DNA of 64,000 nt from Chara braunii (Eukaryota > Plantae > Charophyceae), in NCBI GenBank assembly GCA_003427395.1, contig BFEA01000036.1, positions 3,048,364 to 3,112,363 on the forward strand. Reading direction: 5' to 3'. Positions within the stretch are counted from its first letter, which is position 1. Every line of letters begins with the position of its first letter. This document shows, piece by piece, positions 1 to 64,000 of the stretch. A program made the position numbers and the translations under genes. The notes beneath the pieces are model-generated. The model saw nothing but the letters and a program-made list of their open reading frames with translations. It was not told the DNA's origin and did not search any database.

Positions 1-227
1 TTTTTTTTTCTACTTCATTAGGAGGAAGACCACTTGACGAGGTGATAGGAGCTACCATTTTCCTGGATGCAGGCGCTCCTAGGGTTGTTTTATGGAAAGG
101 GGGGGGAAAAGGAGATGGAGGCGCCATTAGACGCCCCTCGGCAGCAGGGTTCGGTTCTTGTTGCATCATGAAACGAAAACGGACGTTGTTTTTGTGGGGG
201 GGGAAACTACGCGGGAGTCAAAAAATT

Positions 228-366
228 GAGTTATAATTGCACTATGGGCCAAGATACAGTTTGAAATTGCAGTTCGGGGTATGTATACAACCGTGGTTTC
301 TGGCCAGGTGGGGTGCCCGAAGTGCAATTGCAAAACGTATCTTGCCCCATAGTGCAATTATAACTC
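228..366. mobile_element. ~140-bp MITE with ~30-bp TIRs (GAGTTATAATTGCACTATGGG...CCCATAGTGCAATTATAACTC)
   Basis: TIRs visible; second copy in opposite orientation at 3659-3799. Confidence 0.85.
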
Positions 367-1043
367 CTTTTTTTTACTCTTTTCTTTTTTCTTTTTTTTT
401 TTTCTTTTTTTTTTGAGTTTGATATAGTCACTGGGGAGCAGTTGAAAAATTGTTTCAAGGAAGACGCATTCAGTTCCCGAACACGTCCCGATGCAGAAAT
501 GCGGATCAATCACACTCTTTTGCACCTGTCCCCCAACTGTGAGTTACTGATTCTGGATGTGTTCCACGCAGAGATGCAGAAAAGCAGATCAATCAGAATC
601 TTTTGCACCTGTCCCCGAACACGTCCAGATTCAGACAGTGGGATCTCTCCCTTACATGTTGTTGCTCGGATTTCTCTTCTTGCTGCACGAGATGGAGGTC
701 GGTCCTGTTGCACTTGCCAAATCACAATTAGCGAACATATCCTCGGATCACGACCAGGTGCAAACTGTGAGTTACTGAGGTACGTCTTCATGTGATCGAC
801 GAGAGTCATCTACCTACATATAAGGAGCTGAAGAGGCAGTCGTCTTACTCATGGTAAGTCTGGTCGGTTTTTCTTGAATCAGGTTTTTTTTGGGGTTCGG
901 TAAAAAGTGGAACTGTTTTTTTTTTTTTTTTTTTTTTTGTAATTTATAAAGCTCCCAGACAAGAACATATTCGGGTAGACTGTGAGGACCCCGGCCTCGT
1001 TTTTATCATCTGAAGTATCAGCCTTGGGCAACGGGCCCGTGTT

Positions 1044-1076
<33 letters not shown>

Positions 1077-1348
1077 CACGGGGTGGCTCTCCATAGCAAT
1101 TCCCCTCTGGCAAGCCACCAGTGGGCCAGTATCTATAATTTGGGTAGGCTGTTGACCAAACCTACCTACGCGAAGAGTTGGACTCCTGTCTCGCGGAGCT
1201 TGGTGATGTCTTTGAGGCTCGAGCTCCTGGGAGCAAATACCTTAACCCGAATTAACTGAGGGAACTTCGAAGGTAACGGAAGCTTGTCATCAAGAATATA
1301 AATTGTCACAGCTTTTGATGATCTCGCCCTATCATCTATGTCCTCCTA

Positions 1349-1514
1349 GGCCGTGGTCCCACTAGCAAAGGGGATAGGATAGAAATCCTGAATCTGCCTA
1401 TGTTTTATGCAGAGATACAGAAAAGCAGTTCTATCTCGATTTCCTGCTCCTGTCCTCAAACACGTCCAGATTCAGGCATTCAATCCGATACTCTTGGCTA
1501 ATGGGACCACGGCC
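1349..1514. mobile_element. PIF/Harbinger (Tourist-like) MITE
   Basis: TIRs GGCCGTGGTCCCA.../...TGGGACCACGGCC; 3-bp TSD CTA; relatives at 19783-19984 and ~20983-21148. Confidence 0.8.
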
Positions 1515-1719
1515 CTAGAGTCTCGCTGATGTCGACATTTGACGGCCTTGAGATAACATCCTTATCTGACTCACCCCAGATAATTCAGGTAATTTAGAAA
1601 TTACAATTGTGTCATCATTCTCTAGTCAGCCACTTTCCTTGCATGGGGAGACGAACTCAGGTCTGTATTTCAACAGTACGTGGGGTGAACTAATTGAGAG
1701 CTCGGCTTGTCGGTTGAGT

Positions 1720-1753
<34 letters not shown>

Positions 1754-1785
1754 GGGTTTAGGGGGTTTTTTGAACCTTTTCCCGC

Positions 1786-1832
<47 letters not shown>

Positions 1833-2267
1833 GGAGTTGAGTCGATTGTTGCACATTCTGCACGTGACTTTTTTTTTTTTTTTTTTTAAATATATTACCC
1901 CATTCTGTCGTCTGTTTGGGACAATGCTCCAATCTACTCGTGGGGAGCCGCACGTGCTGGGAACCGGGCCCAGCGTGCACGTGACTTACCTGCATGCTGA
2001 AACGAAGATGTCCATGGATCGGCAAAAGAGAGACGGGACATAGGGCCTCGCTCCACTACGCAACATTCTACATGCATTTGGACGCTTTCCGGACCACGTG
2101 CAGTCGGAACATTTTCAATATATCTTGTCGTCGAAGCGTTCAAATGCATCTGAAGTGTGGTGTTGTGGACCGACGCCTGCAAGGCCGATGACCACGAATG
2201 TTACCGGTGGGCATGGAGATTTCCCTCTAAGCCTAAAGCGACTTTTTTTTTCATCTTTTTTTTTTTT

Positions 2268-2358
2268 AAGTATGTGACCCGATGGGTCACGGATCAGAGA
2301 TTACACTGATCAGAACAGATACTACACTTGATCTTAGCCAAAAGGCCGAGAAAGGTAT
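2268..2358 (-). pseudogene. U2: 3'-truncated U2 snRNA copy (first ~90 nt) with A-rich tail
   Basis: Minus strand reads ATACCTTTCTCGGCCTTTTGGCTAAGATCAAGTGTAGTATCTGTTCTGATCAG...GTGACCCATCGGGTCAC, the plant U2 5' end with the GUAGUA branch-recognition sequence; no Sm site or stems III/IV; followed by poly(A). Confidence 0.9.
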
Positions 2359-2607
2359 ACGGGCCTGGTATTGTGCAAGAAAAGCTGAGGGTTTGATCTC
2401 TATGGGTACAAAAAAAAAAGAAAAAAAAAGAAGGTACAAACAAATAAGATCATGCCAAATTGCCAATCAAGTTCTTCCAACGGGGGCGATAGGTCACGAA
2501 GCCAAAGCCTCAGGCAGAGCCTCCCCCGTGCAGCCATGGGCATACTCAGGAGAAAGAACTCTCAAAATACATCCATCCTTCCCTGACTTCAACTGCCCAA
2601 ACAACTA

Positions 2608-2712
2608 CCGCCTTACCCGAATAGAACGCCCGGTCATTATAGCCGTATTTGGTGTAATTTTCAGTCCAGATACGGCTATAATGACCGGTCGTTCTATTGG
2701 GGTGAAGACGGG
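2608..2712. mobile_element. ~100-bp hairpin MITE, Tc1/mariner-pogo-like (TA TSD)
   Basis: Almost fully self-complementary, TA flanks; related copies at 4454-4547 and 5048-5153. Confidence 0.75.
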
Positions 2713-3388
2713 TAGAACACATAAACGGACTCGGAGCAGCCAGAACAGCAACTACGGGTAGGGGAGGCTGCTCGTAACCACCCCCCCCCCACCTCCCTCT
2801 AGTACCGTGGTCTGGTTCTTTTATGAAGTTTTATCCCCCCCCCCCAAAAAAAGTAATAAATAAATAAATAAATAAATAAATAAAAAAGAAGAAAAAAAGA
2901 AAACGAACCATTATTCCCTTTCGAACAGAACGCGAAAGAAAAAGAAAAAGAAAAAGAAAAAGAAAAAGAACGAAAGAAAGAGAAATACTTGGGGTCGCCT
3001 TATCCGTTGAGACGGGTGGAATTTTCCACCCAAAAAACGAAAAAAAAACGGTTCACGAAGTGCTGCTCTATTCGAATTTCCACCGAGTCGCGTAACCTCC
3101 CTTGTGAATCAAAAAGGAATTCCCTCTCAACCTACACTCAAAATAATTGTAAATAAATCCTAAGAACAGCGGCAAAATAATTTTAAATAAATCCTAAAAA
3201 CAGGTGAAAAGAGAACCACCCGCTTTTTTTTTTTTTCCCCACTTGAACATACAATCGACCACAGAAAATATGGAGATTTGGTATCGTATGTTATTTGACA
3301 GTGTTTTTTTTTTTGTTTTTTTTTTAAATAGGCTATTTGGCTTTACTAAGTCGTCACGGTGTCTTTTTTTTTTCTTTTTTCGGCGTCT

Positions 3389-3630
3389 ATACCTTTTGGC
3401 TAAGATCAAGTGCACTGTATCTGTTCTAAGTAAATGAGCATATACCTTTTTTTTTTCGGAGTCTATACCTTTTGGCTAAGATCAACTGCTCAGAATAATG
3501 AACATCAGTCTCGCAGTTGTAAGTAAATGAGCATATACCTTTTGGCTAAGATCAAGTGCACTGTATCTGTTCTGATCAGTTTAATATCCGATCCATGGTC
3601 CATCAGGCCAGCAAAAAAAAAAAAAAAAAA
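3389..3630 (+). pseudogene. U2: Three concatenated U2 snRNA 5' fragments ending in poly(A)
   Basis: CCTTTTGGCTAAGATCAA occurs three times; last copy continues TGTATCTGTTCTGATCAGTTTAATATC and ends in an A18 run; branch-recognition motif altered to GCACTGTA. Confidence 0.85.
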
Positions 3631-3658
3631 GGCTTACTTCAGCACGGTCACAAAAAAT

Positions 3659-3799
3659 GAGTTATAATTGCACTATGGGGCAAGATGTAGTCTGCAATTG
3701 CACTTGGGCCACCCTACACCTGGCCAGAAAGCTGGGTTGTATACATTGGCCAAACTGCAATTCGAAACTGTATCTTGGCCCATAGTGCAATTATAACTC
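3659..3799. mobile_element. MITE, inverted copy of the 228-366 family
   Basis: Same TIRs; internal sequence is the reverse complement of 228-366. Confidence 0.85.
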
Positions 3800-3838
3800 A
3801 TTCTTAAAAACTTAACGAGCATGAGTATTTTGTTGGCC

Positions 3839-3967
3839 GTCCTTCGAGAAATCCGTTAAAATTGGAACGATACATGGAGAGAGAATTACCATGGCCCCTC
3901 TTAAAAAAAAAAAAAAAAAAAAAAGATTAGCATTGCCCCTGCGCAAGGATGGCACGCATAGATCGAG
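3839..3967 (+). pseudogene. U6: U6 snRNA retropseudogene (two overlapping fragments) with TSD
   Basis: TAAAATTGGAACGATACA...CATGGCCCCT, then an A-run, then AAGATTAGCATTGCCCCTGCGCAAGGATGGCACGCATAGATCGAG; flanked by GAGTATTTT(T)GTTGGCCG at 3823-3839 and 3965-3982. Confidence 0.85.
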
Positions 3968-4453
3968 TATTTTTGTTGGCCGAAATCTCGTTGTTTCGCT
4001 CTATCCGTCCGTACTACTTCAGTCCCCGCAAGGGTTCAAGTGGGGACCCCACGTGGCACAATGGTACACGCATGTAACTCTCGACAACAAGGTCATCACC
4101 TTGAGCCCGGATGGAATTGGATGGTACATTCATGTTAGGGCGTACTCCCTTTTTGTTGTGTTAGAAAACAAAAGAGGAGTAGAGTCTCGAGGACTAAGGT
4201 TTCCCCCGAATAGAAGGCGCGTGTATACAAGCATTTTTTCCGGTCAGATACGACCGTGATGACGAGGCATTGTGTTCGTGCAAACTTGTAAATACGGCAG
4301 GCAAAGTCGACCAGGAAGGAGGGACTGATGTAGACTAAGGCCAAGACACGGTGCTACGACTGCTACAACAACACGATGCATATCTATTTTCAATTTTTCA
4401 TGAGTCCATTGTTGACTTTCTCGGCTGCCTCAAATGGTTGTACCCCACAACTA

Positions 4454-4547
4454 CCGTCTTCCCCCAATACAACGCTTCCTCATTTTGGCTGCACCCGTCC
4501 AGAAAGATAGCTTGTATACATTCGCTATCATGGTGCGCTGAAGACGG
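4454..4547. mobile_element. TA-flanked MITE (CCGTCTTC...GAAGACGG)
   Basis: Termini related to 2608-2712. Confidence 0.6.
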
Positions 4548-4802
4548 TAGTATGCTTGCTGTTCTCATATTGACAAATTCTCAAGGCTTGTCAAGAACAG
4601 GGTTCCTCTGAGCTTGAAACATTTCCACTTGGCGTACAGATGGTGATCCGTTGGCAGGCCAATGAAAAGTTTGCAACTTCTAAGTTTCGAGAACGTTTCC
4701 GGGGAATCAGTGGCTTCTTTTTGGGGGGGGCTAACTACCTAAAACAGTTTGTGAATGCATTAGAAACACCGTTTTTGCACTTCAGTCGCGATCGCACGCG
4801 CG

Positions 4803-4804
<2 letters not shown>

Positions 4805-4860
<56 letters not shown>
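4805..4860. repeat. (AG)n microsatellite; other AG/AC tracts at 5404-5472, 7453-7575, 7808-7865, 18255-18345, 22878-22944, 24012-24068, 42523-42618
   Basis: Direct. Confidence 0.95.
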
Positions 4861-4864
<4 letters not shown>

Positions 4865-5047
4865 GAAGTGCCCGCTCTAACCGTTCTTCCCCGGTTCCTA
4901 GATCAGGTAAAAAGAAAAAAGAAAAAAAAGGAAAAAAAAGAAATAGAGGTGGATAGCTGGTGAAATCCCCGGCGGTCAGTGGGATGGGACGATGCATGAG
5001 GTGGGTCAATCTTCTTGACCCTGGGATGCATGAGCTAAGTAAGGATA

Positions 5048-5153
5048 CCTTCTTCCCCCGAATAGAACGCACGGTCATTATAGCTGTATTTTGGGGCATC
5101 TTTCAGTCTAAATACAGCTATTATGACCGTGCGTTGTATTCGGGGGCAGAAGA
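5048..5153. mobile_element. Hairpin MITE, same family as 2608-2712
   Basis: CCCGAATAGAACGCACGGTCATTATAGC and its inverted counterpart. Confidence 0.75.
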
Positions 5154-5401
5154 TAGTCATTCTCAGTGCTAACGTTACAGACTGGAGGTTGAATGAACAT
5201 CACCAAGAACTTGGGACAGGAGCTTCTGCTGCTGAAGTTCTGCATTCTATAATGCCAACTGTCTATACACTGCGCCGCGACTCCTACAAGTGTGGCATCG
5301 TGCGCTGCTAAGCATCACTGTGGAGTCTTTGTGTCTTTCTGTTGACATCAATGACAAGGAGCAACCATTTAGCTAAAATTGATCTTTTTTGTTGTTTTAA
5401 G

Positions 5402-5477
<76 letters not shown>

Positions 5478-6289
5478 CACTGAATCTTTTTCAGTTCTTA
5501 CACTCTCGCATGAATTCTCCTTAGAGTCGTTTCAGCATCACATGTGCGATCTATTAATTGCAGAGCACATTTTCCTTTGCAAGCCTGCAAGCCCACCCTT
5601 GCACACATTGTCAGATTCTCTCTTTCGTTTTCTTCAAATTTCTTGCAATCATTTCCAACATGTTTTCACCATCGCGGGTACTCCTTAGAGTACCGGCAGT
5701 ATCACATGCGCAATGATCCAACAAGAAGCTGATTGTTGATTGCTTCCATGGGCAACGAGTCATTGCGATAGTAGTCCAGTGCTGCCATTAAGTGCCATAC
5801 TCCATGAAAGATTGCAATCTTGAGCTGTCAAGTGCTTTGCTCGCCCATCCTCCACCCTGATGTTAAATGACTTTGCTGTAAATCTTGGGCTGAGTACTAG
5901 CCACTGTAACCAGTGCTGTGGAGCGCAACACCCAACACACACACACACATGGTCTTCCCATAATTCTTCAGAAGTTCAGATCGCATGTCAGGGGGAGGTT
6001 CATGGCACTCTTGGTGTTGCGTAGTATGTTGGCTTTGTGGGCCGACTCAAAGGACTCTCCCGGGTCTCCCCACGTTATTTCTCAGACCAGTTGCAGAATT
6101 TGCATGCGTGGTCACTGGTCAGTGATTTCTTGTTAGTGGAGCCTTTTAAGTACGTTTTGGTGCAGTTAATGTTTTGTTTTGTGTAATTCTTGTCCTTTAA
6201 GTACGTTGAAAACGTCGCCAACCTTGCATGTTCATTGTTCTTCTATATTGCCTATCTATCCTTTTTTTTGTTATGTGGATGGCTTTTTT

Positions 6290-7389
6290 TGCAATGAAGC
6301 TCCCAGTTCACCTCCAATGAGAACGCACACAATCACACACCATACACGAATGAGATCACATGAAGTCCACACTGGACTGGAGGCCAGAAAGAAGAGAGAT
6401 GAAGACCAGGTGACTACTAAGCGCAGCTTTAGAATCTCCAACAAATGACCATATGAGCAATTTTTAAGGGTTCCAATCAGAAGAGCTCAAAACAGCGCAG
6501 ATACAAGTGACCAGTATCTTCATTCAGGTAAGTGTCTCTCCCACTGCTCTTCTCTCTTCCCTCTTGGTCTTCTGTCCGTCTACTTCCTCCCTGTGTATTC
6601 TCTCTCCGTACTGTCATCAGTGGCATGCACTCACACTCTCTACTACAAGGACCAACTCTGAATACACTCACTGCTAACCCTACCAGTAAACCTTCTGAGG
6701 TCTACTACTAACTACTAAGCACTGGCGCAGCTATGGCTGCCTTCCCTCTGTCAGCGCTGGGCAGCTATGGCTGATCTCTCTCTCTCTCCCTCTACTAGCG
6801 AAGCTCCCTGGCTCAGCGCTCAGCTCCTCACAACAGCGCACAAGTGCCCCAGCACTTCCACACTTCATGCGAATGAGCAATCTGCCGAATGAGGAGGCTG
6901 GCCAGTGGCCAGTCCTTCTATTGACGTGGGCTGAGCTTCAGCTCTTCCCAGCCTCTGCCTCTTGTGGCTTGACTTGGCACTGGTAGTCTGGTACCACATC
7001 GCCACGGCCTGTTTGCTTCAGAATGTCAGGGCCTGGTAGTACCTTTCCCGAATTTTCATTGGTGTGCTGCTGCTTGGGCCTGGTGGTCACCACTTTTCAC
7101 TTGTGTAATATGGCTTTTGACTGAGGGTTGTGACTCTTGCCTCTGGGAGTCTGGGACACGACTTTTGCCTGGGAAAGTGTCCTGCGGAACATAACAGTTA
7201 CTTTTCAATATGAGAAGTGACTTTTGCCCCTGGGATGTGACTGTCCACCGGGTGCCTGTTGGACTTGAATCCTAAGGTGCCCGACTGTGACTTCTCTGAA
7301 ACTGACCGACTTGGCCTTTCTGGGCCTAGGGCCCTAGGCCCTTGACCCTGAGATTCGAATTTGGGGGCTGAATCGTGGAAGGCCTTTCA
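6290..7389. mobile_element. Solo LTR (~1.1 kb)
   Basis: TG...CA ends with TTTTT on both sides; right end (GGGxCTGAATCG...AAGGCC) and internal CAGGTAAGT resemble the LTR at 57311-58370. Confidence 0.65.
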
Positions 7390-7451
7390 TTTTTTATGAT
7401 TTACGGATGGGGTGAGAGAGAGAGAGAGTTTTGGGTTCCTTGAAAGCACAT

Positions 7452-7500
<49 letters not shown>

Positions 7501-7531
7501 AACACACGCACACACACACACCAGTGACACC

Positions 7532-7575
<44 letters not shown>

Positions 7576-7807
7576 NNNNNNNNNNNNNNNNNNNNNNNNN
7601 NNNNNNNNNNNNNNNNNNNNNNNNNNNNNNNNNNNNNNNNNNNNNNNNNNNNNNNNNNNNNNNNNNNNNNNNNNNNNNNNNNNNNNNNNNNNNNNNNNNN
7701 NNNNNNNNNNNNNNNNNNNNNNNNNNNNNNNNNNNNNNNNNNNNNNNNNNNNNNNNNNNNNNNNNNNNNNNNNNNNNNNNNNNNNNNNNNNNNNNNNNNN
7801 NNNNNNN
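7576..7807. other. Assembly gap (others at 18346-19180 and 22945-23867)
   Basis: N runs, mostly flanked by microsatellites. Confidence 1.
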
Positions 7808-7867
<60 letters not shown>

Positions 7868-8419
7868 CTATCGCCATTTGCGATCAGATTATCTACTTGT
7901 GGTGCAGTTTCACTAGCCTCTCATTTCCGGTGCAAGTCTATAGTTGCCGCGGGATGAGGTATAGCCATTCCTGCTGACGGTCCAGTCAGTTCTGTGGGCC
8001 TTGTCAGCTGAGGAAAGGAATGCAAATTGAAATCTTACCCGATCTTCATGAACCCGTCTGCAAGTAAAGCTATAATTTCCTTTCAAGAGGAAGTCTAAGA
8101 GGGAAGGGAATCGGAAAGATCTGACATAGTGCGTTCACTTTGATTTGCTTGCACTACAAATTAATCTCACTCACGGGCACTGCATGACAGTCTTTCTCCA
8201 TTGATATATGTATACGAATGCATGTCACAAAGACACACAAAAAACTGTCTGATGAGCGGTGGTGCTGGTGGGCAGAAATGGAGAAAAGGACGAAAAAGGA
8301 GGGCTGTGATGTCTGTTATGTCGGGTTGCCACTGACTCATCAGGAGGCTACATCCTGCCATCCTCCACAGACTGCAGAGTCCCATGACTGTTGATACTGA
8401 GAGTCATAATCCATCTTAA

Positions 8420-8577
8420 ACCACCAGTACTTCCTAGAGTCGTGGCCGTTAACGCGCCACGATTTTAGGAAACGTACGGGCTGCTACAGGAGTGCCCAAA
8501 TTCATCCGACTAGACACGTTTCTACTCTATTTTTTTGGGCGGCCGTTAGCTGGGCCAACTTGCCAAGTACTGGTGGT
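8420..8577. mobile_element. TTAA-specific (piggyBac-like) MITE
   Basis: TTAA|ACCACCAGTACTT...AAGTACTGGTGGT|TTAA; inverted copy at 20744-20887. Confidence 0.85.
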
Positions 8578-10059
8578 TTAACCCCAGGTCCCCAATTGCA
8601 GTTGGGCACCAACCACTACCCTCAAGGGTAGCTGTGACAAAAATCAAAGTAGACTATCCCCCACTGGACCCCCTGGACCCCCACCAGTGCGTCACATTGT
8701 ATGGTATGTACACAAGTACATCGTGCAATTGATAAAATGCCCCTACAATGGGCCTACATCACTGGTGACTCCCGTGCAACAGAGTACAAACTTTTAAATT
8801 TTGTGTATGACAGTCTCCAAATATGCGCTATCGTAGAGTATCGTGGCATCCTCCCACCTCAAAGGCTCAAAAGGCTCAAAGAACGTTCAACACACTGTCG
8901 GTTCACACCCCATCATATGGCTGCAAGACCTTCAAAAAACAAAAAAGGTCTGCCATAGCCAGAAAACTCTCTCCACCAGGCATGTGTATTGTGGGAGAGG
9001 AAAAAAAGAAAAAAAACGCTCCACACACTCCGCTCCGTCCGCTGGCAGTACAGGCACAGCATGGCTGAATAGTCATACCCCTGACCACTGCCACTGAAGT
9101 CACAACCCACCAACCCCCACAGGAAACTGTTGTAGGGGGTCGCGAAATTGTATATTTATAATCACAGAGAACTGCCTGGCGAAGCATAGTAAGAAGAGGG
9201 AGACAATGACAGGAAACAAGAGGCTGTGACACTGTGACAGACTGGCTGTTCAGAGTTGTCACTGACAACAACTCCATAGCAGGCTGAAGCCGCTGAACTG
9301 TCTACAGACTGCAGTCCCCAGCTGCACTTGAGCACCAACTACTGCCTCACATTGGCTCACAACTGATGTCCTGAGCTGGGCACCAACCACTGCCCTGTAG
9401 CCTCTAGGGCACCTGTGATGGAAACCGAAGCAGCCACCCACACCAGACAGACTGCAGGTTCACACCACATCAGAAGGCTTAAGTCATGAAACCCCCACAT
9501 TGCCCACGAAACAAAAAGTTTAAGTTGAAGGGGCTTAGAGGGCTGACCTTCGGGTTCCTATGGGGCAGGCATCTGGCTTCCCTGATATCTTTCCTAACTT
9601 AAAGTTTCCTTACCCAACAAATGCATGGTGAAGCACTCTAGAATTGGACCAGATATGGTATCGCCGTATCGGTACTATTGGATGAAATCACAGAAAGTCT
9701 GGCAAAGATTGGTAAAGAAGCTGAGCTAGTATCACAGAGCGTACCTACTAGCCACTGTAAACATCTGAAAAGGCGGGATTGGCACATCCGCATAATCATC
9801 AACGAGCCTGGGTAATTGCTCAGATAACGTGTCCAGTGTCCACTATGTGCCTGATTGAACACGTGTCCAGTGTCCACTATGTGCCTGATTGAACGCCGAG
9901 AACACGCATTCGCGTCAAAATGTGTGCGTTCAAACGTGGGGGGGGCGCATTCAATTCCATTTGAATGCGCCACATAACACCCGACAGAAAATAATTGAAC
10001 GCGTGCACACCAGCGGCATGCGCGTGTCAAGGACTACCCAGGGGTGGGCAGCGTTCAGG

Positions 10060-10330
10060 GGGAACCCACCGAGTGCTGAAAGCCCCCAACCCCCCTCCTC
10101 AACCCCCCTTTAACCCCCCAAAAGCCAACACCTGACCCCCTCACCCCACACCTCCATACCCGCGGTATGCGATGTTGCTCGTAGGTGGGGGTGGCGGGGA
10201 TCCCCACCGGCCCCCACAAACGAGGCAGACCACGTACCGCCGGTACGGGGGTTGGGGGTTGGGGAGTTGGGGATCGGCTTTTGGGGGCTTAGTGGGGAGG
10301 TTGAAGGGCGTCCTGGTGTGTTTCGTGGAG
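10060..10330. repeat. GC-skewed long imperfect inverted repeat (foldback element)
   Basis: C-rich arm (CCCCCAAAAGCC...TACCCGCGGTA) mirrors G-rich arm (TACCGCCGGTA...GGCTTTTGGGGG). Confidence 0.5.
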
Positions 10331-10759
10331 AGAGGGAGAAGGGGTGTGACGAACTGGTTTCTGCAACCGTGCAACTTTCTGCGCAAGGCTACTTCTAGGG
10401 TTGAATCGGGATGGCCCGTTCGATTGCATGTGTGCCCTTGCTTTTCTTGTTTTTGGAATTAAGGCTGCCATGGTCCCACGACGGTTGCTAGACAATGGTA
10501 GTTGATCGCGCCTTAGCGAGCGCAGAAGATAACTGTTGCCATAGTTTCTTTCTTGTGCTGTGGGAAACGGGAATTTTGGCGCGATCGTCGTGCAGAAAAT
10601 CTTTTTTGAATTTTCGACTGATATCGAGCCCCCGCGGGCTCTCGGAATTTTCTTCTCTCGGTATTTCTTTTTGTAATTAGGATTTAGGCTAGGAATTTGG
10701 GTACAACGCAATTTTGTTGCACGGCGCTTTGCCTTGCCGCGTCAGGATCTATGCTCTGA

Positions 10760-11590
10760 CTTTTCCACGCCTTAATCTTACGTGTAACTGTAATCTTACA
10801 AGCAATGATGGGACTCCAGATGGAATCATTCTCATAACCCTTCCTTATCTGTTCCTTCAATTCATTCTCAATATCGAGATAAGAGACAATCGCTCCAAAG
10901 AAATCTGCACGCCTGGATAAAGCATCCACAACCACGTTAGACTTACCTTTGATGGTCTTCACCTCAAAGTCAAACGTATTAAGGAATGCAGACCATCTTA
11001 CCAACTTGTCAGAAAGTCTAGGCTGAGTCTTGATCCACTTTAAAGTAGAGTGGTCAGAATAGACAGTGAAATGTTTGTCCAACAAGTAGTGTTTCTAGGT
11101 ATCTAGTGCAGCGACTAAGGCGTACAACTCTCTTTCATATGTGGAGTTGGCGACTTTTTCTGACGGAAGTCTTCTGGACATAAACTCAATAGGTTTATAT
11201 CCCTTACTATCATCCTGCTGTAACACAGCGTCAATCCCATACTGACTTGCATCGGTCGTGAGACTCGTGACAATGAAAGGAAAAGAAGGGTCAGCAATCC
11301 TTAAGACAGGATAGTGAGTCAAAACAAATTTCAGTTTCCTGAACGACGACTCACAATCTTTGTCCCACAACCAAGGTTTTTCTTTCTTTAGCAGTCTTCT
11401 CATAGGAGCAGTTATCAAGGAGAAGTTTCTGCCGAACTTCCTATAATTATTGGCAAGTCCTAGAAAATATTTCAATTCAGTTATAGTTTTAGGTAGTGGT
11501 CAATCTCTGATTGTTGTAATCTTCTTTTCTTCAGGTCTGAGTCCTTCCTCGTTTACTATATGCCCTAAGTATAGCAATAGTATTTGTCTT
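10760..11590 (-). pseudogene. Ty3/Gypsy pol fragment (RT connection and RNase H)
   Basis: FLGLANNYRKF, TDASQYGIDAVLQQ, YERELYALV, VYSDHSTL, GKSNVVVDALSR; in-frame stop. Confidence 0.9.
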
Positions 11591-12400
11591 TCGGGTTCCA
11601 CGGGGGGAGGAAGCAACCTGACTCTCGGGTTCCACAGGTGCGGCACTACAATAAGTCTGAATCCCGGCAATCCACAACAACAAGTTTTTGTCTTTCTTGT
11701 TGTTGTAGGTGAAAGACAACTTCATTTTCACTTTTTCTTTCTTCTTGGGTTTTTCCGCTTCTCTTGCCCGTTCTTCTTTCTTTCCGGTGGGTTCTTCTTT
11801 CTTCTCTTCCGGCTTCTCAGGTTCTTTCTTAGAACCTTCGGCTTTCTCGGGCGTGACCCATTTCATTGCATCTTTCATTAATTTTTCTCGGGGTTCTTTC
11901 TTATCTTCTCCCCCTTTCGCCACCTCCTCAATCAACACCTTATCTTTTCCTTGCATCAATGATCATTCTTGTCAGGGACTCAATGGCGATGGTGTTGTGG
12001 TCAATCTTTATCTCAAGATTAACGAGGTAGACCATAATGGACTGAAGAATAGATGCAAACTCACTTCCTGCTTCTTCATAATGAAATTTTTCCCTCAACA
12101 TTTTCATCACTCTTTCTTCCTCATCTTGCTGTTCTTTCAGTCTCTGGTATTCTTCCACTTTTCTTCTCTCTTCTTTCAATGTGTTTTCTAATTGTCTGAT
12201 GTTTTCCTCCATCACATCCACAGACAATTGCGGTTCTCTCCTTCCAACCACTTCTTCTTTCTTCCCTGTTTTTTTTGTTCTTTCCTGGTCTAATTTTTCA
12301 AGGTTCTTGGCGACGTACCAATCAAGGACCATTCGTCCTTGTCTTATGAGGTTTTATACCCTCTTGCCTGTCTCCATCATCTGAACAGCAGTTTCAGCGG
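11590..12400 (-). pseudogene. Gypsy gag N-terminal fragment joined to pol by an internal deletion
   Basis: Charged coiled coil plus KMKLSFTYNNKKDKNLLLWIA, similar to KVKVSWTYTGKKEESVLHWIA at ~55150-55230. Confidence 0.7.
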
Positions 12401-13504
12401 TCTGCAGATCTCTCTCTGCATCAAGCAGATTGACCTGTCCATGAACATGTTGTTCAGCCTCCAAACCGGCACCATGTATTTCACCGAGCAGCTGGCAGAG
12501 GAGACCCAACAGAGTTTGTCTCCTTCCATCAATCTGATCACGGGTTTTCAGTTCTACTCCCTCTTCATCGACAAAGACTGTGAGAGGGATGGGAAAGAAG
12601 ATGAGCGGTATGAATCGGGTCAAGATAGAGGCACGCAAACACTTCCAAAGAGAGTTCATTCTGCCTAGCATGCAAATGCCGCACAATAAATAAAATTAAA
12701 AACAAAAATAAATTCCACGACGCACGCTACACTTACAACAAGAATTGTTGAAGGCAAATACAAAGAAATAGATATTATTAATTTCTAATACTATTTTGCT
12801 GTCTGACTTTCCTACTCTTTGTATGACGATATTTTGCCGTACATTACGCGTATATGTGCAAGTACCGCAGCCACGGCCAGTGTGATCAAGACATCAACAC
12901 ACAGGTGAGTATGCAAGGACACCAAAGAGCAGCCAAAAAGTAAGTAGGAAACCAACACAACAATCACGAACAATTGTTAGCCTCCTTTCTCTATAGTTGT
13001 ACAGCCTGCAGCGACCAACACACTCAACAACTCACCCAACACATGCCACGTGTCACCCCTGGCATGCCAACACAGCAGCTCGTTGGAGTCTGCCACGTCA
13101 GCACATCAAGAACCCGGAGGTATACAAGGGGGATGCCACGTTAGCAATGTGTGCTTATCACATGCTTACACTGGCATGCCACGTCAATCCCCAATCAGCA
13201 AGTAATCAGAGCACAGATACGTGTCACGTCAGACCATATCCTGCCAAGTAACAATATGCCACATCAGTGGTGTCAATGCCACGCCAGTCTGTTGCCAACG
13301 CAGATCTTCAAACTTCAACGTAGCCTGGTCATCACTTCAAGGGATGGTTGCTCTCAAGTGCACTACTACCATGTCTAGACTTGCGGTATGACCGCGCGCG
13401 TAAATAAACCTGTTTCATATTGCACTTGCAGCACCTCCCACTTACCTGGGTGCCACGTCAGCACATGTCGGCAGACAGCAGACAGCAGATCGCGATGAAG
13501 AGAT

Positions 13505-13516
13505 GCTCTGATACCA
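13505..13516 (-). promoter_or_regulatory. tRNA-iMet primer-binding site
   Basis: Minus strand TGGTATCAGAGC next to the LTR end. Confidence 0.85.
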
Positions 13517-13724
13517 AATTGTGATGAACCCAGATCGTGAGAACAGTCATCAACAATGCAAGTCCAGTTAAATGTCAATAGCTGATGAGTACCAATAATC
13601 AAGATCGTGTCCAAACAGAATGAGACGAGATATCATACACAGACGAAGAAGAGAGGAGGGAGATTAGACAAAGGAGAGGAAAAATGCAATGCCCACTCCT
13701 GCTTCGGGCTCCCTCCTCCAGCAC

Positions 13725-14138
13725 CTATGTATCACCCGCGGTCATGACCGCGGGTCATTTTACCGCATGCGGTCATGACCTCGACCACAGGGGCCGACCG
13801 TCCGCGGCCGAGTGCGGTCGGAAAACCCCGACATTTTTTATTCGTAGGATAATAGGCCAAAAAAACATCTAAAAATATGGGGTTGTAGGTTTTTTTACGC
13901 TCTACAACCTCATATTTTTTATTTTTATTTTTTGACTTCGTTTCGGATTTTTAAAAAATGGAAAACAGAAATCCCTCAAGCAAAAGTTCTTCACTTTTAT
14001 TCTTTTAGTAAGAAAAAACAAGGATTTTGTTTATTTTTTATCTCAAATTTGGTAACGAGTTTGGATATGACCGCAAGGCAAAAGTTGTTCAGTTTATTGT
14101 TTGGCATAACATATATTTTTTTGCAGATTTTTTTGAAT

Positions 14139-14169
<31 letters not shown>

Positions 14170-14206
14170 CATGACTGCAGTGACCGCGGCCGCGGGGGAT
14201 TCATAG
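13725..14206. mobile_element. hAT-type MITE
   Basis: 8-bp TSD TCCAGCAC; TIRs CTATGTATCACCCGCGG / CCGCGGGGGATTCATAG; subterminal GACCGCGG repeats. Confidence 0.85.
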
Positions 14207-14540
14207 TCCAGCACCACTTCAATATTCAACAGTCTGGACGAATATCTGAAGTAACCTCAAGGTGCCGCAGGGCACATGCCACACATCTAATTAGTTCCTC
14301 ATCTGCTCTAGAGCAATGTCGACATGAAGACCACCAGGTACGTATCACGATCTCTCCACAGTCCTGATCTTACTCTCCCTCGCAACCAGTCACCTCATGT
14401 AAGTAGTGTGGACAATGCCACATCAGCAGACGAGACAGGTGGCATATGCCACATCATCAATGAATACCAAGAACAGCGCCACGTATACGGAGCAGCACCA
14501 CATCATCATACCACGTAGACCACACGCAGCGCCAGAAATA

Positions 14541-14783
14541 CCAGAGGCAGCGCCACGTCAGCATGCCACGTAAACCATAGGCAGCGCCACATGTACCAGA
14601 GGCAGCGCCACGTCAGCATGCCACGTAGACCGTAGGCAGCGCCACATGTACAAGAGGCAGAGCCACGTCAGCATGCCCCGTAGACCATAGGCAGCGCCAT
14701 ACCAGAGGCAGCACCACGTCAGCATGCGACATAGACCGTAGGCAGCGCCACATGTACTAGAGGCAGCGCCACGTCAGCATGCC
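14541..14783. repeat. ~55-bp tandem repeat, ~4.5 copies, inside the LTR
   Basis: Unit CCAGAGGCAGCGCCACGTCAGCATGCCACGTAGACCRTAGGCAGCGCCACATGTA. Confidence 0.9.
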
Positions 14784-16589
14784 TGACTCAAAATGCCAGT
14801 GTCGCCCCTCCCTCGTGTCGTCGTCCACAGCTCTGTTGCGCAGCCACCGTCCAGCCAGCGTCGCGCTAGCATAATGCCAGCGTCAAGTCAAAGTCAAGCC
14901 TGCGTTGAACCAACATCGCAAGACTGAATGTCGTTCCCCTGTATACCCCACCTTATGTAATGTTTAACTCGGAGATCTGGCCTCCAGTCCACTAGTCACA
15001 GTCGTCCAGATTGACCCGTCGTCGAAGGTCTAGATCGTGTACAGTTGCAGTTTTCCACTTGGCTTGGATGTTGTCCGGGTACCTGCAAACAAACAAGTGT
15101 GTGTGCTTGACCGGTGGCCTGGGCTGGGTACACATTGACTTTGACCTTTGGAAATCCGGCAGTTGATTACAGTCAACTGCCTGGCGTCCAGATCCTGTAG
15201 CAGACTTAGGGCCTTTGCCCCCTTATGTGGCCTGGACTAAGGGTTGCCACGTTCGGCCCTCAGACGACATATGGCATGGGTTATTACAGAAGCAACTATG
15301 TACCAAAGCATGAAATTTAATAAGAATTGCACAAAAAATCACTGCGATCAATTCAGGAAGAAATCAGTCCGGAATAATCTAATTCATACAAAAAATACTA
15401 TCAAAATACTATCGAAAAAAGTAATCAGCAAAAGCATGTTTGATCATCAGGCGAAAACAAATACAAGATCGTACCCAGTCAATCGGAAAATCAGTCAATC
15501 CTGAAACCAGCGTTCAAACCTGCGAGTATCCAAAAGTCCAAGACACGACCCTCCCTTCCAGAACCTCACCTCCACACATCACCGACCTAAGGCATCTCGG
15601 CCGTCATTCAACCACTCCAGTCAATCAAACCCGAACGATGACAGCAACGGACCGCAGCGCGTTTACCAAAAATATCCATGCCACGTTGCATAATCTAGCT
15701 ATTGAACCCGCCAACAGCTCCCCGCAGGCAGTCCCAGAAGAGGAGAACTCGTGACCTTACCAAGTATTGCACCTTCTCATAGAGATAAGCAACAGCAGTA
15801 GACTACCTCTCCGTGCGCTAGGAAGCTCAGAAACGACCCACCAAACCCCAACAACCACCTTCCGTTGTCCCCAATACCGCAGCAAGAGTCCACCCTGCCC
15901 ACACTTGCTCCATCACAATCGCTTTCACCCCTCACTCACCTTCTTCCTCTCCATCATCAGCTTCCCCCACCATTTCGCACCATAACTCGACGTCCTCGCA
16001 CCGCCTACATCGTGTATCGGCGCCGCCAATCGTCACAATCAGCCCATCGTGCTGACCCGGTTTCGCGTCGTGGAAATGTCGGGGCGCAGCGCTCCCGGTA
16101 GCGCTGCGCCCCATCCGATCAACTGCATGATTCCTCCCTTTCTTACTTTGTTAATTGCTATGTTACACTATCCCTTCCTGTATATTACAGTATTTGGGGA
16201 AACTAGGTGGGGGTCACCTTAGGAACAGCATTCTTTTGTCATAAGGTCATATAAAATAAGTTGACAGTAGAAGTACTTAATCACAGGTTAGAGTGAATAA
16301 GATATGTATGCTTGAATTGGATGCGTTTGTGAGAGTAGGGGAGGGATGCGGGTCTGCCCTAAGTTGGGGCCGAGGAGGAGTGTTTGTGATCAGGGCAGTC
16401 CCTTTTGGTGCAAGCAAAGCAGGAGCAGGGGGACAAGGAGGAGGAGTGGGAGAATTTCCACATCTGGTTCTTCAAAACCATCACGGTCCACCAGGGATCA
16501 CTCTGAACCTTTCCTTATGCTCCCAGCTACAATACTGAGATGATGATAACCTGCAAGAGCTAAAACAAACAATAGAACAAGGAAACGGC

Positions 16590-16790
16590 CTGATGAAGAG
16601 CTGCTCCCCTAATGATGACCTCCCTGATGAAGAGCAGCTCCCCTAATGATGACCTCCTTGATGAAGACCAGCTCCCCTAATGATGACCTTCCTGATGACG
16701 AACAGCTGCATCCCAGATGATGACCTCCCTGTTGATAATGATGGCCAGCGTTGTGATGATGCTGACGAATAGCTCCCTGATGATCTCCCT
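16590..16790. repeat. 34-bp minisatellite, degenerating rightwards
   Basis: CTGATGAAGAGCAGCTCCCCTAATGATGACCTCC at 16590, 16624, 16658 onward. Confidence 0.85.
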
Positions 16791-17159
16791 CCGCACACTC
16801 CAATCGTGTGATAACCTTTGCACTTTGCGCTCCATTCTAGTCTACCATCCAACACACTTCAGTCTCCATGGGGTTAACTCCATGTTCCTCCACCGACCGT
16901 TGGCTTGCACCGACTCGCTTGAGCAAATACAGCCTCCTGCTGGGGCATTGGCTATGGAGTACTTCATGCGGAAGTCACCAGAAGAATGATCAAGCAGCAG
17001 CTTTTGCCACCACTCTCCCTTCTTCCTGTGACTCAGACCAGATGCCACGTCAGCCCGTGACATGGCGTGGCCTAGCACCTCTGGTTTCTGCGCGTGCGTC
17101 AAGCGCCACCTCCTACCCCCTCACCACATCACCAATATGCTTGCCCACTCGTGTTTACC

Positions 17160-17335
17160 CACCAGCAGCCAGCGCCTCACCCCGTGAAAGCTGCCAGCAC
17201 CTCACCACGTGTGAAAAACCAGCGCCTCGTCCCTCTCAAAAGGCCAGCACTTCACCACGTGTCGGCAGCCAGCACCTCGCCACTCGTGAGCAACCAGCGC
17301 CATACCTCCCAACCGCAACCAGCGCCTCGCCCGCC
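17160..17335. repeat. Degenerate tandem repeat (CCAGCACCTCACCACGTG / CCAGCGCCTC units)
   Basis: Direct. Confidence 0.6.
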
Positions 17336-18252
17336 CGTCTAGCAGAAGTCTCATGATCCCCCCTATGCCGAGCAATCCCTGATTCGTTGCCAGCGCCTAG
17401 ACTATCATGTAGGCAAGCAGCTCAGGCTCGATTTGACACCAGTACTAGTTGAGAATCTTGAGATGTTCTACGTTTCCAAATATGTTTTCTGATGGGACGC
17501 TGGCCCTCGCTGCACCCGGTTCCCAGCGCGTGCTGCTCCCCACGAATAGATTGGAGCATTCTTTTTGTTAAAAAAAAGAACAAGAAAAAAGGAGATGTTC
17601 AGGGTCTAGGTTAGCTGGGTTTTGTCGAGGGTGGACGGTGATCCACAGGGCAATCATGGACTTCTGCCAGCAGTGCCAGGTCAGTGATAGTTGATGCTGG
17701 GGCAGGTTGCGCTGCCCTGTATCCTGGCACGATGGGGGCGTGAGGCTGGGTTTAGGTCTGGGTGCTTGAACAGGACAACTAGGTCTGGTGTTCGGATGGA
17801 CGATAGTGTCACTAGGAATGTAGGCCTTGGTGGATGTAATAGTTTTGTGTGGTTCATAATGATCTTCTTATTATTTTCTTAATTGGAGCTGGGTAGCTGC
17901 TTGGGACTTTCCAAATGTACCATGATCACAGTTCATATCATTCTCAAGAAACCCTATAAGGGACGCTCGGCCTGGTTCCCTATAAGGAGTGATATGTATG
18001 CTTGAAGTCAGGTAAGTGTCACTCTTAGGCGTGATTTAGTACCACTTTCTACAGGTTTCATGACATAATGACAAAGGAATGTTCTTCCTCAGACTGCATT
18101 CCTTCAGTTTGTCCAGTAGCAAAGGCTCAAAAACTAAACAAACAACTGAGAAATTTGGGACATTTAATTTCGTGCAATCAAAATAAAAAATGTCAGTTTC
18201 AACGAAATACTGTATCTATAAGTTAATGTCTCAGAAGACAAATAGCTACTGT

Positions 18253-18343
<91 letters not shown>

Positions 18344-19782
18344 TGNNNNNNNNNNNNNNNNNNNNNNNNNNNNNNNNNNNNNNNNNNNNNNNNNNNNNNN
18401 NNNNNNNNNNNNNNNNNNNNNNNNNNNNNNNNNNNNNNNNNNNNNNNNNNNNNNNNNNNNNNNNNNNNNNNNNNNNNNNNNNNNNNNNNNNNNNNNNNNN
18501 NNNNNNNNNNNNNNNNNNNNNNNNNNNNNNNNNNNNNNNNNNNNNNNNNNNNNNNNNNNNNNNNNNNNNNNNNNNNNNNNNNNNNNNNNNNNNNNNNNNN
18601 NNNNNNNNNNNNNNNNNNNNNNNNNNNNNNNNNNNNNNNNNNNNNNNNNNNNNNNNNNNNNNNNNNNNNNNNNNNNNNNNNNNNNNNNNNNNNNNNNNNN
18701 NNNNNNNNNNNNNNNNNNNNNNNNNNNNNNNNNNNNNNNNNNNNNNNNNNNNNNNNNNNNNNNNNNNNNNNNNNNNNNNNNNNNNNNNNNNNNNNNNNNN
18801 NNNNNNNNNNNNNNNNNNNNNNNNNNNNNNNNNNNNNNNNNNNNNNNNNNNNNNNNNNNNNNNNNNNNNNNNNNNNNNNNNNNNNNNNNNNNNNNNNNNN
18901 NNNNNNNNNNNNNNNNNNNNNNNNNNNNNNNNNNNNNNNNNNNNNNNNNNNNNNNNNNNNNNNNNNNNNNNNNNNNNNNNNNNNNNNNNNNNNNNNNNNN
19001 NNNNNNNNNNNNNNNNNNNNNNNNNNNNNNNNNNNNNNNNNNNNNNNNNNNNNNNNNNNNNNNNNNNNNNNNNNNNNNNNNNNNNNNNNNNNNNNNNNNN
19101 NNNNNNNNNNNNNNNNNNNNNNNNNNNNNNNNNNNNNNNNNNNNNNNNNNNNNNNNNNNNNNNNNNNNNNNNNNNNNNNNGGGCAAGGGAAGGCAAGGGA
19201 GGGGAATTGGAGCTTGTATGGAATGGGCAACAGGGGGATGGAACAGGGCCGGGGAGTGTCAAAACAAGACACACTAGGCTGCGTTCACCGATTGTGACGG
19301 ACCCGCAGCTATGGCGGTCCTGTCAGTCTCAAGATGAAGGGGTGAAGAAGGAGGAGATGGAGATGGACCTGGAGGGGACAGCACAGCTCCAAAGCAGACT
19401 CAACACTCACGTACTCCAAGATGTGCAAAATTATGAAGAATGAATAAAGGGACTCACTGGATTGAAGTCACTGGACTGGACTGGTACCGACAGTGGTACC
19501 GGACTGGATTGGACTGAATAGACACACGGCCTGTGAGGGCAGGCCACGACAGGCTGAACAGACACACAGCCAAATAACCCTGGCTATAGGCCAGGGTAGA
19601 TAGAGGCCCACTACCGTAACGCCATTTTCCAATCTTTCCCGTGCAGTGACACCACGGCAAATATCTGCACACTTCAGAACTCGTTTCCCAAAAAGAAAAA
19701 AAGAAAAAAGAGGGGCATGATTCGGTCAATGTCCAGACGTCCAGTGGGCCCGGGCAATGTCCAGACGTCCAGTGGACACCTG

Positions 19783-19984
19783 GGGCGAGGTCCCACTAGC
19801 AACATGGATTGGATTGAACGCCTGAATCTAGATGTCGTTCCTGGAAAAGTGCAGAAATTCGAGATTGAACTTACTTTCTGCATCTCTGCCTAAAACACGC
19901 CCTCTAACTTTCTGCATCTCTGCCTAAAACACGCCCACATTCAGGATCTTAATTCCAATCCCTGTTGCTAGTGGAACCATGCTC
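19783..19984. mobile_element. Harbinger-like MITE (1349-1514 family)
   Basis: GGTCCCACTAGCAAC...GTTGCTAGTGGAACC; TSD CTG. Confidence 0.7.
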
Positions 19985-20346
19985 CTGGACTCAGAGAAGA
20001 GTCAAAGTATATGGTGGAAATACAACGTGCAGGACATTGTGTGAAGGGCACTATTATAGCAGTCAACGTTTTTCTCACGTACAAAAAAAATGACATTTCT
20101 CTACGTGCATTGTACTTCGTTGCAAGGGGTTTTTCCTCTGTGTTGTACTCCATTCTACTCTACAAGGGGCACCACTTTCAATTGATGAAAAGAAGAACTT
20201 GTCAAAAAAGTTCTGAAAAAAGAACATTTGTACTAGAAACTTAGAAAACATGATTCTGAGCAACTTTCATAAGCAAGTAACTGGCAGTTGAAGGTATTAT
20301 GTTCTCAAATGTGTCCCTTTATGGAGTGATGTAAAATAGACTTTAA

Positions 20347-20887
20347 ACCGCCAGTATTTGGCCCAGCTATCGGCCGCGGCGGGCTTCGGGGTACCGGACC
20401 ACAATGGCTGGAAGCGCCAGCCACAAGAAAATTGAGACGGTACCCCGGCGCTCCGGCCAAAATTGGCGCGCAGGGGCTTTCCAGGCTCGGCATCGATAGC
20501 TGGGCCAAGTACTGGTGGTTTAATAGAGGTAATACATAACCAGGTTGATCATCATATTTAAACCACCAGTACTTGGCCCAGCTATGGCTGCCGAGCCTGA
20601 AAACGGGCTGCGTGCCGTTTCGCCCCAACCCGCCAGGGCAACAAAAAAAACTTGTTTTGGCTGGCGGCGCCAGCGTTTTAGAGCTGGTACCCTGAGCCTC
20701 CGGAAGTGTTGACAGATGTATGGGTCAAGTACTGGTGGTTTAAACCACCAGTACTTGGCCCAGCTATCAGCCGCCGAAAAAAATAGAGTAGAAATGTTTC
20801 TAGTTGGATGAATTTGGGCGCTCCTGTAGTGGCCCGTGCGTAAATCGCGTAGCGTTAAGGGGCACGACTTTAGGAAGTATTGGTGGT
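20347..20887. mobile_element. Cluster of three TTAA-specific MITEs (20347-20519, 20562-20739, 20744-20887)
   Basis: Each is bounded by ACCRCCAGTAYTT TIRs and TTAA; copies 2 and 3 share one TTAA. Confidence 0.85.
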
Positions 20888-20982
20888 TTAATGATATGCC
20901 ATGTGAAACAATGTCCCAGATGCCAGACGGGAGAGGGCATGCCTGCAGCTGTAATGATTTTTTACTATAATCACAATCTTGG

Positions 20983-21148
20983 CGGTGAGATCGCACTAGC
21001 ACAGAGGATTAGATTTAACGCCTGAATCTGGACGTGTTTGAGGACAGATACAGAAAACTGTGATCTATCTGCTTTTCTGCATCTCCGCTAAGACCCTATC
21101 CAGATTCAAGTACTTAATCCGATCCACTTTGCAAGTGGGACCTAGCCC
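20983..21148. mobile_element. Harbinger-like MITE (1349-1514 family, inverted)
   Basis: Internal sequence is the reverse complement of 1349-1514. Confidence 0.65.
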
Positions 21149-22875
21149 CGGGAATGCAAAATCATCCTCTGGGGACAAGGCCAGATGAGGAAGGGCGCAC
21201 TGTTCCAGGAAATTTTGTTAAGAACCCAGGCAGAAGATATGGTCTGTAGGAGTAGGCAATCTGGGAAAGAAGATGGCCATTAAACTGACTAATTTAGTCA
21301 ATGATGTAAAATTCATGGGCAAAGTGAGTTGGAAGCCCACATACTGCGTAGTTGCTGTGCCATAGCCATCGCTTGTTGGATGATGGACTCCTCCTTGTTC
21401 TTCAAGCCTATCCCCTCCCCCCCCCCAAACCCCTTGCGCAGGGCGGCAGGGGCCATTCTGATCTTCTCTCTATCCTTCCAATTTTAACCTTGACTATATA
21501 TGATCCCCCTTGTGTTCTCATCTTGTGTTCGTCCTGGCTGGAATTTTTGGTCGTCGCAACTTGTGATGGTGTGCCATGTTAATCTGTGTCCGCCCCCTCA
21601 GTTGACCAATATCACAACAATCCCCAGACCCAGTCCTGAGGCCCAGTTCCTAGGCCCAGACTCTAGTCCCACTCGGATCGTCAGAACTTTCCTTGTCAAT
21701 CTAACAGAATCTGATCATGTCGCTGACATGTGTATAATAATTTGTTAATATTTATCTAGTCATCCCTGCACCCTAAACGCCAGGGCAAAGGGGCAAACAT
21801 GTCGTTTCCTCTCTCCACCAAGAGAGCTAACCTCCCTTCATCGAAGAGAGGTAGACAGCTATCCTTGCAGGGGTCCCCTGTATAGCCTTAGGAGTAGTGG
21901 AACGTAGTGAAAGAAAGATATTCCATGACATGGCAGAACACCAGTTAAAACATACGTGAGGTGAGAGAAAAATATATGGCTGTCCCCCGATGAGGAGAAG
22001 GCAGCTTTATTAAAAAAAAAAAAAAAAAAAAAAAACTAGGCTAACAGCTGGGCCGCCCGAGTCACACTATTTTCCCGGGCATCCCGGCCATGCAAGGATC
22101 AGGGAAGGTCTCAAGACTCCCAGCCAAAACAAAAAAACAACAACAACTATGTTATGCAGAAAAATACGCTGAACAACTTTTTTTATTTTATTTTTTTTGG
22201 GACAAAAGCTCCTATCTATACATGGGGAGCATCACGTGCTGAGAACTGGGCTCAGCGTCCCTTTGAAGTACAACTGAGAATACGTAACACATTTCAAATT
22301 CCGGGGCCGTTACCCAGCTTCGGCTAGGAAAACAATCCGTCAATTACCTATGAGAAACAACTGCAGTTCTCAGAAAACTGCCTATGATCTACCCAACCAC
22401 AATCCAAACCAGGAAACAGAAGATCCTAACTAAAAGCTCCTACTGTTTACACCTCCCTTTCAACAATGTAATTGAGAGAAATGGATTGAGGTCGGGGACC
22501 TCACAATTCAACCCAGTACAGCTCGTGCCATTACCCAGTTTCGGCCAATGCTGGAAAGCAGGTCCAGAGTCCCAACCACTTCTCGCTAAGTCCAAAACTT
22601 CTCAAAATCAAGGTTAAGCTCAAGATGTCATAGCTAAGTCCGGTTACAAGTTGACAAAGATTCTCTCACTGAACAGTCCTATTATAAAGGAGGGCCAAAC
22701 ACAACCCCCTGCAACCTTACTGCAGAAATCCTGATGACACTGATGTCGTTCCACATTCTTCGAAACGATGACGGGCCTTTAGCAGATCAAAACTTCGTCT
22801 GAGTCAATCCGCTTTTACATTTCATGATGTTCGCTCTATTCTATCAGCAACGAGTCCTGCCAATCTCCCCATTAA

Positions 22876-22944
<69 letters not shown>

Positions 22945-24008
22945 NNNNNNNNNNNNNNNNNNNNNNNNNNNNNNNNNNNNNNNNNNNNNNNNNNNNNNNN
23001 NNNNNNNNNNNNNNNNNNNNNNNNNNNNNNNNNNNNNNNNNNNNNNNNNNNNNNNNNNNNNNNNNNNNNNNNNNNNNNNNNNNNNNNNNNNNNNNNNNNN
23101 NNNNNNNNNNNNNNNNNNNNNNNNNNNNNNNNNNNNNNNNNNNNNNNNNNNNNNNNNNNNNNNNNNNNNNNNNNNNNNNNNNNNNNNNNNNNNNNNNNNN
23201 NNNNNNNNNNNNNNNNNNNNNNNNNNNNNNNNNNNNNNNNNNNNNNNNNNNNNNNNNNNNNNNNNNNNNNNNNNNNNNNNNNNNNNNNNNNNNNNNNNNN
23301 NNNNNNNNNNNNNNNNNNNNNNNNNNNNNNNNNNNNNNNNNNNNNNNNNNNNNNNNNNNNNNNNNNNNNNNNNNNNNNNNNNNNNNNNNNNNNNNNNNNN
23401 NNNNNNNNNNNNNNNNNNNNNNNNNNNNNNNNNNNNNNNNNNNNNNNNNNNNNNNNNNNNNNNNNNNNNNNNNNNNNNNNNNNNNNNNNNNNNNNNNNNN
23501 NNNNNNNNNNNNNNNNNNNNNNNNNNNNNNNNNNNNNNNNNNNNNNNNNNNNNNNNNNNNNNNNNNNNNNNNNNNNNNNNNNNNNNNNNNNNNNNNNNNN
23601 NNNNNNNNNNNNNNNNNNNNNNNNNNNNNNNNNNNNNNNNNNNNNNNNNNNNNNNNNNNNNNNNNNNNNNNNNNNNNNNNNNNNNNNNNNNNNNNNNNNN
23701 NNNNNNNNNNNNNNNNNNNNNNNNNNNNNNNNNNNNNNNNNNNNNNNNNNNNNNNNNNNNNNNNNNNNNNNNNNNNNNNNNNNNNNNNNNNNNNNNNNNN
23801 NNNNNNNNNNNNNNNNNNNNNNNNNNNNNNNNNNNNNNNNNNNNNNNNNNNNNNNNNNNNNNNNNNCCCTATGGCCTATCTATTTCGAAGTCTCCACCCG
23901 GTTTTCGACCTTTGTGCTTTACAAATTTTCTACGCTATCCTTTATTATGCAACTTTACAAACGAAATCGGATGGCCTAGTCTAAGCAAATCTACCTTTTT
24001 CTGCATGG

Positions 24009-24070
<62 letters not shown>

Positions 24071-24724
24071 GCTTACTTAGAAGGATCTAGTCTACGCCAA
24101 TCTTCACAGTTCAACCCTAATCCACCTTATCCATCGATGCTTAAAAATGTGACTAATCTTCTAAACGGCGTTTTCCTTGAAAATGAACTGTTTTGTAAAA
24201 AGTGAACATAATGAAATTAATGAAGTAACCGAAAAAAAGGTAAATTGTAGAACAAAAAAATAGGATTTTAATATTTCGGCACAATGTAAACCTTGAGCAG
24301 AGAAGTGTCGAAATGATTAGAATATAAACGAAAAGAAAGACATCATATGCGAAGGAAAGAATTGCGAAATTTGTAAAACACTTGACACATTCAAACAAAG
24401 CGCAGCTCTCCAAAGTCCAAGACCTTAAGTTGCTTCAAACTATAACAACACCCTTCATATGGAGACAGTGGAAGGGAAATTTAATGCAAAAGTTCAATTA
24501 TATTAAAAGCAAAGCAGTGCCACTTACATCAGCTCAATGGTGCGTCTATGAACTCTTAAAATTACACATTGTCAAAATCTTCGTCAAAGTCCTTAGACTA
24601 TAATTGAAATCGACTTGACTACCGGGCACTGCCAGATAACACTTGAAAACGATGATGTAAGGCTATCGACTTGAATCAGATCTAGTACGCAATGGACATG
24701 TTAATACGATCAGCGTGATAAATT

Positions 24725-25383
24725 TCACGGTCTCCTCATGTGAATTGTCCAATCTTCTACAGTGTTCGTCTCATTATGCCCATCGAACGTGGGGTCCTTG
24801 TACTTTACGTAAGTTTCTATGACTTCATACTCGCGCAGCAGAAGACTTTGTACATATGTAATCGCTGTGTCCACGAGCCCATCCACAAGTGCTTTGAGCG
24901 ACGGTTGGTCCATGATCCTCCTTCGAAATGTTTCCCGTCTTCGTCTGTCGATGTCATGTGCATTGGATATGTTTACACTTGTGGAATAATCGTTATGAAT
25001 AAAAAAAGAAAGTTTGCAGCGCCCTTGGATATTTGACGCTGCACAGTACAAGGCCATCACCTTGAAGTCGTTGTGGTAGAACTTCACTGCTGAATAGTAC
25101 AATTCTGAATACGGTGTGAGCGCTTCTCGCGAATATTCTCTTGTTTCACAACACCTACGACCACAAATATACAAACAATGTTAAGGATAATGCTCCCAGC
25201 AATCCGATGCGACATCCACACCTCTGACACTGAGTACTGCATCATCGAAAACCACTTCAGGTGTGAAAAAGATAGACCCCATATCATGCCATACATTTCT
25301 GCCCCACACCATATTGCTTGGCGGTCATCCAGTCGTTGAATGAACCATTCTGCAACATATGAAATACACAAGCTCAATGACAA
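24725..25383 (-). pseudogene. Possible frameshifted accessory ORF of unknown function
   Basis: Two overlapping protein-like frames downstream of the transposase; no recognised motif. Confidence 0.3.
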
Positions 25384-26021
25384 CTAATTGATACAACAAT
25401 ACGCTCGAATGAAATATGATTACCTCTTCTCAACGACCTACTTAAAGTCTACTAATCTTCATCATCGAGAAGTAAAAGGCAAGTCAATGCAATATAGTTT
25501 AACTATATATGAATGGAAGCTCAATGACAAGTAAATGGTACACCAACACGCACGAAATGAGGTCTTCTCAGTGACTTATCCTATTGGTCTTCATCATCGG
25601 GAAGTGAAAGACATGCCAAGGTTTTCTCTCTGACCGATTTGGGAATGTGCACTCCATTTTTCAAATGCAACGTCCTTGATGACCAGCTCCACAAAACACA
25701 GTCCACGTGATGCCATTGTTGTGCTGTTGTGTTGTCTTTCTTCCATATCTTCTTCCATGCATTTGCATATTGCAGAGAAAAACATTTGACGACAGGTTGT
25801 GACACTGAATATTCAATAAGAACATGATTGAAAGCAGGCGACTTTCTATCGTTGTCAATATCAGAAATGACTTTACTCATCCACACGGGAACTCCCTGAT
25901 CGATATCATCTTGCGAAGGACGCAAGAGAACGAATTGAACCTTTTCGACATCCACAACCGGGTCGAGCTCTGCTTTTAGACGCTCATTGGCTGGCTTGAT
26001 GAACAACGGTTCCTTATTCTC

Positions 26022-26541
26022 CAACAGAAAAATTCCCACGAGAAATGAAAGTTGAAAACACATTCCATAAAAAAAAATCGTTCATACTTATAAATTATCA
26101 TTCCAATGTTCATCCAATTCTAAAATTTTCAGTTTTATTTGATAAGTTCCCGTCTAAGTATGAGTTTTCCCTTCCAATTACATCTATTTGTTCAAGATAG
26201 AATGAAAGTCTGGATGAGTTTATGAAAAATTTTAATTAAACTTTCATTCTACTACAATAATTTTTTCTAATTTAGATTGAATTAACCTATTTATGACTGA
26301 AATTTCTTACCTGGAATGAAAGCCCAATAAAAATATTTCATGAACTCATCCAGACTTTCATTCCATCTCTAGCATGCAGTTCAAATAAGAAGGGATACCT
26401 CATTCTTGGAAGAAAAGTTTTCAAGTAAGATGAAAAATTTTAAAATTGAAACGACATTTTTTAAGATGGAATGAAAATTTAAAATTTAGAACGTAACTTT
26501 ACTATAGAATGATTATTTAATTTTGGAAATTTTTTCTGTTG
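26022..26541 (-). mobile_element. 520-bp AT-rich MITE, CAACAG...CTGTTG termini, 2-bp TSD
   Basis: TIR CAACAGAAAAATT; TSD TC on + strand; excision restores NNENKEPLF. Confidence 0.85.
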
Positions 26542-26967
26542 TCATTGTTCTCCAAGAGGAAGGCAATATCAATATCCTCAGCATCGTTCTTCATAATTTT
26601 TTCCCCCGAGGGCCAAAAGTCAGTCTTGAGTGATGTTTTCGTAAAGCCAGATCCATAATTTTGCTCGATTGTGTCCAGGAAAGTTTTCCAGTGTGAAAGA
26701 GCACTCTCCTTTGAGAAGCTAACCTCATCTTTCATTCCCAACCACTCGTGTCGCTTGTTTTTCAACCACTCAACAAACATCTTCACGCCTTCAATTTCTG
26801 ATTTGAAATCCGAATTCTTATCCTCAGCGAGCTGACCACTTGATATTTCTTTAACAGGTCGAATAGGTGATGGGAGAACATGTGAAGACTCGAATGGCCA
26901 ATCGGGTCCAGCATATGCTTTATTTTCATCTCGTTTAAAACAATAGACCAGAGAAGAACAATGCGGA

Positions 26968-27489
26968 CAACAGAAAAATTTCCCTGAATTAAATAATCAT
27001 TCTAGAGTAAAATTACATTCTAGATTTTAAATTTTCATTCCATCTTTAAAAATATCATTCCAATTTTAATTTTTTTCATCTTACTTGAAAATTTTTCGTC
27101 CAAGAATGGGTTATCCCTTCTTATTTGAAATGCATGCTAGAGATGAAATGAAAGTCTATTTGAGTTCATGAAATATTTTAATCGGACTGTCATTCTAAGT
27201 AAGGATTTTCAGTCATAAATAGGTTAATTCAATCTAAATTAGAAGATATTTGTTGTAATAGAATGAAAGTTTACTTAAAACATTTCATAAACTCATCCTG
27301 ACTTTCATTCCATCTTGAACAAATATATGTAGTTGGAAGGGAAAGCTCATATTTAGACGAAAACTTATCAAATTAAATTGAAAATTTTAGAATTGGACGA
27401 ACACTGTAATGATAATTTATAAATATGAAGGAGTTCTTTTTTTATGGAATATTTTTCAACTTTCATTTCTCGTGGGAATTTTTCTATTG
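26968..27489 (+). mobile_element. 522-bp MITE, inverted sister of 26022-26541
   Basis: TSD GA; excision restores EYCTSPHCSSLVYCF...YAGPDWPF. Confidence 0.85.
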
Positions 27490-29778
27490 GAGAAGTGCAA
27501 TACTCTTTCCACTGGAACACAGGATTGTCATCCTCCATATAAAACCTAAATAAATGTAGCTTAGTATGACTGGTCAGTCTGTTGACCAGAAAGGGCTTGA
27601 CAGTCCCCCGCCAGTCAGCAATTTCATCCATGAATGTGCACAAAAGACGCTATTTTTGGAAACTGGCAGCGAGTTTGAAGAGGTCGAGCATGGTATAAAC
27701 ATCGTGCATTTTTAGTTTGCAAGAGAAATGACAGAAAGTGGCATAAACGCCAGTATGTGTATGTCCTACCAACATAAAACTGAATTCGATTTCTTTGAAG
27801 AAGCCAAATTTCACCAAAGTTGCGGCCAGAGACAAAATGTATTTGTTTTTGTTTTCTCTCCAGCAGTTGTCGGCTTGTATCCTCAATTTAGGAGGTACGT
27901 CGTTTGTCGCTTGTATGTCACGCAGAAGTTTCATAATGGATGACACCACAGCATTGGAATCATGTGGATAGCAAAAGTACCATGTGTGAACATGGACCGA
28001 TGGTGAACGGCTGTGTGTGATAATAGATGTTAAATTTGTTTTCATCATCAGAATATTCACGAATGCCTTCGACTTGTTTTCTGCGTCAAAGTGTGCAATA
28101 CTCGTCTTGCTTTGGTCCATACCGTCAATAACTATGCATAAACTGTTGGAACCTGGTCTCTTTGACTCATCCTTCCACACCTCATAAGCAGCACGGTGTT
28201 GGACCTGCAAGTCCAAGTGTTTTTCGCTTTTCGAAACAAAATAATCACGCACACTTACGAAATTCGCAGAATTGATAGATTCTTTGAACTCAACACACTT
28301 CTTGCATTTTGCAAAGTTTTGATCAACTTCATGGAATTTCACATGCCAGAAGTGTGTTCTCCACAAGTTATAGAAAACTTGGAGAGAAACAGAGGGGACA
28401 CCCAGGTTGTCAAATTGTAACTTTAACAACTTATAAATGTCAACCTTGTTATAGCAAGCAAGCAATCTCAAAACCACTCGTGATTCTCCATCTTTGATCC
28501 TCATGTCATTGGGCATGGAATCTCCATTGTTGCGCACAAAGGAGCTTAGTTTCTCGAACATCGTCACGTACGTTGCAGATGTGCGTCTGAGTCCAGTGCT
28601 ACCATGCTCTGTTATAATGTAACATTTCGACAAAGTCATCCTCTTTTTCAAAAATGTATTCTTGCACACACCCAGTGTGAAACACCATGCACTAATGCAC
28701 ACCTTTCTTTTTCCCACAATAGGTTGTACAATCTCTTTCTCATCCTTCACGAAGGTGAACCTCTTTAACATTTCAACCCACCATGCATCTCTACTTTCAC
28801 GATCCTTAGCGTAATAAGCACCCCAGACAATTTTGATGTCTTCCATGGTCATGTGAGCGCAACAATCTTGTTCACAATAATTTGAAACTTGTCCACTCAC
28901 ACTCGCAAGTGTTTTTTTGGTGAGCTTTCTGTGAACTGATTGCAAAATCTTCTTTGACCGCCGCATTCTGACACGGAAAGTATAAGGACGCTTCTCAGAC
29001 GACAAACGTTTTGGAAAAATGTCATCAAAATCAGAGACAACATCAGAATTCTCCATATCGTTGCGACACTACAGGTCAGTGTCATCATTATCGCAAGTTT
29101 GTGGATGATCAATTTTGTCTGGAGAACTGTCGGCGTCAGATAACATCGAAGCACTTGATTTCGAACCATCTTCATCACTCTCCTCAACAGAAGGCCTGTG
29201 CACTTGAAATCTCGTAGCGAACTTCTCGGCACTCACATGATACGATCTACATCGGATGTGTTCCTGTCACCGAAGCAGGCCCTACCCTGGCCTTCCGAAC
29301 CTTCTGCATCAGAGGTTTTCACTTGTTCGCGCAAGGCTGGAGATGAAATCTCGCATGTGGTTTCTTCACATGCAGCCATCCGGGACCTTTTATGATCAGG
29401 AGATTCTGGAGTTATTTGAACGTCTTCCGAAAACATTGGCAGGTCCGGCGGATTAAATTCATCATTAGGTAGTATATTAGATGCCACACAGTCCATGCTT
29501 TCCAAAGTTGTGCTCGCAGCTTGCCGTGGTGCATGCCCACCACAAGCCATTTACAACGTTTCTGCGATGACAAAACAGTGGACCACTGGCATAAGACATG
29601 TATATCAGTAACAAATTCGCAGCTAGATGGATCACATGCGGTATATGTAGAGTGCAACACATGTGGTATAGCGCGGCCACTGCTAGCCACACATAGCTGA
29701 TGTAAAAGATCGGCCCTGTGAAGGCGGAAAAAAAGCACAGTCTTCAACAGAAGAGATGCACGAGAGACACGGCAATGG

Positions 29779-30465
29779 CTGTCGTGTTGAACGCGATGAT
29801 CTACCTCCTCGGTCGTGTTGAACACGACGAAGCATCATCGCATTGCACAACACGACAGGTGCACACGGCGACAACCACCGTCACCGTGTCATCACGACGG
29901 CGCGATCGTGTTCAACATGTCCGAGCTCGACCGGAGTCGTGTTGAACATGTCCTGTCTCTGCACGACAGCCACCGCGGTCGTGTTGAAGACGAAGATGAG
30001 CGACCGTCGTCGTGTTGAACATGACGGCGTTCACGACGGCGCTCTTGTGGTGAACATGTCCGCGCTCGACCATCGTCGTGTTGAACACGATCACCAGCAC
30101 AGCGGCGATCCGCCGCGGTCCAGTTCAACACTGAAAGCGACCGTCATCGTATTGAACACGACCGTGGGGTCGTGGCGAGCCACCGCGGTCGTGTTCGACA
30201 CGATGACAGCGATCGTCATCGTGTTGAACACGACGGTGGGGTCGTGTCACCGGCACGGCGGCGATCCACCACGGTCGAGTTCAACACTGAAAGCGACCGT
30301 CATCGTATTGAACACGACTGTGGGGTCGTGACGAGCCACCACGGTCGTGTTCGACACGATGGCAACGACCGTCATCATGTTGAACACGACGGTGGGGTCG
30401 TGTTCAGCACGTGGTGTACGACCGTCATCGTGTCGAACACGACAGTCGTCGTGTCGGACTCGATG
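29779..30465. repeat. Palindrome array A (GTCGTG-TTGAA-CACGAC, ~19 copies)
   Basis: Direct; upstream of the transposase; includes a ~155-bp duplication. Confidence 0.9.
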
Positions 30466-30522
30466 ATGGACGGCTCTGCGAATTGTCTGAGAAATTTTGT
30501 TGACGTCATGAAAAACCACGAA

Positions 30523-30577
30523 CGGGGGGGGGGGGGAGGGGGCGGGGGGGGTTGGGGGGGGGGGGGGGGGGGGGGGG
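30523..30577 (+). repeat. Poly-G tract (G-quadruplex potential)
   Basis: Direct. Confidence 0.9.
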
Positions 30578-31256
30578 CGGTGAGGATTCTAAACTCACCT
30601 AGGTCAAAGGAGGCACGAATCGGAGCAGCAACGCAGCTGCCGTGGCGGAGCAACGCAGCTGTCTGTCGTGTCAACGGGAAGGTGACACTGCACTGGTACA
30701 TTTTTCCGGGAGCGACGCAAGGGAATAGACCCTTGGATCCTCCTACGGAGACCGTTTAAACAGTCGTGGAAGGCACCGGCAGTCGAATCGTCGCCCCCTT
30801 GGCACCGATTCTCACCGCGGCACCGGTCTTCCCCATACCCGATCCTGGCCCTCAGCCGACGGATCGACGGCCCAGACTTTCCCAGGATTCGAAACGTCGC
30901 TCCAGCGGCACCTGGTCCCGAACCCACACCCCGCAGGCCGCATTCCCCCGCAGGCCCTCCACAGAAAGTATAAATAGTGGTGTGAGCCCACCGTTTTCCA
31001 TTTTTGCTAGTTTGTCGAGAACGACGGAGCGTTGCGGAGGTTCGCGCATCGTCCGAAGCCGGCGGAGCGCTGACTTGCACATTGGAGGCTCACGCAGAAC
31101 GCAACGGAGATCCCACTCGCACATCGGAGGTTCATGCAGCATCGGAGCAAAGTTCCGAGCATCCGCATCGGAGGCAGCAGCGGAGGTCTGGGAGAACGGT
31201 AAACCCCCGTGAAGCAACCACGTGCTGCCACGTGGCATTTCCGCCCTCGCAGAGGC

Positions 31257-32432
31257 TGTCGTCGAGTCGAACTTGACGGTGGACCAGCGCCAAGGCCTAT
31301 GGCCACTGTCGAGTCGAACTCGACAACGGCTTGCGGTCGAGTCGAACTCGATAACGGCCTGGGGTCATCATCGAGTCGGACTCGACAATGGCCAGAGGCC
31401 TTGGCGCTGGCCAACCGTCGAGTTCGACTCGACGACGGCCGTCTGGCCCGACTCGACGACTGCCGGCTGGCCACTGTCGAGTTCGACTCGACGACTACCG
31501 GCTGGCCACTGTCGTGTTCAACTCGACGACTGCCGTCTGGCCACTGTCGAGTCGAACTCGACGACAACCATCTGGGCTTTCCCGATTCGTCCGTTGTCGA
31601 GTTCGACGACGGTATACCGTCGAGTTCGATTCGACGACGGCCTTCGTGCACTGTCGAGTCGAACTGGACATGATAGTACACCAACCAGTTTCAAAACATC
31701 CAGTTCCTATCGAGTCGAACTCGACAATGGCCTGGGGTCATCGTCGAGTCAGACTCGACAATGGCCAGAGGCCTTGGCGCTGGCCGACCATTGAGTTCGA
31801 CTCGACGACGGCCGTGTGGCCCGACTCGACGACTGTCGGCTGGCCACTGTCGAGTTCAACTCGACAAGTGCCGGCTGGCCACTGTCGAGTCGAACTCGAC
31901 GACGACCATCTGGGCTTTCCCGATTCGTCCGTCGTCGAGTTCGACAACGGCACACCGTCGAGTTCGATTCGATGACGGCCTCCGTCCACTGTCGAGTCGA
32001 ACTCGACATGATAATACACCAACCAGTTTCAAAACATCCAGTTCCTATCAAATCTGTCAAAAAGTTGGTAGACGGCCTCCGCCCACTGTCGAGTCGAACT
32101 CAACAACGGCCGTCTGGGCTTTCTTGATTCATCCGTCGTCGAGCTCGAGGCCTTGGCAGTGGCCCACCACTGAGTTCGATTCGACAACGGCCGTCAGGCC
32201 ATACGTCGAGTTCGACTCGACGACGGTCGGCTGGCCTCTGTCGAGTCGAACTCGACAACGGTCGTCTGGCCACTGTCGAGTCGAACTCGACAACGGCCGT
32301 CTGGACTTTGTCGATTATCCGTCATCGATTTCGACTCGACAACGGCAAGAGGCCGTGGCGGTGGGTGTTGGGATCGACTCGACAGTAGCCAGAGGCCTTG
32401 AAGCTGGGCCGTTGTCGATTCGAACTCGACGA
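31257..32432. repeat. Palindrome array B (GTCGAG-TCGAA-CTCGAC, ~27 copies in both orientations)
   Basis: Direct; upstream of ORF303; includes a ~350-bp direct duplication. Confidence 0.9.
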
Positions 32433-32693
32433 AGGATAGGAGCCGATGGCCTTTGTCGGGACGAGCGCAACGATGGATAGCCGCCGATGGCCTTTGTCGT
32501 TTTGTGTGTCTTCTCCTTGTGCATTGGTCATTCGCAATGCCTCATTGGCTCCTTGATGGACAGGCGCCGATGGACTTTGCCTTTCTGACTCCTCGTTGTA
32601 TCTAGCTACGACGGTAGTTATTGTGTGCACAACATTCGCAACTGCGATGGCTACTTGTTGTGTGAGCGAGTTCGACCTTAGCAATGGCTCCTT

Positions 32694-33605
32694 ATGTGGT
32701 TGTGTATCGTTTGTGTGTGTAGGACATTCACGATGGCTCACCGGTTCGATTACTTGTTCCCTTTAAATGCTAGCGCGCCGTACATACGGGGTTTAAGGCA
32801 GGCGACTACTATACTTGGGGCCCATAGAGATGACTTCGACACGGACCCTTGGATGAGCGTGTTGCCCTGGCTTGACAGGCCCTTCGATGCATGGTCCGAA
32901 TTAGACTTGGAGAACACCATGAAAGACTTTCCATGGGCGTCTGATTATCGACTTGCTTCCAGCCAGGAATGGGGGACATTCATCTTCCTCGACCACATCC
33001 TCGTGATGAAACACACGCCGGTGTTGTCTGCAGCATTTCGTACCCGAGACTTATCTTTATCATTGACTGCGCACAACGTGTCGTGTTCGCCGCGCTTGTG
33101 GGGACCATCGATGAAGGAGGAGTTGTTGGACTGTGTGAAATACAACCAGTTTCTAGAGAAATATCCCCTTCCCTTCGGGGACAACTTGAAGGGGAGGGTT
33201 TCGTACTTCTGCGTGCATGTTGAACTCTGTTGTTTCCCTTTCGCTAGGGTTCTCTGTGTTTCGGTAAGAAATAGAAGTAAGACTTCAGCGGAGGCAAGTA
33301 TTTACGTATCCAAGAACGAGCTCATCGTTGATGGGCACTCGATTATGTTACCGCATGGTTTTAGGAACAGTAAGTTTGACGTGAAACTGGCGGGGCAGGT
33401 TGACGCACCCCGGCATTGGGAGGAGGTCGAGGAGTACGTGACGGTCATTCGGGACGCCATCGGTCACACTTTAGCCATAACATGTGGTTTCGTCCGTGCG
33501 CGATACATGTCTCGCTTCTCCGCCACTGCGACCCTGTGTAGTTCCCAGCTCCTAACATACGGTTCATCCTTGAACACACTGTACGGTTTCGGGGCTGAAC
33601 GATAG
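32694..33605 (+). CDS. Uncharacterised ~300-aa transposon-associated protein (ATG at 32733, or splice acceptor at ~32722)
   Basis: Uninterrupted ORF; clear homolog at 45447-46364 (DPWMxV, DAWSE, EWG, SPRxW, KEELLDC, FLExYPL, RVLCV, RDAIG, GSSxNxLYxFG). Confidence 0.8.
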   Translation: MWLCIVCVCRTFTMAHRFDYLFPLNASAPYIRGLRQATTILGAHRDDFDTDPWMSVLPWLDRPFDAWSELDLENTMKDFPWASDYRLASSQEWGTFIFLDHILVMKHTPVLSAAFRTRDLSLSLTAHNVSCSPRLWGPSMKEELLDCVKYNQFLEKYPLPFGDNLKGRVSYFCVHVELCCFPFARVLCVSVRNRSKTSAEASIYVSKNELIVDGHSIMLPHGFRNSKFDVKLAGQVDAPRHWEEVEEYVTVIRDAIGHTLAITCGFVRARYMSRFSATATLCSSQLLTYGSSLNTLYGFGAER

Positions 33606-33997
33606 GCGAGGTCGTAGGAGAGGTCGTGGGAGATGAACAGTGTAAGAAACGTGAACTATTCAACGAAAGTGTGAACTGAGACTATGTAAGCGTGGGGGAT
33701 GAACAATGTAAGAAATGTGAGCTATTCAGCAAGAGTGTGAACTGAGACTATGTATGTTATGGGAGCAGTGAGTTTGATGTAAGATTATCGATTACTTTGA
33801 AATACGTTAATACTATTTGTCGCACGTTGTGGGTGCCGGTTGCATGCCTTGCCAATTGAATGTTTGGAATTGATAATAGATGTAGGCTTTCAATTGATGT
33901 GCCTTGTTTGATGTGACTTATTGGATACGCCGCTCTCGTGTTCTGTTCGCCTGCTATTTGACACACCGATCCCATTCTCTGTCACGATGGCCAGCAA

Positions 33998-34432
33998 CGA
34001 TCGAGTCCAACACAATCAAGCTGGCCTCGAGGTTCGCGCTGGCCCGCCACGTTCGAGTCGAACACGAACGGGTCGCGATCTTCTGGGTCACGCTGGCCCA
34101 CCAAGATGAAGTTGAACACGATCGAGCTGGCTGTTACGCTCGAGTCGAACACGATGAGTCGAGCCCGATCGCGTCAAACACGATCGAGTTGAACACGAAC
34201 ACGATCGCGTCGAACATGGTTGAGTTCGGGCGCTGGCCCACCACGATCGAGTCGAACACGATCGAGCTGGCCCGTCACGCTCGAGTCGAACACAATCGAG
34301 TCGAACACGATCGAGTCAAACACGATGGAGTCGAACACGATCGTGTCGAACAAGATCGAGTCGAACAAGATCGTGCCGAGCACGAGCACGATCGTGATCG
34401 AATTGAACACGATCCCGGTCGATTCGAACTCC
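33998..34432. repeat. Palindrome array C (ATCGAG-TCGAA-CACGAT), partly a 15-bp tandem repeat
   Basis: Direct; immediately upstream of the large gene. Confidence 0.9.
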
Positions 34433-34536
34433 ATCTCCGGGGCTGCCTTTCCACGAAGGTGTTGCGCTGCCTTACCACTATCTAAAACGTTTCACTTTTC
34501 TGCTCCTTCTGATTTTTGGCTTTCCGATGATGTGAT

Positions 34537-37500
34537 GTGTTGCTTTCAGATTCGACAACGCTGCAAAACATGGAACGAGGGGGGAAGGCAAGTAAACGAC
34601 AAGCAAGTAGGACTTCAGGGAGCATGGAACAATCTCCGACAAAATCGAAGGGGACGCCGACCGCTGCGGGGGGGAGTCAGGAGGCACCGGGGTCTAAGAG
34701 GCAATGCACCCCAGTTCCACGTCACGAGTCCACGAGCACTCCGGTTCCGAGGGGTGCACCTTCCACAGGCACTCCGTTGACTAGTGTTCGGGGCTCTGGA
34801 CCGAATAACATTATGTTGATGACTGGCGGGCCTGTGGGTCAGGAACGTGTGCCTGGTCCGCCACAGGGAAGATCTGCAGTGGACGTTGTGCCCGGACGTA
34901 AGCCGTCTGGTGAAGGTAAACCGTATGGTGAAACGACTACCGCGGGTCGGCGAGACGATGTGCCCGTAACATCTGCAGTGGACGTTGTGCCCGGAAGTAA
35001 ACCGTCTGGTGAATGTAAACCGTCTGCTGAAACGACTGCCGCGGGTCGGCGAGACGATGTGCCCGTGGTTGATCACAAGGATAAGTTCTGGATGTTGGAC
35101 TGGGTGGGGGAGATCAGAGAACCATCGAGTGGCCTTGTTCTATACGTGGTCATGAAAGAAAATATTGTGCCGGTTGGCGGCCTGGTGAGGTGGACTAGAC
35201 AAGGTGCACCGTCTGCAATGTTCGAGTTGACGATGGTCCTGCATGGACGAGGGGAAAAAATGCCAAATGTTAAACATGTCGCTCTTCGATGGGCCAAACA
35301 CGTGGGATTTGGAAAGTCGATGGTTGATGTATTCAACCCGCCAGGGAGAGCGGAAGTGAAGTTGCCTGACCTCGTCGACGTCCTCGGGTTCTTCGACAGT
35401 AATGTGATCGCGGGCGGAGAGCCGGTTGTGCATCCAGAAGACCGCATATCGGAGCCTAAATGCGTGCTTTCGAAAACCGTGGAGACTGGGCCTTCGATCA
35501 CGATCCGCGACACACCGCCGGCTCCGAAAGATGAGCAGATTGGAGAGAAGGGTCCGTGTCGCGGACTGGTCGTGCCGTCAGCCCCTATGAAGTCCAGGCC
35601 AACGGCGACCAAAGCACCAGTTGCCTTGGGCAGCCATCCGCGCTATGTAGCGGCCACCAAGGGACCTCTCCCCTTGGTGGGCCAGCAGCGCTACGACTAC
35701 ACTGTGCCAAGCCGCGCAGAGAAAGCCCATGAATATTTTGGAGATGATGATGAAGAGAACAGCGAGGAATATTCGGAACGAGCAGGAGGACATGAACAGT
35801 ATGCGGTGGGTGTTGGTGACATGACAAGGCGCTATGGGGAAACAAGTAAAGTGGTTGGACAGGATGAAGACAGTGAGCACGCTATGAGCGAATCGGGTGG
35901 AGAGGTTGGTCTGGCAGGGGGATATGGGAGCAGCGACGAAGGATGTGAGGGGGATGTGCATCCAACACGAGGGGGGGTGCACCACGAGACAGTGGTTGTG
36001 GCTACGCATACAAATGCTGCAGGGATCGTTGAGCGAAAGAGGAAGCACAGGCAGGAGAGGAGAAGTGCTTTGGATAGTAAACGGAGTAAGCAAGAAGCGG
36101 GTCAAAAAAGACAATTGAAACTATTGTCCGTGGATGAGGCGGTCCAGCGCACACGGGAGACTGAGGCGGCCACGAAGAAAAAACAGCAGCCAAAGAAAAG
36201 AACGGCAAAGGGTGGTGTCATGGAAAAGACTTCCGTTTTTCCAGCGGAACAACCACAATCGGATGAAGAGGCCAAAGGTAAGACAGTTACTAGGCCGCCA
36301 AGTTTGCGAAATGTGGCATCGGTGACTTCTTCTGGTATTCTCAGCAAAGGCTTCTTCCTTGAGTTGGACGAGCATGGGAACCAGTGTCCAGACATGGAAT
36401 TCATTTATGTCAAGTTCGACAGAATTCTGGATATCCCCGACGGGGAATTCAGATACAATCAACGCTATTTTGTGCAGCAGACGATTGATGGCATTTATGA
36501 CGCAATGGTTGCATTAGGTGAGGCTGCTATCAGAGAGAGAATGACTAAAGCTGTCCTTTTGTTGGTTCCCCTCCGTGATACATTGCATACAAACGCTTCA
36601 GGAAGGATTGTGAGAGCAAGGAGGGTGCTGCGCGATGAATTCGAACTCGGCTCTGTGAACAAGTACTACTACTACCCTCTCAGCGGTCAACATAACGTGA
36701 CGGCGGCAAGAAGGTGTTTTGTTGAACGCCCTGACATCGCACAAGAGCTCCGATTGGATCGCTGGACTGCGAGGCCTGTTTATTATCCGGATAAGAGCAT
36801 GGACAATTACGGCACGCTGAGCACTTTCCAGAACGCAAAGGACAAATGGAATACCCCACCGCACCAGATCGTGGTCATCCAGAACATACTGAAGTTGCGG
36901 CACACATCGAACTGTCATGAAGCTAAAGGCGGCTCAGCGGCAGAAGTGAAAAATGCAGATTATAGAAATTTTGCAGGAAAGACTCTTCGTTTGACCGGAT
37001 TCGTAATTTGGTTGACATGTCCCTTACTACTCAATGGAGCGGCCAGTGGTTGACGCCCTCGGGCCCTACATGTTATTGGCAAGGGCGACAGATGACGTTT
37101 TCGAAAAGGTGAAACAAGTGTACGCCGCTTGGGAAGCTGGACAATTGTCGGGGAGAGATGTTGTGAAGCCTGCTACCAAACAAGGTGAATCAGGGAAGGC
37201 ACCAAGGGGTGGACCCGAATTTGAGTTGAAAGGTGGAGTTAGGTTTCCGGTTCACTGGGTTCAAGATACCAAAGGACCGGGTTACCGCGTGGATGTGCAC
37301 GATCCGGATATCAGAGCGTGAAAGCCTTTTTCAGCGCTTGGGAGGCGTGAGCGGCTTCAACTGTTGCGAGACATTATCACAGGCAATGTAACACTGACTC
37401 CTAAGTAAAGTGGAGCTGCTCAACGTGCCGGGAAACATTCAACGGAGACATACGAGGAAATGGTGAAGATTGAACGAGCAATGTTGAGGATGTTTCACTA

Positions 37501-40500
37501 CTTCGTCTTCATTTCTGATCCTCACAGGAAGTCGTCAGAGTGGATAAAACCATTCTTCTACAATCTTTCCGATGTGTTTGATAAGTACTGTCATCAAGGA
37601 TTGACATCCGAGAGGTGGATCGACCAACGTCGCCATTTCAAAGACATGAATTTGGTGCGAACGTTCCCGGCTACACTTGGAGGAGCGAGAGGAAAAATGA
37701 GAAGAGGGCTCCAAGAAAACAACATCACTTGCTGCGAAGTGCCCCGAAGAGTTCGTGCAGTTTGTCAACAAACTGCTGCGCAGATCAGAAACCAGGGGTT
37801 CGCAAAGCATAAGAATGTTGGGCACAGCGAAATATATACATTTTCAAAAACAGAACGTGAACTCTGTTTTCGTCTCGTTCCAATGGGAACCAAGCGATAT
37901 TTCAGACGAGATGGATTCCAAAGAAATATATAGAGTCGTCAAACATCTGAGTTGCCACACGGCCGTGCTGGATTTGTGTCACCCAACCCCGATAGAGGTG
38001 TGGACTGAAGAAGTCTTTGATGGTCTACGAATATTCATGGAAAAACTGGTTGGTGATTATTGGACACTATTGTGCTTCGTTCCGCGGTCTTGCGAGTTTA
38101 CATTTTTCAAGCGAGTTACAAGTTGGGACATTCACATTCACTTGTCTATTCTAAAGTGGACTCGTCGGCAACAAACGAAGGCGAAGCATTCATATAAGGT
38201 TGCGAACTTGACTTTGGAGGACATAGACAAAATGGTTGTCATCATGTACTCCAACGATGGGGATTATCACCGCAACACTATTCCCTTGCTTGAAGACATT
38301 CCAGCAAGCACTCCAGCTGCAGATCGATCATCAGGCGAGCAGGCGGGTGACTTATCAGCACTTGTGCGCAGAGAGAGAAGGCCAAAGATGTTGCCTGATG
38401 TCGTGGAGAAGAACTTCACGCCCACGAAGTTGAAAATGGCAGGTATGGAGCCAAAGGAGAAATTTGTGTACAAAGGTATGGAAAGGGAGCCAAATGCGAT
38501 GGTGGAGACATTGGAGCATTTTTGTCCTGCGGATGAGGTGGTTGTTTTCCTGGGAAAAGGTCATGCGGCGTTGATTTGGGAGTTGTTAAAGAGTCATCGT
38601 CATTGCATTGTTTTGGAAAGGAAGGGTATGAAGTTCGAGTTTCTCGTTCAATTCGTCAACAGGATGGTCAAGAGTGGAGGTTACTTCACCAAATTGGTTA
38701 AGCTGCCTCCTCGACATGATGAAAAGCGTAATCTCGTCTACAAAGTCGGCCAAAACATCGTCAACATTTGGGAGTTCCTTTTCGAGATTAAGCCACAAAA
38801 CAGAGGGGAACGTGCATATGTCGCCAGAAGGCGAAAAATGAAATCACTTCTGAGGGGGTATCATAAGGCACCGGCGGAGACGGAAGTTGCATTTCTAGAC
38901 CGTTTGGAGATGATGTACTTCGACGAACACATCGGGGCGTTTACAATCGTTGCTTATGCAACTTGTTTTGGGGAAGGCTTTGATGCTGAGGACTCAGAAG
39001 AAGAAAGTGAAGATGGTACTTTGCAAGCGGCTTTGGCAGATGAGAGGCAAAAAACTTGTAGCTCGGCTTCGCAGGAGATGGGTGCGCCGGGCACATCGTC
39101 CGGTTCTGGGGGGGCTTCAAGTATGGCAGTTTCAACGGACCAGTTACCGAATCGTCCCTCAACTTCTTCGCTTATGCAAGTAACACCTTCTTACATGGCG
39201 GGCAACACAACAGCGCTACCTTCCGGCGCAGTTCGGTATGATCCGAGGGTGCAGGCAATGCTCTCCCAAGAGGTTATGGCAAGTCTGTCAGCACTTGCAC
39301 ATAGCCCGACTACTGTTTTGGAATTGCTATGCTCTCAAACTCCTCAACAACCTCCGTCTGAGCCTTTGGAGTACGAGATTGAGGACATGATCCCTCCGGA
39401 CATTGCACGGCTTCCTGGACCTATTGTGTGCCAAGACAATTATACGGTGATGCTTGACAACGTATGGGGTCATCACATTATATGACACCCCCACCACTTC
39501 CAACCTGCATTGGCGAGAGGGAACTGGGTAATGGCTATTAAAGAAGAAGGGGAGTGGCAATTTTGCCTTCACAAATGTATGTCACAATCCACGTTTGTCA
39601 CACACGCCAAAAATCAGATTGGCAAGCGACTACTGCGACTTAATCCGAAGGTTTCTCAATCCAGATTGGATGCAAGGACAGAAGAAATTTTTCAGGAGTT
39701 CAAAACATCTCGATAGCTTGAGTATCTGGAAGAGTTCTATGATCGAGAAACAAGTCAAGCTTTTGGATATAATTGGCGTATTGAAGAGGAACTTCAAGAC
39801 AAAGCTGGGGAAAGGAAAGGAGCGAGCGGCGATGAGAGTGGCAAGGGATCAAGATCAGGCAGCGGTGCGCTTGGCAAGGGAACAAGATCAAGCGGTGGTG
39901 AACATGGAAAGGGATCGGAACCACGGTGCGGTGCCAGTGGCAAGGGTCTGGGACCGAGCGTCGGTGCAAGTGGAAAGTCGATAACTTAAAGTCATGGTGA
40001 ACTGCAAAAACACGAAATGTGTCAAGGGCGTCAAGCAACAGAGGGAAAGGTATTAGGACCAAGTGGCGGTGCACATGACAAGGGATCGGGATTGCCTCTG
40101 GGATCAGGACCAAGCAGCGGTGCACATTGCAGGGGATCGGGTTCGCCTCTGGGATTAGGACCAAGCGGCGGTGCACATGGCAGGCGATCGAGAGGCGATG
40201 CAAGTGGCCAGGATTTAGGAGCAAGCGGCGGTGCAAGCGGCGGTGCAAGCGGTGGTGCAAGCGTCAAGGGCGTAAGTCATGGTGAACTGCCGAAATGTAT
40301 CAAGGAGGTCCTTCCGGATGACCAAGTTTGGGCGACCACTGTGTTGGCGAGCGAGAGTGTTACTGCGCAAGTGGATAATACAAGCGCACTTGCAGAATTA
40401 GAGATGCCATCGTTAGATATGCCAGCCAAGAAAGATGAGCATGAAGTCTCTCTGGACATGAAGAATGAAAGCGCGACTGCAGGTGCAAAGGAAACTGTTA

Positions 40501-40700
40501 GGCCATCGAAGAGGATGAAGGACATATAGTACTAAGTACAAGGGAGCAACATACGCTTGTACAGCCTGAACTTATGATTGCAAAATTAGAAGCACAACAG
40601 TCTGCTAACCTCGTGATATCTATCAACGAATCTCCTTTTACACCATCGCATGGTGCGATAGAAGGTCGTGTTGAAGACAAAGCGTTAGTGAGCCACCGAG
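34537..40700 (+). pseudogene. Very large (~2000 aa) protein: disordered N-terminus, ParB/Srx-like domain (~36400-36850), beta-class amino-MTase-like domain (~37950-38660), conserved C-terminal block
   Basis: Colinear ORFs at 34537, 37034, 37460, 37755, 39510 and 40017 broken by stops and frameshifts; YNQR...YYPLSGQHNVTAARR; TAVLDLCH...LKWTR...EREPNAMVETLEHFCPADEVVVFLGKGHAALIWELLKSHRHCIVLE. Confidence 0.65.
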
Positions 40701-41300
40701 GTGAGCACGTACTTATCTCTAAGGGAATATTACATGCACTCATCTCATAGAAAGTAATTTTTTGACTAGGTTTGCAAACGTACGCTCGGTGATGAGAAGA
40801 AATGAAGTAAAATATTGTGTATCTCTTATTTGCAATTATGTGAAAAATTGAACTTAAACTCATAATGTTTTGTCTTGTCAATCATTGTCGTTTTCTATTG
40901 ATGAACATGTAGGGCGACAAAAAGAACTGTGGAAAACGACACACGTACGTTCACAAAGGCAGAGTGAGAAGAATATTATTCATCATGGCTTGCAAGCCTT
41001 ATCAACTTTGTCGTTATTGCCCAAAAAAGAGAGAAGAAGACTTACACCCATGACATTTCCATCTATGAAGCCACCTGCCCTAAGGATGTTTAAAGTTGTT
41101 GGAATAAGCCTCAGAGAAGGGAAGAAATTGCATCGCGAAGGTTGCAATTTATCTATTGTGGATGGCAGCTCTGATAGCGAAATAGATAGACAACCAAAAA
41201 CATGAACTCGGGTCTACGTTGTACATCACATAACAAAAAGTTCGTTTTTGTATGAAGTCTTAGTCGTTCCATTGTTGTTTATATGTGTGTTTGTATGCAG

Positions 41301-42103
41301 TTCATGACCCTTCGTTCCAGATTCCTTTAGCAACAAAACGCCTCACCGTAGAAGAAAAGGAGTATCTTGACATGATTACAGGCAACAGCGAAGACAATGA
41401 AGCATACGATATTGTCGATTACAAGGGGAGCTGGAAGGTGGGAAAGGAAGACATCATGGTCGTCGTCGAGGATGGGAAATGGTTAAATGACGAAGTCGTC
41501 AATTTGTAGATGTTAGCTGTCCAAATCACCAATGACCACATCAAGGTTGATTCGGCATGTACGGAAGTGACAAGAGATCATGAAAACTCTTAAAGTGTTC
41601 CTTTTGTGTACATTATCAATTCTTTTTTCTTCACTCGATTGTCAGGTCCTTCGAGGTTTGAAACTGCATATTCCGAAGGGATGAAATGAGTGAAGGACAC
41701 AAATCTTTTTTATTATGACTTAGTGATTATCCCTCTACATTTTGGAAATCACTGGGCCTTAGCTTATGTCAGCATAGACGGTCCAAACTGTAAATTCCAC
41801 CTCATAGACTCTCTCCCTCGTGTTGACTATGTTTCAGTCCTCGAACGTTTGGAAGATTTTTTCGAAGTGGAGTTTCATCGACACAATCTTCACGAAAGAT
41901 ATCATGTGGACGGGCCTACATCCTCCTTTTATACATCAGAAGATGGGATTCCTCCTCAAGAGGATTCTTGTAGTTGTGGTGTTTTTATGTTAGGTTTTGC
42001 ATCTTTGCTTGCAAGAGGTCACTTCCCTCCATTTGCTTTCTCACAAGCCAATATTTCTGATATGAGGCTAATAGCATTTGATATTTTGTCCATGGTTAGA
42101 TAG
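41301..42103 (+). pseudogene. Ulp1/SENP-like C48 cysteine protease
   Basis: WLNDEVVN, INSFFF, IIPLHFGNHW, IDSL, PQEDSCSCGVF (His-Asp-Cys triad and oxyanion Gln); several in-frame stops. Confidence 0.9.
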
Positions 42104-42535
42104 GAAAGTCAATGAGGTGCGACTAAAGCTACAGTCCGTAGTTAATATTTTGTTCATGAGATTGACATGTTTACTGAGTGTAAATATTCGAGGAAAAAAC
42201 TTGACATTGTATTTTATTTTGAGCACAAGCAACACGGGAGCATGATTGTTTTGAACTTGTATAATCAATGACTGTCACATTAAATTTTTCCTTCAACTTT
42301 TCATATATGAGCATTGTTTTGTCGTTCCTTCAACTTTGCATTGCTAAGCATTGATATATGAACATTGTTTCGTCCTTATTTTGCTTTGTCGTTATTTCGT
42401 CTATAATTTCCTCATTTCGTTCTGCCATTTTACAGTTTTAAAAAAAAGTGAACATGAAAATAATTTCACTTATAACGAAAACACTGTTTCTATCTATTGA
42501 TACAACGAGATGTTCTCTTTCTTTCTCTCTCTCTC

Positions 42536-42611
<76 letters not shown>

Positions 42612-43799
42612 ACACACACGTGCTTACCTACAAACAACTCTTTAAAGAGAGAAAAAGAGAAGTACCAATACGGAATAGAGAACTATGACTGTGAAATCGA
42701 CTATGAATGAGAGAAGTGAACAAGGAAGGACACACATGCGAAACACCTCATCTTCTGAAACAATAGACATTCCCTTCATTATGGTACGGACAACTTTCGT
42801 CGGGAATAAACGGATGAGTGAATGCCAAGTGCATTTCGACAGAAAGTGCATACATCCATCCCCGTTCTACATCGAGATGCACAACAATACGCACAAGACA
42901 GCCCATGCCTCTCGAAACTCGCAGTTTGTTGTAGACAATAGGAAAGGCCACTATCAGAGGCGCACCGAAATGCCCTAAGAGTCGTATTGCCCTAGTCGGA
43001 AGTCACCGCGGAGGGTGATTGCTTCTCCAAAAGCTCCTGTACGAGGAACGAACCAGCCATTGGGTTCTGATGTACCTGCTCGCCTCCTGCCATCCAGCTT
43101 CAGGCAGAGGCAGCCACCAGGTGTCCTCTACAAACTAAATTTTCCCAGAAGGGAAACAAATCTTTAAGTTCTTGTCGTCATGCCGAGGACAACAAGTCTC
43201 CTTCAAGTGGTTGTTCTGAAGCCGAAAACCAGCGCTCTCCCTAGCGAACATCGGCATAATGCCTCCCGTCGTGGAAGAAAATATGATGCTTGAACTCACG
43301 ATTGAGCGCGTGATAGTTCCATATGAAGCTCGGTGCATACACAGTGATCTTCGCTTTAAACGGTTCGAGAGTGTTCTCCAATGAAAAGCTCCACTTGCCC
43401 ATACCACACCACTTCCCCTCGCCACAAACCAAGGACAAGTTTTTGCAACCTGTGCTCGAGCTCACCATGAAGCTCGACGACTGTGTGACGCACCTTCCCC
43501 ATGCTGAGCGCCCCGGGGCATGGTGAGCGAACTCCACGAACGTATGAGAAAACCCTAAAGTTGAACAACTTTTGCCTCAGCGTGACAGCGTCACATCGAA
43601 TTTTTTTAACCAAACTTATTAAATTTGGTAAAAGATTATTTCAGGGCCAAAAATTCTATTTTTTTCGTTGAATTGTTTTTAGTGAGTTTTCTATGACATG
43701 AGCTACGTGCATATAAATTTTCAAGGCATTTTGTTAAGCCAAACAAAAATGAAAAATCGCCAAAGATAGCGGTGTCAAAATGTGCTCGGCCGCTCAGTT

Positions 43800-44326
43800 T
43801 GTGCAAGGAACCCGACTGTTCACCAGTTGATGGAGTGTTTCACATTGCATGCATGAATACAGATCACACAGATTGTGTAGCCTCACACAAAGCTCAAAGG
43901 AAAATGAGTGGTCGCCAGATAGCGCAATTCAATTATCACAACCAAATTTAATAGAGAGAATCAAAAGTTAAAAAATGTATAGCACCCAACAAAATTACAA
44001 GTCTTCTTCATCAAACGTGAATTCCTGGCCTGACGCACATCAGCGCCAGCAGCCAATCATCATCAATGGCGCTCAACAGGTAAGTAACACCATAGCTTTC
44101 TTCTCTCTCTTCTCTCCTTGTCTTTCTTCTCTTTGTCTCTCTCTAAAGTCCTGGTCTACTCACACTCATCTCGCATGCACACTCTCTATCAAACGAGGAT
44201 CCTAGTCTACTCACACTCATTTCGCATGCACACTCCCTATCACACGAGGATCCACTCTGCATACTACTCACTGGTACTCCTACCACTAATCCATCTGCTG
44301 CTACTAAATTTTGCTAGTGCAGCTAT
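43800..44326 (-). mobile_element. Partial LTR, same family as 57311-58370
   Basis: High similarity to 57311-57780 (CAAGGAACCCGACT...GATAGCGCAATTCAATTATCACAACC...CAGGTAAGTAACACC). Confidence 0.85.
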
Positions 44327-44518
44327 GGACATGTTATTCGTTAAAATATGACATTATATTTTAAATTGGTACTCGCACACTATTAATTTCATGTCTAAAT
44401 CGCTATATTTTTGGACCTGAATGGAACTTAGGAACCGGAAGAATGCAATTGAGAGGTCATAAATTGAATCTAAACTAGAGATTTAAGGCAATCACTTACT
44501 GATCATGATGAATTAAGT

Positions 44519-45225
44519 GTGGATTCCATTGCACTTCCATCAATTTTGTAACTTAAAAGCCATTACGGTTACAACATGAATTGTTGAACTCTCAATTTCT
44601 TTACACCTTGGTCAATTTTGAGTCAGCATTGAGTCGGACCTCTTCTAGATGACATTGTGACTTCCCTTGATTTATTGAAACTCAATAGTGGGACTGTCAC
44701 ACTTACGACAAACAAATGAATGGCTTAAGTACTAATAATCTAGTATGGATTCCGTCGCACTTCGATAATTTTTGCTTTAACTATATTAAATGTATACTAA
44801 TCACGACAAAGTTTAACGAATCACACGATAAATGAATGACACGACAAACGAGATTACGGTTTAAGTACAGTGACTATGGGTTCCATCGCACTTTGATAAT
44901 TTATGTACTTCATACTTATTAAAAGACGTGACACTCAGTCTGTTCGGTGTGATTTAAGGATGGATTCCAACAATGTGACACTTCGATAATTTTGGACTTT
45001 ATCACACTTCGACAATTTATGTGACTTTAAAGACGAAACTGACATGTCACTGTCATACATTGAAATGTGCTTGAATCAGACGTACTACACATGACATGGT
45101 GTGAAGGCGAAACTATATGGTTTATGTATGGATTTCGGTGCACTTTGACAAAAAATCATAAACCGATAAAACATTGTCATATTAAACTGAAATTCATGTG
45201 AGTACCATGGATTCTGTCTCACCTC
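44519..45225. repeat. Dispersed motif ATGGATTCC-N3-GCACTTYGATAATTT, ~6 copies
   Basis: Copies near 44519, 44746, 44876, 44959, 45128 and 45206. Confidence 0.6.
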
Positions 45226-45446
45226 AAGAAATGTCGTACCCATGAAAAATTAAAAGTCAAATATTGTACTGGTAACTAAAGTTCAAAATTATACGCTGGG
45301 TGCAAGAAATCGCAAATGCAACATTGAAGTACGTCTACATTAAACGCTACAAGCCAACTGTACATTGAACTACGTCTAAATTAAACGCTACGAGTCGCAA
45401 CAATGTAAACTTTCTAAGACGTTATCATTTACAAAATTTGAAGTTC

Positions 45447-46364
45447 CTACCAATGTCCCCGCGTCCTTTTAGAACCAAACTCGTATAAGGCATTCATAGA
45501 CGACCCGAAAACAAGGGTTTGTGGTTGTACCTTCGTCGCCACCCTCGAGAACACCGAAATGTACTTCATCCTTTCAAACCTACATGCACCTGCCAAGGAC
45601 TTACCGATGGCGTCACGCACACAACATGTCACTTGCTCTACCTCATGCCACTTATGAACCTTATCAATTCGACTGACAATCTCCAAATCGGATTGTCCGT
45701 TCTCGCACAGAAGGCGCGAATTCCCCATGTTAAGACCATAGATTCCAAGGTTGTTGCAAAAAACTAGCACTACAGCATCTACCAAAGTCCGCTTTCGGTT
45801 TGAACATGCCACACACAACACTCTGCAGAAGTCGAAACCGGCCACAGACAACTGTATGCAACAATATGACACATCTTTTGGCTGTAACCCGGCACCACGC
45901 AGCGGATATACTTCCAAAAACGGATTGTAGGATGCACAGTCCAACAACTCTTCTTTCAAGTCCGCAGACCACACCCGAGGTGACCTCGTTACGTTGTCCA
46001 GGCGAAGGTAAAACCGGTTATTCTCTTCCTGCCTGAGCGTGACGCGCAGGGACGGAAGTTGCCTGACACCAATGGCATAATGAGGTACTTTGATCAGACT
46101 TCCCCACTCCATCGCGGAAGCAAATTTGTAGTCCTTATGCCATGGGTATTTCCTTGCCAAGATGGCTCTATCCCATTCTGCCTCGGACCACGCATCGATA
46201 GGCTTATCAAAGAAGGGGGCGACGGTCATCCACGGGTCGTTTTCGGTATCGCCTCCCAAACCACGGAATCCGCATGCACAAGGGTGAATGGGACATGCAT
46301 AACCATGCCGATGGTCCTTGACTCTTGTCGCACTCCCTAAACAAGACATGAAATGAAAACACAA
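45447..46364 (-). CDS. Uncharacterised ~300-aa protein, paralog of 32694-33605
   Basis: Uninterrupted ORF; aligns end to end by eye. Confidence 0.8.
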   Translation of the reverse strand: MCFHFMSCLGSATRVKDHRHGYACPIHPCACGFRGLGGDTENDPWMTVAPFFDKPIDAWSEAEWDRAILARKYPWHKDYKFASAMEWGSLIKVPHYAIGVRQLPSLRVTLRQEENNRFYLRLDNVTRSPRVWSADLKEELLDCASYNPFLEVYPLRGAGLQPKDVSYCCIQLSVAGFDFCRVLCVACSNRKRTLVDAVVLVFCNNLGIYGLNMGNSRLLCENGQSDLEIVSRIDKVHKWHEVEQVTCCVRDAIGKSLAGACRFERMKYISVFSRVATKVQPQTLVFGSSMNALYEFGSKRTRGHW

Positions 46365-46572
46365 ATGAAAATGAAATGTGGAAATAGTAGAAAAATCGCC
46401 TTCATGATAAACTTAACTTCGGAAATTGCCGAACCATCACCAACCATCTTAAAAAATTTAACCGTGGACCGTGGACAAAATTCGCCACGCAGAATCATCG
46501 CATAAATAATATACGCCCTTCTGAATTCTCGTTCGTCCAAACAATTATTTTCAAAAATCTCACTCCCTCACT

Positions 46573-49517
46573 TTATCCGGCGGACGTGCACTCGTCGCTC
46601 TTGTCCCCTCCATCTGCACTCCCTTCACCAGAAGGACTCAGATCTAGAAGTGCAACTTCAGCATTCAGTCGAACACTGGAGGGAATGACAAGTCCAGTCG
46701 TGAATGGTATTGTACCTCGGACTGGTCTCTTCTAACCAAAAGCGATCGAGTCAGCATCCTGCCATTGTGTCTGCTCAGTCATTTTCCATCGTTTTTCCTA
46801 TGCGTTCTCATACAGTTGTTCGAGCGACTTAGCTCTCCCAGTCGGCACCCAATATTCCACTAGCACTTGATTATAATTCTGCAAATTATAATCAACAACC
46901 ACCCGAGAAAGAGCTTTGCCCACCTAGATTGGCACACCGCTAGACAGATCATCATCGGAGGGGCGAAGGATAAAAAAAGTGCCCACATCAACATGCACGA
47001 GGGGGTCGAAACTAGTCTTCGGACAATTTTTTCTTCGTCAAACAAACAGGGGTTCCCTGTCATCGATGTTAACACTGCGAGGAGAAGGTTGTTGATCGCT
47101 TTCGAGCAGCCGTGGTCGTGGCCAGAAACTTGCTTGAGGTTGTGAGGACAACCCGTTGGGGATGATCTCATCGCCATGTTTGATAACCCCCTTCCAGTAA
47201 CACAAAGTTCTTTCTCTCCTACTCACCTCATGGTCATTGTAAGTGCACCACATCGACCGCCTACTCTCCAGCAACTCGCAGAATCGAACAACACCATTTT
47301 TGTCATTCAAATAGTCATTTCGAGGAAGGGGTTGCACATGAGGCGGGTCAAACGGCCACGAAGAACCTGCATAGCTCTCATCGGGGTTTTGATTAAACCA
47401 ACAAATTGGACCTTCCTCGGGCAACCATTCGTAGTTATCGCAAAACTCCTTGTACAACATGCCCGGATTATCTCCAACCATCAAAAATTTAAGCAAGTGC
47501 GGTTTCGAAATACCGGTAATGTCTGACGCAACGCACGGGTCTACTATACTAATCCAATCTTCCATCATATCGAGGAAAATACATTTGGGAGGCTTTTTGT
47601 GTGATTGCTCTATGAGCTCGAAGAACTCGTCCATAGTATGAGCGTCTATGTCTTTCAATTTCTTCGAGAAAACACTGAAAGTAGCGTCAACGTGTGTATG
47701 GGTGTGTCCCACCGGCATGAAACCTATTTCTACCTCTTTGAAAACTTTGAACTTAACCAACAATGCAGCCATCGCACATATGTACTTGTTCTTGTTTTCC
47801 CGCCAACAGTTATCCGCTTGAATGCGCAAACATCGTGGCAGTGACGTCCCGCTCCCTTGAATTTCGACAAGGGTTCTCATAACACAAGTCGCGACCGTGT
47901 TCGAATCGTGTTTGAAATACGGAAACCACGTGTATACATATACACTATGGTCTCTACCGTGTGCAATGACGCCTGTCAGATTCGTCTTCATCATCATCTC
48001 ATGCCTAAGTGCTTTCGAGTAGTTTGCCTGACCAATATGGGGGATAGTTGTTTTCTTCTGATCCATGCCGTCAATGATGAGACACAAACCCTCGTTCGGA
48101 CGGACCATCGAATCAGTTTTCGCTCGACTATAGTCCAATCTGTGTTCAACTTGCCTCCTTTGGTGAACTTCCATATCCTCTTGAGCTTGTTCTCGATCTC
48201 GAGGAAGAGCAGCATACTGTATACGTTCCTTCAGCTCATGACAAACGACGCACTTCGTGAACGTGTTAGAGTGCGCAAGGAAAACGTGGAAAAAGTATTT
48301 CCGCCACAATTTATAAAAGTTGGACTCAGACACGACAGCGAGGCCAACAACCATAAAGTCTGATTTGATTGACTCATAAATTGATCGCTTCGTAAAAACA
48401 GCCGGGAGTCGAACCTTCGGTCTGGAAACCCCACCTTCGTTAGCCACCTCATTTGGCATGCTATCCACATGACACTTGAGGAACGTTCTAATGCTGGTAA
48501 GCATGGCGACCGTTTTACTGGTTGGCCGATATTTCCCCGCCAGGCCATGCCCGGAACGCACGTAACCATTGTCGAAACGCTTTTTGTAGCTGTAAAATGT
48601 ATTACTGGAGACACCGAGTACATTGCAGTACGCCTTGACGCTCATCGAACGTTCCAACTCCACAGGGCGGACACGTCTCTCTCCACCCTCATTCACTGTG
48701 AAATCCTTAATACTTTTCATCCACCACTCAGCTCGCTCTACCGGACTCTTACTGTACAGTCCTTGTCTAAGCTTTCACACTTCCTCAGGCAACATGTCGT
48801 AACAACATCGAGCCTTGCAACATGTCATGCCTCGTACCATGAGCAGTCTTTTTTCGGACAGCATGTTTCTCGCTCTTTTGTACTGTTCTTTCCTCCTAGC
48901 GTTCCTATTAGCCATGCTCTACGTTCATCTTTCGCCTGGCAAAGGTGCGGGCAAAATCTGCAGTATCGCCTTTCTCTCTGCATCACCCCTGTCAGACGTT
49001 TCTGACACAGACTGACTCTGAATCGGAATCGCATCATCACTTCACACTTGCGTTGGACTCGCCCGTGCTGTGGAAACTTCCTCCAAAGAATGGTCGGTGG
49101 CAACCAACTCCGTACTACCGGAGATAGCGCGGAGCAAAGGTCCACTGGAAGAGGACTGTTGTCCACACGAGTAATCAGTGGGCACCAACTTCTCACTTTC
49201 GTCATCAGATGTTGCGTAAGAAGCACCCATTGGCACGCAAGTGTTGTGCGCCGAAGTTGTGGGGTGCACTCGCCAGGAAAGTGGAACTCGATCCTGGAGG
49301 CAGACGGTTCTTCACCCGCGGACGTTGTCGCCAAATCCGTAGGCATTTGGATGCAACCTCCAAAGCTCTCACAAAAAGCTAAACTTCTTTTTCTGGGAAA
49401 ATCTGCAATGGACTGTTGGAACGGCGAACTGTCCGAAGAGCTCGTCGGGGCCAATTCCAGGTGTTGTAGCTGGCAATGCAAGTCGACGGCTTCTCCAGTT
49501 TTCATATCTTGTTTCAT
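46573..49517 (-). pseudogene. Sola-like (DUF7869-type) DDD transposase 2
   Basis: FTKCVVC, LIIDGMDQKKT, LRIQADNCWRENKNKY, VGHTHTHVDATF; C-terminus continues past stops (VPI*VGK, ENA*EK) in register with transposase 1. Confidence 0.88.
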
Positions 49518-49701
49518 GCGGCCGTTCGCCGAGCCGTCTTTGGCGTCGTCATGTAACCGTCTGTGCAGCGGATGTGATTCTCGTCAGAGAAACCGATTAA
49601 ACTATCCAGTGCGGATTGAACGGGTCATTCGAATTCGTCTCGACACCCTGCAAAACAGCGGAGCAAACTGTAAGCACGATTACTACAGAATAAAGGGCCG
49701 A

Positions 49702-49726
49702 CCCCCCCCCCCCCCCCCCCCCCCAC

Positions 49727-49773
<47 letters not shown>
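49702..49773 (+). repeat. Poly-C tract
   Basis: Direct. Confidence 0.9.
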
Positions 49774-49776
<3 letters not shown>

Positions 49777-49979
49777 ACAGAGCCGACTCCCAGCGCAGCA
49801 GCCGAACAGGGCGAGCTCGTCTGCAGGCGATCACAACCTCTACAGCCAAATTGCCACACATGGAAGGCGGGAATCTTTGTTGTTAATTTGGCGATACGTT
49901 CTTGTTTGTGTTATGCTGCCAGAAGGACGTGTCCTATCAGGAGTTAGACGTGCACAAGGAACGGTTCAACTGTCGCGAA

Positions 49980-52195
49980 GCAAAGAAGTCCGCCGGGATC
50001 CGAACTTGGCAGAAATAGAATCGACTGCGAACCTGTCATGAACGGGTCACCGTGCAGTGACTGTCGGCCAATCGTCGTAACAAAAGCATGGGTATGAGAG
50101 GAAGAAGACAAACAATAACATGGATTAATAACCCTCAGCCGACCCCCACAACCCCCGAGTAACTGCACGTTGATTCGGAGGTTGTGTGTCTGGACTGAAA
50201 GCCTTTGCAGCCCGCACGGCTTCGACATCGAAGCGCCTCCGCACGCGAACGACAATAATGACTGCCACCGTCAGCTACCCCTATATACCCCAACCACGGC
50301 AACGCACACGGCGAGCTTGATTGCGCATCCATGGGTCCCCGACAATAACAACACACGCGATGGACCAGGCCGCGGAAAAGGACAATTAGCACCACCCGGA
50401 ACTGGAAAGTTCGCCGCGATCCGAACCTCGTTACCACGCTCTGCCGCTGTCAGAACGAAGGCTAGTCGTGGGCGCAGCACCTCACAAGTCATCGCAGCGC
50501 GGCCCCCAAGAGACCCCTGTAAACACCGATTACCCCTATCGACCAAACAAGCCGATTTCGAAAGGTAAAGGTAGAACAGCGCGCAACTCCAGGATCCAGG
50601 CGGCGTGGAGAAGAAAATTACAACCATGGATGGAAGACCCCCCCGAAACCCCAACAAATCCCGGTCCGCAAAAATGAGAAGGCGATCTTCGTCTTATGCG
50701 ATGGCAATGTTGACACGTGACCGCGCGAACCGCAAAGCACGTCGAGGCAGAAGCATGTCGGCGACTGAACCTCACGTGTCGAGATGATTCTTTTCATCGG
50801 AGGGCAACGAAGATCAACGGCAGACCGCATTTGGACCCGGGCACTGAAACCGTCGTGGGCAATCCGCAAGACGAACACGTTTGCGCACCACCAGACCTCC
50901 GCGAATGAAAACGCACGGGGAAGTCCAAGCCTTTGAAAATGACGGTCTGAATCACGCAGAGCCTCGAAGCTCGCCGGGATCCGAACTTGGCGGGCATTGG
51001 AGCAGTAAGGAACCGGTTTTCGCGCGGCCGGTGCCATTTGAAGGGAGCGTCAGCGGGGGCACGCAAGGAACGCTATTTTCGGGCGCACAGAAGGAAGGCC
51101 ATGGCGCTCTCAAGTGGTCGTTGTGCGATAGCACTCGCAGAACAAAGGGTAGTGGTGGATGCACCAGCAGACAAATCGGCGCAGCGCGACCCCAAATTGA
51201 CCCTTGTAGACACCTATTCTCATCGTCGTTTAAGCGAGCTCGCGCTGTGCTAGTAGCAGAGTTTGTGGAACTCGCACTTCTCCGTTGCCCGGATGAAATG
51301 GATGAAAGCCCTCCCCCCCCTTGCAACCCTTTCGAACCCCAATTCGGCAAGTTGACAAGGCGAACCCCGTATCGTGCGCTAAGAACGACGACGTGCGACA
51401 GTGCGAACCGGAAAGCACGCCGAAACACGAGCACGTCCACGCCAAGACTCCGCGCACCGCGATGGTTCAAACCCTTAAGGGCCAGCAAAGATCGACGGCA
51501 GACCGATAACGAATACGTCTGCTGTCACCGACGACAACCCCCATAAACCCCTACACGGGCAGTCCGGACGGCGAGGAATTTGGCGCACCAATACTCCTCC
51601 CGCAATCAAGTCGTACGCAAAGGGCCACGCGTCATGTGAAGGACGGTTGGATTCCCGCAGATGCTCAAAGTCCTCCGAGATCCGAACTTGGCGGATGCGA
51701 GTGCAGCGAGTAACTGCTTTTCGCGTGGCTGCAGCTATTGGAACGGGTGGTTGGCGTTTGCACAGAAACAGTCGATGCTTGGCCGCACCCCCCATAAACC
51801 CCCACAAGCCATTTCTTGAAGCGAGCATTTTGCGCACCCTCGGGCCTCCAACTACCAGAACACGTCGGGATCGACGGCAGACCGCCAACGGACACGTCTG
51901 CTGCCACCGACGGCAACCCCCATAAACCCCTACAAGGGCATTCCAGACGGCGAGGAATTTTGCGCACCAATACTCCTCCCGCAATCAAGTCGCACGCAAA
52001 GGTCCACGCCTCACACAAAGGACGATTAGATTCCCACGGTTAGATTTCCGAAAATAACATGTCGAATGCGGAAATGGTTGAAAGACACCCCCCCCCCTTC
52101 CAACCCTTCCAAACCCCGATTCCGTTAGTCGACAAGGCGAAACTCGACGTGCGACAGCGCGAATCGGAAAGCGCGCTGAAACACGAGCACTTCGT
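49980..52195. repeat. GC-rich degenerate repeat region with a 22-bp palindrome (AAGTYCG-CCGRGATC-CGAACTT) and a duplication at ~380-bp spacing
   Basis: Palindrome at 49986, 50407, 50967 and 51668; 51490-51650 repeats at 51870-52040. Confidence 0.7.
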
Positions 52196-54457
52196 CAGAA
52201 GAGAGACACTGACGCCGAGTACGTGCGCCGCAAGGACCACTTATTCACGTTGCTCGACAACTACCACGGCGCCTCCCGCATGAACGTGAAGACCTTCCTC
52301 GACAGGTTGCAGTCCCTGTACTTCGTGGAGTCAGAGGAGGAGTTGACGTTCGGCAGTTACTCCTCCTTGATCTCCACGGAAGACGAGGAGACCACCGACA
52401 TCGAGTTCGACGCGACCGCGGACGAGGAGGGCAGCGACACCGAAAGCCTCGACCTGCAGTACGACCCACATCCCGCACAGCACGCTACAGGGTCGTCCTT
52501 GGCAGGTCCGTCAACAAGCCCGGCGTCCCTCGCGTCACCGATGGCGAAACCGGCGCCTGGCACTACCCCGATGAAGTTGATGCAGAGACTGCAAGCTCTG
52601 GCCTCCGGCCATCATTCACTGCGTCCCGGGTCTGACATCCCGGCCGATCATCTGTCTTGGAAGGATGCCAACATTCACTTTCTGCCTGAGCTTCAAAGTC
52701 GTTCCACCGAGGCGGACTGAGGCCATGACATGATTTGGCATCCAGGAGTCATCCAGCCAGCGATCCAAACGGGTGAGTGGATCGTGGCCGTCGCTGTCCC
52801 AGACGGAGGATGGATGCCCCTCCCCCGCGGGTCGAAGTCTGACTTCCTCGAGGTCGCTAGAATTGCGGTCCTCCAGAAAGTGAGGGCCGAGAATGATTGT
52901 TTCGCACCCGAAGACGTGTCCGTCATTTCCACAGTCGGGCGATTGTTCGCCGAACTTCAGGACAAGTGCTGGTTGGAGCTGACGGAGGACTACTACGACC
53001 TCAATACGAGCCCCTCGAAGGGAAGGGTGGACTGGAAAATCCCCCCTCCCAGTGGGACGCATGTAAGTGCAGGGTCCCGGGGACCGGACGGTGGGGAGAA
53101 CGAGGGCGACGAGGCTGGTGGCGGCAAAGGAGTCCCGCCTGGTTCGGAGGGCGGGTCTCAGGGCGACACCACGACAGCGGAAGGCAGCGGCGGGGTGGCG
53201 AGGGAGGCCTTCGGGCGTCAGCAGTCTACCGGTCCCGGTCCAGAAGGCTCGGCGCAGTCAGCGGACGTGCCCACTTCATCCGCCGGCTCGGTGATGGCGG
53301 CCTTGGTTGCTCTCCGTGCCGGCTCGGTCGAAACGTTCAAGTCCGCCGAGATCCGAACTTCAATGCTTGCAGAGCGGACAAAGAGGACAGACGCGCAGAG
53401 CTGGTCAGGAGCGGGGGTGGCGCGTCGTGATCCCAAAATAGACAGCGGTGCAGTGAGGGACGGGACTGCGCCACCTGCGGGGGATCGCCAACCGCTTCGG
53501 TCGGAGCGAGAGGGTACGTGTGGAGGGCCCGACGATAGGGAGACGACGAAGTTCGCCGGGATCCGAACTTCTTCAGGCAAGGGGGGCCAACCAGGGATTG
53601 TGGTGCCGGCGGGAGGGGTTGCGTGCAGCCGGAAGGAAGGGCATTCGTCGGAATTCGACACAGGTTCGGGCGAAGTGGCTAGAATGCATGCACGGGAAGA
53701 AGGCAGGGTTATGGACAAAGAGAAGGAAGGGGAGGAAGGAGACACAGGGGAGGAATTGGAGGAAGGAGGGGAGGAAGGGGAGGAAGAAGAGGATGAAGGG
53801 GAGGAAGGAGAGGAAGGGGAAGAAACGGAGTTGGTTGGGTTGCTAGGAGGGAAGGACGGGGAAAATGGTGAGCTCGATACTGGAGACGACAAACAAACGT
53901 TCGGCGACGACGATGACATATCTGGGGAGTGGTCTGACGGATTCGGGCAGTTGTACGGAGAACATCGCGAGGAAGACGACGACGACGATGACACGACACT
54001 GAATATGGAGACACAGGTGGTCACAAGCTTTTTGGCAGAACGTGATGATTATGAGGTCGAAGCAATGACGTCTGTCGTCAATCTCCAACACCGGTTCAAT
54101 GAAGCTCGTGTTGCAGTCAGCCTGACTAAACCGAGTGTGCGTATTGACATCGAAGAAGTTATCGACGGCATCCTGGGTGACCACCACATGTCCGCGCAGC
54201 CGTCCTCGACGCCTGGTGTCGACGACCCTCTCGACGTCAAACCTTCCGGGGGAACTGTCGTGGCTTTCTCGCCGACGAACTCTCCGATGCTGCCGCCGAC
54301 GATCGTCAGTGGAGGAGAAGGGGAGATCGAGGGACGACAAGATGTCACATCCCCGAAAAAAACTGTCGTCGGCACTCGAGCTCTCGACGTGCTGGCCTTG
54401 CCCGCGCCAACTTCACCGATTAAGGAGCGAAGAGACAAACCAGCTGGTAAGCAGTGA
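52196..54457 (+). pseudogene. 5'-deleted homolog of the large element-1 gene (C-terminal part only)
   Basis: YVRRK...YHGA...FLDRLQSLYF matches YVARRRK...YHKA...FLDRLEMMYF; *GHDMIWHPGVIQPAIQTGEW matches WGHHII*HPHHFQPALARGNW. Confidence 0.8.
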
Positions 54458-54624
54458 CAAATGCCACTCTGTCTACGCGCCAGTGACCGCAGTGTCTGTC
54501 GATGCAGGGAGTTCCTAATGCCGGCATGCTACAGCCACCACTCCTTCAAACTTCCAAGTGCATGTGAACGACCATCCTGTGAGTCGGCCAGGTCACTGGT
54601 CGTGTGCAGGGCATACGAGACAAA

Positions 54625-56320
54625 AACTTGTGTGTTTTTGTCCGCAAACCTTTCTCAAACGACTTTAAAGAAATATTTCATTCGCGTTCGCTGGGAGTAT
54701 TCCACCATGGATTGACAACCTGCTTCTTTCTGCAACGAGATTGCAAAACTATCATTTCGTCAAAATAGACATCATTTATTTTTTGAACGAAATTGAAACC
54801 GAGTTTTATTGTCAAAAACTCGTAAAAATTTGTTGTTCTTGAGGGTCCGACGTTTGTAAAACGATGGACCCCCTGGCTGTACATGGACCTAGCTTGAGAC
54901 CAGATACCTCCAGACAGTCCTGCCTGGAGGTGCCTGGTCCATGTACAACCAGGGGGTCCACCGTTCAGGAACAACAAAGTTTTACGATTTTTCGGCAAAA
55001 TAACTCAGTTTCAATTTCGTTAAAAAAAAGAAAAAATCCATTTTGACGAAATGGTCGTTGCAAAACTCATGACATCTCCGGCCATACACGAACTGGCCAT
55101 CAGGACTTTCTCCCAATACGGTATACGCTGCCCATAGACATAGGACTCAACTACCGCAATCCAATGCAATACACTTTCTTCCTTTTTGCCTGTGTAAGTC
55201 CACGATACTTTTACTTTAATCTTCCTTACATCCCCTGATTCTGATTGTTGCACTCCCTTTTTCTTGTCTCCATCCCCACCATCTTTATCTTCGTCTCCTC
55301 CATTTCCTCCGCCGCCACCCACTAGTTTCTTTACTATGGCGGGGTCAGATAATTTTTTGTTTATTTGTTCATCTAATTTTTATACACAGACTATTATATG
55401 TTTATCTACTTCCTATTCAGATCTATGCAGAAAGGAGTTCCAAACGCCTTCAAATTCAAACTGGTGGTGTTCTACTTTGTGCACGTGCTTTGACAACGCA
55501 GTGAGTTCTTTGTTGGTGTGGAGGAGGATATCGGTGAGGAGGGACAGTCGTTCATCTGTGGAAGCTTATTGTTCCTTTTGCTCTTGCGATTGCCGCTGAA
55601 ACCTCTCCCACTCTTCCTTCAGTCTTTTATTTTCTTCAAATTTCCTGCCTTTTTACAGCCACCATTTTATTATTTAGTTCTGCTTTCTTTTCTTGCAACA
55701 TGGTATTTTTCTCCGCATGATCTGCGGTTTTGGCCAATTTTGTGATAAAAATATCCCTCTCTTTATCTGACTTAACAAACATTTCTGCCTTATAGCCAAA
55801 TTGGTCCAACCCGTTCATAGCTTCCAACTTTATTCTTATGCCACGAGTTTCACTGGTCTCACCCTTTTTTGTTCGGTGTCTGTACNGTCTCTCANCATTC
55901 TCTGGTTCAATTTCTTCTTCTTCTNTTTCTTCAACCACCTTCAANTCTTCCTGCAACTTTTTTTCTTTCTCCTTCATTTCTTTTTCTAATTTTTCTCTTT
56001 CTTCCTTTACTTTCTTTACCTATTCTTCTTTTTGTTTGTTTTTTAATTCTTTCTCTTTCTGCTTCTCTGTCATGCGGCTATCCACTTTTGTTTGTTCTGC
56101 TGCAGACAATCCTTGCTTCATCTTGCCTCATCTCATCATCATATGGGAGAAGCACACCCTCCCGAAGCCAAGGGGGAAGAAGAGGTTGTACAGTCGCCCC
56201 AACATAATGGAGAGGGTCACCATACCGAACTTTGGATAGTTATCCATGATGGGGTGCTGCACAGGGGTGGCCTCCACTGTCCCACCAAGCATCTACCTGG
56301 ATCCTAGTCTACTTTCTGAG
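54625..56320 (-). pseudogene. Truncated Gypsy gag
   Basis: KVKVSWTYTGKKEESVLHWIAVVESYV...AGDVMSFAISLQKEAG; lies downstream of the PBS and LTR. Confidence 0.75.
54747..55059. mobile_element. MITE with AAC...GTT termini and 4-bp TSD (GCAA)
   Basis: Long TIRs (CATTTCGTCAAAAT...); removal restores the gag frame; relative at 60073-60365. Confidence 0.8.
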
Positions 56321-56814
56321 CGGATGGGGTCTTTTTTTTTTAAGTCTAGATGTCGTTGCTTCAAAATAATGAATTTCATAAATATAACTTTTGCTAATCA
56401 AACGCAGAATATAATTTTATTTTTTTTGTTTGCTGCCTGTCTTTCACTTCGACACCTTTCCTTATGCTTGCGTTTGTCTGGTTGTGTTTCTTTACAAGTA
56501 CTAATTAATATGGATGACAGGTTTTATGCGCAAGAGTTGACTGGAGTTATCACAATGTCAGATATACTGGAATAGTACCTCGATTTAGATCAATTCGCTC
56601 ACGGCATGTGTCACCTGTAATCTTGCGTGGCACACTGCCACCACTCCCAGTTCAATCCTATCTTTCTACCACTTATCAGACAAGATGTCAAGGCGATGAG
56701 ACCATACACTTACTCCGAGTCTCTCTAACATAACCCAGACTCCACAACCCTGACCTATAGACCAGACCAGACCAGAGGTGTTTGACCTGACAGCAGCAGC
56801 GGCCACCAGAGAGG

Positions 56815-56852
56815 CTGTCTCTTATACACATCTAGATGTGTATAAGAGACAG
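56815..56852. other. Nextera mate-pair junction adapter (assembly artefact)
   Basis: Exact CTGTCTCTTATACACATCT+AGATGTGTATAAGAGACAG between two identical 151-bp copies. Confidence 0.97.
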
Positions 56853-57295
56853 TTCTACCACTTATCAGACAAGATGTCAAGGCGATGAGACCATACACTT
56901 ACTCCGAGTCTCTCTAACATAACCCAGACTCCACAACCCTGACCTATAGACCAGACCAGACCAGAGGTGTTTGACCTGACAGCAGCAGCGGCCACCAGAG
57001 AGGAGGGGGAAGGTAGGTAGATGACACACATATTCACAGTCAACCAGGTAAGAGGGTGGAAGGTGCTTCTCTTCTTTGTAACCGTCGATGAAGTCTCCAC
57101 GTTCGCTCCAACGGTCCAATTCGCAAGTAATTCTTCACCTCCTCAGCACCTTCTTCTTCGACAATCTTCCCCCTCAATTCCAATCCAACGTCCTTCCTTC
57201 TATTCTCCTATTGCCAACAACCTCAAACCAGCATATTCTTCTCCTTCTCGCCGGCCTTAATCATGCCAGTGCAGCTAGTGAGAGTAACAAGTTCT

Positions 57296-57307
57296 ACTTT
57301 GATACCA
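57296..57307 (-). promoter_or_regulatory. tRNA-iMet-like primer-binding site
   Basis: Minus strand TGGTATCAAAGT next to the LTR. Confidence 0.75.
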
Positions 57308-57310
57308 AAT

Positions 57311-58370
57311 TTACAAGGAACCCGACTCTTCACCACTTGCTGGAGTGTTTCACATTGCATGCATGAATACAAATCACACAAATTGTGTAGCCTCACTCAA
57401 AGCTCAAAGTAAAATGAGTGGTCACCCGATAGCGCAATTCAATTATCACAACCAAATTTAATAGAGAGAATCACGAGTTCAAAAACGTATAGCCCACACA
57501 TAATTACAAGTCTTCTTCATTCAATGTGAATTCCTGGCCTGACGCTGATAGCGGCCAATCATCAAGAATGGCGCGCAACAGGTAAGTAACACCATAACTT
57601 TTTTCTCTCTCTTCTTTCCTTGTCTTTCTTCTCTCAGTCTCTCTCTAAAGTCCTGGTCTACTCACACTCATCTCGCATGCACACTCCTCGTCACATGACG
57701 ATCTACTTTGAATACTACTCACTGGTACTCCTAGTACTAACCCTTCTACTGCTACTAACTTCTACTAGCGCAGTTATGGCTTCTTCTCTCAACCAGCGGT
57801 CAGCTTCCTTCTTCTTCCTTAGTGCAGCTCTCTAGCCTACGCAGTTCACTAGCATTCTGGCTCGCAAGTGCCTCAGCACTTCCACACTCTCATGCCAATG
57901 AGTCTTTGCCGAATGGGAGGCTGGTCTGGTCCTTTATACAATTGGACTGACTGAATAAGGTCTGCGTCCAGCCTCCCTTCACCTGGGACTCTAACCCAGT
58001 ACCTGTTGATGCAAAATGTGTGTCCCAGTACCCTTTCCCATGGTCTCCTGCTGTTGTGGTCGTCGGGCCTGTCTCTTGGACTTCTTGACTGAATCAGACG
58101 TGACCCAGGGAACTGTGACTGGCCTGGGACTGCGACCTTTGACTTACTATTGAACATACGCGACCTTATCCTTAGCACTAAAATAAAACACGGTGCCTGT
58201 TGGTCCAGGACCTGACTGTGACTTTCCACACGACTTTTCCTTTTCATTCGGATGTGAACTTTGCCTAAGAGTACTTGTCTTTTGGAATGCTACACGTGAA
58301 ATTAAGCTATGTTCATCAGGCCTCACTATGTTGGGGCACTCATTTGGGGTCTGAATCGCAAAGGCCCTTT
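57311..58370 (-). mobile_element. 5' LTR of the truncated Gypsy
   Basis: Adjacent to the PBS; homologous to 43800-44326 and 6290-7389. Confidence 0.75.
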
Positions 58371-58501
58371 TATTTGTGTTTTTTTTTTTCACTTTTTACT
58401 TTGTGTTTGATTTTATTTTGGTGCCTCAAATATTTTATTACTTTCTGAAACTTTTTCCATGAGATTTATATTGTGTGAAATACACATATGTATGTTTTCA
58501 C

Positions 58502-58869
58502 CTGCGTAGCACGGCGAACGTGTTCGCACCCCTTCACGTTCGCGCGAACGTGTTCGCATGTTCGCGCGAACAAGTCGCGAACATGTTCGGGCGAACGTAA
58601 TTTTTTTCGTAAAAAAAATAAAAATAAAAAATAATTTTGTTTTCGGTTTTTTATTTTTAACTCATGATTGGCCACGAATTTGAACATGACTCCAAGGCAA
58701 AAGTTGCTTGTGTTGTCGTTTTACATAACATACAATTTTTTCAGATGTTTTGGATAACTTTTTTTTTTTTTTTTTTTTTATGTTCGTGTTCGGAGGATTT
58801 TGGGCGCTTGTTCGCGTTCGGGCGAACATGTTCGTGTTCGCCTCCGAACGCGAGCATGGTGCTACGTAG
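58502..58869. mobile_element. hAT-type MITE
   Basis: 8-bp TSD GTTTTCAC; TIRs CTGCGTAGCAC / GTGCTACGTAG; subterminal CGAAC/GTTCG repeats. Confidence 0.85.
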
Positions 58870-58877
58870 GTTTTCAC

Positions 58878-58960
58878 AACTTTTCGGGCATTTGGCTATC
58901 CGAACAAAAAATGAAAATCGGCAAAGATGGTTGTGTCGAAAATGTGCTTGCCCACCCACT
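58878..58960. mobile_element. Candidate terminus of the giant element family
   Basis: Similar to 43720-43798 (AACAAAAATGAAAATCGSCAAAGAT...TGTCRAAATGTGCT). Confidence 0.5.
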
Positions 58961-59148
58961 AATTTTAATTATCGTTTCATTTTTTCTTATTTTTCTTATT
59001 ACTATTTGTTTTTCCTATTTTATTTTTATTTCAAATTTGGTACGGAATTCAGAGGTAACGCTGAGGCAAGTATCAATGTTTTTCTTTTTTTGCAACCAAT
59101 TTAGAGATGATCAGTAGTCTCAATGGCCCCGTCACAGCGACAGCAGGC

Positions 59149-62100
59149 TTATGGAAGAGGAATCCTTTTAGTAGAAAGCGAAGCTGCTGAAGGGATCGCC
59201 TGCATGGACTGCAACCATAAAAGGATGACGGTCTTTTGCTCCGGTAGGTGGCACCGCTGCTCCCATAGCTTCAAGAATTGATCGTTTGACGGGACGTGAG
59301 GAATGACCTCCTCCCATCTCTTTTTCGCTTTGACAAGGGGAGGGTTCTCGACCTTATTCAACTGAATCCTCCTCCCCATTTTGGTGTTGTGATGTTCCAT
59401 TGGGAGGAAAACCCCTGCTTTCTCTACATCCATCCATCCACAAATGAAGGGGTCAACCTTATATGAGGAAGCCTTCCGACCGCCTGTACCCGGTTGGGCC
59501 TATCTTAACCTACACCTTGACCTCTTCCATGTATGTGTTCAGTTAGACCAATGAACTTCTTCCTCCATTAATCTTGTGAGATTGTTAGATTTAGAGTTGG
59601 TGTGTTATATCCATCTCTGAATTCTGGTACGTGTTGGCGTGGTAATTCCCAAGACATGTAGGTACTCTCTGGGTCTCGGGGGTGAAACGAGCCATGTATC
59701 TTTCGTAGGAGATTGGGGTCTCTTAAGATAAGAGATCCAGGTAGCGGGAATTGTCGTCTTCAGGATCTCAAAATATAATTTCACACATTGTGCAGCCTTG
59801 GTAGCTTTCTTCTAAGTATGTCTACTGAAATCCAATCATTACTCGATTCATCCCAGATGTCCCGGAGCGAAATAACTCTCTGGGGAACCCAGGCTTTTCC
59901 AAAGTTTCCAGGCGCTTCAGCCACTAAGAAGACTTCGCCATGACTGCGGAGAACACGGGGATTGTCAAACAGCGGATGGTTCATGATTTTCCGACAGGTG
60001 ACTGGTTCCTTAAGGGAAGGGGGTCAAGGTTTACTCCAGGCGTGCAATATATTTCTCTATAAAATTGACTTGAACAACCACTTCGTCAAAACGGACATAT
60101 TATATATTTTGAACGAAATTGAAATTGAGTTCTTGGGCCGAAATCCGGTCTAAATTTTTTGCTCATGAGGGTCTGGCATTCCTGGAACGCGGGACCTCCT
60201 ACATGTATCTGGTCCCAGCTTGAGTTCAGATACATCTAGGCGGTCCGGCATTCTATGAACACTGGACCCCGAGGAAACAAAAATTTGGACTGGATTTCAA
60301 CCTAAAAGCTTAATTTCAATTTCGTTCAAAAAATATAATATGTTTGTTTTGACGAAATGGTTGTTCTTGGGTCTTTTCTGTGGAAAGGACTGCAACCGGA
60401 TGCACCGCCAGACGTCTGGGGGATGAGAGATTTCTCATTCTGAACTTGACAGGTACTCAGCAAATAACATCCAGGCTTTTGTCGATTGTGGCAGCATAGC
60501 TTGGATTGGCCATTTGGCTAGTAATGCCAAGTTATGGTGCTTGGGATCCAGCAGTCATAATCCTCCACTCTTCTTTGGGGTTGTCATGGTCTCCCAGGCT
60601 ACTTTAGAGAGATGCCCTTGCTCTTCTGAGGCCGTGGGTTTCCACAGGAACTTCGTCGAATAGCGTTTGATGAGTGCTTACGCTTGCTCTCCCAATAAAT
60701 AAACTGCTAAGACAAACGAGAGGGTCGAGAAAACTGTTGCTGAGATGGCCAAAATCCGCCCAAATAATGAGAGGAACTTTTTGCATTGTCAGTTGCCAAT
60801 ATTCTCTCATACTTCCTGTTCCAAGATGTTATCTTGGATGAAATATCAATTAGAAAGTGAGATTTGTACTTCCAGTAGACGTTCAGAAGCTCCAGGGGGA
60901 ACCGCTAACATATCCCAATTCGCGGCGAATGTATAGGGAGCGGGGAGAAAAACTGCAGACTTATTCCAGTTGAGAAAGACTTTCGACAACGTTCAGTATT
61001 CATCTAGAGTTAAGTGTAGTGCCGAGGTTGACTCGACTGTGTTTTCCGAAGCTAATGTGAGGTCATCCGCAAGAGCCCCCCCCCTTTTTCCAATGGAAGG
61101 AGGGGTTAAAGGACAAACCTCTAACTGCTTCGTTGCGTCGGATATTGTCTACTAACACTTCGAACTGCAGGACGAATAGTAGGGGAGCCAGGAGACACCC
61201 CTGCCTGAGAGAACGCGGGAAATTGAAGGACTCTAAGAGGCACTCATTCACATTCATTCTGGCAGATGCACGAGGGTATATTGCATGAACCAACTTGTCG
61301 AAGACTGGTCCAAAGCCCATGTGGGATAGTGTGGTTGATACAAAAGCCCACCCCATCCAATCATACGCCTTCTCCATGTCTAAGAGGATGATTGCAACTT
61401 ATGTTTTTTCTTGGCCAATAATCTCCAAAGCTTGCATTGTGGCTAAAATGTTATCATATATTGCCCATTACAGTAACTCCGGACCGATCAGTTCGGGCAA
61501 ATAACGGGCCAGTCAAATGGTCAATGTTTTGCTCAAAACTTTGTAAGCCACATAAAGAAGTGATATGGGATGCCAATTACAAATCTCCATTTTATCTCCT
61601 TTCTTGTAAAGAAGGGAGATAATTCCCTTTAGCATGCCTCTGGGTAAAGTTCCTGTGAAGATTGTTGTGTTGCAGATCTTAGCGAGGAAAGGGCCCATCA
61701 CCTCTCATGTTGCCAAATGGAATTCCACCCACATATTGTCGATGCCCGGACACTTGCCCGTGGACATTTGTTTGGCCGCTGAATGAACTTCCTCTATTGT
61801 GAACGGTCTGTCTAAGCCCAGTCTCCGGGAGACGAAAGTCTGATTTGTGTGTGTTTCCAGAAGGAGGAAGAGACTGAGAGATTAGAATCAAAAGAGTCCG
61901 TTGGGTAAATCAAAGACAGAATGTCCGAGAATAATTTTGCAGCGTAGGAGCACATGGTTGTTGTAGGAACTCCAACTAGCACATTTGCTACGAATGGGTG
62001 GTGGAGTTTTCTCAAGAATGGTTTCGTGCTTTGGATTAAAAGAGAACGAAAGGTAAGCTTTGTCATTCTGTCTTGTCCCTTTATACCACGGATTTTCAAC

Positions 62101-63200
62101 TATTCGATTCATAGTGTTTGTTTACGAATTTCCAACTCCTTGAGTTGGACGAGCAGATTCTTCCTTACTTTGGACCAATGAGGGTCCGAGTAAAGATCAC
62201 GGTTCATTTTTCCTTCTACATCGTCCAGGGTCTTTTTCAAATATTAATGTTTCTAATTACGAAGGTCTGCCTTCATCTGAGAGAAGACATTCAGTGAAGA
62301 TTGGAAATATCAAAGCCAATATCCACCCAGTCTTCGTATTCCTAGAGTAAAGTTTTCGCTCCTTCCCATTTTCATACTTGATTTTTAACCCAGTTCAAGA
62401 TGCCCTCATCCTTCAGATGCGAGATGTTCAGCCTAAAAGGCCCTCACATTTTCTCTATTTGTTCTCCTGAGATGGCATCTAGTAATACAGGGTTGTGATC
62501 AGACAGGGAGGAGTGATCTACCCAACTCACTTTCTCGAAATCCCACCAGATACAGCGATCCCAAATGGTGCCTCACACAAGAATGTAATCCAGCCTTCTA
62601 CATGGGGCTGGAATGAACTTGTCCACTTGCGGCCTGAACCAATTCAATCTCAGGGCCTCATGATTCAAAACTTGATATGCCTCAACTAAAGAATGAAGAT
62701 CCATGAATTCTTATAAGATTATTTAGTCTGTGTGTACTGGGTTTAGTCGTGGAGAGTCCAGACTACAGATTAAGATAGTGATTCAATCAGCCGCTAACAA
62801 TAAATTATCGGTATCCGGAATAAAGCTTTGTAGATTTATCAAAAAATTACACCTTTCGGTGTACTCTACTGGCGCATACAACGACATGACGCCAAAGTCC
62901 TCATTCCCTATCATAATTTTTACCCATGCAAAGCGACCTTGAAGATTGATAAAATTGTCCAGAACTTCCACATCCAAATCTTTGTTGATTAAAATGATGA
63001 CTCCACCATTGGTACCATCAGCTGGTGCCCGGAACTATGGGCAAGGCCACCAGTTCCTTACTTCTGTGATCCTAGCAGCATCCAACTTGGTATCTTGCAA
63101 ACATAATATGCGCACAACCTACGAATGTCACTAAGAGGACAATCTGGTACGCTTCTTCCTGTTTCCCCTGTCAAGTAAGCCCCGCACATTCAACCTGCAA
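59149..63200 (-). pseudogene. Decayed L1/Tx1-clade LINE ORF2 (APE endonuclease and RT)
   Basis: LNVRGL, GRFAWVKI..SLYAP..LLLAAD, ISLLYKKGD..NWHPISLL..YK, DMEKAYD, LRQGCLLAPLLF; many stops and frameshifts. Confidence 0.9.
60073..60365. mobile_element. MITE with AAC...GTT termini and 4-bp TSD (CTTG), nested in the LINE
   Basis: TIRs AACAACCACTTCGTCAAAAC / GTTTTGACGAAATGGTTGTT. Confidence 0.8.
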
Positions 63201-64000
63201 ACCGAAGGCGGGGCGGAAGGACCATTACTAAGCCCAACCTCTCCGCCCTTAGCTTGGATATGGCGGTGTGATCCTGTTGGCGGCTTCCGATGCTTATCGT
63301 CCTCCTCACCCGATGAGAGGTCCGTCAACGTCCATGGGCTGTGAAGGACCGCTGTAAAGTGCTCTGAAGCGAGAAAGTCTCCGAGAGTTAGGTGTTTTAA
63401 CCAATTTGCTATCACTTATGTCGAGATCCCTTCAACCATGTATATTTTTTTAAGGATCGGGTTGGCTGGTCTAGGGAACTGCTCCAGCGGGATCCAGTAG
63501 GGCCGGAGGGGACCCAGTTTCTCGCTTATTTGAAGTTATTTCATCTGTGATCTGGATGTTCATAAAAGCAAAATGAATACACACTTTGCAGTTGTGTCTC
63601 CCAGAGGCCCAGTCAAATACGTATCGACTGACCTTGGGCTCCAGCAGGATCCGATTGGTTCGATTGCGATCCTACCTACGCAGACCCTGTCGGAGTCTGG
63701 ATCGGAACCCAGGATGCATGTTTGGTCTGGCCCTGATGGGGTGGAGGGCCTGACTGTGAGCGAGCGTTCGAGGCCCTAACCAGGGAGGGGGGCATTTGGG
63801 GAGGCTTGGATGCGGGGGAAGAGGAGGAAGGACCTCCCTTGGACCCCGATATCTGCCCCGGTCTTGTTGGCGGTGGGCCAAAGGGAGACGGGGGGGCGGG
63901 CTGATTAAAGGAGTATATCGGTGAGTTTTGTTGAGTTCGCCGCTTTTTGGTCGGACAATCTGGGTCTTCACTAGTATGGTAGTACTAGCGACACAAACTG

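Follow-up and report, generated by a model that had tools for sequence, protein, structure and literature searches.

The Chara braunii window analysed here (64,000 nucleotides of contig BFEA01000036.1) contains an 18.3-kb decayed (dead) copy of a multi-gene transposon family that is multicopy in this alga. The element spans 24,164-42,488, with termini AACGG...CTGTT and a 4-bp target-site duplication (TSD), TCTA. As the initial annotation had described, a minus-strand transposase diverges from three plus-strand genes encoding ORF303, a long protein and Ulp1; all of the genes it named were found, but its list was incomplete, with two further conserved ORFs (ORF-X and ORF-Y) overlooked. We give about an even chance to the view that the family is a giant Chara Sola1 cut-and-paste transposon with a self-recognition module, in which binding, the direction of its effect and the role of Ulp1 are what we infer.

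Extent, termini and copies of the element

24160..24163, no strand: left TSD, TCTA, identical to the four bases after the right end
24164..24195, plus strand: left terminal inverted repeat (TIR), starting AACGGCGTTTTC, imperfect, about 25-32 bp; the same terminus opens the L006 copy at 4232
24728..25348, minus strand: ORF-Y, about 207 codons with two in-frame stops, 3' of the transposase; conserved in L006/L005
25584..29550, minus strand: Sola1-type DDD transposase, about 900+ codons (DUF7869, E 1e-39, and motifs)
26022..26541, plus strand: MITE in the transposase, 520 bp, AT-rich, ends CAACAG...CTGTTG, 2-bp TC duplication; empty site in L006
26968..27489, minus strand: second copy of the same MITE in opposite orientation, 88% identical
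29781..30464, no strand: array 1, 5' of the transposase, 9 sites of the variant GTCGTGTTGAACACGAC in tandem units of 72/84/156 bp
31261..32430, no strand: array 2, 5' of ORF303, with 26 copies of the palindrome GTCGAGTCGAACTCGAC (7-3-7); shuffling gives an expectation of 0
32694..33605, plus strand: ORF303, intact orphan reading frame, recurring in other copies and gene models
34052..34434, no strand: array 3, 5' of the long gene, with 10 sites repeating every 15 bp
34570..40700 (end approximate), plus strand: long gene, broken, about 1,970-2,050 codons as the sum of its segments
36349..36860, plus strand: putative ParB/Sulfiredoxin-like domain (Foldseek and motif conservation)
37830..38670, plus strand: degenerate beta-class N6A/N4C methyltransferase fold (Foldseek PDB)
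40858..41202, plus strand: ORF-X, about 115 codons; homologues in L001-L004 and L008 (E 6e-6), weakly in L009
41300..42103, plus strand: Ulp1/C48 SUMO-type protease with three stops in the window copy (Pfam PF02902, E 2e-12)
42457..42488, minus strand: right TIR, ending GAAAACACTGTT; sister copies read CCGTT, and L001-L004 homology ends at the same base
42489..42492, no strand: right TSD, TCTA, matching the left

Homology between the window element and L006 starts exactly at the left terminus, and the right terminus is shared by all four sister copies examined (L001-L004), each with a different flank. The TIRs are imperfect over 25-32 bp; in the L006/L003 copy, the first 26 bases agree at 25 positions and the TSD reads ATAG/ATAA. 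Termini, TSD and gene order are common to the window, L002, L003/L006 and L004/L005. The whole order (transposase leftward, arrays, then ORF303, long gene and Ulp1 rightward) is kept at three further loci, and all 17 two-module Chara gene models keep the order ORF303, long gene, Ulp1. The earlier suggestion that these genes travel together in one multi-gene element is thus borne out by shared termini, TSDs and order. The limits first given, 23,868-43,798, do not hold, 23,868 being merely the edge of an N gap. Two repeats were rejected as element ends: the inverted repeat at 26.0-27.5 kb corresponds to the two MITE insertions, and the direct repeat at 43.8/57.3 kb is a flanking repeat. A search of Rfam found no family.

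ORF303 is the only gene in the window copy free of stops, frameshifts or insertions; broken genes were searched piecewise by reference or through intact reading frames of sister copies. Values of dN/dS of 0.16-0.36 show that selection on the element has kept the accessory genes.

A Sola1-type transposase

The window transposase is disrupted by stops, one frameshift and the two MITE insertions. In a by-eye comparison its motifs, D-GMDQ (DGMDQ), QA-D-NCxRENKN (QADNC-RENKN) and GHTHx-D-VD (GHTH), equal those of Ectocarpus Sola1-1 motif for motif and resemble the reference Sola1-1_AP, not Sola2 or Sola3; the third Asp motif is decayed in the window copy and intact in L004. We assigned the transposase to Sola1 because its motifs are those of Ectocarpus Sola1-1; the 4-bp TSD and the TIRs agree with this group. 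The Sola superfamily generates a 4-bp TSD (PMC10741241), and animal Sola1 elements prefer AWWT targets (PMC3845634). The element flanks (TCTA, ATAG, ATAA, TTAA and AATT) are AT-rich and include AWWT in one case only, so this preference is not seen in Chara; we did not take AWWT as defining for the whole Sola1 group, because the published Ectocarpus Sola1 is also without it. The anatomy of the copies shows that the transposase works on short AAC-ended TIRs and leaves 4-bp duplications. Its dN/dS is 0.16-0.19 against L003/L004, and in a tree of DUF7869 relatives the Chara cargo transposases and one JGI protein form a 100/100 clade.

ORF303, ORF-X, ORF-Y and Ulp1

ORF303 is found in L002, L003, L004 and (twice) L010, and precedes the long gene in seven Chara gene models. 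It evolves fast: where two subfamilies have 80%-identical transposases, their ORF303s share about 40% identity. It had no match in Pfam, PHROG, PDB or phages, and no protein-database homologue within the length range searched. ORF-Y, with 67% amino-acid identity in L006/L005 and a dN/dS of 0.23, is a conserved accessory gene and possibly a remote ORF303 paralogue, to judge from a weak hit to the ORF303 profile (6-8 bits; not significant with hhalign). ORF-X is either a small conserved gene or an upstream exon of Ulp1. The Ulp1 domain scores 47.9 bits against a PF02902 cut-off of 20.7, with the His-Asp-(Gln)-Cys residues present, and open 280-codon frames occur in L001 and L002. Ulp1 comes after the long gene in ten gene models and in L009, L010 and L011.

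Palindrome arrays

The palindrome arrays previously noted between the genes are real and family-specific. The 17-bp palindrome occurs at 45 intergenic sites in three blocks (≤4 mismatches); at ≤2 mismatches, 25 of 26 matches lie at 31.2-32.4 kb, and 100 shuffles gave 0. The arrays are restricted to the element's promoter region and contain many TCGA and GATC sites. By a crude classification of CpG decay they are no less decayed than the genes, giving no sign of array protection.

Subfamilies that share about 70% identity in the long protein but only about 40% in ORF303 have the palindrome in common; a sister family with a 29-37%-identical long protein has a different palindrome instead. This pattern fits the long protein rather than ORF303 as the reader. 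Among the two motif families sampled, palindrome type tracks the transposase (80% versus about 40% identity) as well as it does the long protein. This would also be expected if the arrays were bound by the transposase or by ORF303/ORF-Y in self-activation, with the ParB-pseudomethylase serving transposition, whether it compacts the 18-kb element, bridges it or tethers it to targets, an alternative that we consider possible but on the unlikely side. ORF303 lies between arrays 2 and 3 and, like VANC, is the fastest-evolving gene, and a 2026 preprint reports that transposases activate cognate copies sequence-specifically (10.64898/2026.08.24.746577). However, the TIRs lack the palindrome, ORF303 falls to 40% identity with the motif unchanged, and no cargo genes or arrays are present within 10 kb of the closest non-Chara transposase.

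The long protein

The long protein comprises a small N-terminal domain, an acidic linker, a ParB-like domain, a helical middle, a beta-class amino-methyltransferase fold, helical and C-terminal domains, and a low-complexity tail. Stop-free frames of 938 aa (L001) and 1,419 aa (L009) occur in other copies, and a dN/dS of 0.2-0.36 between subfamilies indicates purifying selection. Sequence searches of Pfam, PHROGs, NCBIfam, PADLOC, PDB and phage genomes returned nothing significant, nor did scans of metagenome and viral contigs where a seed was usable. Single-sequence structure prediction reached a pLDDT of only 34; the model used here (869 residues, pLDDT 85) is that of a 32%-identical homologue, P0141, not of the window copy. 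In Foldseek searches with predicted structure, both parts proposed by the initial annotation, ParB and amino-methyltransferase, find matches, ParB more weakly.

The predicted methyltransferase fold is a permuted Rossmann fold in which motif IV precedes motif I (Foldseek probability 1.0; target TM-scores reach 0.72); PDB matches are M1.HpyAVI, M.RsrI, M.BceJIV, CcrM and MTA1 (E 1e-5 to 1e-3). For the ParB-like domain, structure search and motifs provide the more tentative case: the whole 869-residue model matches ParB-only viral proteins at E 8e-3 to 3e-2 (probability 0.9-1.0) and a ParB-methyltransferase fusion at E 1e-4, and the topology of the model and the motifs YNxR, GQH(N/T) (36,685-36,696) and S-x-x-DN-x-K fit the ParB/Srx fold. 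Sequence-profile tests for ParB were not significant, profile comparison with one phage ParB gave no match, and no helix-turn-helix was found in the long protein. ParB CTPases (Spo0J-type) need an Arg after GxH for CTP binding; the long protein lacks this GxxRR arginine patch, the position reading GQH(N/T) with Asn/Thr for Arg.

In the window copy motif IV reads DLCHP (37,971-37,985) and motif I FLGKGH (38,547-38,564). None of 63 homologues has [DNS]PP[YFW] at the motif IV position, where aligned sequences read D-L-C/A/S-x-P, and the FxGxG SAM-binding motif I is missing in homologues, which read F/L-L-G-K-A-H-A with a single Gly retained. The PP-aromatic part of motif IV is required for amino-methyl transfer in known enzymes. 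DPPY and FxGxG are gone in all lineages, although purifying selection still acts on the gene. The methylase appears to be disabled and, lacking the catalytic motifs, is unlikely to write a mark. That the protein instead still methylates DNA through a non-standard active site, marking its own element with 6mA/4mC as proposed for the Ectocarpus protein, would suit the intact beta-class fold, the conserved motif IV Asp (60/63), motif I Gly (44/47), acidic motif II (42/44) and Y-x-x-x-ERxP segment, a weak ErmF match across the SAM-binding region of one family member (E 0.0095), and the abundance of TCGA/GATC in the arrays. Against the missing PP-aromatic in every lineage and the degenerate glycine-rich loop, we find it quite improbable.

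A deleted copy of a sister family

44329..54457, no strand: distinct copy, with a deletion, belonging to a sister family, 91% DNA identity to L010 4,162-9,326, then a jump to L010 41,652
44,329: clipped left TIR
45,447-46,313, minus strand: ORF303 paralogue, 38% identity to ORF303 of the 18.3-kb element
about 46,670-49,500, minus strand: transposase, 39% identity to that of the 18.3-kb element
49.8-52.2 kb: array with a different palindrome
52,201-54,457, plus strand: long gene, C-terminal third only

Three of the genes had been reported to recur, rearranged, at 44-54.6 kb. The recurrence stands (45.4-54.5 kb), but the rearrangement does not: the copy has lost an internal part. No Ulp1 and no right end were found at 44,329-54,457; L010 carries both TIRs and the genes missing here.

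Proposed mechanism

In the self-recognition reading that we favour, the long protein would most likely bind the element's own 17-bp palindromes before each promoter, like ParB on parS, and so most likely maintain the element's expressibility. The methyltransferase fold would most likely bind DNA or act as a scaffold without catalysis, rather than serve as a writer, and Ulp1 may strip SUMO from silencing factors or element proteins. Rather doubtful, in our view, is a bolder form in which the eukaryotic element would have re-created, on chromatin, a system like parS/ParB: the ParB-pseudomethylase would load at family-specific palindromes and spread over the element, the dead methylase fold would be a base reader or a decoy for host methylase complexes, and the SUMO protease would be brought to undo silencing, with at least nine lineages of a single genome each having its own protein-palindrome pair. 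We disfavour as very unlikely that the genes are passive captured (Pack-type) cargo, or that they form a toxin/addiction-like or host-manipulating module that has nothing to do with the arrays: annotated copies are mostly fragments, L008 has a long gene without a transposase nearby and linkage in L011 spans assembly gaps, but there is purifying selection between subfamilies, gene order is fixed across lineages less than 45% identical, and no non-element donor gene was found among the homologues.

To our knowledge, VANDAL elements are the only ones for which binding to their own sequence and its epigenetic release have been proven; the same role was proposed in 2025, as a hypothesis, for brown- and red-algal ParB/methylase accessory genes. 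The Chara family carries this theme into the streptophyte lineage and retains the methylase fold under selection after loss of the catalytic motifs. It would offer many diverged protein-palindrome pairs within one genome, making the question of specificity directly testable. It also accounts for more than a hundred Chara braunii gene models annotated as 'hypothetical', which are explained as transposon fragments.

Comparison with known systems

Among the closest counterparts is Ectocarpus Sola1-1_Ec32, described in 2025 (PMC12477816), a giant Sola1 of 21.5 kb (18.3 kb in Chara) with a 4-bp TSD, the same transposase motifs and AAC-type termini (AACCG-CGGTT there, AACGG-CCGTT in Chara). Both carry an opposite-strand gene with ParB-like and amino-methyltransferase domains, the accessory proteins being compared at fold level; its authors put forward the self-binding hypothesis for their ParB plus N4C/N6A methyltransferase. 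That protein has 1,104 aa and a methyltransferase predicted to be productive, whereas the Chara protein has about 2,000 aa and has lost the catalytic motifs. The host is a brown alga rather than a streptophyte, the TIR is 282 bp rather than about 30 bp, and the published description names no Ulp1, ORF303 or arrays. With this accessory gene, the earlier statement that Sola elements are generally transposase-only is not supported.

The red-algal giant Plavaka (EnSpm) elements with PAG1-3 (17-19 kb; bioRxiv 10.1101/2025.02.11.637652) also carry a multi-gene cassette, in which an orphan gene is joined by genes for an N6-adenine methylase and for a protein with a ParB domain. As in these algal giant transposons, inverted-repeat arrays (tandem in Plavaka) adjoin the ParB-like gene in Chara. 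Plavaka differs in transposase superfamily, in having methylase fused to SET and ParB fused to 2OG oxygenase as separate genes, and in lacking Ulp1.

Arabidopsis VANDAL/KIU elements are likewise multi-gene, with family-specific short motifs in noncoding tandem arrays, which are the targets of VANC (PMC5735166), and with a Ulp1 domain on board, fused to VANC in KIU (PMC13317346). Their transposase is of the MULE type, in contrast to DUF7869 in Chara, and VANC, derived from plant MAIN/PMD (PMC13547354), has no ParB or methylase fold; no ORF of the Chara element matched PMD or DUF1985. Anti-silencing is proven for VANDAL and is a hypothesis for the Chara element.

Phage ParB-methylase (ParB-terminase locus) proteins and chlorophyte ParB-fused Dam (Iyer et al., PMC4738411) also join ParB to a following amino-methyltransferase in one polypeptide, and the best viral fold matches of the Chara protein are such fusions; their catalytic motifs are intact, however, and the Chara protein has no sequence-level phage match. 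The claim of a new system thus gives way to precedents for ParB/methylase genes in Sola1-1_Ec32 and Plavaka. Because a similar brown-alga element was described in 2025, the Chara element is a new, more elaborate variant and not a new class; what is new is the streptophyte host, the pseudo-enzyme, Ulp1 and the deep expansion.

Extent and termini of the element

The element spans 24,164–42,488, since the homology of four sister copies on other scaffolds ends at 42,488 with a different flank in each, the reverse complement of this right end is found again at 24,164, TCTA lies on both sides, and a second complete copy (18.2 kb, loci L006 and L003) has identical termini, with flanks ATAG and ATAA. 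The initial annotation had left the terminal inverted repeats (TIRs) and target-site duplication (TSD) to be defined from multiple copies, which the sister copies now provide; its left limit was only the edge of an assembly gap. Approximately 1 kb of the element consists of two copies of a 520-bp MITE inside the transposase gene, both missing from L006.

24,198 and 42,444: subterminal motif AAAAGTGAACAT, close to each end in direct, not inverted, orientation; sister copies have it too
25,584–26,020, minus strand: transposase C-terminus, where an aromatic-rich domain is conserved (with an FWLG-like motif in relatives)
26,022–26,541 and 26,968–27,489: MITE copies with CAACAG ends and a 2-bp TC duplication, 430 bp apart, inserted after TTCTC

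The CA ends and 2-bp TSD of the MITE are similar to those of CMC-type elements.

Gene content, linkage and selection

The four genes and the palindrome arrays all lie where the initial annotation placed them. The order transposase (minus strand), arrays, ORF303 (an orphan frame), long gene (~2,000 codons) and Ulp1 (these three on the plus strand) is kept at 70–90% identity in L002, L003/L006 and L004/L005 (loci from assembly GCA_003427395.1); L001 is a copy truncated on the left. Chara gene models join ORF303 to the long gene in seven cases and the long gene to Ulp1 in ten, and show no other order. The retained order and the joined models bear out the proposal that the genes travel together. 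At ~30% identity, L011 carries a divergent transposase, long gene and Ulp1 (the linkage spans gaps), and metagenome contig L009 carries an intact 1,419-aa long frame, then Ulp1. After this Ulp1, at 6,480–6,570 of L009, a short stretch that is read through a frameshift resembles the end of histone H3, which may be chance.

Long-gene homologues are annotated as Chara braunii hypothetical proteins (identity up to 88%). A profile search gave 185 clusters at 50% identity and ~9 lineages below 45% identity; the origin of 20 clusters was checked, 17 being from Chara braunii and three from JGI contigs. Searches with broken genes used their stop-free pieces one by one or the intact frames of sister copies. 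In one gene model, CBR_g36276 (L008, 10,001–18,719), a FAS1 exon of the host is joined to a copy of the long gene; many of the family's models are annotation chimeras of this sort.

The genes are under selection. Between subfamilies, dN/dS is 0.16–0.19 for the transposase; every part of the long gene gives 0.2–0.36, and Ulp1 ~0.5. Among close copies the ratio climbs to 0.3–1.0, as expected from decay after insertion. Two small frames are also conserved: ORF-Y, which lies behind the transposase and is 67% identical in L006 (dN/dS 0.23), and ORF-X, ahead of Ulp1.

The transposase belongs to Sola1

The transposase is a DUF7869 protein in which three aspartates are conserved and which has a zinc motif of the CxxC-H type. 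Its motifs resemble reference Sola1, unlike Sola2 or Sola3 (compared with the supplement of PMC3985635), and closely match the Ectocarpus Sola1-1 transposase, which refines the original Sola-type assignment. The cargo-bearing Chara transposases group with one JGI protein in a clade with 100/100 support; one sister-clade locus outside Chara has no cargo within 10 kb. The aromatic-rich C-terminal domain has no Pfam match and may be a Tudor/PWWP-type chromatin reader. Two animal gene models of DUF7869 transposases, P0044 and P0055, carry a fused Ulp1 domain (Branchiostoma) or OTU domain (Saccostrea), a hint that this Sola1 lineage is accompanied by ubiquitin-like proteases elsewhere too.

The second cluster and its sister family

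The gene cluster at 44–54 kb, previously read as a rearranged copy of the element, is instead a deleted copy of a sister family: positions 44,329–49,711 are 91% identical to L010, and the array jumps into the final third of the long gene, with the right end missing. In L010 the sister family is bounded by 40-bp TIRs and runs ORF303a, transposase, tandem arrays, ORF303b, long gene, Ulp1; the ORF303 of the second cluster is the paralogue behind the transposase, in the place that ORF-Y takes in the first family. Because it contains gaps and insertions and lacks a clean TSD, the L010 unit may be composite. It is seemingly nested in a third element, between the transposase and ORF-Y homologue of the latter (E 6e-5; 3,400–4,153 and 47,388–50,101), and another long gene and Ulp1 adjoin it; such elements nest and cluster in L010 as they do in the window. 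Around the second cluster the window contains:

43,804–44,328 and 57,314–57,779: 90%-identical repeat flanking the cluster, the left copy cut at the start of the sister element
54,747–55,059 and 60,073–60,365: related 300-bp MITE-like hairpins
56,664–56,814 and 56,853–57,003: exact 151-bp direct copies around a Nextera mate-pair junction adapter (56,817–56,855), an assembly artefact
58,500–58,870: strong CpG-rich inverted repeat

Family-specific palindromes precede the genes

A 17-bp 7-3-7 palindrome occurs at 26 sites with at most two mismatches, 25 of them in 31.2–32.4 kb, and at none in shuffled sequence. Including variants, 45 sites form three blocks, before the transposase, ORF303 and the long gene. 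The sister-family palindrome differs (AAGT-Y-CG, eight bases, CGAACTT), and a motif scan found no copy of the first palindrome in the sister family. The sister array in L010 (17,263–21,520) comprises 3.5 copies of a 1.22-kb unit with several palindromes each. An indirect test lent no support to the mechanism proposed below: CpG decay is as fast at the arrays as in the genes, though dead copies need not be protected.

The long protein has a methyltransferase fold and a probable ParB-like fold

None of the sequence libraries searched recognised the long protein. We modelled the conserved part (869 residues) of an intact homologue from 144 aligned pieces (mean pLDDT 85). Against the PDB, Foldseek matched the model to beta-class amino-methyltransferases only (M1.HpyAVI, M.RsrI, M.BceJIV, CcrM, MTA1, METTL3; E 1e-5 to 4e-3); against viral models it matched methylases, ParB-methylase fusions and ParB-only proteins. 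The fold assignments of the initial annotation are therefore firmly right for the methylase and probably right, with fair support, for ParB. All lineages in the homologue alignment have D-L-C-x-P at motif IV and L-G-K-x-H at motif I, a site that is catalytically non-standard by established enzymology. With its catalytic motifs lost, the methylase fold is a predicted pseudo-enzyme. The ParB part retains N-x-R, GQH and an invariant Asn; the arginine after GQH is replaced by Asn or Thr.

Proposed mechanism

We infer that the long protein binds the palindromes of its own element, because ParB proteins bind short palindromes and the TIRs lack the motif, and because the motif is kept between subfamilies at 70% long-protein and 40% ORF303 identity and changed at ~30–37% long-protein identity. 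The transposase remains a rival reader, since its identity follows the same pattern with palindrome type. Binding by the long protein would most likely, at about an even chance, keep the element expressible, the dead methylase acting as a scaffold or in DNA binding and Ulp1 counteracting silencing that depends on SUMO. This mechanism is plausible but unproven.

Relation to known systems

Ulp1 domains recur as cargo in MULEs, VANC fusions included (PMC13317346), and in red-algal Plavaka a ParB gene adjoins inverted-repeat arrays, with a separate adenine methylase (bioRxiv 10.1101/2025.02.11.637652). The closest likeness is to Ectocarpus Sola1-1_Ec32, a 21.5-kb Sola1 with AACCG-CGGTT termini and a 4-bp TSD, whose opposite-strand gene encodes a 1,104-aa ParB and N4C/N6A methyltransferase; the authors propose that this protein binds and modifies the element that encodes it (PMC12477816). 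Giant Sola1 type, 4-bp TSD and, at the level of folds, an opposite-strand gene for a ParB-like and methyltransferase protein are shared with the Chara element. The claim of a new system is in part refuted: a ParB-methyltransferase Sola1 is already published. No description of the Chara family was found in the literature searched, mostly outside subscription papers and Repbase. The Chara element is a real, well-defined giant Sola1 of a recently described kind; what it adds is a host among the streptophytes, a methylase conserved as a pseudo-enzyme, the company of Ulp1 and as many as three orphan genes, and a deep expansion of the family.
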